From: Lepidodermella squamata | Lineage: Eukaryota > Animalia > Gastrotricha | Length of the DNA: 64,000 bases | Direction: 5' to 3' | Assembly (NCBI GenBank): GCA_047495785.1 | Contig: JBLDXI010000045.1 | Coordinates: 186,001-250,000, forward strand | Shown: piece by piece, positions 1-64,000 of the stretch | Position numbering within the stretch: the first letter of the stretch is position 1 | How the letters are laid out: every line of letters begins with the position of its first letter | Position numbers and translations under genes: made by a program | Notes under the pieces: generated by a model | The model's database searches: none | What the model was told of the DNA's origin: nothing | What the model saw: the letters and a program-made list of their open reading frames with translations, nothing else

Positions 1-234
1 GAATATGCTAATGAGCTGCATTGTTCAAAAGTTCCTCGCTGATTAAAGTGGTCTTTGAATTCATTAGCTTTTTAAACTTTTGAATAAACTGGAAGGGCTG
101 CAAAAGACTAATTTTACGTGCAATACGACAAGTCAATTGATTAATTAATTAAATAATTCAACTAGAAATCAGTGCACTATATTGCTTAAATCGTTGTGCA
201 TAAAAATAATGGAAAGTTTTTGCGGACAAAAAAA

Positions 235-320
235 TGTTTCGCGGCGTGGGCTCGAACCCTGCTTTCGTACTTTGCTGTGCTTTCTAGGAGCACATCCAAA
301 GCCACTCGACCACCGATCAC
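235..320 (-). pseudogene. tRNA-derived relic (tRNA-Ser/Leu-like pseudogene or SINE head)
   Basis: Minus strand shows A-box TGGTCGAGTGG, hairpin GTGCT-CCTAGAA-AGCAC (contains CTAGAAA as in tRNA-Ser(AGA) loops), long variable region, B-box GGTTCGAGCCC and a following T7 Pol III terminator. The acceptor stem does not pair. Confidence 0.6.
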
Positions 321-587
321 AACATATCAGTAATATTTGAATTGAGTATTTATGTATCATTAATAGCCCCACACCTGTCCGAATAGCCCCATCCGTGGGG
401 CTATTTGGAATCCTGGTTCCATTGGAATCAGGACCTTCTGAAACGTGTAAAAATGCAAAAAAATCAGGGGGTAATTTTTTTTCGCCGTCCGGATAGCCCC
501 AAGTGACGGTAATTATCATTTTATTTTAACCATAATTCATTAGCAACTTATTCTAATCAGTTCCAAGTCCCCAATTTAAGACCCAGC

Positions 588-699
588 CTCTAACCCTAAC
601 CTAATCCTAACCCTAATCCTGACCCTAATCCTGACCCTAATCCTGACCCTAATCCGGACACTAAACTAATCCTAACCTAATCTAACCCTAACCCTAACC
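588..699 (+). repeat. Degenerate interstitial telomere-like (CCCTAA)n tract
   Basis: Tandem ccctaa/cctaat/cctgac variants, lying in the intron of the Cys-loop gene. Confidence 0.85.
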
Positions 700-775
700 A
701 GTTAAATAACCGAATAAAATGGTTAGGTATTGAATTTAAAGAAATTTGGTACCGCATTAAGATTTTTCGATTTAC

Positions 776-1116
776 CGATTATTTTTACTCACGTCAATTT
801 CAGTTGCGCTGTTTCGTAAAATTAAAGCAGGGGTCCATAGCTGGTTCGAATCCATTGAGATAGCTTTCATCTGTGCGCCCAACCGCGGCCATCGCGCTTT
901 CGCCGCTGTCCAGAAACAGCCGCTATCGTCGTTCCAGGTCACGCCGAGCGCCCCTGACATTGTGAAAATTTCCGACGCCTCATCAACGTCGAATCTTCGA
1001 GATGCGTAAAATACAGCCTTGAAAGCTATACGGCCGTCTTGGTTCGCCGATGGGTCGCAATCTAGCGTGATTGTACTATCTATTAAGGCGGCTATGATGA
1101 AAATCGCTGATTTCAT
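776..1116 (-). CDS. Cys-loop (pentameric) ligand-gated ion channel / AChBP-like, first coding exon; gene continues left of the window
   Basis: Signal-like MKSAIFIIAALI, then VDEASEIFTMSGALGVTWND and LWTPALILRNSA, matching the Neur_chan_LBD motifs D-E..W-x-D and W-x-P-D-x-x-x-x-N-S. Splice donor CG|GTAAAT at 776/775. Confidence 0.75.
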
Positions 1117-2146
1117 TCTCGCGGCAATAAAACTCAGTGCGTGTTTAGAAACGCTTAACATCATCCGCTCCTTCGTTTACTCAATGCCTCGATAATTTCC
1201 TGTTTCTCCACTCAACTTGGCGTAAAAATTGGCCTCATTTACTTTTGCATTTCCGACCCTTGCTTTCGCTTTTCTAATTTCACTGCACTCGTATTCCGAA
1301 TTGAAAAGAGTCGTGTAAATTTATCTTGCCAGGGCAATTTATTTTATGCATTATTTTCTCGTTAAGCTCGTCATCAAAATCTAGAAGAAGAAGAATATAG
1401 CACGCCGCATTTCAAATTCGGATCGTCAGCATCGGAAAAAACTTCAACAAAAGGCGGTCTGCTGTTATGCCAAACAGAAACAACGACCTTGAAGCGAAGC
1501 GACACACGCAGCAACAAGAAGAAAAAACCAGGCAGCCAGCGAAAATTCATAACAATAATTGACGGCAATAAAACGAATTTTGATTCTCCGTATAATTATA
1601 ATATTTTTCATTTATATAATAGATTTTCTTCAGCCGAACCACCCGATTCGCAAAAAATTAATCTGATCAATAATTAATTAAAGGAATAATTATCTGACCA
1701 TAATATATATATATAATCATTTAAGCGTATTACAATGAAACGACAACAAAGAAAAAAATTAGCAAATTTTTGTTTTTGATTCAATCGAATGATATTATCT
1801 TGCCACGATCCGCGCATTTTTTTTTACAGGTCGGAACAGAGTATAATAATATCGCACAAAAAAATGTACACAAATCGCAATTTTTTAAGGCGGCTGCTAT
1901 CCGGTATGAAAAAAGTTGCATATAATTTTGATATAATCTACAAGTAGCCAGCCAGTAGCCGAAAAAAACACGACGGAAAAAAATCGGAAGGGAAAATTGT
2001 AGCAGTATAGATGCAAATGATATAATATTACTCATATAAACTTCATTATTACTCAGTGATCAAATATCAAATGCGAGTTCGTTTCAGGCGATTGTGCGAT
2101 TGATTTTTAGCAAGCAGGTGCGAGGTGATTGAAGATTTTCGATTGC

Positions 2147-5100
2147 TCACGATAGCAGTTGTTGTTCGAGAGATTCGAGGCACAGTAGTTCGTCGCGGCT
2201 CGGCGACTCGCTAACTTCGCTAATATCGAGCTTGAGATGGCGCCGTTGTTGCCGCGGCGTCGGCCGGCTCGGCTGATGACCCGCCGAACGCACCGGCGGC
2301 TTTGCAACCACCGCTGCACCCGGCGCTAGAGTTTGGCTGAGGGCAGATACCGCTGTTGCCAGTTCCTTTAATCGTAATAAAAACAAATATACAGTTATTT
2401 TACGGTTTTATGACACCCTTCAGGCGAGTAAATAAACATAACACTTAAGAGGCTCTTTTAATGCTTAAATACAGAAAGAAGCTACGGTAAACAATAACAA
2501 GAAAAAAGGTAACCTTGCGAGGCAAAAAAATATGATGAGTGCGGGCGGTGCTATACTTACCTCCTCAACAGATGAAAGAGCAGCTACATTCGCCGACCAC
2601 GTCTGCATGTGCTGCGATTGCGGGTGCAGCTTCACGAGAATGTCTCCAGCCTCGGCTATCGACGGTTGACTACCACACACAGAGTGACTGAAAAAGAATT
2701 AAAAATTAAAATCAGCGAAAATTTGAAATTTTTTGAAAAATTCCGCCTTTTAATTTTCATAAATTTTCAAAAAATATATAATTGAAATTCGATTTTTTCA
2801 ATTCATTCTAAAATTTAAAAGGGTGCCAACTTTCATACATAAATATGTATGAAATTTTTACCTTTCATACATATTTATGTATGACAAAATTAACTTTCAT
2901 ACATATTTATTTTCATTAAATTCGAGCTGAAAACATTAGGGAAATGCCAGATGACTAGATTTCGGTTTATGTGAAAGAAAAACGGGGTTCCGAAAGCGTA
3001 GTCAATTTTTTCCGCATGAAAATGGTTATTGGGGAAGCGCAAGGGCCCAAAAATCGAACTTTATAGAAACCCGAAACTCGAACTACTCTAACCCTAAACC
3101 TTAACCGTGAACCCTAACCAAACCCTAAACCTAACCCTAACCCTAACCCGAACCCTGGCACCTAACCCTAACCCCCAACCCCAATTCCTAATCACAGTTT
3201 GGCTAAAAAACACGATTTTATGAAAAAAAATATGTATGAAAGTTAATTTTGTCATACATAAATATGTATGAAAGGGAAAAATTTCATACATAAATATGTA
3301 TGAAAGCGCACTTCGAATTTAAAATTAAGGAGGATTTTTTATTTTTTTTCCAAAATTCAAAATTGATGACGATTTTTCATTTTTTCCAAAATTTAAAATT
3401 AAGGAGGATTTTTCAGTTTTATCTGATTAAAAAATTGAGGTGGAATTTTTTGAAAATTTACCTTAATAAACTTGAGGACGATCCGCGACCGCTGCTGTGC
3501 GAGCAAACAGATCCGGGCTGTTTTGGAACGCCGCCCGATGAAGAGCTAGGCGCACCCGAGGCCGGCGATTGCGGCGAGGCGGACGACGATGACGAGAGTG
3601 ATTTCGTAGTCGACAGCGCATCTTCCGCGCCACTCGCCGCTGTATGCACCTTGAGGCCAGCCGAAGAGCCGACAAACAACGCAACGCCACTGTCATTACC
3701 GCTATCACTCGTATCCGTCAACCGGCTTATCCGGTTGTTGTTTTGCTGTTGAACGGGCAGCACGAGGCGTTTCGAGACAACAGCAGGGCTTGATGGTACC
3801 GAGGTAGCGGCGGTGCCTGGCCGCATGATCGGGACACTCTGCGGTGGTTGCGGCTTTTTGCCCAACAACTTGTTCTTCAGCCTCATAAACGGCGATTGCG
3901 CCACTTTTTTCGCCTCGACAAAATTCACAGCAGCAGCAACAGGTGGTCTCTGCTGCTGGTATTGCTGCACATCCGCCCACGTGATGCCAATGCTGTGCTG
4001 GCTAGTTTTCAACCGCCGTTGGAAGAAATCAACATTTTCCGCCAGCGAGTCCATAACAGGCCGTTGCGGCTGGTAGGTAACATTCGACCTGGCTGAATAT
4101 TTCGTCGACTCGGCGTAATACCCGCTGTCAACAAATAGATTCTCACTACTACAGCTGATTGACGGTGGCCTCAGGCCGTTGTTCCGGCTCGCTGGTTTCT
4201 TCCGCATCGTAACCGGCTGCGCGACAGGCTGGCGTTTCATCCTCGGCAACGAACGATGATGGTACGATTGTTGGCTTTCCAGCGACAACTGCTGGCAGAG
4301 TTGGTGGTGGAAGGTTGGATTCGCCATGGCAACGTTATGCCTCGGCCCATCGATCCAGTCCTCGCGAATCACTTTCGGCCCGTCGATCCAAATCTCGGAT
4401 GATGTATCAACAGGCTGCGGGTGCTTTTGCGCCGCCATGGCCGCCCAGATTTTCTGCTGCTCCAACTGCCGCTTCATGCGCGACGAGGCGAAACGCTTGA
4501 GCCGCGCGTACCGCGACCGCTGCGAGTCCTTCTTCGCCGAGTCTTTCGCGGCCTGTTTCGCCGGCGAGCAGTTGGCCGAGACCGAGTTGCCCGTCTTCAT
4601 CGCCTCGTCCTCGTCCGAGAACAAGCCGAGGTCTTGCTGGTGCAGGTCGAGGGGCTGCATAGGGGCGAGGCTGGGCTGCCGCAGCCGGCATAGAGATTCC
4701 GTCTCCGAGTCGGAGTAACACGACGGCCGCGACGTGAATGACACCTGCATTCGCGGCTGCGGCGGCGGCGATGGTCGATGAATCACAGTGTGGATGGAAA
4801 GCTCGCTGCCGGATACGCAATGACTTAGCCGGCCGTTGATCGACGTCGACATCGTCACCTCCCTCGCCTCGCTGAACGACTGAAACGACGAGAGGCGAGG
4901 CAACGTCGCCGAGTCGTAGCTGTACAACGTCGGCCGGTGGTTTTCTTCGGGTGATTGGCGCCGCTTCGTGGTTTGTTGAACCGACGATGATGAGACGTCA
5001 AACATGGCGAGGACGCCTCTCGAGGCGGCGAGTTGCGGCGAAACCAATGCGAGGAAATGGCACAAACGGCAGCGTTGGAATTCGCGAAGCACTTGGCCGG

Positions 5101-7336
5101 TTAACGAGGCGAACGCCGTCGGCGCGTTGGCGGCTGGGAGGTTTTTCGACAACGCCCCGACTACCTTGTCTTGAAGCGCGGAGAAGCCGCTGTTCTCGAC
5201 AGATCTCGACGCCAAATCAACGAAATGAAACTGGCCACGACCGCCAGATACTAGAAAATAATACAAAAATTGCATGAAAAAATGCTTTACAAAATAACAA
5301 AAATTACGAAGTCATATATTCAATTAAAAATTGAAATTTAAAAAATCCTGATAAATACCATAAAATTCTGCGAAATTTTAAAAATTCCAAAAATTCAAAT
5401 ATTCGAAAAATATTTTTTTTATATTAATTTTCACTTCTAGCGGAACTAGTCTTACTTTTAGCAGAACCAATTTCGCCTGTTAGTGGAATCAATTTTGAAA
5501 TTTTGGAAAAGGCCTAAAACCCATTTTCCAAGCTTTTAATTCATAAATATTCGAAAAGCGACCTTTTTCTTGTCTAAAATTAAGGTTCCGCAACATGTTG
5601 ATTTGGTTCCGCTACAGTCAAATTTGGTTCTGCCAAAAGATATTCTGATTTTCAAATGGTGCCAAGTTTTGTCTGATTTCGCCTTAAATTTTGTTTTAAA
5701 TGTGGCGAATCTTGCCATGAAATCCTGTGTTATGGGATGCAAGGTCCCAACCTTGGCTATCAGCTTGAATATTTCCATAAAAACCATAGAGAGAAAAATG
5801 ACCAGAGTAAGCACTCAAGCTAAAATATTGATCTCCATTATTATAGAAGTGCGTCCTCAAAACGGATATCTCCGTTTTCTACCAAATTTTGCATGCCTAT
5901 AGAACGCGAGCTGCTCTTTCACGTGGTATAAGATTTGAGGTGGGCAATTGCTGCTCAGTCTTGATCTCATCAAAATAAGTAAAACCATTGTGAAAACGAG
6001 GTTTTTGTATCGTAACAACGGTTGGGTTGCCCACCTCAAATCTTATACCACGTGAAAGAGCAGCTCGCGTTCTATAGGCATGCAAAATTTGGTAGAAAAC
6101 GGAGATATCCGTTTTGAGAAAGTCAACGTTGAATTAAAATGAGGATTTAGAAATTTTAGCTTGAGTGCTGTCTCTGGTCATTTTTTCTCTATGATAAAAA
6201 CATATAAATTTTGAAATTATTCTTAATAAAATCCTAAAATTGATCGAAATATTTTTTCAAATTTTGAACACCTGATTTTTCATAAATTCGTCGCATAAAA
6301 GCTCAAAAATCGCATATTTTATCATTTAATAATTTTCATGATTTCAAGGCATATTTTTTCGAAAATTTACTTGTTTCACTGCCGTTAGGTTGGCGCTCGA
6401 TTTGGTACTGGTACACGTTGAGGGTTAGAACGAAGATTCCAGGCTGTTGGGGATGCAACGAAGCCGCCTTAATAGCCTGGTCGACGTAAGCCAACGCCTG
6501 CTTAGCGGACGAGGCGCGGAGTTCGCGCGGGCCCGAAAGCCGCCCGACGCCTAGCAGTTTCGGAATATCACCACTGCTTCCATCTATAAGGCGGGCGTAA
6601 TAAAAGATATCAGGTAATACAGGCGAGATAATGAAATATTGCATGTACTCACCTTGAGCAATGTGTTTCCAACAAATCGGCCGTTGTTATTTCGCCAGTC
6701 GATGCGTTGATGAACATGCGCGAGGCGGAAATTCGAACCGAAAAGCGAACCGACGATCGCGTAACGCGAAAGGTGTCGATGAGATCGAACAGCCACGCGA
6801 GCGAAGTGGCGAGCAGCGGCTTATCACACGCCCCCGCCGCCTTGTTATACAGCGCCTGATCGGCAACTATAGATACAAAATAGGTGCGATTTTATTGTTC
6901 TATCGCCGCCACTCGACCGTAACGAGCCGCGGGTAAATCAATACTACTTACCTTCAGAATCGCAGCTCGAAACAGCCAGGCATGTTGAAGCGCCCTCCAT
7001 CGCTGCATTGATAAGTAACGGCAAGCACTCAGAGGCCATGGTTCGCTGAAAATAGACGGGGAAAAAAATAATTAAAAATCTCCCTTAAAAAATTTGACTT
7101 ACATTCGAAGTTTCGGGTGGGAAAATTGTTTCGACGGGTAAGTCTTTCCACTCGGCCGTATTTTTAACGAAGCCCTTCCACCATTTCGGCTTCTGGTCCG
7201 ATTTCGCCGGGCGTTGCTGGTCGACGCGGATGCAGACGCGGTTGTTTTGCGGGTCGCAAACCACGCCGCCATCGTCCGGCGACGACGGCGTTGCCGCGAG
7301 TTTAACGAACAATTTCGACGTTTGATGGCCAGTCAT
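2147..7336 (-). CDS. KIF26: KIF26 / vab-8-like kinesin-11 family protein (multi-exon)
   Basis: Spliced exons give LAWLFDLID..RFSVRISA..DLL, ELRASSAKQALAYVDQAI, LTLNVYQY, SGGRGQFHFVDL (KIF26 motor signature) and tandem EIWIDGP/DWIDGP motifs. Downstream exons 2687-2561 and 2365-2147 join in phase through GT-AG sites. Confidence 0.85.
2821..3315. mobile_element. MITE with about 95-bp TIRs, internal telomere-like tract and possible 9-bp TSD (Mutator/foldback-like)
   Basis: 2823-2920 is the near reverse complement of 3216-3311. The TIRs contain TTTCATACAT-N4-ATGTATGAAA palindromes. AATTTAAAA flanks both sides (2812-2820, 3316-3324). Lies in KIF26 intron 2688-3461. Confidence 0.8.
3088..3192 (+). 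repeat. Degenerate (CCCTAA)n tract inside the MITE
   Basis: ctaaccctaaaccttaaccgtgaaccctaacc... read directly from the sequence. Confidence 0.85.
5440..5640. repeat. Imperfect inverted repeat / MITE relic
   Basis: cttttagcagaaccaattt..ctgttagtggaatcaa (about 5455-5495) versus the reverse complement of about 5600-5640; built from gcggaaccaaat-like subunits. Confidence 0.6.
5786..6193. mobile_element. Foldback element: perfect 92-bp inner inverted repeat within older imperfect outer arms
   Basis: 5856-5947 is the exact reverse complement of 6027-6118 (79-nt spacer). Outer arms about 5786-5830 and 6153-6193 are imperfect. Located in a KIF26 intron. Confidence 0.85.
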
Positions 7337-10300
7337 CGTTTAACCTTGACAAATGAACCAGTTCGTTTCACGAGTCAAGTGTGAAGCAATTAAACAAGCT
7401 CAGGTAGTAGCACTGTGCACGAGCGAGAATTATTACATATTTTTACGATGGCGATTAAAAAAGCCTAAAAATGCTGGACATAAAAAAAAGAGAGAAAATA
7501 TTAATTTACAATAACAATATTAAATCTAAATATATAACAGTCGAGTCATAAAAATTGTGCGCAAAGGAGCGAAAAAAACAATCTTTTAAAAAGTCAAATA
7601 TATGAGCATATAAAACACGCCGCTAGCTATGGACAATGGCTATCGGCGAGTAATAAAATAACGCGGCGAAAAACACCTGCGCTATGAAAGAGAGTTGTGA
7701 GTAAAATGATGAGAGGATCGAGGTGTCACTACTACGCAAGACCAGATCCGCGGTGTAAAATTTACGACCGCCGTAAATGCAAATAAATACTACACACCTG
7801 TTTTTGAATGTGTATAGCAACGAAAATCGTTCATAAATCGCGGTTCCGCCACGGCGGGTAATAAATGTATATTTTTCGTCCGTTGACGCGCGCGCGCGCG
7901 TTGCGACGTGCGCGTGTCGGGAATTTCTGCACGCTCAATAGCTCACGCGGCTCGCGCGCATCTTAGATATTAGATAGACTACTACCAGGTACATTGTAAC
8001 ACAAGATTACGGTGGTAAGCGATACTTACACTATGTTCCTTTATCTGCTGGGAAAGTTGAGCGACGGTTGTAAATTTTCCGCCGCGCAGGTACTACATGG
8101 CGAGAAATTGTTTCCGCTGTTGCTACTGAATGGGACGATAGGCATATATAGCCTAGTTACAACACGTCTCGTCGAAATTGAGACGGAAACGGGGACCGTT
8201 ACATGCCGAGTTATTACCACAATAACAACACGTTCTTATTTTTCAACGACGACATAATCAAAATCTATCTTTTCAACAGAATCCCACCAAAAGTCACCTG
8301 TAATTAATTATAATTATAATAATAAAGGTAAATACTACAACTAGTAGTAGTGTTTGAGGCTCTATAAGCCGTGGCGCGCGCGCATCTACATGGATATATT
8401 TGCCAACTTATTTTAGCCGTTGAACGTCAATCGCGGCGCGTCGTGAGAAAATGCGACAAACACATCTCGTGAGAGTCGGTGAGTGACTACTGCTACCACA
8501 GAAAAAATCGTGAAAAGTCAGAGTAGCTGGCGATTTAAATAATAATATAATAATAATTATAAGCCGCAGTTCAATAAGACGAGTATTCAATTCGAATAAC
8601 GAGACAACAATCAACAAAACGTGGCGCGGCTTGTTGTTTGCGCATCCTTGGCGTCGTCGCCCGGCGCAAGTCAACAGCGAATTTTCAAGACGCGGATTAG
8701 AGACCGCGCCCGGCGTCAACGAACGAGCACAGGAAAAACCGCGACTTTAAACCGGTGGAATACTTATTAAAATAAATAAGACGCGTTTGGGCGGGGTGGG
8801 TGGGTAAGCGATCGTTTTATGATGGTGATAAAGTAACCAACAAGCTACGATGGATAAACTTTGATCGGTAAACAATAATAATAATTATATCGGTCATGCC
8901 GTTGCCTGGATGCGGCGACCTATGCGCGAAAAATAATACAGCAGCCGGCTGCTGTAGCGGAAAAATACCAGGCTATTAATGTCCATGTCTGAAAATAGTG
9001 AATAAAGAAATATCGCTTCTTTATATACTAACAGAGAGAGAGCGCGGAAGCTACTTTCTCACCCGCATCATCTTTTATATAATCGAACAAAAAGCAACAA
9101 CAAACGTAAGAACAACATCAACAAGCACGCGATCTGTATGTGTGTGGGAAAGAATTAAAATTGCAACAACAATAAAACCGAACGATCGGCGGCACGAGAC
9201 TCGGATATATCTGTATCGCGCGCGCTATCAAAGAAGTATATTACAGACTACTTAGCGCGCAAAAATACCGCACGCGTTGTGCCGACAAAGGTTGCCGAAC
9301 TGGCACGAGGCCATAATAAATAGGTAAAAATGTAATAAAAGAAGCGAGCGGTTTAACGCCCGCGCTCGCTTCTTATACAATGAATCGAGGCGCCAATGAT
9401 ACGAAGCAAATGTGGCAACACAAAACTGACATCATAGCCGGAAAAATAACTAAATAAAAATAGAACGCAGCGCCAGTCCAGCGCAACGAAACGGTAAACA
9501 AGAAAACAAACGCAAAAATCGAATCGAAGGTTGAGCTGATAATAATAAAGTAACCGATTGATACGCGCCACCTTAAAAATATTAACTATTTTTCGAGGCC
9601 AATGATGTTTACATTCAATCAATGCCGTTAGTTTCGTTCGATGATGTTAGTGTAACAAATATAATAACAACAAATCGAACACGATGATAACAACAAAGTG
9701 AACACAGCAGTTGCATAAGCGATCTATCAAAGCTAATTGCCGGATTGTAGCTAGTCGAGGGCAAACAAACAGGAGGCGTTCATCATTTAGCGCGCGTGCG
9801 CGTGGCAGTTTGTAGCCACGAGCAAGAACCAAGCCGGGATGATGACTGTTCATCCGGTGTAGTCTCCAGCCACCACCGTGTTATCGCTCGCAACGGACTA
9901 ATTTGGATCAGTTTTATTATTGCGTTCGTTCGCTCGTCTATTGGTCGCGGAGCCGTTGCTAAGGGCTCGCCGTATAATTGTCGCACGGTTGTTAATTTGT
10001 CGCCCGAATTGCAAATTAACACCGATAAGAAACGCACCCGCGCAACCGGGAGACCGGGAACAATTTGCGCAATCCGTAAACAGAAAGTAACACCCTTAAA
10101 GCGGACATTCGAAAGAACCTCGTAAGCATATATTTCGGATTACAGGATTCTAAAATTGGCGTGAAAACGAAATAAATCGGAAAATTCTAGAAGGGCGAAA
10201 TGAGATTCACAATTCAAAAATTTATTCTAGTTTTTCGAGTTTTAAAACGAGTTTGAAACTTCTCCGAAAATTCTAAAAGTACCAAATTTGATCTTTATGA

Positions 10301-13300
10301 GCAGTTAAAAGGGAAGAATCGTTCGGCTTTAGTCCTAAAAAATGAAAGGAGCCTAGAATCTAGAATCTTCAGGAATCAAGAAAAATGGCTGTATTGATCA
10401 ATTCAATTATTATTAATTAATACATCGATAATTAGGCTGAAGTTCCAAGACTCCCTTATTAATTTTTTTCTAGCTTTGAGTAAGGATTGCGAAATTCGAA
10501 ATCGCTCAACTTTTTTCGATTTTTTTTCTAGAATTTCGAGGTGTCCATCCAAGTTTTTGGAAAGCGTCGTTTTGGGCCGAAAATAATTTGCATAAGATGA
10601 TAATGACAAATTTAGCGAGTTAAGCCGCAATGATTACAACCAGAAGTCATCCGAGCGTAAATGCAACGAAGAAAACAAACAAGCGAAACGGAAACCAGCA
10701 GCTGTCAGTATATCTTTTGTAACTTGGTAGCAATTTCGCAGCGTAAAAAGTCGCGATGATAGGCGCAGATCAGCTTCGCACGAGGGACGCGCGCAAATTC
10801 CGACGCCGCGTCGCCAATGATGGCGATAAGTAATGAAGATGATGAACCGAGTGGCTATAGTAGTCACTCCATCGCCGCGTGACTTTGTTGTTGATGTTGT
10901 TGTGACAAATTTACATGTATAAACATTGCAGTACCAGAAGAAAACTTGGTACCAACTCTAGTAGTTGTAGTGCTGCTACTTAAAAGCTACGCGCATCGAA
11001 TTCCGGCCGCTGATAAAATTTTTGAGGCGAGCCTCTCCGTTTTTCCGATCGCGCTCTATCTAGTACGCGTGTCGTCATATGAAAAGCGCGCAGCGTGAAC
11101 GCACTGAGACTGAGAATTACTTCCGAGGCGCGGAAATCGTCGACAAATTAATGCAGACGCGTACGGAAATTTGCGCTGCGAGTCGCCCGAAATCATTTGA
11201 TATACTACTATATTTATTAGCAGATGATGATAACAACTGCGAGGGTATAAACGAACAACGATGCGTCAAGGGCGCGTTTGCTTCGTTGCTTCCAAGTTGG
11301 TTTTGACACAAAAAGGGGCGTCACTTTGTTGATATTATGTAAAATTATTGAAGAAAGCTTCGTGTATAAAACGACGCTACCGAAATCCAGAACTGCCTTA
11401 AAAAGATACTATGCCGAAATCAAGCGGCGACAACGCCCTATCATCATCATGGCTAAAACACACACATAACAGCCGCCTATACATTAAACTGTCATTTTGG
11501 CACACAGGTTCGGCCAAGCGCGTGTTATCGCGCAAAATTTATGCGTCGCGCGGCGCGGCACATCAAAAAAGAGCGCGCCACCACCTTAAAAGAGCGCAAT
11601 ATATCGATAATAAAGGCAGCTGTTAGCCTCTATTACGGCCGATTAAGTAACCAAAATTTTTGCCGCAAAATGCCTGCAATAATAAGCACCTTTTTCTCAC
11701 CGCCTGCCCCTATGTCGCGTTTTGACACCATAAACAAACACGAAAAAAAGCGAGGTGAAAAATACTGGGAAAGATAGCTATCAGTGTTCAAGAAGCGTCG
11801 CTACGGCGAAGAAAAACAACGCACTCGAGTTGCGAAACAAATCGTTGAAATTTATCTCGCATTAATATGGCCCCTTGGCTTAGATGACACCATTTGCGTC
11901 TGTCGCCTCAAAACTTGCCGACAAAGCGCGATGCGAAAAGACAAGCGGACCGCGGGCATTTCGTCTCGTGCCCGCTGCATAGCTGCAGTAGTAGTAAATC
12001 TGAGCCTATACGAGAAACAAACAACGCATGTAACAACCGAACGCCGAAATGGTGTTGCACCCATGAACTTGCAATCCACCTCAAGCTCGCTGTCATTTCT
12101 CGGCGAATCGCAACAGATGCGCCGTATAAGAGTTAATAGGCAATTTAGCGCGCGCACCGACGGGTGCTAATTTGCGAACACAGCGATCGTCCATCTTTTT
12201 TGTCGTGATCAGACGCGTTATCAGCATGTTCATCGCTATAAAAGAGTAATAAACTGCAGATCGAATCTTCGCAAGACGTAAATACAGACGCGCCTCGCTG
12301 CGGGCGAGAAGAGGCGGATGAACGGTGTATGTATGCTGGCAAAAGGCCACCGTGAAAAGTAATATAACAACGGCAAAATAGCCGATTTTTCTATTAATAG
12401 TAAATTTCTGCGCCCGGTCAAGATTGTTGGCGTCGTTTCGCCCGGCCAAACAATAGCGACCCACGTGTTTTTATTAATAAATATTACGTATCATCATAAA
12501 AAGTAACCTATAAATAAATAAGTGGCAAATAATACGGGCTCGAGGTTTCTCGCTTCTCCACTTGAACGAGACTTTTCGAGCGCGAGAAAATTCCTCATAG
12601 CAACGGTTGGGAAAATTTAATGAGAGGTGAAGAATTTGCACATTTTCAGCCGTTCGTCGGGGTGCTAATGCCTACCTGCTCCAGGGTGGCTGCTGCTGGT
12701 TTCGTCAAACTTTTTCCTGTTCACACCTGGCGTGGTGTCCGTCCCTCTCGTTGATACAGGCGCGCGGTCACGTAGGCACGCAAAAATTGGGACGAGATCG
12801 TGAAGACAATCACAACAGCTGTCTGCGTCACCTTGCCCGCCTGACTGACTGGCGCCCGAACGAGTAAATTAACCTGTGTGAATGAAACGGGCACGCGCCC
12901 GGGTGTTAAGGCGACTTTGCGCACTATCGCGCGACGGATTATCGAAATTAAGGTGGGGCAATTCAAATTTAGGCCCGCGGCGGGAAGTTGCCTTTACAGT
13001 TGCCACGAGCGCTTAATTTCGAGTGGCCGTCGAAGAATGCTCTCGCGGGCGCTCTTGGCGGTCGTTTCCGAATAAACATTACCGGTGCGCCGTTTGGCGA
13101 GCGCGACTCTCAACTCGAGGGCCCTTCAGCTGCAAGGTGGATGCGGATAAGCTTTGAGCGGCAAACAAGCCGGGTAAACAAGTGGCAACGCGCCGTTGGT
13201 GGTATAGATACATGCGCGTAACGTTAATTAAGGGCGAGGATAACGCTGTACAGGCTCCACAGGAATCCGTTCCGTGTTCCGGTTAAAACACGCAGTTGTT

Positions 13301-14195
13301 TCGTTACGAAACGCCTCATCATCTCCATAAAACGCCATACACTCCATATCTTCTTATGTGTATTATCATCACCAGATGAGTAACAAATCTCTTCACTTTT
13401 ATTCGCCAAACATGTTGTAGTATCAAAGTCTATAATAATAATAACAGTAAACTGTAAAAAAGCAAGCAGCCGGGTCAACAGTAAAGGTAATAATACTAAA
13501 AAAATGAAGCGAATTGCATAAAACTGGTTCAGGTAAAGCAAATCGGTGGTCGTATCGATGGTCATGATTTGAACGAATTTTAGTGTCTGTGGTGTCATGT
13601 CATGTCAGAGAATCGATTCTGTTGTAAGATAAGACAAACAATTAGTTTATACAAGAAAATTGCACTAAAAATGGGTCATTATAATTATTATTAAAAAAAT
13701 CCGCCTTAATAATACGTTAATTATAAAAAAGCACAACAATGTGTTTGGATTAGAGCGTTAAATCAAACGGGGCCTTTAATCTAGACGTTTAATCACGCAA
13801 TTACCGTGACAAGGCGTCCGCAGAATAAGCTAGAAAAAATAACAACGGAAAATCTAATAATAGCAATGTAGTATGTAATCAAGTGCCGCCCACAATTATT
13901 AACAACTGCGGTTGTAAACAGCGGCTAGAATTAAATCTGCGCTTATAGGTGGCAATTCCGCGTTACCAACGAACCGCGTCAAAAACCAACGAGCGTGAAT
14001 GTTAGTGTAATAAAATCTACCATACGCGCTACTTGATAGAGTTACAAGCGTGTGCGGCCAATATGGCACCGAATTTCAATTAGCGGAAACTGGTTACATA
14101 TGTGTCTAGTCAATATTATACCGAAAAATACTGTTCACTTCCGAGCTGTTTCATTTCGCGGTCTAATTTGTCGACTGCGGTCACTTTCTATATAG

Positions 14196-16214
14196 TTAAA
14201 CCCCAATGTAATTGAAAACAAAAATAACAGGCCGCCGTAAAAACGTGTCATCGTTACCTTTGCGGAAAGACGGCAGCCGCAAGCCCTTGTATTTATTTGT
14301 CCAAAACTGCTCCTCGCGCCTGCTGCTGTGTTGACTAGGCGGTTGACGCTGGGCGGACGCGTTCAACATTCGCGCTTTTTGTTCCGGCGCAGCGGCACGT
14401 CGCGTTTTCTCCTCGTGTAACATTGAAAACGTTTTTATAAGCGCATTCATTAGAACAACCTGTGTAAACAACAAAACCCGGTTTGAACACGTTTTCACTG
14501 TGATACGATATTTTCAAAATAAAACGGACAATTAAAATAGTATTTTTCAAAATCACCACGCAACGTTTTCTGAATATAAAAACTACCCAGAAATTCTATT
14601 CAACTATCATAAATAAGCTCTAGTAAATTCTCAAAAATTACCGGGGCTTAATAATTGAAAATAACGCAAAAAGAAATTTTTTCATTTAATTTCTAAATTT
14701 CGATTTGAATTATTGAAAAATAATTTCGTTGAAAATGCTGGAAAAGGCTTCACCACAAAATTTTATAAAAATATCTCCCAATTTTCAAGTTGCGCTAAAT
14801 TGATAGAAACAAACAAATTCATTCAGCAACTCTTGATGGAATTTTTCGTAATTTTTCGTAAGTTTCAGGTTCCCTTAAAATGACGACTGGTCACAGGCGC
14901 ATGAATAAATCAATTCCCAATTTAAGCTCAATTTTTCAACATTTTTTTCAATTTTCGGCGACGCTTTTACGATGAAATAAATAGATATAACCAACCTGCT
15001 TCGAGATCAAATGTATATCTCGCACGAGTACGAATTCGGTAGATTTTTCGTCAGGTGTGGGCGACGAAGCGGCAGACCCACCCTTGTGTTGCCGCGTTGA
15101 AAATTTCAAATGCAACGAGCCCGTTTTGTCGTCAAGATACGGCGTCATGTAGCGGTAACTCAGCGCCGTCATCAGCGACATGTCGGCCTCTTTCAACACG
15201 CAAACACCATAGCTGTTAATTGCAACCATCACATCAACATCGTTACACCCGTACAAGCGGCCAAGAAGGCGCAGTTTTGCTGAGTAAAATGCAGATGCGT
15301 AAATTGGCAGTTCCGAGCATATCGATAGATAGCGCTGCTGACACTCTGCGTCAGTGAAAGAGCCTAGCGATCAAATAAAACCGTTATTTTTTTTCAACAC
15401 CTCGATGAAATTTTGACAAACCATAAGGACCGTTTGTCACTTGTTGATGAGCCCGGCGTGCGTTTTCAATAAATTTTGTTCGGACTGACTGAGCGCATGG
15501 GCCTGTAGCGAAATACTTCCACCAAGAACTGCCAGCTGAGGTATTGTTCCAACTTATAATATGATCCGGGTACAATAGATGAATTCGTTCTTCGTAAAAC
15601 GCTTCGTCATGAGATTCTTCGTTATATCGGCCGTATTCGATTGTAGCTCGAAGACCAGCTAATTCGTGGTATTTGAAAGGATCGCCACTCACAACGCGGC
15701 TACATAAGATATTTTGAGCAGCTTCAGCATACAGCAAATGCCGCGCATTTTTCGAAAAATCAGGGCGGCATATGAGCTGAAAAAAATTGCAATAAAATTT
15801 CGAAATATTTTTCAAGGCACCAACCATTTTTTCTTTTTCAATTGGGTAAAATACATTACGGCGAAACACAACAACTGGAATTTCATCGAGCAGGCCGCCG
15901 GAGCTCCAAATTGCGTTATTATCTTTTTCGGAAGACAGCATCTCGCCATGCTTTTCGACCAGCCCGCCCCATTGACTTAATACTTGGCAGACCACGTGGT
16001 GAGGTTTCAATTGCAGCTCCAAACTTGGCGACATGATCCAGATTGCGAACAGATTTCGAGCTTCTTCGCCGAGTTCCAAATCTTCAACAACGAATGACAC
16101 CATTTCATCTGCAGTGGCCGTGTGAACGCCGCCAACGACCTGAAGGCGCAGCAGTGATTTATCGGCCAACATCAACCGGAATTCTTCAACGGTCGGGTAT
16201 CCTAATTGAGTCAT
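14196..16214 (-). CDS. FRMD8: FERM domain-containing protein 8 (iTAP) orthologue, multi-exon
   Basis: LFAIWIMSPSLELQLKPHH, VVFRRNVFYP, LLYAEA, ELAGL and final SKQ|VVLMNALI match FRMD8-type FERM motifs. Confidence 0.8.
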
Positions 16215-16642
16215 TTTTGAACCAAATACCCTAGAAAAAACACAATTTACGTTTAATACTGTCGTTTTATTTGAGATTTAATGCAGTGCTATTTGCTGGG
16301 TATAAATAAATAAACTGTAAAAGAAAAAATTGAAAATTCTTGGTATAATTTAGCAATAAGTCAACTATATAGATCTGAAGAGATACCGCGAGATGCACAA
16401 TAAAATAGCCCGTGGAAGAAGTGCTACTCAAAAATTGTAGGTCGTAACAAAAACAATGCGTTGAGAATTGCCGCGCTTATTGCTGCAACATATATTTTCA
16501 TATCATAGATATTAATATAAATAGCACAACCGTAAAACCGTATAGCGAGTAACAGATTTGTTGCGTTTTTTCGCACATTGTCAAGAGAATTTTCGGCGCC
16601 GTACTTGAGCAAACAATCAGAGTCGTGACTGCCTTACGTAAG

Positions 16643-18014
16643 TCACTGGCTTGCCACAGGCGAGCGGTACATTCGAACAAAGAATAAAAATAAGTATCTC
16701 AAACTGAGAGCGAAGGCGAACGATAGAAAGACGTAGGAAGCCATGAAGAAAAGGTGGAGCTTAGCATAATACTTCCATGTGTAATGCAGAACAGATCTAC
16801 CATTGAATTTTTTAACACCACAAACTGCGCTGGAGTCGGAATTTTCAGGAAAACGACCGGTTTTATAAAAAGTATCTAACATTGCTTCTTTCTCGTAGAA
16901 AAGCCCATACATCCATTTTTGGAGTTCGGCTTCGTCATGGAATGGAATGTCGGAATAGCGGTACACCCGGTAAAGCATGTGCACTTCCATCACTGGACGA
17001 GGGCGGCCCAAGAAGACATCGCCGAGCGTCGGGAAGGGTTGATTGGGTGGATAGGCCATTGTTATATCAATCAGCCATTTGGGGGCAGCATTAACTAGAA
17101 GTGAAAAATAAGTTTTAAAGCAAGCAAAATCTTGATAAGAAAACGAAAACTAACCATCAGGACAATCTCTAAAAGCATTATAAGCAGCGTTAAGACATCC
17201 GAATCTAGGCAGAGTCACGTGCTGAAGCTTCGGGAATCCTTTCTCAGTACAATATCTGAAGTAGATAGAGATGTAGAATTTAAGACAAAAACAGGGTTTT
17301 TCTTCTTACTTCTCGTTAGTTTTACGGCGCTGCTCTAGAAAACCGCCTTCTGGGTAGAATACCAGCCATCTTCGGTTGCGGCGATGGAAGACATCTTTGA
17401 TATGCGATGTTAGGCGTAACGTTTCTCGCTCTCGAAACTCTTTGCCCTATAAAGTGAAACGGTTACCGTAATTTCTTTATGAAATGTTTCCCACTTACTG
17501 GTTTTATGAAGAAATCTCCGTGGCAATAAGCAACCCAGCCAAGGAATGTCTTCAAATAACTTCGATCCATAATCCACATCATATTCTCAGTTACTTCAGG
17601 CGTATTGACAAATTTATGCATAAATACTGGAACGTCGGCACTGTCCAAATGGTTGGATATAACGATAGCTCTATCTCCAGCCAGAGTGCTGATATCAACA
17701 CCTTCTTCAAAAACTGAAATAAAGCGTACTTTAATGAAGGAATTACGATCATAATGAGGCAAGTTACCTTCGTACCCAGTCGCAACAAACCAACAGGAGA
17801 CAAACGATAGCAGCCACTTGTAGAGCTTCGCTTCAACCCGCAAATATAAAGCGTTGAAGCAGTTTCGTGTGCTGCATATACAGAGTAGCACTGAGAGTAG
17901 TTTTATGGTCGCCAGGATGGAAAAATAAGTCATCAAACAGCATGAAATGCCGATAACCACCCAGGTAAATCTGCATACCGCCCGGAATACCTCATATAAC
18001 TTGAGGGTAAACAT
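16643..18014 (-). CDS. LPGAT1: Lysophospholipid acyltransferase LPGAT1-like, multi-exon
   Basis: Catalytic NHLDSAD (HxxxxD), MWIMD..GWVAYCHGDFFI, middle exon WLVFYPEGGFL, and C-terminal YRVY..W.Y..FYEKE.ML..FY.TG.FP. Confidence 0.88.
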
Positions 18015-18192
18015 CTAAAATCAAAGCAATCATATTAAAATCGTGCTGAAACCTCGAGTCACAGAAACAATATCTGGAAACCGAGAAATAACGAATCACA
18101 CGAGATTCCTGAAACAACTATATGGACTTCCTAGGAGCACTAGTCATGACCTTCTGTCCCTATAAATCTGCCTCACGCTCATAGATGCTGCT

Positions 18193-19809
18193 ATGGTTTC
18201 GAGCGTGGCTGGCATGCTCCATGCCTATACAACCCTGAGATCGGTCTCCCATTTTCTGCAGAAAGTCGATGAGACACCCAACGTCAAGCGCGAGGCTCTG
18301 CTTGAAGGACTGATCAACCTGACAAAAATATCACGATGGCATAGCGTCGAGGAATTTTCGACTGCCTGGCTCGCTGCTGGGGTTTACCGCGATGTTCCAG
18401 ATCATGGTTGTGAGGCGCATTATCGTATCGGGCCGCTGAGCGATCTCAAGCTTCAAGCTGTTACTCGATGGATGTCTTGTAATGAGTCTACGATCAGCGG
18501 TTCTGCTAATGAGGCGAGAACCGAGAACTATCCGAACGTTTGTTATTCGATTAATCCGTAATCTGAAGGCATGTCCGGCCAATGTGTCGCTGTGGATAAA
18601 AAACCGCGAAAAATTACCACCCTAAGTTATTTGCGCATCAATTGGGTCGTAGGTGTGTGGTGTGCGACACAAAGGAATATCTGCGAAAAGGAGAATATCT
18701 GGACCGCCCGATCAAAAAAGAAGAGAATTTTGAGTGAAATGAAATGGAAAATTTATGGCCAGTTCCTAAAAAAAATATGAGCGAACGGATATGATTGTAG
18801 TCAACATGCAATAGCAGTTTTTTCTAATTTGAAATTTGAAATTACTTGATTGAGATTTTACCGGTTCAGTCTACTCTTATCGGTGGTGTGCAACACACCC
18901 AAGGGAAGCTCGGGCAGTACCGCGTCCAGAATTTTGTGAACGCCAAGGCAGATCTAATCGAGCGTGTTTCCATCCCAAGATCGTTTTTCTCTAACGGTTC
19001 CAAATGTACTCAACTTCTGCTAGGCGCGACTCGCCCCTTACGCCCACATTTGGTCCACTGTATTGACGAATTTCGGCAACATGGTAGCAGGGCGGTCGTG
19101 AGCTAGTTGTCGGTAAGGGCAACCATTGATCGGTTCCGAGATCTCAGGAAGATTCCCAACACCTGCGACGCCAAGCTTCGGAATGCCGGGGCTCACCACA
19201 CTCTTCCGTCTTCAGCACACTTCGTTCGGCTTTGAAATAAAGCATGCGACAAGCGTGCAGCGTGAAGGGCATGAAAACTGCACCCTGTCGAGCGTGTGCA
19301 GCATGCTCGCACCATCTATCAACTTCGGATGTCCAAAAATTGGTTCATTCTTTGGTTTGCAATTCACCAGTTGCTGAAAGCTGCAAGTTCCTCAATCCTC
19401 AATCCTCAACTGTAAGTTGTGTTTCTCCTCTATGCACATTCAGTGCGTGCAGGTTTCAGCAAGCTCCAAGCTCTTTCTCTCTTCTGAACTCAGTTTTGCC
19501 TCAAGCATCAAGCCAGTAATAGGCGTGAGTCATGAGCCTAAGATACGTCGCAATTATGGCGATGAAAACGCAAACCAAGTCGAAGGCCATCTGACAAACA
19601 AATCGGACGTGGTGCCGGTCAGCGAACCCGACTTAACTCTCACTCCGGTCATCCAGCTTGCCCCAAGTTCCTCGCTGGAGATGGCGAAGCCGGCCTTCTT
19701 CGGCAACCCGGCCCGCAAAGTCGACCTACTTTGGACAATCACGGCCACACACGATCCTTCAAAGACGAAGCCCGGTGAAGAAGAAGCAGCTGGCAAAAAG
19801 GTAGCATGA
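18193..19809 (+). other. Locus X: SETDB1-N-terminal-like segment plus PxVxL-like module; exon structure unresolved, possibly a decaying paralogue
   Basis: ORF 18193-18561 has LRSVSHFLQKVDETPNVKREALLEGLI..TAWLA..DVPD, versus SETDB1 [39 protein letters not shown] 19417-19809 has EPDLTLTPVIQLAPSSSLEMA, versus gene Z DPKLKLVPVVRLEKISAEAIA. Intervening frames contain stops. Confidence 0.45.
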
Positions 19810-20162
19810 GATTTTAGCATAGTGATGCATGAGCGTACAGTTGACTATCAACGTTTGGGATGGCTTTTCCACCATGGTAGACAGAAAAGAGAAGCGGGCG
19901 TGCACCATCAAGCTGTTGCTGAACGAATGGTTGCTACAGCGGCTTGAAAACGTCCCGATCGAGCCTGAAATGACTACGGACTTTGTCACCCTGAAAACTG
20001 TCCCAACTGAAGTCAGCAGCCTTTTTGTCTCAATCTATATTTTTTATTTTTATTTTTTGAAATAAAGCTGATCGCAGTCTCCTGCGATAATAAAACAATT
20101 TTTAATCATATTTAATATAAATTAGAAAAATTAATACCAAGGTCGAATAATTTTAAATAACT

Positions 20163-20172
20163 TTTTGGCGCG
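20163..20172 (+). promoter_or_regulatory. Candidate E2F site upstream of SETDB1
   Basis: TTTTGGCGCG matches TTTSSCGC, at the edge of an AT-rich tract about 480 bp before the SETDB1 ATG. Motif match only. Confidence 0.25.
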
Positions 20173-20651
20173 CTTCTTTATGCGGGATTGTCAGTTTTTT
20201 GCGGCTCTTATCGCAACGCATCGAACCTCCCAGCCCGAAGTGGGGGTTGCGGATTGCGAACGGCATGAGAGTGGAGAAGGGGGGTTAAAGAATTTGCTGG
20301 GAAAGAATCTTGCCCCGAGAAAAAATAATTGGGCAGTGAACCCGATTTGAAGCATTTCTAGGCTATTTCTGGCAAATAAATCCTTGAAAATCATGGCGTT
20401 AGCTGCAGCTCGAATGGTTGCTGTGTGATTTTTCTGCAACATCAGCTTTTTTTTAGTAGCGTCTTCCAATTTCGTTGGTAGAAGTGCTCTCTCAGAGGGC
20501 TCACTCTCAGATAGAAACGGCTTTAAGTGTTTCACTCCACATATCCATTAGTTGGCTGCCCCGGCTTCTCCCCTGGCTGTGTTACCCTAGTGCCGTCCTT
20601 GCCCTTGATTCAGTGATTATGGATATAACGGAATACTATTGTAAAATCTAG

Positions 20652-23600
20652 ATGACTGTTCGTAATTCAGACTCATTTGTTACGCTGGCCCAAGAAGACT
20701 TGGAGCAATTCCTGCAGGATGTTGATTGCTTGGATCTTGTTCGAAGGCTTCGAGAAGATGGTCTCTCTACCTGCATTTCTATTCCATCCGGTGAAACTTT
20801 TACCACGATATGTGAAAAGATGCGGCAAGTTGCGTTCAGTGCGGCCGTGCGTGATCGGATTATGAAGCATTTGACGGAGAAGGTTGAAGCTGTGATTATG
20901 ACGAATCGCATGTCTCTAGCTCTCGCGTGGCTTGGCGTTCTCATCGACGAGGCTCGCACAACGGAGAATCTCCAACGGTTTGTTGATGAGCGACGGCCTA
21001 AATTTCAAGGAATATTTTGTTTCTATATTAGAAAGGCTCTATTGGACGATTTCTTGAAGCAATACTTTGAGCACGCTGACAAGCTAAAAGACGAAACGAG
21101 AGTAATTTACAGCAATAATTGCAAATGGTCTAGCTTTAATCCGCCCGTTTATTTAGGATGACAGCGAAACAGCAGTGCTAGCCACGGCTCTGAAGATGTC
21201 AGCAGATGATGTCCCAAACGCAACAGCTGCTTTATCTTTTTTTCCTCAAATTCGTGACCTTTATCGTGACTGCCCTGATAAAGATCCATCGATCCAAGCC
21301 GATTACAATGTCGATGAATCTGTGTGGATTCAACAGTTGTTAACGTGTGGCAAGAATAATGGTGTTGATTTATATCCTTGGGCTGATGCTATGGAGATGT
21401 CGGCTGCTCAGATAAAGCAACTGATACTTCAGAAGCAAGTTGCTCTCATGAAGGAGTAAGTTATTACAGTGTTGCGAGAGTTGCTTGATGGACTAATTTT
21501 TAATTCTAGATGTAAAGTAAGCGTGGATCCGCCGAGGGCACCCAGCACGGAATTACCATCAGTCCCCGCCTCGTTTTACAGCACTAACCACTTGATGCCA
21601 GGCGTCAAACAGCCTACTGATCTACCAGTCGCCCAAGTTTTCAAAGGTGACCAAGTCTACTTGCCCGATCAACGTGGAGCTAACCACCCTTGGAAATTGT
21701 GGACGGTGATGCAGGTGAACAGAAATAAATTGTCATTGTTCGACCCGAACAAACCAGCGATGAAAATGGATTCGACGATAGAAGCCGTCGCGTCCTTCAA
21801 AAATGCGGCTGAAGAGGGAATTTGGTTTCCCGTTGGAACCCTTGTAGTTGGTTCGTTCGCTGCATATTAATGAATGACCCTGAACGAAATCATGTTTTGT
21901 TATGTTGATAGCATGGTGTGATAATGGCCAGAATACTACACCATTCGGTTTTGCTGACAATTATTATCAAGGAATAGTGTTGGAAAGTCCATGCGCATGG
22001 AACCGTTTCCGATACTTGGTGTATTTCGAAAAAGGCGAGCCACCAGCCTACGTTCGGCCTGACTTCGTTTGTCGTAGATTGAAGCAATGTTTGTTGTTTC
22101 TGCATTTTATGGTCATTTTTCTTATTTTGCTTTATTTAGTTGAAAATAACGTCGACCAGCTTACCGAGCTGTACGATCCAAAAGGCGAATTGCAAGAATT
22201 TTTCCAGCTTTTACCTCGCCGTCCATTTATCATGGCGGATGTTGGCCAAGCCTTGTCTTGTAGTTGCTTCAGCGGAATGTGCACAGTTACCGTCGAAGAA
22301 ATCGACTGCAGTCTTTTCAGGATTCAATACCAGCATCCGAAAGTTCTGCCTCCCGAATGGATATTTCGAGCTAGCAAACGATTCGAATTGATGGCTCATT
22401 TCTTAGTTAGTTCAAGTCAATTTTTGTGAAAACTAATGTAACTGTATGCGAAATATAGGTAACTGATCGGCAAGAAAACGGCAGTTTAGCCGAACCATCT
22501 CGTCGCCCACACCGTTTCAACTCATCAGCCACTGTTGAAGTCGCTAACTGGGAAGATATCGGCCCTGTTGTTGGCCCAGCCGAAGACAAGAAATTGTTGT
22601 CGAACGACGACACTTTTTCTCGAACTCGAGATATTAACAAGAAGCATAAACCGGTCGCAAGGAAGTCGACTATATCCGGCCTTGTCAACCACGGCAGGCG
22701 TAGAAAGCGAGCGAAATCACCCCCAGCAGTTCGATCGGCTGAAGAATTACAGGGTGTCTTGGTTAACGAAGAAGTCTCCAGTCGACGTGGTGGACGCCCG
22801 GAAGCTAGAGCTGCCTTGTAAAATTTTTTGGCGATTTGTTACCTACCATGACTATTTTTTTGTATTTTGTCAGTGTTCAGCATATTTGCTCGGATAAATG
22901 CGTTGCCGATGAAGCAAGTTTCTTCGCGAATCCTGATCCTTTGCGAAACCGGAATCCGTTGACTATCCCGTTTTTATGCGGGTGGACGCGTCTTCCATCT
23001 CCGAGCTCTAACCAATCGATCGTTTATTACGCGCCATGTGGAAGAGCTTTGAAAAACGCGGCCGAAGTCGACTGGGCTCTTGTCAATGAATATAAAAGCC
23101 GGTTGACTATTGACATGTTCTCTTTCGAGAGGGATGTGGACATTATCAAGCGATTTGAAACGACTGCGGTATTTATTGTTTTATTTTGAATTGTTCAGGC
23201 TCATTTGATTTATTTCTATTTTAGCCGAAGAAACTGGTCAGCGATATGAGTAATGGCGAGGAGAAGCACCAACCACTGCTTATGGTTAACAAGTTTTCTG
23301 AAGAAGTTCTCGACGGATTCCAGTACTCAAATAAGTGTGATTTATCGAATAACATCCCTCCTGATGCGTTTGAGACCGATTTTCTGGTCGGTTGCGACTG
23401 CACGGACGGGTGCCGCGATCCAACCAAATGTTTTTGCCGCCGCTTGACTGCAACATCTGCCGCCAAGCCGGACGGAAATGTTGGTTACGACTTCAAACGG
23501 CTGTTGAAATCCGTTCCCACTGGGTAAAATTTGCCTGCGAAATGTTCAATTTCGATTCTAATTAACTATTTTTTTTTAGAATTTATGAATGCAATTCCAA

Positions 23601-24387
23601 GTGTAAATGCGCTTGCAATCCGTCGAATTGTTTGAACCGCGTCGTTCAAAATGGCATGCGTGTTCGCCTGCAGGTGTTCAAAACAGCCGACAAGGGCTGG
23701 GGCGTGCAAGCCATTGATGACTTGCCGCGTGGCCAGTTCTTATGCACCTATTCAGGCGAGATTTTAACGAGCGACGAGGCTGATAAAGTTGGCCGGCAAA
23801 ATGGCGATGAATACTTGTACGATCTCGACTTCATCGACACTGCTATTCGTGTCAAACAATTTGGAGACATTGATGATGACGCATCAGAGGCATCAGAGTA
23901 TGGGCACTGAATTTGTTCTTATAATTTGGTTATATCGATTTTTTTACTTTAGGGATAGTGGCAATGGTATGGAAGTTGAACATAATGGCACAAATGGCCA
24001 GCCTGCTGCACATCGCGAGGCGTATAGTGCCTCCCTTGTTCGATTATATCACGGTTCGGCTGAAAATTATGCCTATGTAATGGACGCGAAACGTCGCGGA
24101 AATTTGTCGCGATTTTTCAACCACTCCTGTGATCCAAATTTGACGGTTCAAAGCGTTTTTGTCAATACACATGACATGCGCCTGCCTGTTATTGCTTTCT
24201 TCACTTCTCGCCGCATCCGTGCTGGCGAGGAACTTACCTGGGATTACAGCTACGAGCCTGGCAGGTGAATTTTCGGCGGAAAAACTCGTTTTAATTTTTA
24301 GCTAAATTTCTTTGATATTTCAGCGTTCCCGGCCGAATTATTCTCTGCAAATGCGGCTCTTCAATTTGCCGTGGTCGTCTGCTGTAA
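20652..24387 (+). CDS. SETDB1: Histone H3K9 methyltransferase SETDB1/eggless (Tudor, MBD, pre-SET, split SET, post-SET), multi-exon
   Basis: Tudor [29 protein letters not shown]; [25 protein letters not shown]; pre-[13 protein letters not shown]; [52 protein letters not shown]; last exon 24324-24387 [13 protein letters not shown]. Confidence 0.95.
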
Positions 24388-24560
24388 AAAATGACTATCT
24401 AGTGGAACTTTGATCAAATCACTTGCTCAGCACCAATGTGCGTAGTTGTTTTTCCGGTCTCCAAAATTATTGCTCCGGTTTTTAATAAGTTGCATAGTTT
24501 TTAATAGGTATTTTCCTTTTTTTGGGTAGAACTTATAATTTATTGAGATGGAAGAATAAA

Positions 24561-25828
24561 ATGGACGAGGAGGACAACATGCTGCTGTCGCGGTCCTGCG
24601 TTGGACTGTCGAAACTCAGCTGGCTGATGTACGAGTTGTCCAAAACCCATAACCCAAGCAGGTATGTTATTGATGCCATAATAATTTAACCGGGTATGCT
24701 ACCAAAAATTACCAAACCAGTTACCCTCGGGGTTTTCTCCAGTGAATTTTTTTCGGTAAATTCGTGGCTGAAGGATAGAATATTCTCCCGATAGGCTTAA
24801 TTATTGAAAAATAGTTCAATTCGTACAATAAGTTGAAAAAATTGAAGAGTTGTTGCTTAACTTATGGGTCACACTTGATATTCTGTAGGACTTTTGACTG
24901 ATAGTTGAAAAAAATGATTTCGTAGAATTTGAAATTTCGAATTCATTTTTCGAATTTGAAATTGGCTTCCACTGAAAGATATCTTGTGTTATATTTGATT
25001 ATTGGATAATTACTTAAAAAGTTGAGTTCAACGTGCCACTAAAGAAGCCACTTAATGGACACATTTACGTGGCTGCATATTATATTATTAAGCGTCCTTT
25101 CATTCATTAAAAGTTGCGGCTTTATTAATACTTGCCGGACTTCATTTTCACGCATTATTGAGAATTTAAGCTTGAGGTTTTAAAGCAGCTTCTAAATGCC
25201 ATTTTTTTCCTCGTGATTTTGTAGGAAAGCAAATCTGGAAAAATTTATCGCGGAATTTCGGCGAAGTGTCGATGCTACGCGGCGATTTCATCAATTTTCA
25301 GCTGAAGACCGCGATTTGTGCGCGCGAATCGGCATATCGCTGCACAATTTGCCTGATCTATTCGTCAGTTTGTACTGGTTCGACGAGCTAAAACGGCTGT
25401 ACGACGAACGCGACCCAAGCGTTTGTATTTTATATTCCCACGATAACAACGTATCGGCAACGGTCGTATCGCCTGGCTTCGAGTCGCCGGGCGATGAACG
25501 CGAGGAGAACCAGCTGTGGCGGCAATCGCCGTGGCGGATGAGAATAGTCGAGAGCGTCCAAATCGGGACGAGAGCTTTTGAATCAGTCGAGATGGGGCAT
25601 GCGTCAACTCGACGCTCTTACCAACAATCGAGGTCTTTCAAACCGGAAGGTGACAAGGAAAAACAGCGGCCGAGTGGCTCGCAAATATGGAAAAGAGACG
25701 ATAAATTGAGCCGGTTAGCGGCTGTAGTCAAGCTTGAACGACTTTCGCATCGAGAGATCGCGCTGCTAAGCGGCCGATCAAGTTCGGAAGATAGCGGCTC
25801 GTCTGCCAAAAGGTCGAGAATCAGTTGA
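24561..25828 (+). CDS. Gene Y: about 234-aa protein with SETDB1-N-terminal-like segment, AVVKLERL module and basic tail
   Basis: Exon 1 24561-24661, intron GT(24662)..AG(25224), exon 2 in frame with ORF 25316-25828. By manual count 21 of 83 positions are identical, ungapped, to the SETDB1 N-terminal region. Confidence 0.8.
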
Positions 25829-26317
25829 GTCGTATATGACTAGTTTTCAGTTTTATCTAATCGATGGATCTAATCATGTTGTGCTGAATGACAATCTTCG
25901 ATTTGCCATATAATTATGAATTTTTCTTTGGTGCAGAACGTGCAAAATTAGACAACGCTTAATAATTCTCTACGTATTTTCAAGGAGAGCTCGGATTTTT
26001 CCTAGAATTCTTTACATTTATGGCCGATTTTTAGCAATACCAGACATTTTACGTATAAATGATGAAATTAATTCTTTTGAAGTTTTGCAAGTTCTGCAGC
26101 CATTATGACATATTGCTATACATCTGTTTTGGTTTTTTCTTTCATTTCGCGTAATATTCTGTCTTTTTGATCATGTCTCGAGAATTATTGTGTATTCTTA
26201 TTATTTGAAAGCTTACTATCGAGCTGGTTTGTTGGAAAATCATGGTTATAACTGAATATAAATATGAGATGTTTTCTCAATATTTTATCTAGGTTTTCTT
26301 TGTTTTGATTAATCTCC

Positions 26318-26840
26318 ATGGAGTCGTTTTCCGATCTTGTAGTACCTGCGAGTGAGGTGCTCATTGCTGGTGCTGTCGCAGCTGTTGCGGCCGTGGGATT
26401 TTTGAAGCGGAATTCATGGGCGGCGAGGAAGGTGGAGGCTATGGAAGCGCCTATTGTTGAAAGCAGCGATGAAAGCGACTCGGCCAATGAAGATCCAAAG
26501 CTCAAATTAGTACCGTAAGTTGAGTTTCACCTCTGATTTTGGTCCTCAAGTTGCGTAGAAATGATCCTTTTTCATTGGCTTTTTTTGATTGTTTTCGAGC
26601 AGCTCCTTTCCACTTTTTTCAATATTTCTGTTCCAGCGAAAACAGTATGAAAAATGAATGGAAGAAAGGAGCAGAAAAATTGAATTAAATTACTTGAAAA
26701 ATGAAAATGTTTTCTTTCCTGTTGTTTCTAGTGTTGTTCGACTTGAAAAAATCTCTGCTGAAGCCATCGCAGCGATGAAACTCAAGGATGAAGATGAGCC
26801 AAAATTGAAACGCCGACAGCTACTTCGCCGGAAAAACTGA
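26318..26840 (+). CDS. Gene Z: about 101-aa protein with hydrophobic N-terminal segment, PxVxL (PVVRL) motif and basic NLS-like tail
   Basis: Exons 26318-26514 and 26732-26840 join by GTAAGT..TTCTAG in phase 2, giving VLIAGAVAAVAAVGFL...KLVPVVRLEKIS...PKLKRRQLLRRKN. Confidence 0.7.
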
Positions 26841-27150
26841 AATGGAAAAAATCCTAACTTGAAAGGTTTACGAATATGCAATAAGAGAAATGTTACCTTC
26901 TTTCATGCGTTTTTGTCTCTTACTGTTGCATCGTCTTGAATCTCGATTTCGAATGGTTCTGCGTTTTTAATGAGCCATATAATTAACTATAGCATTTTTA
27001 TACTTTTGGTTCATGGATCGTGTTTTTGTTTCCTAAATTTGCTGCCTTATCTTGCTCGTATGTTAGTATTGCTCAGACTTTTGATAAATACGCACCAATT
27101 TGATGAAAGGACATAAATTTTTATGTTTTAGTAATTTTTATATTAAAAAA

Positions 27151-28167
27151 ATGTCAGACCTAATCAATGCCACTCCTACGAGTATTATCTACTCATCGGC
27201 AACAGTTGCAGCAATCGCCGCGCTGTATTATGCCTATCATCGATATCGCGGCGGGAACATCTGCCCACCCGATCGTTTAGACGGCCGCGTTGTCGTCCTA
27301 ACCGGCGCGACTTCCGGCATTGGCAAAGCCGCGGCTGAAGAACTGGTCAAACGAGGCGCAGTTGTCGTGCTAGCCTGCCGAAACCTCGCTGCGGCTAATA
27401 AGTTGGCCCTTGACATTACAAGCGAGGCTCTCAAGAAAAACCAGCCGGGCCGCGCGACAGCTATGCTGCTAGATTTATCATCAATGGACTCGGTTCACAA
27501 ATTTGTCGAAATTTTGAAGCAGGATTTTTCGAAAATCGATGTACTAATTAACAACGCTGCTGTCTGGGGCACATCGGAACGAGTAATGACAAAAGACGGG
27601 CATGAAGAGCATTTACAGGTCAATCACCTAGCTCCGTTAGCTCTAACTATTCTAGCCCTACCTTTGATGAAAAAATCCGAGGATGCCCGTATAGTTTTCG
27701 TTTCTTCAGATTTGTATAAACGAGGTCGGTTAGATTTCGACAATCTCGATTCGGAAAAATCTTACGAGCCGATGCAGACTTACTCAAACGCGAAATTGAT
27801 GCAAGTAATGTGTGCGCAAGAATTATCGAGACGCCTTAAAGCCAGCTCGAGTTACTCAAATGTCAGCGTTTTCACAGTCAGACCCGGCGTCGTGAATACT
27901 GGGCTATTTCGAAATGCATTCCGCAACCCTGTTGCTAAATTTTTCGGCAGCATTGCTACGTTTTTAATCCTGAAAACGCCTCACCAAGGCGCTCAGCCAA
28001 TTCTCTACTGCACAGCTGTGAAGAAACTGCGCGGTGAAACTGGAAAATTCTACGGAAATTGCCTGGAAGAACCGTTGAAGACTGAAATTTCGCGCGACGC
28101 TACAGCGGCGAAGAAAATCTGGGACGTCAGTATGAAACGAGTCGGTCTATCGGACCACCAGATTTAA
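27151..28167 (+). CDS. Short-chain dehydrogenase/reductase, retinol dehydrogenase 11-14-like, intronless
   Basis: N-terminal TM anchor, TGATSGIG, LACR, LINNAA, VNHL, catalytic YSNAK. Confidence 0.92.
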   Translation: MSDLINATPTSIIYSSATVAAIAALYYAYHRYRGGNICPPDRLDGRVVVLTGATSGIGKAAAEELVKRGAVVVLACRNLAAANKLALDITSEALKKNQPGRATAMLLDLSSMDSVHKFVEILKQDFSKIDVLINNAAVWGTSERVMTKDGHEEHLQVNHLAPLALTILALPLMKKSEDARIVFVSSDLYKRGRLDFDNLDSEKSYEPMQTYSNAKLMQVMCAQELSRRLKASSSYSNVSVFTVRPGVVNTGLFRNAFRNPVAKFFGSIATFLILKTPHQGAQPILYCTAVKKLRGETGKFYGNCLEEPLKTEISRDATAAKKIWDVSMKRVGLSDHQI

Positions 28168-28277
28168 AACATCGAAAACTAATCTAATTGATTTGATTAC
28201 GTGATAAAACTTTAATTTTGTTCGAATTTCTGTTATTTTTTTAGTTATTTTTCAACCAAATTTTGAAAATTGTGTTA

Positions 28278-31200
28278 ATGACCGTGACGAGTGCCGGCTC
28301 GCTGCTAGCCGAAGCGTCAGCCTGCCGATGGTCCCAGTTGGTTTTCGCGAAGCGTTGGAACGAACTTCGGCAATCGCGGGAGACGTCAGATAGCGAACTT
28401 CTCAACGCGTTCTGGTCTGCAGTTGTGTTGAAGCAACCAACTCACGCCTCGACATCACCCTCCTCGGCTTTCGAAGCCGATCTTTCGTTTCTCGACGCGT
28501 TGGACCTAGAAGTCGATAAAGAACTAGTCGCGTCTTTCGTATGTTTCCTCATCGCCTCGGCTCAATTATCACCCGAGGCTGTTTGGAAGTTTGTATCTGA
28601 CCGGGGTTGTTTGATGCGGCAAGAACACGGCAAGTTGCAGATCGAAACAATTGGTGATATGCTGAAATCTCTAGTCATTTCTTTACTTGCGTTATCGAAC
28701 GATGCGAAATCGATCCATGCGCCGTCGAACGTCGTGCAAAAGGGCGACTATTCTTTGATAGCTAAATTTAAACTTCTCCTAGTCATAAAAGCTGAGATGA
28801 TTACATCGATTTGCGACTTTATGGCAACGCATTTGGATTTCAATAACCAACTGACGTGTTTCAGGCTGTCCAGGTGGCTTGATATTATATCTATTTTCGA
28901 GCGGAGTGGCCCGTTGAAGGCTTATTGCCAGTTTGCTACACCGAAATCGAATAGCATTATCGACAGTTGGAAACGGCTGCAACAACTTTCTCTTTCAATG
29001 GCTGCGTTGGAACGATCGGCAATTGCAATTAAGGTAATACATCTATTATTTCGCATTGAAATTGTAGAATTCAACAGCCAAAAACCGTCAACACTTAGAT
29101 GCAAATTAGCGTATTAATAAAATACAGACGACAAATTTCGTTATTTAAAATATTGAATGAAATGGTTAACTTAGGAAGTACTTGGCAATAATTATCATTG
29201 GCCAATTAGCTAATCCAACTGGCCGCTGGGTAGTATAGCCGACTGAGTGGTGCAAAATTTTCCTGAGTATTTTGCGATTTAGAGGCTGATAGGACTGTCA
29301 TACAGAACTGAGTATTGGTCAAAATGAAGGATCCACGACTCATGGGTAGCATTGAATGGCCACGGGCATCTGAATTTTACATTTCTTTGCCCAGCAATGT
29401 CTTTGATTTGTTTACATCGGAAGAAAATGTTGATGATTTGTGGAGCAAAATGACCCGCGGCCTAAAAGATGAAGATGACCGTTTAACAAGTGAAAAGTGG
29501 GATTTGGCGACATTTTGGACATCGTGAGATTTTGATGCCACTTTCAAGATCAATTAACGAGGAGTCAAACGATATAAACTAGAGGTTGATAGTCATCAGG
29601 GTTGCAGAGAAAATGGGCTTCAAAGTTTTCGAGCGAAAAAATCCTAATTTTGAAAAATGCGCGCTTAAAAATTGACTTATTTTATTGCATCAGTAAGTAT
29701 CCCCACTGCAATTAATTCTGGTGTTATTTTCTAATGCACAGACATTATTTTGGGCAATCTGAGGTGAGGAATCTCGGTAGATTTTCAAAAATTTTGCTGG
29801 GATCAAGCTAGTGTCTCAACGACAACCTGAATCAATAACACTTCTCAAGGCAACTGAAATTTGAAATTTAAAAATCATCAAGAAAAACTGTGTAAAAACA
29901 TCTTGGAATCTTGGAAAGCGTCCTTCTTCAAGTGAACACACTTTTAGCGATTTGCTGGAAAATACAGAAAATGCGCCAAACCCCACTTTTCACTTGTTAG
30001 CGGTCATATGTGCGAATTCGCTGATATTTCATATTTCATACGAATATTAAAAAAATATATATATGCATTTTTTATTAGGAAAATCTGATAATGATGTCGA
30101 ATCGATGGATTTCTCGAAGTCGCATGTCGCCGTTTTCCTTCAACCCGAGTCCATCGAAAAGCGCCTCAACCCCTATTTACCCGAACGGCGAACTTGTTTC
30201 CGCAAACGAACCCGATTTCTGTTCGCTATTCTGCGGCGCTGTCGACTATTTGTACGCCCTTGAATTCGGCTCAAATATCAACCGGTTCTCATCGTCTGAA
30301 TTTATGATACCCCTACTGAGATCGCTTTCTCTATCGATGACCCTATTCGTGCCGTCGTCGAATATCGAAAGCGCGATAACTCAAGCGCTAACCTCGCGAT
30401 ACGTGCCACTTTTGAATCACGTGGCAAGCGCAATGAATATTCCCAACTCAAGCCTGTTCGACCTCATCGACCACGCAGCGAAAAACTCGATAAATCAACC
30501 TCAAATGACCGCAAGTCAAATGATACCGAAATTCGGCTCGAGCAATTTCATCGACAATCGGCCGAGTTATCTCATGCGAATTTTCCAGTCCTGCCGATTG
30601 AGTTGCCTAGCAAAAAGCCTGAATGTTACATCGCACACCGGGCAATTTGTCGCTGAGCTGATAACAAACGCCGGGCGAGATATGTCGAAGGTTGAATTTG
30701 AGGAGTATGTAAATCGAGATTTGTTGAAAAACCTTCACATCGCGCCGTTTTTAAATCGGACTGAAATAATTCGACTTCAGCTTGTTTTAGGAGAGCGAGC
30801 TTCGAAGGAAGAAAATCATCTAGCGCTCGGCCTTCTAGCCGCTGTTGATTTATTCAAGTGTTTTCTGTTGACTGGTCCAGGTATCGGCGACCGGCCAGGC
30901 GAGGTGTTGAAATCTGAAGGCGCGGTTGGGTCTTTCCTGGAAAATATCATTAATAAACGAATTAAAAATTTTGCGAATTTGATCCTGAATACCGACGATG
31001 ACGATGGGTGTGATCACCATCAGGACGATAACGACGGAAATCTGCCGGATTTAGACACTTTCATGTCGACCCTACCAGATTCACTGGCTGAATCTGTTGG
31101 AATAGGCCAGGAGACAGCATCTCGTCTGTTATTTCTACTCGGAAAAACTGATCAAACCAGGCAAACTGGGGTTGTTAGGCGATTGGTGTTAGCGAACCCG

Positions 31201-33207
31201 ACCCTGGCGTTTATTCTATGGCTTCTTGTCGATGAAAAGCTACGTCGCCGTTTGATTGTTTCGGCGAAGAAATCGAGGGGCGACTCGCCGGCGCCGAAGC
31301 GGAGAAAAAGCGGCGATTTGAGTAATGCGCCTGAAATTCTAACAGCGATTAGCGAGGCGATAAAAAGCAATATTAATACGTTGAAGGCGCCGTTTAATGG
31401 CGTCTACTCACTACTTGTAACGCTTTCGTGCCAAGTTCGAAGTCTAGCTGTGATTAGTCGGCTCAATAAGACGACGGCGGTGGATCCAGTGATGGTTGCG
31501 TTGAAGCAGCCGAGTCTGCTAAACCATTACTGTGTGATGCGGGAAGCGGCGTTGGCGGATGGAAGTTTCAAAAGCGGCGAGGCAACTGCGCAATCTCTCG
31601 GCGCTCTCTTTCAGCGCGTCTTGATTTCAGGTAAGAATTTTTATTAAGGAGGCGGAGATTTATTCTAAATTTGATATAATTCATGGCTATACTTATTATA
31701 CCATCATACAACGGACAATTACGGATCACTTAATCGCTTGTAATTCTGAGGAAGATTTGCCTGGGCGTATCTTTCAAAAAATTTCTGATTTCATTCGGAA
31801 CATAACATTATTTAAAAAAAATGACATGATTAATTAGTGAAAAATTATTGAAATAATCAAAGAAAATTGTCCCTAAACACACCCTAAAAAAGTTTTGGGT
31901 TCTAGCACTAAATTTGAGACTCTATCACTAGATTTCCCTAAAAAATGGTTTTTCGAGTAACACTTATTTTATTTTTTTTGCGATTCTGCCTAACCGATAG
32001 ATTTTTATATTAAGCGTATTTTGCGCTATGAGCGGACAGCTTAAGATTTATACTTCAGCCAACGGAGGCGATATCGATTCCATGTATCGATTTTACAAAT
32101 CAGTGATTTTTTCGACATCAGCAGTCACGTAAGCCGACGAAAAATACTAGTTGGCTAGTATAATTAATCCTGGGGTCATTCTCCTCTTCTTCTTCTCTTC
32201 ATCGATATCAATGAAGAACAGGAAATCGCAAAACAAATCAGAAAATTTGGTGCTGGAACCTCAATTTAGACCAAGCGCAAATATTTAGACCTATTTTTGA
32301 AATTGGGACATTTTTCTGGGTATTTTCTCTCAATGTCCAGCGTTTTGGGACATTTCCTAAGAACGATTTTTCTATTTTTGCAATTTTGGCATCCAGGTGT
32401 TTACGATCCACAATTACCTATTTGATAAATAAGCGGCTCTCTCCATAAGTCCCAATTCTCACGTGAAATCGACTGTTGAGAAAAATCTCGCCGATACAAT
32501 GGCTTTTTATTTTATGGTGGATTCTGACCGAATTTTATGCTTTTTTAGGTTCCGCCAGTAACACCACCAGTCCGACCCAGGTGCCAAATATGAATTTCGG
32601 CTCAACGGTCGACACATCGGAAGGTTATCGCAACTTTCTCGCCTTCGCCCTGCCACTGATAGCCGGTCTGGACGCCGAAACCCTGCGAATCTTATTCCGG
32701 AAATGGCTGGCTAGCAACGGAATTCTAGCGACGTGCCTTCTCAGCAATAACGGCCAGCTGTCGTTTATTGTCGCCGCTCAGGTGTGGAATTTCACTTTTT
32801 TCCTGATTCTCATGACCGTCACGTCGTCGGGCCTACCTGTCGATGAAGTCAAGCAAACGGTGGCGCGATTCTTCACCGCGTGGCAAACCGGCAAGGAACG
32901 CTTCAGATTTGTTGCTGTCGAAATGTTCTTCGCCGAGTTGATGTTTTTCGCTAATATCAACACGTGCCGGCTGGTTGCGTCGTCCCTGCCTACGGATTTC
33001 ATCCTCAGTTTCGTAACATCGTCCGGCCCAACGACGAAAAGCGCGCCGTCGGCGCCATTATCAGCCTCGACAGGCCCGGCGAATCGGTTGTTGCAACTCA
33101 AGCGTCGAGTTATTGGGCGGATTTTCGCTCTCGACGACAATAATCGCTTCGATGAGGACTTTTGTATTCGCGCCGTGTGTAGTCTTTCCCCGTTTGAAAG
33201 TTTGTAG
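28278..33207 (+). CDS. MED24: Probable Mediator subunit MED24, divergent, multi-exon
   Basis: N-terminal SLLAEASACRWSQLVFA and VASFVCFLIASAQLSPEAV resemble the MED24 start as I recall it (A-W-x-E-R-W-S; L-S-Y-L-x-Y-A-I-S-S-Q). Long helical ORFs 28263-29117, 30091-31647 and 32476-33207 have splice sites at their borders; basic patch PKRRK. Confidence 0.55.
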
Positions 33208-34254
33208 TGATTATCACACAGTAATTATTGTTATTATTGTCGCAGTCAGAAAACACGTCTTTTTGTATTTGACCGATCACAGTAAAAAAAACGAAATAAA
33301 GTTGGCATAATTCTCACTCAAAAATTTTCAGAAGCAGCGTGTTGAACTTGCCGTATTAAATAGAGCAGAAATGAGTGGAGTAAAGGGCCGAAAATTTGGA
33401 CGCTTTGAGCTTTGGCCCTGATTATCAATTTGTGCATATCTGATAAAAATGTCACTGAAAAATAGCTCACTTCATGGGCTTTCAAGTGGTACCAAATTTG
33501 TCAATACTCTCATATACTATCGATTTGTGAAAAATCGCCGAAGCTCGATCACTCAGAAAGGTGTTTGGGACCCTCCTTGCCAAACGCTCACCGGTTGGGG
33601 CTGAACTTTTTTGTGCACACAGGGATTTACCTAAACTAAATTCCGTGAAAAAATCTCGGCAGATGTATCGGCACTTGATACAGGTGACTTCGAATTAAGC
33701 ATCTAAATTTGGACACCTCTAATGAGATTTTTAACTATATGTATGTGCAAATGAAATGTATGCTCTTTGTCAGTTTTTGAACAGAATGGCAACGCATTTA
33801 TGGAACCTAGGAATTAGCTTAATGACTCCTGACCTAGGCTCTGCTTTCATGATTCTGGCTGGAGAGCATAGAGATTGATAATGAATCCGAATCCGAATCT
33901 TTCATTAGAAAAAAGTACAAAACAGTATTATGTCCAACACATGTCTTGATGGCGCAAAAACAGTGCATTACCGGTAAAAATGGCCGGCGCCATTCGATCC
34001 GCCGTGTTAGACTCGGTGAAAATTTCGAAAATAAAGCTGTTTTTATTCGATTTATCTCAAAATTAAAACGCTTGGAGATGGTACTTTTGGCCGCACCGAC
34101 GACTAAATTATACACCGAAAAATCATTTGTGCTTTGTGCTTTTGAAAACGGAAAGGATGCAATAAAAAATGCTGGGTACTTACATCCTATATTTTAATAT
34201 TTTAAGAGAATGTCCGTTTTCGTGTTTTGCACTAAAACTGTGAGCTTGATGAAG

Positions 34255-34600
34255 GCAAGTGGTCATGATGATGCGAAATTTTTACCACATTTGAAGCAAA
34301 CAAAGTTGTAGCGCACTGCCCGAAAATAATTTCAGTGTCAAATAAATGATAAGGTTGCGATATTTCAATTATGGGACTAATTTTTCTGAACGTTGTTTCT
34401 AATCAAGTCCGTCATCTATAGTCGCTGGGTCGAGCATTTGAAATTTAATAAATGACATGGCGTTTAATTCAGGCATTACGGTATCTTGAAAATAAAATTA
34501 TTTATTTGGCTGCTTATGTTTAGTGTCGTTGGTTGAGTAATATTTTTAAGGCAATTATGGAATATCTCGAGTGCGGCCAAGGCTATAAATACATTTTTAC
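34255..34600 (+). promoter_or_regulatory. Conserved upstream block and TATA box of knottin gene 1 (A-type)
   Basis: ggcaagtggtcatgatgatgcg ... gtcgagcatttgaa ... ggctataaata (34581). Homologous blocks at about 36587, 37831 and 39043. Confidence 0.7.
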
Positions 34601-34652
34601 CTCTGAGTGTAGCTGTATTCACAAACATTCGTAAGCATCATAACTTGCTAAA

Positions 34653-34906
34653 ATGTCTATTGGAGCATCGAAGGTTATCATGGCGGCCGTTCTTCTGGCT
34701 TGCATTTTGATCGCTTTCATGACAGAGCCCACGTCAGCCGCGTGCCGAGTATATGGCGCGGTATGCACGCGTGGTGGTTGCTGCGACGGCGTGTAAGTTT
34801 TTTTCAACTCGACTGAATGGTCTATGATTTTTCCCATTTTTTTAGACAATGTGTGTGTGCTGGCGGTTTTGGGGGTCTCTGCACTTGCGGAACCTCGCCC
34901 ATGTAG
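34653..34906 (+). CDS. Knottin 1: secreted 8-Cys agatoxin-like (ICK) peptide, 2 exons
   Basis: Exons 34653-34792 and 34846-34906: MSIGASKVIMAAVLLACILIAFMTEPTSA-ACRVYGAVCTRGGCCDGVQCVCAGGFGGLCTCGTSPM*. Confidence 0.88.
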
Positions 34907-35599
34907 GGTAGCTGGCAATGTCTGACTGAAAAACAACTGAATTCACGAAAGTCGAACGCCAAATATTTATTCAATCACCGGAAAGGGGAGACGTCTTATA
35001 CTTGATTGCATGATAGGCACATTTTTGCCGTCGATCATTAATTGCTTCTGCCGTAACTTAAAGCCCGCAAACTCGAACGCTAGTAATAAAATTGTGCCCG
35101 AATGAAATAAAACCGAATGTCATGTCAGTGATGACATTTACCCGAAAGCTCTCGCCCGAATGGAAATTCACGAAAGTCAAACACTTGAACAAACGAAACA
35201 AAATTAATGTCAAACACACGAATGTTTCTTTATCTAAGGTTATCAGCGAAACTGCTCAGAAATGAATTAAGTTGAGAAGACGCGCTCCATTTTCTTCTCG
35301 CTCTGCTGCCGCGACTGCGTTGGTTCTCGCGCATCGTTCAAAAGAGTCTGGACAGGCGTTCCCGAGCTGTCTCGAGCAGAATGAACGGTTTCGGCAACAA
35401 CGAAATTTTCTCAGTTTTGAAAAGAATTGAAAATTGTCTTATATTGAGCATTCAGAGTATTGCAGCACGCCCAATTTTCAAGAGCATTATATTCAACACC
35501 TAAAAGAATTTACCTGAAGTAGCGTGTTGACTTCGGAACGGGGCAAAAATGAGTGGAAATCAAATACGATAATATTGATAAATCGATTAGATACTATAC

Positions 35600-35895
35600 T
35601 ATATTTGTCTGATATAGCACGAGTAAAGAGTGTATATCTGAACGGAGCCGGCCGAGATTTACGAATCCGAACGAGTCGCAGACGAGTGGAGATGAGCAAA
35701 TCGAGTACGGCGAGTTCAGATATGAAAATCAGTAAAAAATCGTCCAAACTTGCTCCAAGTATCGAAATGTGGACCATGATGCGGGCTACCTGGACCATCA
35801 AGAAGCTGCTTCAATTTCAACTTTGTTAATCGTTTTAATTACGTTCATTTGATGAGCGATATAGATTTCATTGCCTTGACTCGTGAAAAGTCAGG
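35600..35895. repeat. Degenerate inverted repeat (old MITE-like relic) between knottin genes
   Basis: ctgatatagcacgagtaaag..tatatc..tgaacg versus the reverse complement of about 35840-35895 (ctgacttttcacgagtcaag..tatatc..tgaacg). Confidence 0.4.
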
Positions 35896-37037
35896 AATCG
35901 ATGCCGATGATGACGATGAATACGACAAAATAGACAGTCAATGGGTGCTCGGCTACACTGGGGTAAGACGAAGCTTTATAGGCTGCGATTCCTGGTGATG
36001 CCTATGTAGCAATCAGATACTGATGGCACAGTACCTAATTATACCTAAAAATAATAAGGAAAGTAAAGTAACGAAAATTGTCTTTTTTATTTTTTCAATG
36101 TTGTTTACGAAACGTAACGCATTTATTCCAACATAAACAACATTTATTTTGCCAAAGTCAAATTCTAAGTTCACACTAAGACATGACATCGGCTCTTATC
36201 TCCATGAAATCGTACATATTATCGGTTTTTGCCCGGGTCTTGATCCATCGATTGAGAATTGTTATGGCATAAAATACGTATTTCGAAGTTTTCGAGGCTT
36301 CGAGACAGGGTTGTGATCGAAAGAAAAGTGCAAACTTTGTGTCTTGAAAACATTTGAATGGGTGATCCTCTGGCGGGCCAATTTTTACAGCACAGGTAGC
36401 TCCTAGGTATGGCTAACTCCAGGTAAAATTTGGCTCTTATCGGGTCGTTTATTGTTGCGTAACAAACATTGCAAATTTACACTGTTCCTTCGATCATACC
36501 CCTGAATAACGGCCATAAGTTACTCACAGTCCACACCACGGTTTGTTGGAAGTTCCCTTACGTTTTGAAAATGTTGGCAATAATGACGGCAAGTGGTCAT
36601 GTTGACGCGCAATTTACGATGGCTCATACATATAATGGGAATAAAATTGGAGTAAATACAGTCGATACCCTACTGCTCGAAAATAACGTCAGCCACAAAT
36701 AAATGTCAGGGTAGGTTATTTCTATTTTGGGACCCTGTTTTTTGAAAGTTTCTCTTGAAGCCCGTTTTTATGGTCGTTGAGTCGAGCATTTGAAATGTAG
36801 TAATAAATGACAAGGCTTTTAATCCGGGTATTGCGGTATATTGTTAAAACTTTTCATTTACTTGGCTGCTTTTGTTTTTGTTTTGCTTTTGTGGCGCAGG
36901 TGAAGTATTATTTTCGAGGTCAAAGCTATTCATTCAACCAATGTCCCCTGAGTGCGACCAGGGCTATAAATACTTGTTTCACCACTGAGCGTAGCTTCAT
37001 TCACAAAACATTCGTAAGCTTAACAACTTGCTATAAA

Positions 37038-37292
37038 ATGTCTCTTGGAGCATCGAAGGTTGTCATGGCGGCCATTCTGTTGGCTTGCATTTTGATCGCT
37101 TTCATGGCAGAGCCCGCATCAGCCAACGTGTGTCAAAAACTGTTCTGGCATTGCGGGAGTGGCTATCCTCCCTGCTGCGGCGCCATGTAAGTTTTTCTAA
37201 CCTCGACTGTCTCACCTATAAAATGGTCATTTTTTATTAGGGAGTGTCGGTGTATAGGTGACTTGTGTACGTGCGAATTGCAACGAGGCTGA
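37038..37292 (+). CDS. Knottin 2: secreted 8-Cys agatoxin-like peptide with C-terminal Gly
   Basis: Exons 37038-37186 and 37241-37292: MSLGASKVVMAAILLACILIAFMAEPASA-NVCQKLFWHCGSGYPPCCGAMECRCIGDLCTCELQRG*. TATA at about 36962. Confidence 0.9.
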
Positions 37293-37729
37293 CGGAACTT
37301 GGGGAAAACTAGTTTCGGCCCATCTTCCAGAAGACAGGCCGAGACCTGCCAACTCACGACAACATGCTAACGGCAAATCAATTGATCTTAGCCAAATTGC
37401 TTTGTCGTGCTGTAGTTATTCAAAGTTACTATTCATTAGTTATTAGTTACTTCTTCTACAATTCCTCAATTCTTCAATTTGTTGATCAGTAAAATTGAGC
37501 GAAAATTCCGGGTATAATTTTGAGAACACGTTATTGCGTTGAAAATTGTAAAGCAACTGAACTCTACCAACAACGTACTTAATGCTACTGTGATCTGAGG
37601 CCAACCGGCCGCTAAAAAAAGCTTGGACCGAGTTTGCGCACCACTGATCTAAGCGAACGAGCGTTCCCCTTAACAACTTGAAAAAACGCGTGTTTCCATC
37701 TAGGGGAAGCGCGTTCGCCTACGAAAAAT

Positions 37730-38210
37730 TCCCCCTATATTTTTACTTTTTAATTTGCTACAAAATCACCGTTGTTATTGCACGCGGAAAAGAGAACAAG
37801 CATTAAACACCGGAGCGTTGAGTTAATGACAGCAAGTGGCCATGATGATGCGCGATTTATGGATGAAGTGTTAGATAAAATTACTACTCTTGAAACAAAC
37901 AACGTTAATACCGCACCGCTTGAACATAGTTTCAGCCTCAAGTAAATGACAAGGTATTAATATTTCGATTACAGGACTCTCATTTCTGAGCGTTTGTTAT
38001 TAAGCCGGTTACCTTTGCTCTCCGGATCGAGCATTATAGAAAAAAATAAAGGACATAGCTTTTAATTCGGTCAGTACGGTATATTGTTGAAAATTTCATT
38101 CATTTGGCTGCTTTTGTTTTTCTCGTAGCGGTCAAGCAGTATTTTTTCAAGGTCATAGCTGTCCATTGAAACAACGTCCTTGGAGTGCGGCTTTTGGCCT
38201 ATAAATACTA
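37730..38210 (+). pseudogene. Orphan A-type knottin promoter copy with the coding region missing
   Basis: Colinear similarity to 34180-34590 up to and including ctataaata (about 38199), with no signal-peptide exon following. Confidence 0.7.
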
Positions 38211-39489
38211 AATACGAAGCATATACATGGGGCATATACATACTGAATTTAATGGCACAAAATACATAATTCAAAGCCATTGTCGAAATCATTCTCGATA
38301 ATAGGAAGTAACAAAAATTGACCAATAAGCAACAATAATTTTTTTATTTTGTCAAAAGCCAGATGATTCATTTACGGGCCAAGTTCACACTGAGACATGA
38401 GATCGCTTCTTATCTTAGATGGAGGAGCGGCCAAGTTACTCACAATTCACACCACGGTATGTTGAAAGTTCCCTTATGTTTTACAATGGAAAAGGAAAAT
38501 AACAATGATGAAATGAAAAGCAATGATGGAATGAAATTAACAAAAAATGAAAATTATTTTTAATTTATGCGAAACGAACGCACCGGATCAGTTCGATCTA
38601 GCCGACGCGGTCAAGCGTGGCAAGTACGAGCCATGCGTGCCCTACTACCTTGAAGTCTATAAATTGAAAAATCTAACTATCAGTGGTATTTATATCGGTG
38701 CTCGGTGCCCGCGGAACCATCACGCGAGGCGTTGTTGATCATTTTTCTAAACCGGGCCTACCTAAATCTTTACTTTGTGATATTGTTCTGTCGGTAATTA
38801 GGGACAACAAAGTGATTGTCCAGCGGCACCTATACAGCTAGATGTCCTACTTGTTGTGTTTTTTCCTAAATTCTGCTATTGTTGTAAACAAAAACAAAAA
38901 CTAGATACTCGCTACCTGCAACCCTTCGTTTTTTATAAAATAAAATGATCATTGTTGTGTTGTAAGAGAATCGCCTTTTGTAATGCGCGCGCGGTAAAGA
39001 AGCACTAAGCATGGGCGCCCTTGAAGCAATCTTTTACCGCAACGGCAAGTGGTGGTCATGATGATGAGCTATTTACGAGGATGCGCACTTACATTTGGAG
39101 CAACGCGTTTGAAGCAAATATAGTTAATACCGCACTGCACGAAAATAACGTCAACCTTAAATAAATTTCAGGGTAGGGGTATTTCAATTTTGGGACCTTT
39201 CTTTCTTAAAGTTTCTCGTCAAGCCCGCTTTCCATTGACGCAATGCTTGGTCGAGCATTTGAACTGTAATAAATAACACGGCTTTTAACTCGGGTAGTAC
39301 GGTATCTTGTTGAACATTTTATTTTTATTTGACTGCACTTGCTTATTGCCGTTGGTCAAGTATTATTTCCAAGGTCAAAGCTGTTCCTTTAACCAATGAA
39401 CCCAGAGTGCAGCCAAGGCTATAAATACCTGTTTCACCACCGAGTAACTTTATTCACAAAACATTCGTAAGCTTGCTAACTTGCTCAAA

Positions 39490-39757
39490 ATGTCTCTTGG
39501 AGCATCGAAGGTTATCATGGCGGCCGTTCTTTTAGCTTGCATCTTGTTCGCTTTCATGGCAGAGCCCGCATCAGCCCAAGCGTGTTCAAAACTGTTTGGG
39601 CGTTGCGGGAAAGGCTATCCTCCATGCTGTGGCAGCAGCATGTAAGTTTTTTTCATCTCACCTGTCTCTTCTGTAATTTGCACCCGTCTTTATCAGGGAA
39701 TGTATGTGTGCTGAAACTGCCGATGATTGCTCTTGCAACTTGAGCTACATAAACTAG
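39490..39757 (+). CDS. Knottin 3: secreted 8-Cys agatoxin-like peptide with N-terminal Gln
   Basis: Exons 39490-39641 and 39697-39757: MSLGASKVIMAAVLLACILFAFMAEPASA-QACSKLFGRCGKGYPPCCGSSMECMCAETADDCSCNLSYIN*. TATA at about 39417. Confidence 0.9.
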
Positions 39758-40420
39758 TTTTGACCTATGTTAGCCCATACGTCAAGACCTGCCGACTCAC
39801 GTCAACAAAACACTTTATCTTACTCAAATTGCTTTGTCGTGCTACAGTTATGGATTGTTAGTTGAACCTTGAGCAATTCTTCAATTCGTTATATTTTTCG
39901 CCGAGTTGATCAGTAAAATCGAGCAATAAATGGTTACAGCTAACGAGCTACCTATATGTGCGATTGATTGTGGCAAAGGGCAAGGGTAACCTTGGACACT
40001 TTGGACACGACTTCACAGGGATTTTCCAAGCGAGGCAAACAAAAATATAAAATATTTTTCCAAATTTCGACTGGTGATTGTACTCGTGCAGCAAATTTTG
40101 GGACAAATTTACTTCCAAGGTTTTATTGAATGCTTTTCCTAACAAATTGCCGCACAAATCTCAAGGATCTTTTACTTCACCGAACTCTCGGCTTCATATT
40201 CATAATCCACATTGTAAAAAACCTGGGGTGAACCCGAAGGACGGGATCGAAGACTAAGAACTGGTCTTAAATATGCCGCACATATGCCGCACTTTTTTAA
40301 TTGATGCTTTAACCTCTTCGAATCTCTTTTAAAAAATTGAAAAATCACATGGATGTTAGCAATATTATATAGCAAAGCGCAAAATATTCGGTCAAATTCT
40401 GGCGAATATTCGTTGTCGTG

Positions 40421-40918
40421 CTATTCATCTTTTTTCGACGAAACAACTGGGGTTCTGATGATTTCTCTAGCTTGTTGAAATAGCCGAATTGCTAGCAGAG
40501 AATGGACGACTATGTCAAAAGATGTTCCGGCAGTGTTGATTACAAACATTGCTACCCCGTCCAAGGCTAAGCGTTCAGCAAAATTAGGCTGTGCCGACCA
40601 CTGTTTGATTGAATCCACATAGAAAGTTGAACTTTCCTTAGGCCAGAATGCGATGTAATAAAAATGCAAAAGGAAATGACCAGCGACCATCAACGTTAGC
40701 ACGTCCAACAGTCCCCATCGTCGAGATTTCGCTGTAGAAGCGTAGAGAGAGTAGCTCATTAGAGCTGATGCCATATCAAGCACAAAGTACCAACGCCGAC
40801 TTTCCATTTCTTCCAGCGAGTAGGTCCAGCCTTCTATCCCGAACATCACGCTAAGGTGCAGCACTGCGTGGGTAATCTCGGACATCGCCATCACAGCGAA
40901 TGGTAAAATTTGCAACAT
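40421..40918 (-). CDS. Uncharacterised membrane protein (about 4 TM) with intramembrane His/Asp/Glu, intronless
   Basis: 165-aa ORF in AAAAATG context, preceded by a TTTTAG acceptor. Hydrophobic segments carry EITHAVLH, FVLD, GHFLLH and FDIVVH. Confidence 0.7.
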   Translation of the reverse strand: MLQILPFAVMAMSEITHAVLHLSVMFGIEGWTYSLEEMESRRWYFVLDMASALMSYSLYASTAKSRRWGLLDVLTLMVAGHFLLHFYYIAFWPKESSTFYVDSIKQWSAQPNFAERLALDGVAMFVINTAGTSFDIVVHSLLAIRLFQQAREIIRTPVVSSKKDE

Positions 40919-43390
40919 TTTTAACAGACTCTAAAATAACATAAAATCAATGATTTTTAGGAATATGCATCGTTTTCACGCGACGTTTCGGAGGATTTCG
41001 GGGACCCTAATTAACGCCGTAAATTTGAAGCGCTGCCAAAAAATATTTATATTGCGCATCTGGGAAATTTTAAATCAAATGAACTCAAATTTTATTCATG
41101 TTTAAACTGGCAAGCTTTAGGCATATCAAATATGTATTGACATTCCAGTGGGGTCAAAGGCCTCGGGAGTACACGCACTCATCAAACTATGCTCATCCTC
41201 TAATTGTCTGGTTTGGCACCTTTTATCCCGGATATAATGCTAATTTTATCTAATATACGGACTTTTTTAAAGGGTGTGGCTGAGCGTAACGCACAGATAA
41301 TACTGCTTTATAGGGTTAAAAATGACATCATTAAACAACTGCGCAGTCTAATCTAACAAATACTCGTTTTATCGCGCAAGATATTCTGAGCATTTTGTGG
41401 TATTGCTCTGACCTTAGCGACCGACAAATTTTGTGATAGGGGCAAAGTTTGCGTGAGGTACAGAGAAGGTAGGGCACATATAAAAGTACCTGCATTTTTC
41501 CCACGAACCTTTAATAATCGCATGCCAAAGGGGTATTGTGAAAGAACTCAGTGGTTATTTTTGATAATCATAGTTATCAGGCGAAGGCACGTGCTATAAT
41601 ACCGTGACTTATAGGCCAAACATTTCATTTTGGAATGTGATGAGAATTTCCTGCTAGTTTGGAACGAATCAAGTGTAAAACAACCTGAGAGTATTGCTTT
41701 GATTTGCACAACTATGAATTAAAGCACATTCAAGAAAAGCAGCATCATCCGATCAGCCAAAAATTATATCATTAGAAAGAGCTAATCAAAGAGATCTCGG
41801 AAATAACTTACCTGAGATCTCCTAAGGTGTTGGATTGATTTTAGTAAGCTGATAAGCCATTCTTTTATTTAGCTATTTTTTAGTATATCGATAAACATTT
41901 GGTTTAACAGTTTAAAATTCGCTTGGTTCCGTATTCCTTAGGTGGACTATTTACTTAGGAAATAAAAATAGTTTCAAAAGCGTTATTATTTTGAGCATTA
42001 GGAAAATGCCTCCAAAATGATAAGCAATAACGTTGGTCCTATGGCTTTGAAATGTTGAATAGTTAGTAGATAGCGAAGATCCGTGAACAATCTCAATCAA
42101 CTCGAGAACTCATCATGTCGAGACTGACTATCCACTTTTAAGGCCTGTAAACCGCAATGATAAACCAGACGGAAGCTATTAATAAAAAACATATTAGGCA
42201 TAGTCAGCTTTTTTTCAATGTGCTATAGCGTATAAGCTTTTTTATAAGGATTTTTTCATGCTAGCACCCACTCGACCCCGCTTTGCCGTGATAACGAAAG
42301 GTGTGTTATTACGACCGGCAGCCATTTTTTGCGATCGGAATTTGACGCACACCGGCGTGGTGCTGTTTCTGCATATAGGTGTGTATACTGTGAAAAAACT
42401 GCGAACCATGCTTAACCTATCCGCACGGACTGTGTAAAGCATGATTACGTTTTTTTAGGTTGTATATATTTCTAATATTAGCGCTGCAACCGTTTAAGAC
42501 AAACGAGGGATTCAACAATAGTCAGTCGTCAAGATGCCATAAACAAATTATGATTACAAGAATTGGGTCGCACCATTGAGCTATAGTTTAAGATGGGTCG
42601 CACTTTGACTTGAGAGTACATATGCAGTTGCCCAGTCCTTTCCTGTCACTGAAAAAGTCATCGAAGTTTTAAGGAAATTTAAAAATTCGTCATAAATTCA
42701 TTTGCAATGTTTAAGCAAACTTTCTCGGAAGATACCCCATTCTTTCCTTTTATTTCTTCTAAAAATTCCCCTTCTGTCGGCCTGTATGGCATCGGCCTAT
42801 GTCATAGTTTGAGCTAGGAAAAAAGTATAATTAATCGAACTAGAGAGCCCGAACAGGCACTTTGAAGGGGTCTGTAGGCTTCCTCAGAATCCAGGTCATA
42901 CCCGCAATTGAAGTGCCATCTCAGCCACACAGATTCTCTACCTGTTACAAACCCTGCGTTTTTTACTTGGCAAAATGCCTGAATTAATCAGTAGGCTTCA
43001 AGTTGCTTCTCGTTTCTCATCCGTCTAAACGTGTTCAATCAATGCGAACCATGCGAAACAAAAACCAATAAATCGCGAATAAATAAGCCGTTTCGAGGAA
43101 CAAAAATATCCAGTTGACAAAGGGGTGTCGCCGCCTTTCATAGCCGCAGGGCGTAAGATTCGATTTACCGCTGCTGCATAATTTATCATCTGGCACCTTG
43201 CTTGGTAGCCCGGGCGACAAGCATTCTTTTACTATCCCAAGGTATGGATTTATCGCCATAGCCCAGCACAGGCTCGCGTGTTTTTTCTACGACGTAGGTG
43301 CGGGTTTTGCATTATTGTCATATTAACCTTTCTTGTTAGCCTGGAGAGGAAAAACCACCATAGGATTATTTTTTTTACCCGACCTCTATA

Positions 43391-44607
43391 ATGGATGCAC
43401 CTGAGGTGAGAGCGCCTGCGTCGTCGCCAGTGCCAGACGACGACGACATTGCGTATTTGGCTGCGGTTGCCATGGGCTTAGGCTCAGACATGGAAGACGA
43501 CGCCTCTACTTTAATGATGAGTGTGGCAGATACCTTCGACATTGAGAAGTCAATGACGGACCGAAGCTCTAACGACGCTGGTCTAGGCTTATCTGCCTCA
43601 GAGCTGGCGTTGCATAGATGGCTCATGTTTTCGAATTCACCGAGGATTCAGGAAGCGATGAACAACACGAGCAAGGAGTTCAAGGTGATCAGAGATCAGG
43701 TTAGGGAAATGCGGTTTTTCCTTTGCGGTTTCAGTTCAAATCTCATTTTTATAGATCATGGAAGAGATTGAATGGCAGCGACAGGGCTTGCTGAAAGATG
43801 GTGAGCACAGCCATGAAGATGAGCTGAAAAAACTACGGCTTCAAATGGCGGCGAAAAGAGGCTGGGAAGCAATAAGAGCCTACATAAAGGTCAGTCTAAT
43901 AATTCCATCATTTAGAATTAATGAATTGGTTTTGCAGAGGAAGCAAGAGGACCGCCAACATCAGCAAGCTCAACTACAATGGAAGCAGATGTTCAAGGTT
44001 GCACGTGAAGCCGCCGCAATCACAGATCGAACAAGACTGGATTTGTATGAGCGCTACGGCTTTTTGGGATGGGGAAAGCGTTCAGTTCCGCCTTATAACC
44101 CCATGTTTCCCGATAAGAACGTGAAAATCGCGAAGGAGAGAGCGATGAGGCTTCATCTCATGGCCATCGAACAGGAGGTCAGTCGCGCGAAGTTCAATGC
44201 TTTTTAAGTCACTTTTATCTCTTCATTAGGTCCAAGAAAATTTCGAAAAGGTACAAGAGGTACAGCAGCGGAAGAATGAGCGCATACAGCAGAATTCCTC
44301 GCGTTCAAAGCTAGGAACTTTCAAGCTGAACGGCAACAGGCTTGAAGATCCTTCTGCTGGTGTCAATATGTCTCACATTCTCCCTCACATTTTAATCTCT
44401 GAACAAACTAGTTACACCACGAGGGCTGTGACAATGCTGAACTTACAGTCAGACTCGTTTACTGATCGCAGGTTGAGTCGTGAGCTCACGGCGTCGTCTC
44501 CTCCCGCTCGAGCGATGTCAAAGAATAGTGCTCGGGCGCCTACTTCGAAACAAGTTCGGATTGTTGATGGAAGGCCACATACTCACAGACCTCAGACTAC
44601 ATCGTAA
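43391..44607 (+). CDS. Uncharacterised multi-exon protein with charged helical/coiled-coil region
   Basis: Exons 43391-43699, 43755-43889, 43938-44177 and 44230 onward join by phase-0 GT-AG introns of about 50 nt, keeping one open frame to 44607. Confidence 0.7.
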
Positions 44608-44784
44608 GATACCACTGGAAAACTTCTTTTGGGTCAACGGTAGGGGTGCTACATGTGGAAGCTGCTTGCCTAACTCAGATAAATCTGCAAGAGCTGTTTT
44701 CCTTCTGTTGTGATATTTACATTAATTTTATTTACATTAATAGTTAACCGGTTTTACAACTAAATTATATCAGTAAAATAATTA

Positions 44785-46866
44785 TTAGGAATCAGGTGTT
44801 GATGATTGAAGTCTTCTTTTCAGCTCGTTTCTGGCATGAGTAATAGTTGCAATGCAAGTCGTGGAGAGGCCGTATATCAGTAGACCTGTAGACATTATTG
44901 GAAGCCGGATGTTTAAATTGTCATTCGGCGATAATGCCACCGCAACAGCAACAACTGCAACGAATGCACTTCCATTTATTGATAAAATCAAAGTCCTGTT
45001 GTTCTCCGGCAACCAGGAGCCTGTGTTCTTAGATGCTCGCCAAGTGTCGATGCAAAGGAACGTTGTTATGGTTAGGATTAGGATGTGAAATGACAAAATT
45101 GCCGCGACCCAATAGCTCAGATAAGTAGAATCGCAATGGTTTTGGTATACGAAGGAATCAGGGTTCAATCTTGTATAAACGAATTTCTCACTGAAAGGAT
45201 CCACCACACTAAGCCAAGGAGCGATTATGGCAGCGTCGAGCAGTAGCAGGGAGGCAACACAAGTCAGAAGAAAGCAGAAGTCGACCTTGAAATCAGTGTC
45301 ATCTATAGCTCCCGAGTCGACAGAGACTTCGTCGTATTCCTGAAGGCCCTGCCGAACAGTTTTCATCAAATTTCTCCACGTCAAACGCCGGATTTTCTGT
45401 TGATGCAAGCGGATTTTGATCGTAACTGCGCGTGAGAAAATCACACCAGTTATGATAGAAACTCCAGCGAAGGAACCGAGGATCCTTGTGTAACAGGCAA
45501 GCGTGCTCACTTGATTCCTGGTTGTGGTTGCGAACAGAACTGCAGCTCCATTGCAGACAATGGCTCCTCCAGATAAAGCGACGTTGCCGAGTTTTATGGC
45601 CCATGTATATTCCTTGCAGACAGGCTTGAGCACAGAGATTAATGCAAGAGCTGCCTCTACTACAGAGAAGATTATAGTGAACCATCTGAAAGGTTGAAAT
45701 TGTTCGTTTGGTGTCACGACCAGTATGAGGTTTGGTTGATCGGACGGCAGGGTTCCCAGTGCGGATTCATACCAACGCATCGATATGAGATTTGCGATTG
45801 AGTAAGCTGAGTCGTTTCCCTGGAGACTAATCTGGTCGAGCCCAGTTATTAAATGAGTCGGGCTGAAGCTCCCTTCAATAAACTGAGCAACCATTGCAGC
45901 CTTGTTCATCTCGTCCACGAAAGCTCCACCATTAGGTGAAGTCCAATGGTAGATTTGAGCTATAGCGTTTTGCATCGCCTTGTAACAGGCAATCCTTCCA
46001 TCGCCTCTTGGAAATTCCTCCTCTAGCTTCTGAGGATCCTCTCTAGCTGATGAATCCAAGTTGCTAAGATCATTATCGGAAACTCTGAGCCAGATTGCCG
46101 ATGCGATTTGTTCGTTAAGGATTCTAGCGGAACAATCACCCTGTTTGATGATTTCGGATAAGGGTGAGAGGGGTTCGAATGTCGTGACCAGAAACATGAA
46201 TCTACTGCCACGAATTCCCGAATGGAAAGCCTGGCATAAGAAGCGCTCAATCAAAGCCTGTTGGCTGATCTCTATAACGAAAAGTCTCGCGTCAACAGAC
46301 AGCAAGTTTGACATCATATTGTACGACGGGATGTTTGATGTGACAGCTTCGAACGCTAGGATGCTTACATTGCTTTGTTGAAAAAGGGTTTGAAGCATTA
46401 TCGCTCGTAATAGGTTTCCTTGATCCTCGAAGTTGGTAACAATTGCAACTTTCATCCATTTGGCGATATCTTTGACAAATGCTACCTTCGAAATTAGCAG
46501 CGACCTGTAATCATCTCGTAAGATCGGGAATGTCGAGTAAGAAAGTGAGTGTGCTAGTGTCTTGACAGCGCGGGGCAGTGTTCCGACGACAATTTTCGGC
46601 GATGTTGTTGCTTCCGAGATTTGTAGGAGACGGCGGACGATATTTTCCGGTCTTTCGTCAGCGTAAATAAGATTCACTGTGTAGTCCCCCGATTGCCAAT
46701 CGATGGACTCTACTGCTTCCTGCATCGCTGCTCTGCACGATATTCCAGAAAGAGATTCACTGTCGTATAAACCAAGCAGGGTTACATTGCTGGGGATGAT
46801 TTCCAGCGATGCTCCCCACGCTAGGTGCAAGATGAAGACTTGCAGGATAAAACTGAACAAAAACAT
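44785..46866 (-). CDS. Class C GPCR, GABA-B-receptor-like orphan, intronless
   Basis: Signal peptide, periplasmic-binding-like ectodomain (DARLFVI..FLCQAFHSGIRGSRFMFL), no cysteine-rich linker, 7 TM segments with GABA-B-like CYTRI..GVSIITGVIFSR, PWLSVVDP, HCDSTYLSYW and ENNR. Confidence 0.8.
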   Translation of the reverse strand: MFLFSFILQVFILHLAWGASLEIIPSNVTLLGLYDSESLSGISCRAAMQEAVESIDWQSGDYTVNLIYADERPENIVRRLLQISEATTSPKIVVGTLPRAVKTLAHSLSYSTFPILRDDYRSLLISKVAFVKDIAKWMKVAIVTNFEDQGNLLRAIMLQTLFQQSNVSILAFEAVTSNIPSYNMMSNLLSVDARLFVIEISQQALIERFLCQAFHSGIRGSRFMFLVTTFEPLSPLSEIIKQGDCSARILNEQIASAIWLRVSDNDLSNLDSSAREDPQKLEEEFPRGDGRIACYKAMQNAIAQIYHWTSPNGGAFVDEMNKAAMVAQFIEGSFSPTHLITGLDQISLQGNDSAYSIANLISMRWYESALGTLPSDQPNLILVVTPNEQFQPFRWFTIIFSVVEAALALISVLKPVCKEYTWAIKLGNVALSGGAIVCNGAAVLFATTTRNQVSTLACYTRILGSFAGVSIITGVIFSRAVTIKIRLHQQKIRRLTWRNLMKTVRQGLQEYDEVSVDSGAIDDTDFKVDFCFLLTCVASLLLLDAAIIAPWLSVVDPFSEKFVYTRLNPDSFVYQNHCDSTYLSYWVAAILSFHILILTITTFLCIDTWRASKNTGSWLPENNRTLILSINGSAFVAVVAVAVALSPNDNLNIRLPIMSTGLLIYGLSTTCIATITHARNELKRRLQSSTPDS

Positions 46867-47110
46867 TCACCTGTACGTTATAGATAATAAATCGCACTTG
46901 TGATCATCAACTAATGATTATGAGATGATACCCGTGTTTTGTCTTCAGTCTTCAATCATTCTTAATTGAATTTGACATGACAGATTACTCAATTTCAGCA
47001 AAATCAAAGACAACGTCATACTAAACCAGATCGAAGATGTCAAGTTTTATTACGTATCGATAACATGAAAACAGAATAGTATAATGCATCAGACCTTTTC
47101 AAAATTACAT

Positions 47111-48241
47111 TCATGGTACCATTTTCTCTGCAAGGTAGTCGAGCAGCTCTGATTTCGTAGCCTTGCTAACTTTCTTCCCGTCCTGAAGTGCGTAGTCGAA
47201 TGCATAACGTCCAGATTTGTCTTTGCGGTTTGGATCAGCACCTGCCTGCTCTATCAGGTACTTAACCACATTTATCCGACCCCCCTCAGCAGCAAACATC
47301 AGAGCATCCCGTCCGGTGTTGTATTCAGCTTGACTTGCATTAACACCAGCGAAATGAATCAGCCATCTGACTACATCAACATGGCCATTACGAGCTGCCC
47401 TGAAAAGTGGCTCACAGACATTGTGAACGTCGTAGAGTTTTGCGTTGAATTCTTGTACAAGCATAGCGACAATATCGACATGTCCGTAGGACGCTGCCTT
47501 ACATAAAGCATCCTCCTTCTCGAAATCAACCTTGAACTCGGTGATTAAGGCCCGGCAAACATCGGCGTGGCCTTTGATTAGAACGCAATCCATAGGCTCG
47601 TAGAAGTCGAATTTTCGGTCGATTGCTAGCGCTCGCAAAGTAGCTACATCTCCCCGGCAACATGCATCGTGAATCTGCTCCTGGACCCTTCTACGGCCGA
47701 TTCTTCCTGTTCCTATGGTATCTTGAGTTGCGCTGAACGCAAGCAGATCAGCTGGAAATGGCACCTGGCCCCAGTAGCTACCAGGCGTTGACACAGCGTA
47801 GTTACTAGAATCGGCTGTGACTGCCATTTCGTTAAACGCCCGTTGAAGGTCGAATTCGGGGTTGTAAGGAGGTGGAGGGTAGGCGGGTGCAGCATCCCCA
47901 GAGGCCTGTAGAGGGTACGGGGGCGGAGCTAGTGGGTAAGGCACTGTTGAAGGCGAGTCTGATCGAGATAGATCTTCCAGAGGGTTCAAGGAGTAGGACG
48001 GAGGTTTCGCAGATGAGTCAGCAGTTGGCTGATTCTCTGCAGGATAAGGCAACGTTGGCGTAGGCGTATAGTTGTAGCCATGCAGTGGGGTAAGGGTGTA
48101 ATTCGCAGGTGCTGCTGTGATACTAGCCTTTGCCGAGCATAGTTTAGCGTGCGAGTGGACATGACTGCCTTTGCCCGAATGGTACCCACCGCCGCCTCCT
48201 CTCATGCCAATGCTGGCCGCCGCTGCCATTCCGCCGAGCAT
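47111..48241 (-). CDS. Ankyrin-repeat protein with Pro/Tyr-rich N-terminal half
   Basis: Repeats ALCKAASYGHVDIVAMLV, PLFRAARNGHVDVVRWLI, ALMFAAEGGRINVVKYLIEQAGADPN; N-terminal PPSY, PPPY, PPPPY. Confidence 0.88.
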   Translation of the reverse strand: MLGGMAAAASIGMRGGGGGYHSGKGSHVHSHAKLCSAKASITAAPANYTLTPLHGYNYTPTPTLPYPAENQPTADSSAKPPSYSLNPLEDLSRSDSPSTVPYPLAPPPYPLQASGDAAPAYPPPPYNPEFDLQRAFNEMAVTADSSNYAVSTPGSYWGQVPFPADLLAFSATQDTIGTGRIGRRRVQEQIHDACCRGDVATLRALAIDRKFDFYEPMDCVLIKGHADVCRALITEFKVDFEKEDALCKAASYGHVDIVAMLVQEFNAKLYDVHNVCEPLFRAARNGHVDVVRWLIHFAGVNASQAEYNTGRDALMFAAEGGRINVVKYLIEQAGADPNRKDKSGRYAFDYALQDGKKVSKATKSELLDYLAEKMVP

Positions 48242-48700
48242 TTTCGCGTTCTTTTATTTCGTGAAAAAGGATTGTGCACGAATAATGGTTGGGGGGTCGA
48301 AAACAGGGGGCGCCTGATATTGATTGCGTAAACTTTGTGTGCGTCGTTTTTTTACATGTGTGTTGTAACGCGCAAGTTTCATTGATTCTGCCACACGTTT
48401 TTCATCGATTTTGGAAGGATGGACGGCACAGGAAGGGCAAACTTTGTATTAATAATCAGCGTAGGCACGTGAGTCATCCCCATGTGACAAGTGTGTAAAC
48501 TTCTGGCACAAAACACGAAACGTCGCCCAGGGTTCATCCTGTGGTGCTAAAAATGCGGATTGATTATCGATAAATCGAGGATGTTAAAATCATGTTTTCG
48601 ATCAAAATCTGCACTAAAGCGGCGTGTAAACAAATCCCTGTTGTGCTTTTACATTAATTTTATTAAAAATAGCACAGAATTTAGTACAGGCCCTTCTGAT

Positions 48701-49168
48701 GAGTAGTAAGGCTTCTTCTCTCATTCGGTAATTCCGATAATCCCGTTCGGGATTTTTCGGTATTTATTCGAATTTTCGGAGTTAGCGATTCGATAATCAG
48801 GAACCTTCCTTTCTTTCAATGTCAGGATTCCCAATATTCCCATTCGGGCTTTTCAAATTCGATTATCAGGAACCGGCATTGAGGACAGTGGTACTTCACA
48901 TCCGAAAAAATCGAAACAATGACACCGAAAAACCAAAAAAATTTAACTGAAATTTTGATTTTTATTAATCTTTCTCGCACAATATATTATTCAAGTGAAC
49001 GTGAATAAAATATAATAAAACATTCCAAATAAACCGAAAAAACCCGAATGGGATTCCCGATCGAAGGAATCACGGTAACAAGAATAGAAAAATCCGAAAA
49101 ATTGCAAAAGAAATTACGAAAATAGCCGAATGGTATTACCGAACGGGAGTAAAGGCCTTATACTACCC
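48701..49168. mobile_element. MITE with imperfect TIRs and internal ccga/tcgg subrepeats
   Basis: Left gagtagtaaggcttcttctctcattcggtaat versus right attaccgaacgggagtaaaggccttatactaccc (reverse-complement match); subterminal cccgttcgg / cccgaatggg repeats. Confidence 0.65.
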
Positions 49169-50638
49169 TTTCGTTCTGAATCCTATCTCGTATGAGTCAT
49201 ATGACTCATGAAACTTGGATTATTTCGTCTCCGGCCATGCGAAACCGCAGTTCATTCCTTAGAGCTGATTGCGTACCTAGGACGTGATGATCAAGTACCA
49301 TCGCGATGAATAAAAGACTCGACGGCAAACACGTCATTAAAATGATACCTAGTATCGTTGCTTTTCACGGGCCACTTGCTAACGCTGGGAAAATCACGAC
49401 GGCGGCCTCGTTAGCTAATTAAAGCGTTCGGCTCGAGAGATACCGTTCCCACCCCCGTCGACACAATAAAAGTATCGCATTATAATATAATTATGCTTAT
49501 TATACAAACGCGTAAATGCTTCACTTTTCAAGTGTATTATACTTGATTAGTGTGCTTTTGGCCAATAGCCGAGAAGAGCAGCACTGGTGCTATATTTGAG
49601 ATGTTGAGATGAAAATCGGTCGTCACAGTCTGATGACAACCAGCGCGCGCGCGCGCGCCTCTTGACTCCTGCCTGTGCTGACCTGGCGCCGGGTCCGCAT
49701 TGGCAACATTCCCGGGCGTGTGTTTGCCTTACAGCTTTGCACACATTTGAAGCGGAACAGCCCGTGCGCAGTGCGTATTTACCCGGGATAAAGCACTTGT
49801 TGTCTTGTAAATAAATGTAGCAATCACCGATGACCTCAGCAATCATCTTCACTGCAGAGATAAATTCCCAACCTCGACGGTAAACAATAATGACTGAGGC
49901 ATTCCAAAAATTCGGGATAGTTTTATTGTTGTTAATTTATCGTGTGCACAAATAATGGTTATTCGTATTAAAGTTGCCGATAAATAATAACAATTTTCTT
50001 CGAATCATTCAACAGCGCAGCAGTTCAACAGAATATTTTTATGATGATGACTCACTTTTTTCGCACCAATCAGACGAAAGGGTTCAATGACGTTTCTCGA
50101 AGCTACGGGGTGATGATATAAATAGGGTGATAGAAAGATGATGATGAAAAAAGCAGCAGAGATTCAGGTCGTGTTTTCCACATAGCACGTGCTTGGCACA
50201 TAAAATTCAACTCAATAATAATAATCAGCAATTTTAATTTTTACAGAAAAAAGAGCACTAGAAAAAGCGAGACAGTTTCAAGTTTTGGTGATGGCACAGA
50301 GCTGTTTTTTTGATTGATTGATTTTTTTATTTGATCGACGAAAAAATGGCAGGTATAACTGTTAAAAAAAAATCGAACACGCGCTATTACATTATTCGTT
50401 GCAATTGTTTTTCCAGATTGTTGTTGCGTATTTTTCGAGACTAAAATAATGATGTGCGATGAATAAAACAATTTAACACGAACAGCGATATAACAGCAGC
50501 GAAATTGAGCAAGCTTATTAATATAAGTTTCAATTTTTTGTCAAAAATCAGATAATACGTAGATAATTAATTGTTAATTAATTAATTACTATAGAATTTA
50601 ATATATTTATATATTATTATATTAATAATTTTTGTCGA

Positions 50639-53600
50639 TTAATTCCAGCTCATCAGGTTTTCACCGCCGGCTGTAACAGGGGTTCCGGAAGTTGACTGGA
50701 GAGCGGCGGCGACTTGTTGCGCGTAGTCGTCGAGGAATCCGCCGCCATTCGTCGACGCTGACGAGACCGAAGTCGAGGTGGTCGGCGTTGACGTAGCGCC
50801 CACCGGCGCATCGTCCGCCATCATCGCCGTCGGATTGGCGCAGATCACCGACGTGCCAGCCGCGCCGGCGGCCGCCCGCGACTCCTGTTCCTGCTTCGGC
50901 GCCGATTTGAACGAAGTTGGCGACGAGGCGGTGGCCGGCAACTGGCTGAAAATGCCGTCGAGATACGCGTGCGCCGCCGTCGCCGAGTTGTTGACTAGCG
51001 GCGTAGGGGTCGAATGCGTCGGCGATGACGTCACGCTGTTCGAACTCGCCACGCCCGCCAGCGCGTTCGCAACCGCCGCCGCCGTCGACGCGTCCGAGCT
51101 CGGCGGCGTTAACAGGCCGAAATCAACGCCAGCCATCGCCGCCGCCGCCATTAGGGACGACGGGTAGCTCTGGCAGCTCTGCGCCGCCGCTGACATTTGC
51201 GCACCCTGCTGGAATTGCTGCGCCGTGTTGTTGTAGGTCATCGCGCGCTCGTAGGGCGACGCCGTCGCCGCCGCCTGGCTGTAGCACGTCGGCATGGCGC
51301 TCGTGTACTGCCCGGTCATATAGTCGCTGGTCGCGCCGCTGCGGAACGTCGATGAAAAAATGTCACTTTGCGCGTTGCGAATCTGGTTCCAGTACATGTT
51401 ACTCGCGGCCTGGCTCGGGAAGTTGTTCATCGCCCCGGCGCCGAAGTTGTTCATCTGCTGGCCGTAACTCGACGGCGCCATGCTCGGCGGCTGTTGCGAC
51501 TGCAGCACGCACGCCGCTGCTTGGACCAGTGACGACGATGAATTCGCGCTGCTTTGCCGCTGTTGACTCGATGAGAAGTGATTTATCGCCGCGGCTGTTA
51601 GCCCGCTGGGTGTACAGCCGTAGAACGCCTTGTTGTTCTCGCCCAGCATCAAGGGTGTCTGAAAAACGTCCGACAAATCTGCGCGACGTTTGTTGTTCGA
51701 AGACTCGGCGAGGCGTTGGTGGCTCGACGGTTTTGACGACGACGCCGATGACGAGCCGCTCGACGACGATGAATTGCAAGATGACCCGATTTTGTTACGT
51801 AATATACGGCTGATGGACGAGACCGAGGGCACGGAATATTTCTCGCACACGCCGTCCGCCTGTAATTTATCGCGAATTTCCCACGCGAATATGCCCGGGT
51901 CTTTCTCTTTGTAGGCCCGTATGTGCTTGACGACGTTGGGCGTGGTGACGCGGGGCTTGGAGCCGCCGATGGCGCCGGGCTGGATCGACCCGGTGTCTTG
52001 GTAGCGGGCCAAAATTTTCGACACGCAACCATGCGAGACCTTGAGCTGGCGCGAGATGTCACACGGCCGAATGCCGGCCTGGTGCATCTGGACGATTTTG
52101 ATTCGAATATGCGTCGGCAGTGGCCGGCCGTTGACGAAGACGCCGCCAAGCTGGTTCGTCTCGCCATAAGCGATCGCATCTACATTGGCGGGTGAGGAAA
52201 AATAAGAAAACATTATTATTTGTTTTAATAATGTTGGAGAAAATTTCGGCGCCGAGGATATCTTTCGCCCGCCCCTGCTATCTTAGTTCCTTCATCATCA
52301 TCACCATTTTTGTTTTATTCAGTATTGCGTTTATTATTAGCAAGCCCGGCGACTAAATGGCAGCGCTTTTTGACGCGCTCCAGTGCCAACGCGTGGTAAA
52401 CACGCGCGTGTTTTGTGGGTCGTCGCCGCGAAGATGTGCCTGCTGTGCGAATAAATCAGAGTAGCTGAGCGGCTCAGCTCTCGAACAACGCGCCAACAAT
52501 CAACTCATCGGCGGCTCTAATGCAAATTACCAACGCCGCCGCGCCGCTGTTGATATATACTACAACAACTACTACTACTACCTTTAAATCCAACGACAAG
52601 GCCCAGCATCAGGTGCTACCTTTCCAAGTCGAGCGTATCGACAGCAGCGCGGCGCGTTTTGTACCTACCTATGCGCGGGTATTTCGATATATAACGGTGG
52701 AAATTACTCAACGCGTGTTGAAAAACAAACGGTTGTGGATAAAAAGACGCGGCGAGTTCCAACCAGACGCGCGTCAGTCAGTGAGCGCTTTGAAGGCGCG
52801 CGCGCGCGGGTTGCGCAAGCGCACACTCCCGAGATGAAATGTATCTCCTTCTTCTTCGGATTGGAAATAAATATACAAGCGCACTCATTAGCCGCGCCAA
52901 TTGATACATCTTGCGGCAGGTATGGTGGTTAATTGCGGCAGTGCGCATGTACGCGAGTGTATCGCGATGCCGAGCGCTAATTGGTCGGCGCCTTTGAACC
53001 GCCGATCGCACCTTGCGATAAAAATTTGACTCAATACTAATTTGCGCGCTCAAAGACGCCGCGCTTCGCTGCATCTGGGCCGACAGTAAGTCTCAATTGA
53101 TCAACAGGGAAAAAAATCGAGAAAAATTGTTCTAGAACGGAAATGTCTATAATTCGAAATAAAGCCAAAATGAGGCTAAAAGGAGAGTATTCACCTTAAT
53201 GAAAATGGACCCAAATGTGAAAAGGAAAGGTTTCAAACGAGGAATGCTGATGGACGAAATCTGTTGGAACTTGAATCAAATTGCTGAGTTGAAATTAAAT
53301 TCCCAGGAAACAGAAAGGTTTGGAACGATCGTTTCCAAAATATATAAAAAATATTTAAAAATTCGATAAAAAGGTAAATTTATAGTGAATGGAAACAATC
53401 TGAAGTACCCCTGGCTTCACTATTTAGCCTTCAGTTGCTAGAAACGGACAATATAGGGTGTCAAAATAGTCCTAGCCGATAATATGTCTTATACCTAGGA
53501 ATAGTGGCGTGCTTTATTGGGATCCTTAATAGGAATGTGTTGAGAAAAATTTGAGGTATACCTTTGGAGCTCGACGTTCATCTCAGGAAACTTGGCTTGC

Positions 53601-53968
53601 AATGAAAAAAAACTAATACGGGTATAAAAATCGTACATTGAGCGTTCATTTCCACTCACGCGCTCGCCGCCGCCGCCAGTGGGAAAACTGGCGCTTCGGT
53701 GTGTGATTTTTGTTGGACCAAATCATCGGCGCGCGCGCGCGCTTATTGCTGCGGTGTTAAGTTGACCGCGACACGGTGCGCGCGCGGCGAGGCGAAGCGC
53801 TTCGAAGGCGAGCTCGCGCGCAAGGCCGAACGGCAGCCACTGATGCGTACCAGTGGCGCCCAACAAGCGTCGCCAGGTGCCTCTAAGGCGCCCAACCCCA
53901 CGCATTCAGCAACATTTACGAATTATTTCAAAAACGTAACAATTATAAAAAAATAACTCACCCATCAT
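50639..53968 (-). CDS. PAX1/9: Pax1/9 paired-box transcription factor; micro first coding exon 53968-53962, main exon 52179-50639
   Basis: Paired domain [55 protein letters not shown] (Pax1/9 type), no homeodomain. The track's 'MFSYFSS' start is a polypyrimidine tract plus TAG acceptor; ATGATGG|GTGAGT upstream supplies a phase-1 exon. Confidence 0.93.
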
Positions 53969-56900
53969 CACTCGACTTTGATGTTGGCGAATTGGAGGTT
54001 ATAATAAATAAAAAACACAAATAGCTATACCTATAAAAGGCGAGAATAAAGTAAAATTGATGATTAGGGCGTTTGTTATGTCTGGAGCTGTCTAGTTAGC
54101 AAACTAATTTATCGCAATGTTTCGAGAGCTGGAAATTAATCAAATTATTCGCTACAAGTAACTCGGCGCAACTTGGCTATGATCAGCGTCGAGATTTGCT
54201 ATAATAGCCCACGATGGGCTGCTAAATGGATCACTCGCGTTAGGTATTCTCGTTGCATGGTATTTGTGTGTGTGTGTGTGTGCTGAAATCCTATACGCGC
54301 CGAGCGTGTATGCTAATGAGCGTAGCTGCACGCTGATTGGTCGGCGCGCCCCAGCTCAGTGCACGTCTCGGCCACGCACCTAGCGAGGCGTTTATTAATA
54401 CAGTAATAACGGGTAATAATCTAACGATTTTCGGGTGAAACTCGTTGGAGTTCGTGATTTTTGCAACAAAACGCAGGTTGCGTCTCAGGAAGCGAAATAA
54501 AACTGATGATAACAAGGCGCGTTTCCGCTATGTTTCTAAAAGCTCTTACAATAAATTACAAATGGCCATTCAGAATTATTACAAACCCGTGTGTTTTTAT
54601 TCATCATTATTGCATTGTCTCATTTTCTGCGTCGTCAAGGGCCGGCATCAGGGTGTCCATTGTCGGGTGGGGCTGGGTGGGGGTCGGTGGTGTGGTCTTT
54701 GTCCGATTCGCCTGCTTGACTTGTGAACGACTGGCAGAGCATTGCAAAAGCGTAAAAACGACGACAGGTTGGCGATTTGTGGCCGGCTGCCGACTACTGG
54801 CCCCCTTGGCAAACAGACGCTGTTATGCCAATTTTAGCGTGAATTGCCTGGCTCGAATCTACAGCCGACGCCGCGCCGCCGCCACTTTGTAGGCTTGCCC
54901 ATCACCACCGATAATGCGTTGGCACCACCACCACCGGTAGTCGCGCGGGTCACGCTCAACTGGCGCCTTTGTGGCGCGCAACCTTTGCCCAGCAGCAGCA
55001 GCGGCTGTCTTTCTATGAATGATGCGCCAGCCATTGAAAATCAAAACGCCAAAACACAACACTTGCCTCCAGTAGCCAACGTGTATCGTTTTGTTCCTAT
55101 GCGGAACTATTATTTTTATTTCGAAAAATAACTTTCGTTCCGAATCGTGGCTATAAACCTCTCGCTTTATTTCACGCACCAGCTATATGCCATATCAAAT
55201 CCTTTCCAGCGTCAATTTATCACACAGCAAGGATAATTAAGCTTGGGAGTTCTAATTTCGAGGTTCCTTCATTGCCGAGTTTGACCTAGTGATGATTCAT
55301 GATCGCGTTCGATTGCCAAAAATATATATTGGAGATGACCCAATTCCATGTGTATTATATTGACCTTTTTATTACGAGTGCGCTTTGACTGCGCGCGTGT
55401 GTTTGAGTCACCTTGTAATCTGCAGCTTTTTGCCACCGATTTTTATTGCCACGATGAGGTCGCCGACAACGAGCTTAACGAGCATTCAAGTACCTACTAA
55501 TAAGGCTTTTATGATGTTGTTCAACGATGTGTACCTGGAACCTGGCGCCGGGACGCCTTCATCATCATCATCATCGTAAGAGTCAAATCCAATCTGAAAA
55601 TAAGCCGTTCGCAGTAGATACACACGTCGGCACAAAGGGTTGGGCGGAAACAAATACAAACACACTCTGGAATTTCTTATAGGCCACTTGCTTGCCTGTG
55701 CATTGTTGTTATTAGTATTATTGCCGGGGTGTGCCTGGCGTGTTAGCGAAAAGATAAGATGAGCTAACTGCTGCTAACTGTTCAGAAGCCGTGCCTGCGT
55801 CGAGTCGCGCTCGCTCGTTCGAGAGCAAACACGGCGACGATAATCAAGCCAATAAAACCAGGTATGACGGTGACGAAGAGCCGACGTCTGCGGCCTGTCA
55901 AGCGGCCGCTATTGTTTTGCGTGCCGAACAAGAGCCATCCGGCAAGTGGATGGATCATAAGGGCAGCAGCAGCAGTCAGTAGTTTCGGAAACTGTTCCCT
56001 ATTTACCTAGAGTGTGCGTCGAGAGATGGCCGCGCTTCCGCCTCAAAGCCTCATCTACGCACCTTGTCAAAACGGCTATTACGGTGAGAGCGGGCGCACA
56101 CGCGGTTCAAGTGACAAGGTGCGATCGCGCGGCGGCTTCTTTTTCGGCGGCGCGGCGCAGAAAAGCAGCAGTCCCACCTAATGAATAACGTCAAGTTGGT
56201 CACGTCTCATTTGAAGAGCAACAACCGGTCACAGTTATCATTACAAATGTTCTTCATGCTTCATACCTCTGCCGGCATTGGTATAAGTCTCGGTAAATAA
56301 TACCCGTTAAGCGGGACCAATGAAAGCCTAATTGACCCAGATTGTGGAAACCACACTGCCGTTTTTGACGCATTTTTCAATGGAAATTTCACGCATGAGT
56401 AAACGCCAGCCGTATAGGTGCTCCAATACCAATGAATGAACTGCTCATCCGATAATTTATTTCAAACTTCTGATGAATTAAAAAGGTCATTATTCGAATA
56501 AATTGTGCGCGATATGGGTGCAAATCATGCGGATAAATTCGTCCAGAATCCAGATGAGGAATTTGTACCCTAGAGAAAAATTTAAGTCCGAAACCGTCAA
56601 AATAGTAGTTCCTATCGCTACGTATTGCCTCAAAATGAATCACTGTGGCCTCCGCAGCTTTGGGATTTTCGATAGGGTATCGCTCATTTTCCACTCGGAT
56701 TCACCTTAATTTATATTTTATTAACGAACTCACCTCGCGATAACTCAAACTAGCGTCAAGACGACTTCAATTATGAGACGCTGCACCAGAAAACAGCCCA
56801 AATATTCACTGTTAACTTCCACCAGGAAGCAACCGAAGTATTAATTTTTCGAAAATAGGTTTTTCTCTCAAAATATGAGATGGAGGATTTTAAATCCAGC

Positions 56901-57936
56901 AAAATAAAATGTCCAGAATTATAAATAATATTAATATAAATAATAAATAAAACGAACATCTGGGCTGTTCTCTGGCGCGGTATCCTATATGCCAATTATG
57001 AGTTACGAGGCACCTGGTTGAAGCGAAATTAGATTTCTGCAATTTTGAATTTTGAGGTTAAGTAATCGCCTCTTCGGACTTCGGAATCAAGCCAGTCGGC
57101 CAATAGTAGGGTAAAGTGACCCAAATCTCAAATCTGCAGCTTGCGGGATGCCATTCTCTAGCCAGTAGGGTGTCTTAACCCTCGAACTGCATGGCTCCAA
57201 AAGGAAATCTTGGAAAAGCTCACCATTTCCCATAAATTTAAAAACTGCGTCAGAGTTTTCTTTGCAAATTTGGGGCAATTTACCCCATGTTAGCAACTCA
57301 GATAAAAGTTGAAAGTGTGCTTTTTCTTTAAAAAAACCGTGATGGCTAATTTCGATTTTATTCTTTTATTCACCTTAGTAAACTATCATCTGAAAAAGCC
57401 AATAATAAACGTTTTCATGATAACATCAGTTTCATTCTTCAATCTATCGTAGCCAAATAGCAACTCCATGATATTTTATAGCAATATAATAATCATAGAC
57501 AGGTTTTTAGTAATAATTATAATAACATATATGTAGCATCATGTCATTGTATTTTTCCGTAGTTTGAGAATAGCAGCGATAAATGACACAAAAAGTTGTA
57601 TAACAAAACTGCGCAAATTTTTCATTTTCTTCAACGTTGAGAGGGAAGCAGCATACGAAGACAAAATAAGTGCCAATTATTGCGGTTATTTTAGTCGAGG
57701 ATAACACTTCATTGACTGAATCACCAGCACTTAAATCATGATAGCATACGATCAAAAGGACAGCGGCGTAGAAAAATAGGTTACAAAATACGGCAAGCTA
57801 TTACGACATCGATATATAATAGCGCTAAAGATTGACAGAGAGAGAAAAAAGTTGGAAAACACGAGACCCAATATACGTTACTAACCGAAACAAGTCGAGA
57901 TGGATTAAGATTCGTTTTTTCACCGAACTAAACAAT

Positions 57937-60681
57937 TCAACTGGTCGCACTTCGAAGGGCAGCCTCGACAGCTGCCTGGTTAGCACTGGAAGCCGTTGAT
58001 TTCGACGTGAAACAGGCGTTGCAGACCCGAACCTGCCGCTCGCCCCAGCCGCGTTCCGGGACAGCGAGGCGGAACGGCGAGCACGCGCCGCACACGTATT
58101 TGCCACACTGGCGGCAATGATGGCGCCGTTTGTCACCCCCACCCGACGCCGCAATCGCCGATACCGACATCATCGACGAGTCTTGCATAGCCCCGGACGT
58201 TGTTTTGTCAAACGGCTGATGGCAGCAGTTGCACTGGTTCGCACCCGGGTCCGTGTCCTTCTGCCAGTAGTCCGGCATGGTTTGACTGACAATTGTCCCG
58301 CCGATATAGCCGCCGACCGATTCAGCGGCTGATACTACCCGGCCGACCTGTTCTAGCAACCAGCGGCCGTTAACGCTTTTTTCGTTAGAAACCGCATTAT
58401 TTTGGTCGGTTAGCGCGAATTTTCTGCCGAAACAGTTCTTACACACCCTGACTGGTTTCTCACCCCAGCCCCGCTCCGGCACTGGTTGGGCAAATGACGA
58501 GCAGCTTTCGCAGAAAATATTGCCGCATTGCCGGCAGTGGTGTTTATCGCCCGGTTCCGGCAGCGGGGTTGAACATATTTTACACTGCAACGCCTCGTCG
58601 TCCGGTATCCAGTAGTCTGGCCGGACGTTATCCAGCAAAAATTTGTGAACCGTCTGCGCTTTTGGTTTGAATATCGAGACCAGCGAGTCGGTCGCGTCGA
58701 CCAGCGGGTCGAGTAAGGCACGTGAGTAGAAGACGGTCGGGGCGATCTGCGACTGCTGCATGGTTCGGCCGGGCAAGTCCCAAACGTGGGAGATTCGCGT
58801 CTCAACTGCTGGGCACTGTTCATCCGGCGGCCATACGCCTTGGTCACTTCGATAGATTGTCTTACATTTGTCGCAATTTATCGAACTAAATTTAAAAAAT
58901 TTAAAAAATTAAATTAAAATTAAAATTACTTAATGGGGAAATAATTTTTTTAAATTATGAAATTTTCAATTTTTTCATTTTTGAGCATCGATTGAATAAA
59001 ATTTAGCTTTATCGATTTTTTCGAAGGAAAATATAAAACAAACCTTGTGCTCAACTGGGTGTAATACTTGAAAAGCTTAACAACGCTGTAGTCGTCAGGC
59101 GAATAGTTGGTGACAAATGCTTCGATTTTGCATTTGCGGCAGAAGAAAGTTCGGTTGTTGAGGGATTCGACGTATTTTTCGCACCGAATGTCGTTTCCCC
59201 GCGAATCTCGATGGCTCTGCCTCATGTGCTGCATCAAGCTGCAACTTTTTCTAAAAAGAAATAGACAAAATCATCATACAAATCGGATTTTTAGATGGAT
59301 TATAAATTTAGTCTAAAATTGGGGAAATAAGTAATCTGATTCCGCAATCTTGTTGAATCTGGCAATTCCATGGAAGAAATTGTCAATGTTCTAAAGAATG
59401 CTTTTCGAGCTATCGGATCTAAGCTGCGTTCCAACGTAATATGGCGAGAAATCCAACTAATTAGAGGAACTGTTTAAGACAGTTTACTATCTACGTATCG
59501 ATTTCATAAATTAGACTTTGAATGCCTTAGGCGCCACTTTTGGAAACGATTTCAAATAACTAAGGGTTCCAGCTCGCGCAATTCCGTTGATAAATGATTC
59601 AATCTAGAGAGTAACTGGCAATTTTCTATGAGAAAATGAAAAAAAATCATTAAAATGTACTCACCCGCATGCAAGGCACTTAAAAGGACAGGAAAAGAGT
59701 TCAACAGGTGCGATGGCCTTTCGATCTTCAATACCAACCGGTAACCATTCGGTCTCGGAAGAGAACAAAATCTGAAAAATCGGAATATTTCAACTCAACT
59801 CCAACGATTGAAAAATTGTGTTATACGTTGAATGAGTGAATAATAGACTCGCAGGTTGAACGGCCTTTAACCGCCTGCTCCTGAGTGATAGCTGCATTGA
59901 GCGCGCCGAAGTCAGCCTCCGTCGGCCTGACAATCGGCAAATACTGAACGTCAGTGAAGGCACAACAAACCGTCTGGCCCAACAACGACTTGAACTTGTG
60001 GCAATCCAACGGGTGCTCCTGCCGCACCTCGTGGCAAACAATCAAAGACGGCTTCGTCTTACGGCCGAGAGCTGGCCGCAGTCGATCCTCCATTATTAAG
60101 GCGGCTTCTTGCAGGAAGCGGAATGTTTCATCCGGATCGATTCGAGGCGCTGCAGTGTGAAAAACCACAACATCACTCATCGCCATCAATTTAACGGCAT
60201 TTCGAACGGCGGAAACCGACGTCGGGTCACGCTCAGCCACCTCAAAAAGCGGCTTTTCATGGAAGCCCTGTGTGTCGAAAACCAGAAATCGCTCGTAGTT
60301 CTGAAACGCAGCCCAAATTCCGGTCGTTCCAGGCCCGTCCGCGTCACGCTGCTCCTCGAAAACTTGTTCGGGTAGCGCTTGGGCGCCGTACTTTTTCGGC
60401 GACAAGGTCGTTGTCAGTTCGCGGAAAACTCGAGTATTCAAAGAATGCGACTTGCCGTGAGCCAGCGGCCCCACAATCGTCACAACATCGACGGGTTCGC
60501 TGCTAGGAATGAGCTTATCGACCAGCCACTCGCCACTTTGCCAACACGCAGCCGGGTCGGCCGATTTCGGGTTGAAAATGCATTCGGCTTTGAAGGTAGA
60601 CGAGTGAGATCCGGCCTTTGGAGTTGCATGTTCGCCTTTTATTACCTCGAAAGACATTGCATCTTGCATATGCATCGCCAT
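57937..60681 (-). CDS. ZFYVE1: Double-FYVE domain protein DFCP1 (P-loop NTPase plus 2 FYVE), multi-exon
   Basis: VVTIVGPLAHGKSHSLN, TTGIWAA, VFDTQG, KLMAMSDVVVFHT; two FYVE fingers, YWIPD..KHHCR..RVC and YWQKD..RRHHCR..RVC, with VPERGWG. Confidence 0.92.
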
Positions 60682-61069
60682 GTTTTTCAGCTGCTTTTAT
60701 CTCTCAAGAAATGCATATAGTAGTGGTACGAATAATAAACCTAGAGTAAGATGAATCAGCAAAAATAAACTCACTGATAACGCTATCAAACTTGGCCCAC
60801 GCTCAACGAATAAATAAAATACCTAAATAACAGAAAAATAGGCTCAATAAACCGATAAGTTATTTGCGTAGATATCAATTTTTTGAAGCAACAACCGATG
60901 ATTTTTTCTATCCGAATCGAATCAACAAAAACCAAAGAGCCACCTTAATAGAAATTAAGTAGAATCATGCGCGAAAGAAGACTGGATATTATAATGACTT
61001 GAATTTTGTGTGAAAGACAAGCGAATCGGCGAAAATTGCAAGTAGAATTGACACTTATTTCCCGCAAAA

Positions 61070-64000
61070 TTAAGCAATCATATGAAGCGTTCCGTTATCA
61101 GTTCCCAATAGTAGAAATCCGGAAGACTGTACCACAGTCGCAGAGGTTATGCTTTTACCGCGAAGTTGTTCCAGGCGAGAGAAAAGGAAATCCTGACAGG
61201 CTGACCGAGGATCGACAGCGTTTCCATAATACTGCAACCGGTCCGAGGTCGCCACGACCAGCAGCGGGCTTTGAGGACCGGGTAAAATAGCAACCGGGCT
61301 GTCGGAGAGCGAAGCCCGGAAATGGCCAACATGCGACATATTGGCGGTGAAATTTTCATTGGAAGGCTGATCGAAGACGAGAGGTACCGAGGCGACGCAA
61401 GCCTCGTTCACTGACCAAAGGGATAAGACTCGGTCGTGATTTGCGGTGACCAGGTGATTTCGGGAGTAGAACGCCATTTTTGCCAGGTCTGAATCGTAAG
61501 CTCGCGCTGCTGCCACTAGTCGACCGGTTCTTGGGCATAGCACGGAAATGTAGCTGCTTGTAGCTCCAACAGCGATTAAAGAACCATCGCTTGGGCATGA
61601 CAGAAAACCTGTTGAGCCGCTCGGTAATGGAGGAGCCTGTGTAAAAAAAATTCGAAAATTGAGAATCAAGGAGAGTCAAAATATAGCTCATTCAAGAATT
61701 ATCAGATATAAAAGCCCGTTTTTTAATTTATAACTTGTTTGAAACGATTTGACTATATTAGCTGATCGATTTTACTGATTTGTAAAAATCATGCCTCAAA
61801 CTAGTTGATTTCTCTCGTTGAAGTAATTTCAAGGCAATCTCGAACTGTGGTAATAAACTTCTATGGATGTTAGGTTCTTGGGATTATTACTAAAGAGAAT
61901 TCGGTCAAATACTAACCCGATTCTCAGGCTTTATTACCAACTACATGAATTTTAGTATTTTATTATACTTCACCAACAGTCGCGTAAAATAAGTTATTTC
62001 AATTTCTGTAAAAAATATTGTGCCTCCAAAATCCTACAAAATGATGTACAATTTGATAATTTGACAGTTTGATAGGAATTTTCATAATTTCCTTTTGTTG
62101 CTAGTCCCAACAAAGGGGCATTGCGAATTCTAGCATTGCAAAATTAGCGTGCTTTGCGACCATGCGATGAATCATCTATGGTGATGATTCATCTTTGCGT
62201 GGAATACACAGCAAGCTGTTTCTACTACTTACGTAACACGTAACAGAATTCAAAGATCAAATAAAATAAAAATCGCCTTAAAACTCGCAGAAAATTTACT
62301 CATAGTCAATCTCAAAATTTTAAGAAATGCAAAACGATAAAAAAATATTCAATTTCATGAACATAAAAGAAAATCCTTACTTTGAATCCTGAAGCAATTG
62401 ATGTAGGGACACGCGGGTCAACAATGAAGACCAGGCCGAACCCAGTCGAAACAACGCCAAGCTGACCAGAATCGCCCAGTGTTGAAACAGCAGACCACGT
62501 AGGCGAGCTAAACGAGGTAGCATACGTCGAATTCGGTAAACTAGCAACCGCAGCTGCACACGTGATCAGCGATAACGGCCTGGCGGAAGCAGGGTCCCAC
62601 AAATGCAACGTCGCGCCATCGACGGACAGAACTTGCCGATGGGCATCTAACAGGGTCAGCCCAATGCAGCGCCTTTTGTGCTCCGGGTACAGTTGAACCG
62701 GAACGCTGTTGATGCTGTGATCGCTTCTGCTCTCCAGCGACCATATTGCTATCGCCCGATCGCGACTCGAACCAGCCGAGACAGATATAGCGATTTGCTC
62801 GTTCGAAGGCGAAACCATCAAATGCTGAACTGAACCTTTCGTATGATTGTTCGTGCCGACAAATGATTGTAAATGAAGCCCTTTCAGCGAATTATCGCGC
62901 GGGGCCGCCAGTCTCTGAGCCCAAAGCGCGGCCCATTGGTTGGCTAGATGGCGCGTTTTTCGCTCCCACAGCCGGTAGCTCTGATCGATTTCACCCGAAT
63001 TTGTGTCGAAATGATGGCCAGGGTTCAACTGGGGCGTTGTTGCCTCTTGGGACAAACGGTTACTGCCAACCATTCCAAAGCTGTTACCCAGTGAAAATAG
63101 CTGGCGATCACGCGATGTTGACGAGCACAAATCCGGGAAGTCATGCAGTTGAAGTGCAGGCAGTTGCTGACTCATTGACGTGATTGATTCGAGGAAAATT
63201 CGAGAAACGATCCGGGAGAAAACAGAATACGCCAAATGAAGCGATTCTGAGGGTAGACGTTGCTCGGGCGCGACATCTGAATGTTCCGAATCTTCACTCG
63301 CCGACGGCATTGAAGCTCGATATGAAACCGATAGTTTGATCAAAGTCAATCGAAGCAACGGCTCGAGTAGCTGTTCGGTATTAAGGCGGCCTAATCGAAG
63401 CCCTATTGCGTAAACCACGTCCAGGAAACGGCACAGGGCCAAATGCCGCGACCGGGGCGCTCGAGGGAAAACAACATGGAGCGAAGTAATTTGCGTAATA
63501 ACTTGGGTCAAAAGCCTCGACAACCTTTCCTGAACTTGCGAGTTCAACAAAGAACTAGGCATTATAAAAATAAGCTGGCGTAAAACGTAGAGAACACCAA
63601 GTAGCGACGACTCGGTTTGCTCGGCTAAGCTGCCCTGAGGCGACGAAAGGGTTTGAATGATTTCAGAAATACACGAAACGTAATGACCGGTTATCAGCAA
63701 CTCGCCATACGTGCAAACAGCGTTGCACAAAACCGCACCCAAGCGATCGACCCTTACATCTCCAGCGCAATGCAGTGATGGAAACGGGCATTCCTGGCAA
63801 GGCACGACCTGTTCACTCAATGAATTTTCGACATCGTCATAGCAACTGGCCAAACTGGCGAAGATAACCGGGGTAACGCAACGAGCGGCGTGGATCGGTC
63901 CGACGAAATCAATCACCCAGCTCAGAGTTGTAATCTCAACGCCATCGGTCATGAAAACTGTCCCGCGGACAATGAAAGGGACAACGTGTTCCAAGTAAAC
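61070..64000 (-). CDS. WDR81: WDR81 C-terminal part (helical region plus WD40); 5' part lies outside the window
   Basis: LHCAGDV..YGELLITGHY, RHLANQWAALW..LHLQSFVG..H, YPEHKR..SVDGATLHLWDP and terminal LLLGTDNGTLHMIA resemble WDR81. Confidence 0.82.

Follow-up and report, generated by a model that had tools for sequence, protein, structure and literature searches.

Gene Y, a neighbour of the SETDB1 ortholog in the gastrotrich Lepidodermella squamata, is by sequence comparison a true partial paralog of SETDB1. The gene is spliced, expressed and kept by selection. A lineage-specific domain of ~110 aa was shown by sequence comparison to be common to SETDB1 and Y before the two sampled species split. 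We propose, with a probability of roughly 0.4, that Y is non-catalytic and links the SETDB1 complex to HP1 as an adaptor or modulator. The window analysed was a stretch of 64,000 nucleotides (contig JBLDXI010000045.1, positions 186,001 to 250,000), and coordinates refer to positions within it unless a different contig is named. The main features were as follows, where module N is the shared domain and module C an HP1-type motif:

20652..24387, + strand: SETDB1 ortholog, 12 exons, 1041 aa, with Tudors, MBD, pre-SET, split SET and post-SET
20652..21534, + strand: SETDB1 aa 1-240, N-terminal region, kept between two species (58/39/52% in three blocks)
20895..21324, + strand: module N in SETDB1 (aa 82-188), broken by introns 20978-21031 (phase 2, common with Y) and 21102-21156
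24561-24661 and 25225-25828, + strand: exons of gene Y, 234 aa, covered by RNA contigs from 24548 to 26210
24579..25453, + strand: module N in Y (aa 7-110), from alignment and profiles
25454..25579, + strand: Y-specific conserved extension (aa 111-152), from cross-species comparison
25715..25762, + strand: module C in Y, with AVVKL (25721-25735) as its core and ERLS..EI behind it

A domain search recovered the Tudor repeats, MBD, pre-SET, bifurcated SET and post-SET in the product of 20652-24387, whose best database relatives bear the names SETDB1 or eggless. The introns of the gene model measured 51-61 nt, and 10 of the 11 were spliced out in RNA contigs. Among the SNPs listed, 30 were silent versus 1 replacement. 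The architecture that an earlier note on this DNA had given for the gene, module N plus a catalytic part, was confirmed.

The relationship of Y to SETDB1 was evident from alignment and from gene structure. Y aligned with SETDB1 aa 82-188 over 107 residues with a score of 99, versus 32 ± 4.6 (maximum 51) for shuffled sequences; the likeness is thus longer than the ~30 residues originally claimed. A phase-2 intron interrupts the same Arg codon of module N in both genes, and both introns were spliced in RNA contigs. Y is without a Tudor, MBD or SET part, and its proposed architecture, module N plus module C, was borne out as SETDB1 homology followed by a conserved motif in the tail. DNA-level similarity was no longer present between any of the loci, which argues that they are neither recent duplicates nor amplification chimeras. 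Two further candidates were dropped after comparison: the Y extension as a Tudor remnant and, using profiles, an additional module-N copy at 19829-20065.

Sequences of the second species were taken from ENA metagenomes. The order SETDB1-Y-Z-RDH was kept there, with RDH only 66% identical between the two species, and the following counterparts were located:

L003:8717-9273, with a second exon from 9339: Y2, ortholog of Y
L003:9551-9735, with a second exon from 9794: Z2, positional ortholog of Z

All four cross-species SETDB1/Y pairs were significant. The SETDB1 sequences compared between the two species were 40% identical and Y and Y2 40-43%, versus 22-25% for the SETDB1-Y cross pairs. Because the SETDB1 pair (40%) and Y-Y2 (43%) exceed the cross pairs, the duplication predates the species split. 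In species 2, the shared module-N intron is missing from both SETDB1 and Y2. Strains differed in Y2 by 19 silent and 4 replacement changes, the latter conservative. A reading of Y and Z as debris left by duplication and evolving neutrally would suit the finding of homologs in two species only and the quick divergence of Z. Open frames, splicing, expression, the synteny at this RDH identity and the silent:replacement ratio in Y2 all speak against it; for Y it is already largely refuted, and we give it almost no credence overall.

Homologs of Y beyond the two species were found neither in a database search nor in scans of JGI metagenomes, and the latter revealed no third species with these genes. 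The blank database result is weak evidence, since the same search missed Y2, a real ortholog at 40% identity. Module N had no match in Pfam, PDB or databases, and only matches under 0.85 in the ESM Atlas. AlphaFold models were poor (pLDDT 56 and 43); fold searches with them returned nothing, and PDB sequence and fold searches returned nothing significant.

We also considered how the genes are packed. RNA coverage had gaps at 24442-24547 and 26211-26327, that is, between genes, although contigs cannot place ends exactly. An in-frame SETDB1-Y fusion splice was discarded: the RNA contigs, which show presence rather than absence, held no such joint, and coverage was interrupted between the genes. 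Co-orientation is weak evidence, as the run also contains unrelated genes, such as the following synteny anchor:

27151..28167, + strand: RDH14-like short-chain dehydrogenase, an unrelated neighbour

The closeness of the genes reflects their tandem origin and an operon-like packing and need not mean a common function. Y and SETDB1 were both expressed in one RNA sample, and Y begins 173 nt behind SETDB1 (94 nt in species 2). This arrangement, together with Y's interaction-domain-only layout, would also be expected of a dominant-negative, microprotein-like decoy that soaks up the partner of the SETDB1 N-terminal domain and lowers H3K9 methylation with no HP1 bridge. A pure decoy needs neither a conserved tail motif nor a conserved extension, however, and we regard this explanation as improbable.

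Residues 1-240 of this SETDB1 had no detectable match among other SETDB1 N-termini. In humans, the ATF7IP-binding segment of SETDB1 comprises aa 2-115 (PMC12167477); judged by position, most of such a segment would precede the stretch that SETDB1 shares with Y. A profile of the ATF7IP-binding coiled coil, built from 37 orthologs, scored -2 and -1 bits on the SETDB1 proteins of the two species and found no match in this SETDB1, Y or X, though it also missed about one-third of true orthologs. The earlier equation of module N with the ATF7IP-binding part therefore found no backing from either the canonical N-termini or the profile. A bolder version seems unlikely: here a new domain would have replaced the usual ATF7IP-binding front end, and Y, a stand-alone copy of that domain with an HP1-docking motif, would be co-transcribed with SETDB1 and act as a dedicated SETDB1-HP1 bridge, so that a part of the enzyme would take on a KAP1/ATF7IP-like task.

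The tail of Y varies between the species except at the motif, which is conserved where its flanks drift; the species-2 counterpart reads PLVKI-KRLS..EI. Module C is common to Y and to the small downstream gene Z:

26318-26514 and 26732-26840, + strand: exons of gene Z, 101 aa, with an acidic stretch and then PVVRL formed across the splice

The two share a 22-aa stretch whose gapless score of 40 was above that of all 48k six-frame and 114k real-protein background windows, which upholds the claim of a common module. The cores in Y, Y2 and Z are of the type hydrophobic-x-V-x-hydrophobic with basic flanks. All three fit a 14-position HP1a-binding consensus (PMC12526061), which was derived in Drosophila and occurred at a background rate of 0.58 per 1000 aa in a SETDB1 protein set. 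X and Z2 (LIVQC) did not fit it. The number of basic residues from -4 to +4 was 3 in Y2, 2 in Y, Z and Z2, and 0 in X, versus 3-6 at Drosophila sites. Position -2 is Pro in Y2 and Z and Ala in Y, whose core is AxVxL and not PxVxL. Y also had two chance-like consensus matches within its folded domain. In Y2, Z and Z2, the codon for motif position -2 is interrupted by a phase-2 intron, and the motif exon at the end of Y also ends Z. The idea of a module C inside SETDB1 was dropped, as no consensus match occurred there. Overall, the tail motif of Y may be an HP1 chromoshadow ligand.

SUMO-interacting motifs follow a hydrophobic-hydrophobic-x-hydrophobic pattern, to which basic residues at +1 and +4 are less suited. 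The cores VVKL, LVKI and VVRL fit this pattern as well. It is quite possible, if somewhat less so than the adaptor role, that Y acts in a complex of its own, sharing a domain with SETDB1 by descent (SETDB1 possibly having captured it from a Y-like gene), and that its motif binds something other than HP1, such as SUMO. The drop to 22-25% identity between SETDB1 and Y, Y's own conserved extension, the acidic stretch ahead of the motif in Z and Z2, and the failure of Z2 to fit the HP1 consensus are in keeping with this, and two species are too few to fix the direction of copying. With basic residues at +1 and +4, the motif resembles HP1 sites (PMC12526061) more than SUMO sites, and the Pro that Y2 and Z carry at -2 likewise argues against this alternative.

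Splicing of both Y and Z was seen in RNA contigs, including the Z splice that creates PVVRL. Z had been described as a hydrophobic anchor plus module C, of which the second part stood and the first did not: its hydrophobic N-terminal stretch (mean hydropathy 2.1) is missing from Z2. The similarity of Z to Z2 was not significant (p 0.26). A junction chimera of an RDH anchor and the Y tail was rejected as the origin of Z (p 7e-4 over 45 aa, 0.08 with full RDH; Z2 is without the anchor).

Two further open reading frames, 0.9 kb apart, were assigned to locus X:

18193..18561, + strand: first ORF, 122 aa, weakly like module N, probably not a member
19417..19809, + strand: second ORF, PVIQL at 19645-19659, candidate partner of the first

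The earlier note had combined X, Y and Z in a three-member adaptor or decoy set coupling SETDB1 or ATF7IP to HP1, with Z membrane-anchored. Of ~36k gapless windows compared with the SETDB1+Y core, the first ORF of X ranked highest, and it also contains another colinear block, YRDxPD; the hydrophobic stretch of Z also favours such a set. The pairwise p for X against module N was ~0.1, however, and support fell with independent sequences: adding those of species 2 (four-sequence profile) raised the E value from 0.86 to 8.7, hhalign gave P 0.056, and no match was obtained to species-2 SETDB1 (p 0.35) or Y2 (p 0.86). No module-N copy was found in 13.5 kb upstream of species-2 SETDB1, though synteny breaks there, and database searches, whose blanks again carry little weight, returned no relatives of X. 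PVIQL is PxIxL without a basic flank and falls outside the HP1 consensus. Together with the anchorless Z2 and the silence of the ATF7IP-type coiled-coil profile, these results make the set very unlikely. Such a set would comprise Y and, at most, Z, and X is probably outside the Y/SETDB1 system.

In the adaptor reading, module N would be a protein-contact surface in both SETDB1 and Y, from which we infer that Y binds either SETDB1 itself, which can self-associate (PMC12167477), or the module-N partner of SETDB1. The tail motif would dock on the HP1 chromoshadow dimer; a contact domain with an HP1-docking tail is what suggests a non-catalytic adaptor or modulator. Y might then help keep the SETDB1 complex at chromatin marked by HP1, or compete for its partner, and Z could be a small motif-only HP1 ligand. 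The original idea of a non-catalytic SETDB1 piece with an HP1-type motif fits Y in expression, synteny, purifying selection, motif and introns; its ATF7IP link found no support. For animals that lack KAP1, the means by which SETDB1 stays on HP1-marked chromatin is known only in a handful of models (flies, through Windei, and worms, through LIN-65), and we found no heterochromatin literature on gastrotrichs. If Y is a bridge, the front domain of the enzyme itself would have been copied and turned into a cofactor, as a small pair of 110-aa domain and 15-aa motif. If it is not, what remains is a conserved gene pair specific to the lineage, together with a SETDB1 N-terminal region not described before.

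Several known systems resemble Y in part. Like HP1 chromoshadow ligands (PxVxL or HP1a access code), Y, Y2 and Z carry putative sites fitting the consensus in a poorly conserved tail; unlike them, Y has Ala at -2, Y and Z have only two basic residues, and Z2 and X lie outside the consensus. ATF7IP/MCAF1, Windei and LIN-65 are SETDB1 cofactors, and Y, likewise non-catalytic, is a candidate to bind the SETDB1 N-terminus. ATF7IP and Windei have a C-terminal FNIII domain, whereas no Pfam family was found in Y or Y2, and the ATF7IP-binding coiled coil of SETDB1 (PMC12167477) was not detected in Y. The mammalian short SET-less SETDB1 splice isoform, like Y, consists of N-terminal material without the catalytic domain, and such SET-less forms can still repress (PMC13108219). 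Y differs in being a separate gene with no Tudor domains, only about 25% identity to SETDB1 and its own tail motif.

KAP1/TRIM28, the SETDB1-HP1 scaffold of vertebrates, is also non-catalytic and has an HP1-type motif followed by ERL, PRVSLERL, as compared with AVVKLERL in Y. It acts in the SETDB1 pathway (cited in PMC13108219). KAP1 has RING/B-box/coiled-coil and PHD-bromo domains, whereas Y has none of these and no KAP1 homology. Unlike KAP1, Y is related by sequence to SETDB1 itself, to which its functional link is predicted.

The window is part of a compact animal genome (GC ~43%, introns of 51-61 nt). Within it, SETDB1 and its downstream neighbours occupy a packed run, with the following features:

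20652-29117 (+): same-strand run of SETDB1, Y, Z, an RDH14-like gene and the next gene; L003 5400-12903 in the second species; operon-like layout in both species
20652-24387 (+): SETDB1; 12-exon model, open, 1041 aa
24561-24661 + 25225-25828 (+): gene Y; 234 aa
26318-26514 + 26732-26840 (+): gene Z; PVVRLEKIS..AI created by a splice present in RNA

The order of the five genes is the same in a second species, found on ENA metagenome contigs, whose relative of the RDH14-like neighbour is 66% identical. Successive intergenic gaps are 173, 489, 310 and 110 nt here and 94, 130, 137 and 50 nt there, and most genes of the run have an acceptor-like AG 0-33 nt ahead of the start (scores mixed, small null). 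With this layout, SETDB1, Y and Z would be transcribed together, yet co-orientation is a weak guide to common function, as the run also includes unrelated genes such as the RDH14-like one. In the depth and joint tables, RNA coverage ends at 24441 and resumes at 24548, then ends at 26210 and resumes at ~26328 (contig ends are inexact), which fits separate mature messages for the three genes. Elsewhere, the window contains tandem copies of 68-76% DNA identity (34250-39850), inverted-repeat elements (2769-3306 and 5785-6193) and a paired-box ORF, Pax1/9 type by eye (50639-52213, minus strand).

The identification of SETDB1 was borne out. The protein contains Tudor, MBD and split SET domains, and its closest relatives, from hemichordate, annelid, oyster, amphioxus, frog and flatworm, are named SETDB1/eggless. 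Ten of the 11 introns are present as joints in RNA contigs, and the strain differences listed comprise 30 silent changes and 1 replacement. The second species' gene (L003 5400-8622) has only 2 introns, versus 11 in this genome. At aa 559 (22654-22671), the protein carries a histone H3K9-like VARKST, which may correspond to the human K490 automethylation site; 26 of 150 related proteins have VA[RK]KST. Human SETDB1 automethylates K490 for HP1 binding (PMC13108219).

The N-terminal 240 aa of SETDB1 are 58, 39 and 52% identical between the species in three blocks, as compared to 60% for pre-SET/SET; searches of Pfam, PDB, the Atlas and a set of 150 SET-domain relatives gave no counterpart. Module N, the domain common to SETDB1 aa 82-188 and Y, would most plausibly be a lineage-specific element within this well-conserved region. 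Structure prediction, which had no deep alignment to draw on, gave models of too low a quality to use. In human SETDB1, a coiled coil in aa 2-115 binds two ATF7IP chains (PMC12167477). A profile of the ATF7IP-binding segment from 37 orthologs, 5 of which drop to <1 bit on leave-out, matched neither species' SETDB1, Y or upstream locus X; 19 of 56 ortholog N-termini also lie outside it. If SETDB1 aa 10-100 are a degenerate coiled coil, Y has only its last 20 residues.

The presence of module N in Y is well supported. Y aligns almost gaplessly with SETDB1 over 107 residues (score 99 versus 32 ± 4.6 for shuffles), and in each gene the same Arg codon is interrupted by a phase-2 intron that is spliced in RNA. 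The second species' counterpart, Y2 (212 aa), is 40% identical to Y over 177 aa. Within module N, orthologs are 40-43% and paralogs 22-25% identical, so the sharing between SETDB1 and Y is older than the species split. Strain differences in Y2 are 19 silent and 4 conservative. It is scarcely credible that Y and Z are duplication debris. A further 40 aa of Y are conserved and absent from SETDB1; assignment of this extension as a Tudor domain was rejected on testing. The 563-nt intron of Y contains a repeated element (24700-24800), with a DNA-run depth of 607 in one bin and many loose ends.

The HP1-type motif, module C, was likewise upheld in Y and Z. In the otherwise non-conserved tail of Y, AVVKLERLS..EI is conserved, with PLVKIKRLS..EI at the matching place in Y2. 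The Y-Z match over 22 residues tops all ~160,000 control windows. A phase-2 intron splits the second codon ahead of the central Val in Y2, Z and its counterpart Z2, with none there in Y; most simply, the motif exon would be a single ancestral exon common to Y and Z. The expanded HP1a-binding consensus (PMC12526061) fits Y, Y2 and Z but fails for Z2 (LIVQC). Only two basic residues flank the core in Y and in Z, and the same paper warns that the bare pentamer is present in more than half of a proteome. It is possible that Y functions independently, with another ligand such as SUMO.

Z is a small neighbour that shares this motif with Y. Z and Z2 are considered orthologs from their position, their exon structure and an acidic stretch; at the sequence level they show no significant similarity (p 0.26). 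The hydrophobic anchor proposed for Z was not sustained, being absent from Z2. This N-terminus (26318-26400) resembles the N-terminal anchor of the RDH14-like protein (27151-27230), a likeness absent in the second species. A full three-gene model is very unlikely.

The putative locus X would comprise two ORFs upstream of SETDB1 (18193-18561 and 19417-19809). In the first, 26-30 residues resemble module N, the best gapless window in 64 kb, and a second short block is colinear; the pairwise p is ~0.1. Adding the second species' independent sequences made the signal weaker, not stronger (profile E from 0.86 to 8.7, hhalign P from 0.007 to 0.056), and direct comparisons of X with that species' proteins were blank. 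No module-N copy was found in the 13.5 kb upstream of the second species' SETDB1, where synteny breaks. True homology of this ORF to module N is doubtful. The PVIQL ORF, 0.9 kb away, failed the HP1a consensus and did not match Y. The stretch 18570-20650 is GC-rich (~51%) and has no match in the second species; one of its several short ORFs is Cys-rich (19244-19519), and positions 19412/19459 form a good donor/acceptor pair.

The four-locus set of shuffled modules in the earlier note is thus smaller than proposed: X probably drops out, while Y stands as a partial SETDB1 paralog with the motif and Z as sharing it. Y is a real, conserved, lineage-restricted and non-catalytic partial paralog, combining the common domain with expression, selection and a conserved HP1-type motif. 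We found no report in the literature of such a gene. HP1 chromoshadow dimers bind motifs of this sort (PMC12526061), SETDB1 self-associates (PMC12167477), and a SET-less SETDB1 isoform retains repression (PMC13108219). Y may be an adaptor or modulator (probability roughly 0.4), in which module N would contact SETDB1 or its partner and the tail motif would contact HP1. That Y is a pure decoy is unlikely. Y may work like KAP1 or ATF7IP, yet it is a member of neither family.

Follow-up and report, generated by a model that had tools for sequence, protein, structure and literature searches.

Gene Y, at positions 24,561 to 25,828 of the window (the whole stretch of 64,000 nucleotides of Lepidodermella squamata DNA analyzed here), is, at a probability that we put at about 80%, a real and separate gene that originated as a partial duplicate of SETDB1 and lacks the catalytic domains of its parent; this figure covers origin, reality as a gene, and absence of the domains together. 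Sequence comparison across two species, the window species and a relative recovered from metagenome assemblies, identifies Y as a lineage-restricted protein-coding gene that originated when a 5′ portion of SETDB1 (approximately codons 76-190) was duplicated in tandem. Y keeps a helical pre-Tudor module followed by a divergent tail, and the event is older than the divergence of the window species and the relative. A copy of a SETDB1 module has been kept beside its parent, under selection, in two species that diverged long ago, in an animal group that has received little study. A sequence-only reading of the window had already called Y a catalytic-less partial duplicate of SETDB1 with a common intron position, and the similarity behind that claim proved solid and was repeated in the second species.

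Structure of SETDB1 and Y in the window

The window comes from a compact animal genome with introns of ∼55 nt. Its composition is close to the 43% GC given for the published L. squamata assembly (PMC11660948). The exon map of the gene upstream of Y was drawn from tblastn. The nearest named matches of this gene are SETDB1-B and eggless. Pfam recognized a SET domain in the window exons; this domain is bifurcated, the post-SET exon is the last one, and a post-SET cysteine motif, C-x-C-x4-C, can be read from the sequence. In the relative, the continuous ORFs of SETDB1 contain Tudor_5, Tudor_4, MBD, Pre-SET, and SET according to Pfam. Judged by its domain set, the upstream gene at 20652-24387 is a SETDB1/eggless H3K9 methyltransferase. 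Pfam placed no domain on the SETDB1 N-terminus. The features of the two genes are as follows.

20652..24387, + strand: SETDB1/eggless-type gene; ATG at 20652, ∼10 short introns, stop codon TAA at 24385-24387
20652-20977, + strand: first coding exon of SETDB1 (exon A)
20877..20977, + strand: end of SETDB1 exon A, residues ∼76-108 and two bases of the split Arg codon; homologue of Y exon 1
20978..21031, + strand: SETDB1 intron 1; 54 nt, GT..AG, phase 2 in Arg (CG/A), in frame and stop-free
21032..21101, + strand: SETDB1 exon B, 23 codons; homologue of Y exon 2 codons 1-23
21102..21156, + strand: SETDB1 intron 2; 55 nt, phase 0; present in the relative too, and in Y of neither species
21157..21324, + strand: SETDB1 exon C, initial part; homologue of Y exon 2 from codon 24 to codon ∼76
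24388..24560, + strand: SETDB1-Y spacer, 173 nt; pyrimidine tract and TAG at 24510-24529, acceptor-like
24561..24661, + strand: Y exon 1; ATG at 24561, 33 codons and two bases of Arg
24662..25224, + strand: Y intron; 563 nt, GT..AG, phase 2 in Arg (AG/G)
25225..25828, + strand: Y exon 2; last Arg base, 200 codons, stop codon TGA
25724..25759, + strand: conserved tail motif of Y (VVKLERLSHREI type), located by regex scan

Y comprises 234 codons and starts 173 nt downstream of the SETDB1 stop codon on the same strand. The positions that the sequence-only reading had given for the two introns, 20978-21031 and 24662-25224, both with GT..AG borders, proved correct, and each intron does split a homologous Arg codon after its second base (CG/A in SETDB1, AG/G in Y), as had been proposed. 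The Y intron is ∼10 times as long as the local norm (563 versus ∼55 nt). It matched no Rfam family, contains no meaningful ORF, and has no other copy within the window by blastn, which marks it as neither a repeat nor an introner-like element.

No Tudor, MBD, Pre-SET, or SET domain was found by Pfam in Y of either species, and neither protein had any Pfam match at all, in agreement with the earlier claim that Y is devoid of Tudor, MBD, and SET. Y carries neither a SET domain with Pre-SET and post-SET nor the Tudor and MBD domains, the features by which a SETDB1/eggless member is recognized. Approximately 130 residues of its tail are unrelated to SETDB1, and beyond the helical region tblastn and hhalign detected no similarity between Y and the rest of SETDB1. 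An ORF farther upstream, at 18193-18558, was considered as a relative of Y and rejected as unrelated to it.

Similarity of Y to the N-terminal part of SETDB1

The two genes were compared exon by exon, and column scores were summed along the diagonal fixed by the common intron. Y and SETDB1 residues ∼76-167 share 21 identities over 83 gapless columns (∼25%) when recounted by script, which reproduces the earlier manual count of 21 in 83. The accompanying statement that the two proteins align without gaps is valid for this 83-column core, up to '..LY', and only for it, because beyond that point, at DE-RDPSV, Y is 3 residues shorter and a gap of that size is needed; past the gap, similarity resumes on the -20 diagonal (..DPS..Y..D..V). 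The best gapless segment on the intron-anchored diagonal has a BLOSUM62 score of 81 (∼40 bits), compared with a mean of 12.3 and a maximum of 44 in 20,000 shuffles that preserved the composition of each Y exon. A Gumbel fit to the shuffles gave p ∼1.5e-10, and the Karlin-Altschul E of Y was ∼2e-7 with SETDB1 as the target and ∼3e-5 with the six-frame window.

All three exon pairs contribute to this score. Y exon 1 against the end of SETDB1 exon A gave a gapless score of 17-19 with 8 identities, SETDB1 exon B against the first codons of Y exon 2 scored 19 with 5 identities, and the start of SETDB1 exon C against Y exon 2 scored 35 over 36 columns. BLASTP of the window exon pieces against one another returned no match, a blank that we attribute to the shortness of the pieces. 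A marginal tblastn match of Y at 47179-47256 was dismissed as chance, with stop codons all around it.

AlphaFold2, run on a four-row Y alignment, predicted helices at residues 4-30, 34-57, 62-71, 75-86, and 88-96 with pLDDT of 60-79, followed by an unreliable tail. The model of the SETDB1 N-terminus is helical as well, with pLDDT <55, and both models are of low confidence (mean pLDDT of 52 for Y and 44 for the SETDB1 N-terminus). At an offset of +75, Y helices 4-30 and 34-57 correspond in these low-confidence models to the predicted SETDB1 helices 88-103 and 111-126, and the break between the paired helices falls at the split Arg. Foldseek against the PDB, a PDB sequence search, and the ESM Atlas yielded no usable match.

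The same gene order in a relative

The relative was reached in ENA metagenome assemblies through the dehydrogenase (SDR) encoded downstream of Y, at 66% identity. An exhaustive protein search with the SETDB1 N-terminus returned one protein only, P0121, from the relative. On a 43-kb scaffold (L003), SETDB1, Y, a small gene, and the SDR gene follow one another on one strand in the order seen in the window, and the Y orthologue was found in the syntenic locus of L003, L004, L005, and L001. The two genes lie on the first of these as follows.

L003 10001-13224: SETDB1 of the relative
L003 13318: start of the Y orthologue of the relative

The Y proteins of the two species are 38-48% identical (BLASTP E=2e-27 for Y exon 2), the start codon is conserved, and Y exon 1 matches the N-terminal part of Y in the relative at 48% identity. 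The second species also ties Y to SETDB1. BLASTP matched the window Y to exon C of the relative (E=2e-4), the relative's Y to exon C of the window (E=0.004), and the relative's Y to its own exon C (E=0.021), with the same register in all three pairings and a clear local match across species, ISxxxLP.....L..FDELK.L. Along the homologous diagonal, the four Y-SETDB1 pairings over the two species had 20-22 identities in 83 columns and scores of 57-81, whereas shuffles peaked at 41-44. In 7 of 7 piecewise all-diagonal scans, none of the ∼300 diagonals outranked the expected one. Strong second diagonals were only those predicted by the 3-residue indel and none was heptad-shifted, so that helical periodicity is not the cause of the similarity. 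By hhalign, Y 67-97 was paired with exon C 8-38 (P=6.7e-4) and Y 10-50 with SETDB1 85-125 (P=0.0073); the two matches are collinear and equally spaced, with probabilities of 27% and 5% from very shallow profiles. Y is a paralogue in the sense that its similarity to SETDB1 residues ∼76-190 is significant, collinear, and reproduced in the orthologues.

The JGI metagenomes, scanned with the SETDB1 N-terminus and with Y, gave no match. Y exon 2 also drew a blank in a word-index protein search, which missed the relative's Y even though that protein is present in the collection; the orthologues have no 5-residue word in common, and the blank therefore carries no weight. Word-index blanks mean little for the fast-evolving genes of this genome.

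Conservation of Y and its status as a gene

Selection on Y was gauged in the relative, for which L003 and L001 represent two haplotypes or strains. Their Y sequences differ by 19 synonymous and 4 nonsynonymous changes, a dN/dS of 0.057 that equals the dN/dS of the neighboring dehydrogenase. Between the two species synonymous sites are saturated, and pN is similar in Y (0.37-0.46) and in the SETDB1 N-terminus (0.32-0.41). The low dN/dS and a pN close to that of the SETDB1 N-terminus indicate that Y is a conserved coding gene and no decaying fragment. The sequence-only reading had argued that an intact frame implies retained function and had suggested a dN/dS comparison; the argument is backed both by orthologue conservation and by the value of 0.057 between the L003 and L001 copies of Y. 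As a separate observation, divergence changes abruptly along one contig: when L001 1-2267 is compared with L003 13339-15606, synonymous divergence is 0.17 in Y and 0.02 in the dehydrogenase 700 nt away.

Three other accounts of Y were weighed against these data. Were its similarity to SETDB1 due to chance or to shared helical composition, Y would be an unrelated orphan gene, a view encouraged by an identity of just 25%, by the blank BLASTP of the window exon pieces, by the want of a Pfam family, and by the low hhalign probabilities (27% and 5%) of very shallow profiles. Yet 0 of 20,000 composition-preserving shuffles came near the observed score, the register is the same in all cross-species pairings with the homologous diagonal always on top and no periodic side diagonals, and Y adjoins SETDB1 on the same strand with an intron at the common site. 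Shuffles, cross-species register, and diagonal ranks lead us to reject chance similarity within the two species, and we leave the orphan account next to no probability. That Y is a functionless duplicate fragment in decay is also very improbable. Its evolution is fast (38-48% identity between species), relatives of Y were found in one other species only, and an upstream ORF of 3 codons lies directly ahead of its ATG, but frame, start codon, and synteny have been kept at synonymous saturation. Together with the 19 synonymous against 4 nonsynonymous changes between haplotypes, the preserved frame and synteny reject decay for the lineage of the relative.

The remaining account, to which we assign a small probability, makes Y an alternative 3′ part of SETDB1 transcripts or a frame-keeping but untranslated 3′ UTR. 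It draws on the short distance from the SETDB1 stop codon to the Y ATG (173 nt, and 93 nt in the relative) and on the acceptor-like site ahead of that ATG. Against it, a post-SET exon with its own stop codon precedes Y in both species, and in the relative SET and post-SET form one exon, which leaves no donor to skip from; moreover, the start codon and N-terminal residues of Y are conserved, and the dN/dS of 0.057 was obtained in the Y frame. We therefore retain the reading of Y as a separate gene copied from SETDB1.

History of the shared intron

The Y/SETDB1 pair can serve as an internal clock for intron history. In the window, both genes have a phase 2 intron in the aligned Arg codon. In the relative, the Arg intron is found in neither SETDB1 nor Y, and the ORFs run through both sites; the spliced products of the window align without gaps to these uninterrupted ORFs at both intron sites, a comparison that supports both Arg introns as real. 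Because the contiguous ORF of P0121 lacks exactly the 18 codons of the 54-nt SETDB1 intron, the comparison argues that SETDB1 intron 1 is normally spliced out. Retention of this in-frame intron (20978-21031) would give 18 extra residues.

The wider intron content of the two species bears on how the common position came about. SETDB1 intron 2 is conserved in the relative, at L003 10405-10453, and Y is continuous at that point in both species. SETDB1 has ∼10 introns in the window and 2 in the relative, both of which are common to the window, so that 8 of the ∼10 window introns are missing from the relative. The relative's SETDB1 reads for 787 uninterrupted codons, and the contrast in intron density between two related animals is large. 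The relative's Y has a putative 65-nt 3′ intron at L003 13875-13939, where the window Y has none: the called stop codon of the relative's Y lies across a GTAAGT donor, and an additional exon reaching ∼14019 would supply 26 more residues, the tail motif among them.

The sequence-only reading had concluded from the common intron that the duplication took place at the DNA level. The same codon and the same phase speak for this conclusion; the absence of the Arg intron from the relative and of intron 2 from Y weakens it. A history in which the intron was common from the start requires at least 3 losses, the alternative being parallel gain, and since intron turnover runs both ways, an inherited intron is not the sole reading. 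We consider it probable that the phase 2 Arg intron was already in SETDB1 when the DNA was copied and was lost later from both genes in the relative. The sequences compared make it most likely that the Arg intron was inherited through a tandem duplication at the DNA level and then underwent losses. The occurrence of the intron in two old paralogues of one species and its absence from both in the other would then point to heavy intron loss in the relative (2 versus ∼10 in SETDB1).

Under parallel gain, Y would have been born without the Arg intron, and the lineage of the window would have inserted introns separately at the homologous site. The relative, with the intron in neither gene, fits such a course, as do the 8 of ∼10 window SETDB1 introns missing there, which could reflect a burst of gains; in addition, the Y site is a good proto-splice site (CAG/G), the Y intron is far from the local norm (563 versus ∼55 nt), and Y is without the older, conserved intron 2. 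But we estimate from the gene structures that codon and phase would coincide by chance with either of the two introns that SETDB1 has within the aligned region in only ∼2/300 to 2/700 of cases, the SETDB1 site (ACG/A) makes a poor proto-splice site, the Y intron is no repeat or introner-like element in the window, and the intron poverty of the relative is equally consistent with general loss. On balance, we regard separate insertion as unlikely and favor inheritance of the intron with the duplicated DNA.

Spacer, possible co-transcription, and tail motif

The 173-nt spacer between SETDB1 and Y has a counterpart of 93 nt in the relative, where an acceptor-like TAG ends at 13310 in L003, 8 nt before the ATG, and an AATAAA lies 45 nt upstream in the same spacer. 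A short same-strand spacer with an unpaired acceptor-like site before the ATG is the sequence pattern of a spliced-leader operon, and it fits Y as the putative downstream cistron of a SETDB1-Y unit. From the spacing alone we infer that Y may be co-transcribed with SETDB1. A 3-codon upstream ORF at 24548-24559 (ATG GAA GAA TAA) stops a single base short of the Y start and resembles the first Y codons.

A regex scan located a 12-residue motif (VV[KR]LE[KR][LI]S..[EA]I type) in the Y tail at 25724-25759 and again in the small gene downstream, at 26733-26768. The same motif occurs in the putative last Y exon of the relative, at L003 13941-13976. It is conserved between the species (VK[LI][EK]RLS..EI) and the rest of the tail is not, which suggests that the motif could be a second interaction surface. 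With the motif in Y, in the next small gene, and in the putative last exon of the relative, the locus seems to be the product of serial partial duplications.

Possible function and comparison with known systems

SETDB1 is a chromatin-silencing enzyme and the main silencer of transposons, and its Drosophila counterpart, Eggless, has Windei as its partner. Truncated paralogues that retain the interaction module alone are a known mode of complex regulation. By analogy with human SETDB1, whose N-terminal helical region pairs with ATF7IP, the helical module of Y, which lies N-terminal to Tudor in SETDB1, would bind an ATF7IP-type cofactor, whose gene does not lie in the window, or SETDB1 itself, and this binding would tune the amount of active nuclear SETDB1 complex. 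We offer only tentatively the proposal that Y acts through this module, by binding to the cofactor of SETDB1 or to SETDB1. The sequence-only reading had suggested that Y could be a dominant-negative or a targeting subunit, and such a role is likewise conjectural. It is an assumption that the copied segment corresponds to the ATF7IP-binding part, since the N-terminus of this SETDB1 is not alignable to that of vertebrates: hhalign against the vertebrate SETDB1-B N-terminus aligned just 5-9 columns and gave no usable alignment. In its full form the proposal is more speculative still and rather doubtful: Y would be a dedicated regulator, co-transcribed with SETDB1, that occupies a cofactor of the ATF7IP/Windei type or pairs with the SETDB1 N-terminus and so sets the nuclear active fraction, with the tail motif linking a further partner. 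If this were true, SETDB1 would provide the first case in which a gene-encoded copy of an enzyme's own cofactor-binding arm controls an H3K9 methyltransferase.

It is likewise possible, although we would not lean on it, that Y is a positive adaptor or subunit rather than a competitor, whose helical module docks on SETDB1 or its cofactor and whose tail motif recruits a factor. The conservation of the tail motif between species and its recurrence in the next small gene would suit this role, as would the conserved tight linkage of Y and SETDB1 and the self-association of human SETDB1 (PMC12167477). In either role, Y is a concrete candidate protein for control of the SETDB1-cofactor complex.

Several known systems invite comparison. 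MicroProteins titrate the partners of a larger relative, as ID proteins do with bHLH proteins and as the plant LITTLE ZIPPER proteins do. Y has the corresponding structure, being small (234 codons) and derived from a multidomain parent, with one probable interaction module kept and the effector domains gone. It differs from them in its ∼130-residue tail, unrelated to SETDB1 and with a conserved motif of its own. Short isoforms of SETDB1 that are catalytically dead or SET-less have been reported in mammals; alternative processing of the one gene yields them, and their Tudor domains are retained. Like Y, they consist of N-terminal SETDB1 sequence without the methyltransferase domain; unlike them, Y is a separate, old gene without Tudor. 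We found no description of a truncated interaction-module paralogue of SETDB1.

The closest structural comparison is with human SETDB1 2-115, which forms a three-helix coiled coil with two copies of ATF7IP (MCAF1) in which both nuclear export signals, NES1 and NES2, are buried (PMC12167477). Y is derived, in a comparable way, from the pre-Tudor N-terminal region of its own SETDB1 and is predicted, as that region is, to be helical, but it starts at approximately residue 76 and is therefore without the first helices. A precedent for a duplicate that re-tunes the SETDB1-cofactor coiled coil is ATF7IP2 (PMC12167477), which is paralogous to ATF7IP and enters alternative or mixed complexes with SETDB1; that duplication affected the cofactor, whereas in Y it is a piece of the enzyme itself that was copied. 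Set beside these systems, Y appears as a new and lineage-restricted gene of a kind already familiar, for which a function of this type is plausible.

Follow-up and report, generated by a model that had tools for sequence, protein, structure and literature searches.

A candidate two-exon small gene that may be a motif-only derivative of its upstream neighbour

MicroProteins keep only the interaction module of a larger protein. Examples include plant LITTLE ZIPPER proteins and animal Id proteins. Among ligands of HP1, the HP1 box of KAP1 (P486-R-V488-S-L490) forms a β-strand between two chromoshadow tails (PMC12126490). Heterochromatin is tethered through HP1 both by LBR, a membrane protein, and by PRR14, which relies on the sequence LAVVL (PMC9839372). 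A 2025 study described a 14-position consensus for binding to Drosophila HP1a, the 'HP1a access codes' (PMC12526061). In this consensus, basic residues surround the core and a hydrophobic residue occupies position +5; the motifs usually lie in disordered regions (PMC12526061).

Here, we analyse a candidate small gene. The original prediction described its product as a minimal inner-nuclear-membrane HP1 tether for H3K9-methylated chromatin. At slightly below even confidence, we favour a different account. Briefly, the locus would be a fast-evolving, lineage-restricted gene of two exons and a motif-only derivative of its upstream neighbour, here called gene A. Like MicroProteins, the small protein has just an interaction-type motif from a larger paralogue, with partial duplication as the probable route. 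In contrast to their folded dimerisation domains, the element in common here is a linear motif that spans ~16 residues, and interference with gene A is a proposal.

The window, which is the whole 64-kb stretch of DNA analysed here, has a GC content of ~43%. It derives from a non-human animal genome considered intron-poor because the PAX gene and the class C GPCR-like ORF are each encoded by a single exon. Ankyrin and FYVE genes are also present. The genes and larger ORFs referred to below are as follows.

20652-24387, + strand: SETDB1-type H3K9 methyltransferase gene, two genes upstream of the small gene
24561-24661 and 25225-25828, + strand: gene A, the upstream neighbour; two exons, 234 aa, an orphan
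26318-26840, + strand: the candidate small gene; two exons, 101 aa
27151-28167, + strand: retinol-dehydrogenase-like short-chain dehydrogenase, the downstream neighbour; intronless
44785-46866, - strand: class C GPCR-like ORF; single exon, 693 codons
50639-52213, - strand: PAX gene; single exon, 524 codons, paired box E = 8e-63

Pfam identifies Tudor_5, Tudor_4, MBD, pre-SET, split SET and post-SET domains in the SETDB1-type gene. The best PDB matches to its SET part are the H3K9 methyltransferases SUV39H2 and EHMT1/2. The original prediction placed the small gene next to this H3K9 writer, which is inexact because the SETDB1-type gene ends at 24387 and gene A intervenes. Spacers of 173, 489 and 310 nt separate the SETDB1-type gene, gene A, the small gene and the dehydrogenase. 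We note that genes occupy the same (+) strand from 20652 to 33207, with short spacers between the first four. A pyrimidine tract and AG also occur 20-33 nt 5' of the start codons of gene A, the small gene and the dehydrogenase. The short spacers and upstream tracts would be consistent with trans-splicing of a spliced leader or with an operon-like cluster. Scans of the 64-kb window for Rfam families and tRNAs gave zero matches, and hence the Rfam scan found no spliced-leader RNA there. For five products encoded in the window, public assemblies held no exact-match record.

A related species was located by means of the dehydrogenase, and is known solely from metagenome contigs (ENA). Its dehydrogenase is 66% identical to that of the window, while every other match is 40% identical or less. 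The best named matches are invertebrate dehydrogenases, at 39% identity or less. Scanning metagenomes with a dehydrogenase alignment revealed no further relative above 38% identity. The relative is represented by four contigs of one species that are ~98.6% mutually identical. On these four contigs the gene order is conserved: SETDB1-type gene, gene A, a 66-codon ORF, dehydrogenase and the next gene. The two gene A proteins are only 40% identical, yet the ORF persists at the same site between the same neighbours. Comparison of the two intergenic regions detected no DNA or translated similarity.

In both species, gene A directly follows the SETDB1-type gene (contig L003 1021-1581 and contig L084 9167-9727 in the relative). 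It has zero matches in Pfam. Profile searches with it found nothing in the PDB and, among 1.84 billion representative proteins, just the orthologue of the relative and some spurious repeat proteins. Conserved blocks (LPDL..LY..DE, RDP.VC and VSP) fall in its N-terminal helices. AlphaFold predicts these helices, followed by a disordered tail (pLDDT <50). With an overall pLDDT of 43.6, the model is too poor for a fold search. Haplotypes of the relative differ at many nucleotides of gene A, mostly silently, with three residue changes in the compared stretch. This excess of nucleotide over residue differences suggests, at the sequence level, that gene A is under constraint. As a separate observation, when contig L001 (54-592) is compared with L003, L084 and L085, gene A shows 24 variants over 536 bp, whereas the 640 bp that follow, coding or non-coding, are nearly invariant. 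We also considered polymorphism as a test of selection on the relative's small gene. Only one variant (D2N) occurs there among the four contigs and flanking non-coding DNA is as invariant, so this approach is uninformative.

The small gene was modelled as two exons, with these features.

26318-26514, + strand: exon 1; ATG at 26318, codons 1-65 plus 2 nt, ending GTA CC before a phase 2 GTAAGT donor
26357-26404, + strand: hydrophobic stretch V14-L29 (VLIAGAVAAVAAVGFL); 16 residues, followed by K30 and R31
26459-26494, + strand: acidic, Ser-rich cluster E48-D59 (ESSDESDSANED), which includes SSDESDS at residues 49-55
26498-26514 and 26732-26756, + strand: motif K61-S74 (KLKLVP/VVRLEKIS), spanning the intron
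26515-26731, + strand: intron; 217 nt, GTAAGT...TTTCTAG, phase 2, splitting the codon of Pro66
26732-26840, + strand: exon 2; last nucleotide of the Pro66 codon, then V67-N101 with the shared motif and basic tail, and a TGA stop at 26838-26840

Exon 2 is preceded by TTGTTTCTAG. The spliced product would have 101 aa and end in the basic tail KLKRRQLLRRKN. Several elements of the original prediction are indeed present: the 16-residue hydrophobic stretch followed by KR, the SSDESDS acidic linker and the basic tail. It had also claimed that PVVRLEKI is assembled through a split Pro codon. In the spliced reading, P66 is encoded by CC|T across the intron and followed by VVRLEKI. However, the unspliced frame also supplies Pro (CCG), after which a TAA inside GTAAGT ends a 66-aa product. 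For annotation, the consequence is that ORF-based callers would see a two-exon, 101-codon gene only as a 66-codon fragment.

The acceptor at exon 2 has a polypyrimidine score of 0.86, the best of all candidate acceptors for the donor at 26515. A rival acceptor at 26636 (TTCCAG) would give a different end of 17 residues and remove the motif. Another, at 27131 (TTTTAG), is in frame with the dehydrogenase ORF and lies 20 nt before its ATG. Splicing of exon 1 to 27131 would yield a dehydrogenase with two N-terminal hydrophobic helices; for the equivalent in-frame junction, the relative has only a weak AAG acceptor. The two-exon model for the relative comprises a CT/GTATAC donor in phase 2, a 58-nt intron and a TCTCTAG acceptor, giving ...AAKEL/IVQCRLLTASDIENIQNQVKSK. 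It was picked by us among several donor and acceptor options.

Codon usage was scored against the long ORFs of the window, where real genes score 0.08-0.52 bits per codon. The spliced coding sequence of the small gene scores +0.25 bits per codon in frame, versus -0.18 and -0.47 in the other frames. This holds for exon 1 (+0.25 in frame versus -0.22 and -0.37) and for exon 2 in the frame that splicing requires (+0.27 versus -0.65 and -0.13). Of the 59 small ORFs that lie outside known genes, the one of exon 1 has the third-best codon usage. The relative's exons also favour the predicted frames, with +0.47 versus -0.24 and -0.74 for exon 1 and +0.29 versus -0.18 and -0.39 for exon 2; such scores, over 23-66 codons, are noisy and the last exon of the relative's gene A itself scores negative. 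A gene on the minus strand was considered and rejected: the antisense ORF at 26185-26505 scores lower in codon usage. Taken by themselves, the listed sequence features are near chance level. For example, shuffles of the small protein contain PxVxL in 5% of cases and the expanded HP1 consensus in 13.5%. What lifts the small gene above chance is in-frame codon usage and a motif in exon 2 that is common to the gene A tail. Hence, the two-exon gene proposed originally is plausible, with codon usage in the predicted frames and a counterpart between the same neighbours in the relative. We consider it probably real, and infer that it is expressed and spliced as modelled.

The motif provides the link to gene A. 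Its copy in the gene A tail is located as follows.

25706-25747, + strand: gene A tail motif LSRLAAVVKLERLS, paralogue of the exon 2 motif

The common part has the pattern hydrophobic-V-basic-hydrophobic-x-basic-hydrophobic-Ser, then Ile four residues later. Ser or Thr follows a basic residue in all four copies. At the small gene junction of the window (...KLVP/VVRLEKISAEAIAAM), a phase-2 GTAAGT intron lies inside a Pro codon that is preceded by Val. The end of the relative's gene A (...CMVP/LVKIKRLSVGEIKKY...) likewise has a phase-2 GTAAGT intron inside a Pro codon. The gene A of the window has lost this last intron and has no phase-2 donor near its end. We aligned exon starts without gaps, anchored at the junction, over 16 residues. 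Exon 2 of the window and the last exon of the relative's gene A reach a BLOSUM62 score of 23, a value attained by 1 of 42,568 real 16-mers (p ~2e-5) and 3 of 20,000 shuffles. With the gene A tail of the window itself (AVVKLERLSHREIALL), the score is 32 and none of the 42,568 background 16-mers reaches it. The relative's modelled exon 2 matches the gene A exon with p ~0.001-0.002, and exon 2 of the window with p ~0.01. Other approaches gave weaker signals. Unanchored local alignment of the small protein with gene A has p ~0.015 by shuffling, and in tblastn over the whole window the match between exon 2 and the gene A tail has E 0.3-2, ranking second to third.

Since the motif is common to the gene A tail, PVVRL is not a random pentamer. 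We hold, with fairly good confidence, that the conserved element of the small gene is a motif inherited from gene A. The common motif and the same phase-2 intron inside a Pro codon point to a partial tandem duplication of the gene A 3' end, which would predate the split of the two species, as the source of exon 2. The VP/GTAAGT end of exon 1 would probably have the same source. What was retained would be a short linear motif at an exon start, common to the gene A tail. Most likely, the small protein would present the peptide of gene A to the partner of the gene A tail, as a competitor or an adaptor. Over their length, the small proteins of the two species are not significantly similar (global p ~0.1, local p ~0.29). 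The relative's 66-codon ORF has an acidic cluster, EEEEISDDED, ~10 residues before the exon end, comparable to that of the window.

The partner, we infer from the motif, may be HP1. For comparison with known ligands, we tested a core pentamer of hydrophobic(-2)-x-[VI](0)-x-[LIVGM](+2), with flanks from -7 to +6 and [KRLN] at +4. The small-protein core PVVRL, at residues 66-70, fits the PxVxL pentamer. Three sequences match all 14 positions of the consensus, which is that of Drosophila HP1a: the small protein of the window (KLKLVPVVRLEKIS), gene A of the window (LSRLAAVVKLERLS) and gene A of the relative (AFCMVPLVKIKRLS). The relative's small-protein copy (EAAKELIVQCRLLT; modelled core LIVQC) lacks PxVxL and breaks the consensus, with E at -3 and C at +2. 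Hence, the HP1-type motif is kept between gene A orthologues and not between small-protein counterparts. Given that only one of the four motif copies fails to fit, the HP1 chromoshadow-domain dimer is the leading candidate partner; the consensus is permissive, with 0.6-1.3 chance matches per 1000 residues. Like the HP1 ligands of KAP1, PRR14 and Drosophila, the window copy and both gene A orthologues have an alternating hydrophobic core with a central Val. They also share basic residues at +1 and +4 and a hydrophobic residue at +5. The tail with the motif may be disordered: that of gene A is predicted to be so, and residues 41-65 of the small protein, at the end of exon 1, are predicted coil by AlphaFold. 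Unlike the known ligands, the host proteins here are orphans, with no relationship to HP1 partners known so far. On these sequence grounds, HP1 binding is possible and somewhat doubtful.

The hydrophobic stretch distinguishes the window's copy. For V14-L29, the Kyte-Doolittle 19-mer mean is 2.09 compared with a usual cut-off of 1.6, the core being 16 residues and Ala/Gly-rich. The summed insertion free energy of the core is estimated at ~-1.1 kcal/mol. Flanking charges are -3 on the N-terminal side and +2 over 15 residues, starting with KR, on the C-terminal side, which gives a positive-inside asymmetry. AlphaFold places residues 11-40 of exon 1 in a helix (pLDDT ~85 over 11-30). The segment is more hydrophobic than the anchor of the neighbouring dehydrogenase, and could act as an N-terminal signal-anchor with the predicted tail cytosolic or nucleoplasmic. 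However, the relative's counterpart has no such segment (best 19-mer mean 0.41), so it is not conserved. Of the membrane anchor claimed originally, the hydropathy, charges and predicted helix therefore stand for the window and not for the relative; in the window's species, the chances of a membrane anchor are evenly balanced. In the account we favour, the helix may insert in a membrane as a species-specific addition and would not define the protein.

The N-terminus of the small protein (M-x-SDL...GAVAAVAAV, 26318-26404) resembles that of the dehydrogenase (MSDL...ATVAAIAAL, 27151-27230). Dehydrogenases of the RDH11/12/13/14 type and the small protein both have an acidic or neutral N-terminus, a helix rich in Ala, Val and Ile, and basic residues. 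Unlike these enzymes, the small protein has no dehydrogenase domain after the helix. Against the small protein, the neighbouring dehydrogenase scores 40, joint best among 121 dehydrogenase N-termini. We rejected copying of the exon 1 N-terminus from the dehydrogenase anchor; an unrelated fish dehydrogenase ties the score of 40 and so the resemblance is possibly compositional.

Four other explanations were weighed against a motif-only derivative of gene A. The locus may be non-functional, consisting of chance ORFs and splice sites or decaying relics of a gene A 3'-end duplication in the spacer. Word-based searches with exon 1 and the exon 2 frame found no homologues in 5.8 billion protein clusters, and Pfam matched zero families with both exons and the relative's ORF. 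ORFs of 66 codons are common in the window, those of the two species are not alignable, and the noise in the codon scores applies here too. However, both exons of both species have their best codon scores in the predicted frame, a perfect GTAAGT donor at the ORF end is paired with a strong acceptor in matching phase, and exon 2 keeps the motif. The ORF has also persisted next to a gene diverged to 40% identity. We regard a non-functional locus as unlikely, while taking it seriously. The exons might instead belong to the neighbours, exon 2 as a duplicated alternative terminal exon of gene A or exon 1 as an alternative 5' exon of the dehydrogenase. The phase-2 donor of the relative's gene A (MVP/GTAAGT) matches in phase the acceptor of that species' exon 2 counterpart, and donor 26515 joins acceptor 27131 in frame with the dehydrogenase. 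Against this, the window's gene A lost the intron concerned. The in-frame dehydrogenase junction is a one-in-three chance, lacks a good acceptor in the relative, and would produce an enzyme with two N-terminal anchors. We give this explanation little credence.

The remaining explanations concern the partner and the anchor. An origin from gene A is compatible with a motif that binds SUMO, or with a basophilic kinase site (K/R-x-S) that would regulate binding to a lineage-specific partner. SUMO-interacting motifs have a VVxL-type hydrophobic core near an acidic, Ser-rich cluster. VVRL, VVKL and LVKI fit this core, and the small proteins of both species have an acidic Ser cluster upstream. The Ser or Thr after a basic residue, kept in all four copies, suits a kinase. 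However, the acidic cluster is 10-12 residues from the core rather than adjacent, and the flanks of the gene A motif are basic, not acidic; a SUMO or kinase partner is very unlikely. Turning to the minimal inner-nuclear-membrane tether predicted originally, the helix does have flanking charges that predict a cytosolic or nucleoplasmic tail, the motif agrees with the whole of the expanded Drosophila HP1a consensus, and the conserved cluster is headed by a SETDB1-type gene. The precedent is also genuine, as LBR and PRR14 do tether heterochromatin via HP1 (PMC9839372). What they have in common with the proposed tether is the idea of a peripheral anchor plus an HP1-binding element (PMC9839372). 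Neither resembles the small protein. LBR is a multi-pass, sterol-reductase-type membrane protein with a Tudor and a sterol-reductase domain, compared with one short, non-conserved helix here. PRR14 is large and non-membrane, with lamina-binding and C-terminal domains, and the 101-aa small protein has no sequence similarity to LBR or PRR14. There is no Pfam match on either exon, and at only 101 aa the protein cannot hold the domains of either family. Furthermore, the hydrophobic core is short and Ala/Gly-rich, a PxVxL arises in 5% of shuffles, zero indication of sorting to the inner nuclear membrane was seen, and the SETDB1-type gene is not adjacent. The PxVxL claim thus survives as a full consensus match common to gene A, and fails as a conserved feature, as the relative's copy does not fit; by itself, the motif is at chance frequency. 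Since a hydrophobic segment and a motif that fits the consensus are both missing from the counterpart in the relative, an anchor combined with PxVxL is not a conserved design. A conserved nuclear-envelope tether is accordingly highly improbable, and the tether as originally modelled is equally hard to credit. A compromise would give gene A an HP1-binding tail and let its partial duplicate gain an anchor in one species, creating a membrane-bound HP1 ligand of 101 residues at the nuclear envelope or ER. To this we assign the lowest credence. If true, a minimal heterochromatin tether would here be seen just as it evolves, one that holds or sequesters HP1-bound chromatin or HP1.

Returning to the motif-only derivative of gene A, a real gene would illustrate cleanly how partial tandem duplication can give rise to a taxonomically restricted small protein that keeps only a short linear motif of its parent. 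Gene A would then also deserve attention as a candidate heterochromatin factor whose tail resembles an HP1 box. The claim of a minimal nuclear-envelope tether would be interesting, and is based on features that are not conserved.

Some smaller observations concern the DNA around the small gene. The 12-mer GCCATATAATTA has 2 occurrences in 64 kb, at 25905-25916 and 26974-26985 (+ strand), which are 77 nt past the gene A stop and 134 nt past the small gene stop, respectively. Either a 3'-end signal or a relic of duplication could account for it. Alignment of the 3' flanks as a DNA-level trace of duplication was not significant (p ~0.09) and was set aside. Upstream of gene A, a three-codon ORF at 24548-24559 (+ strand; ATG GAA GAA TAA) ends one base before the gene A start. 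Finally, the reading frame of exon 2 extends 5' into the intron without a stop, up to an ATG at 26658, forming a stand-alone ORF of 60 codons at 26658-26840 (+ strand; MEERSRKIELNYLKNENVFFPVVSSVVRLEKIS...).
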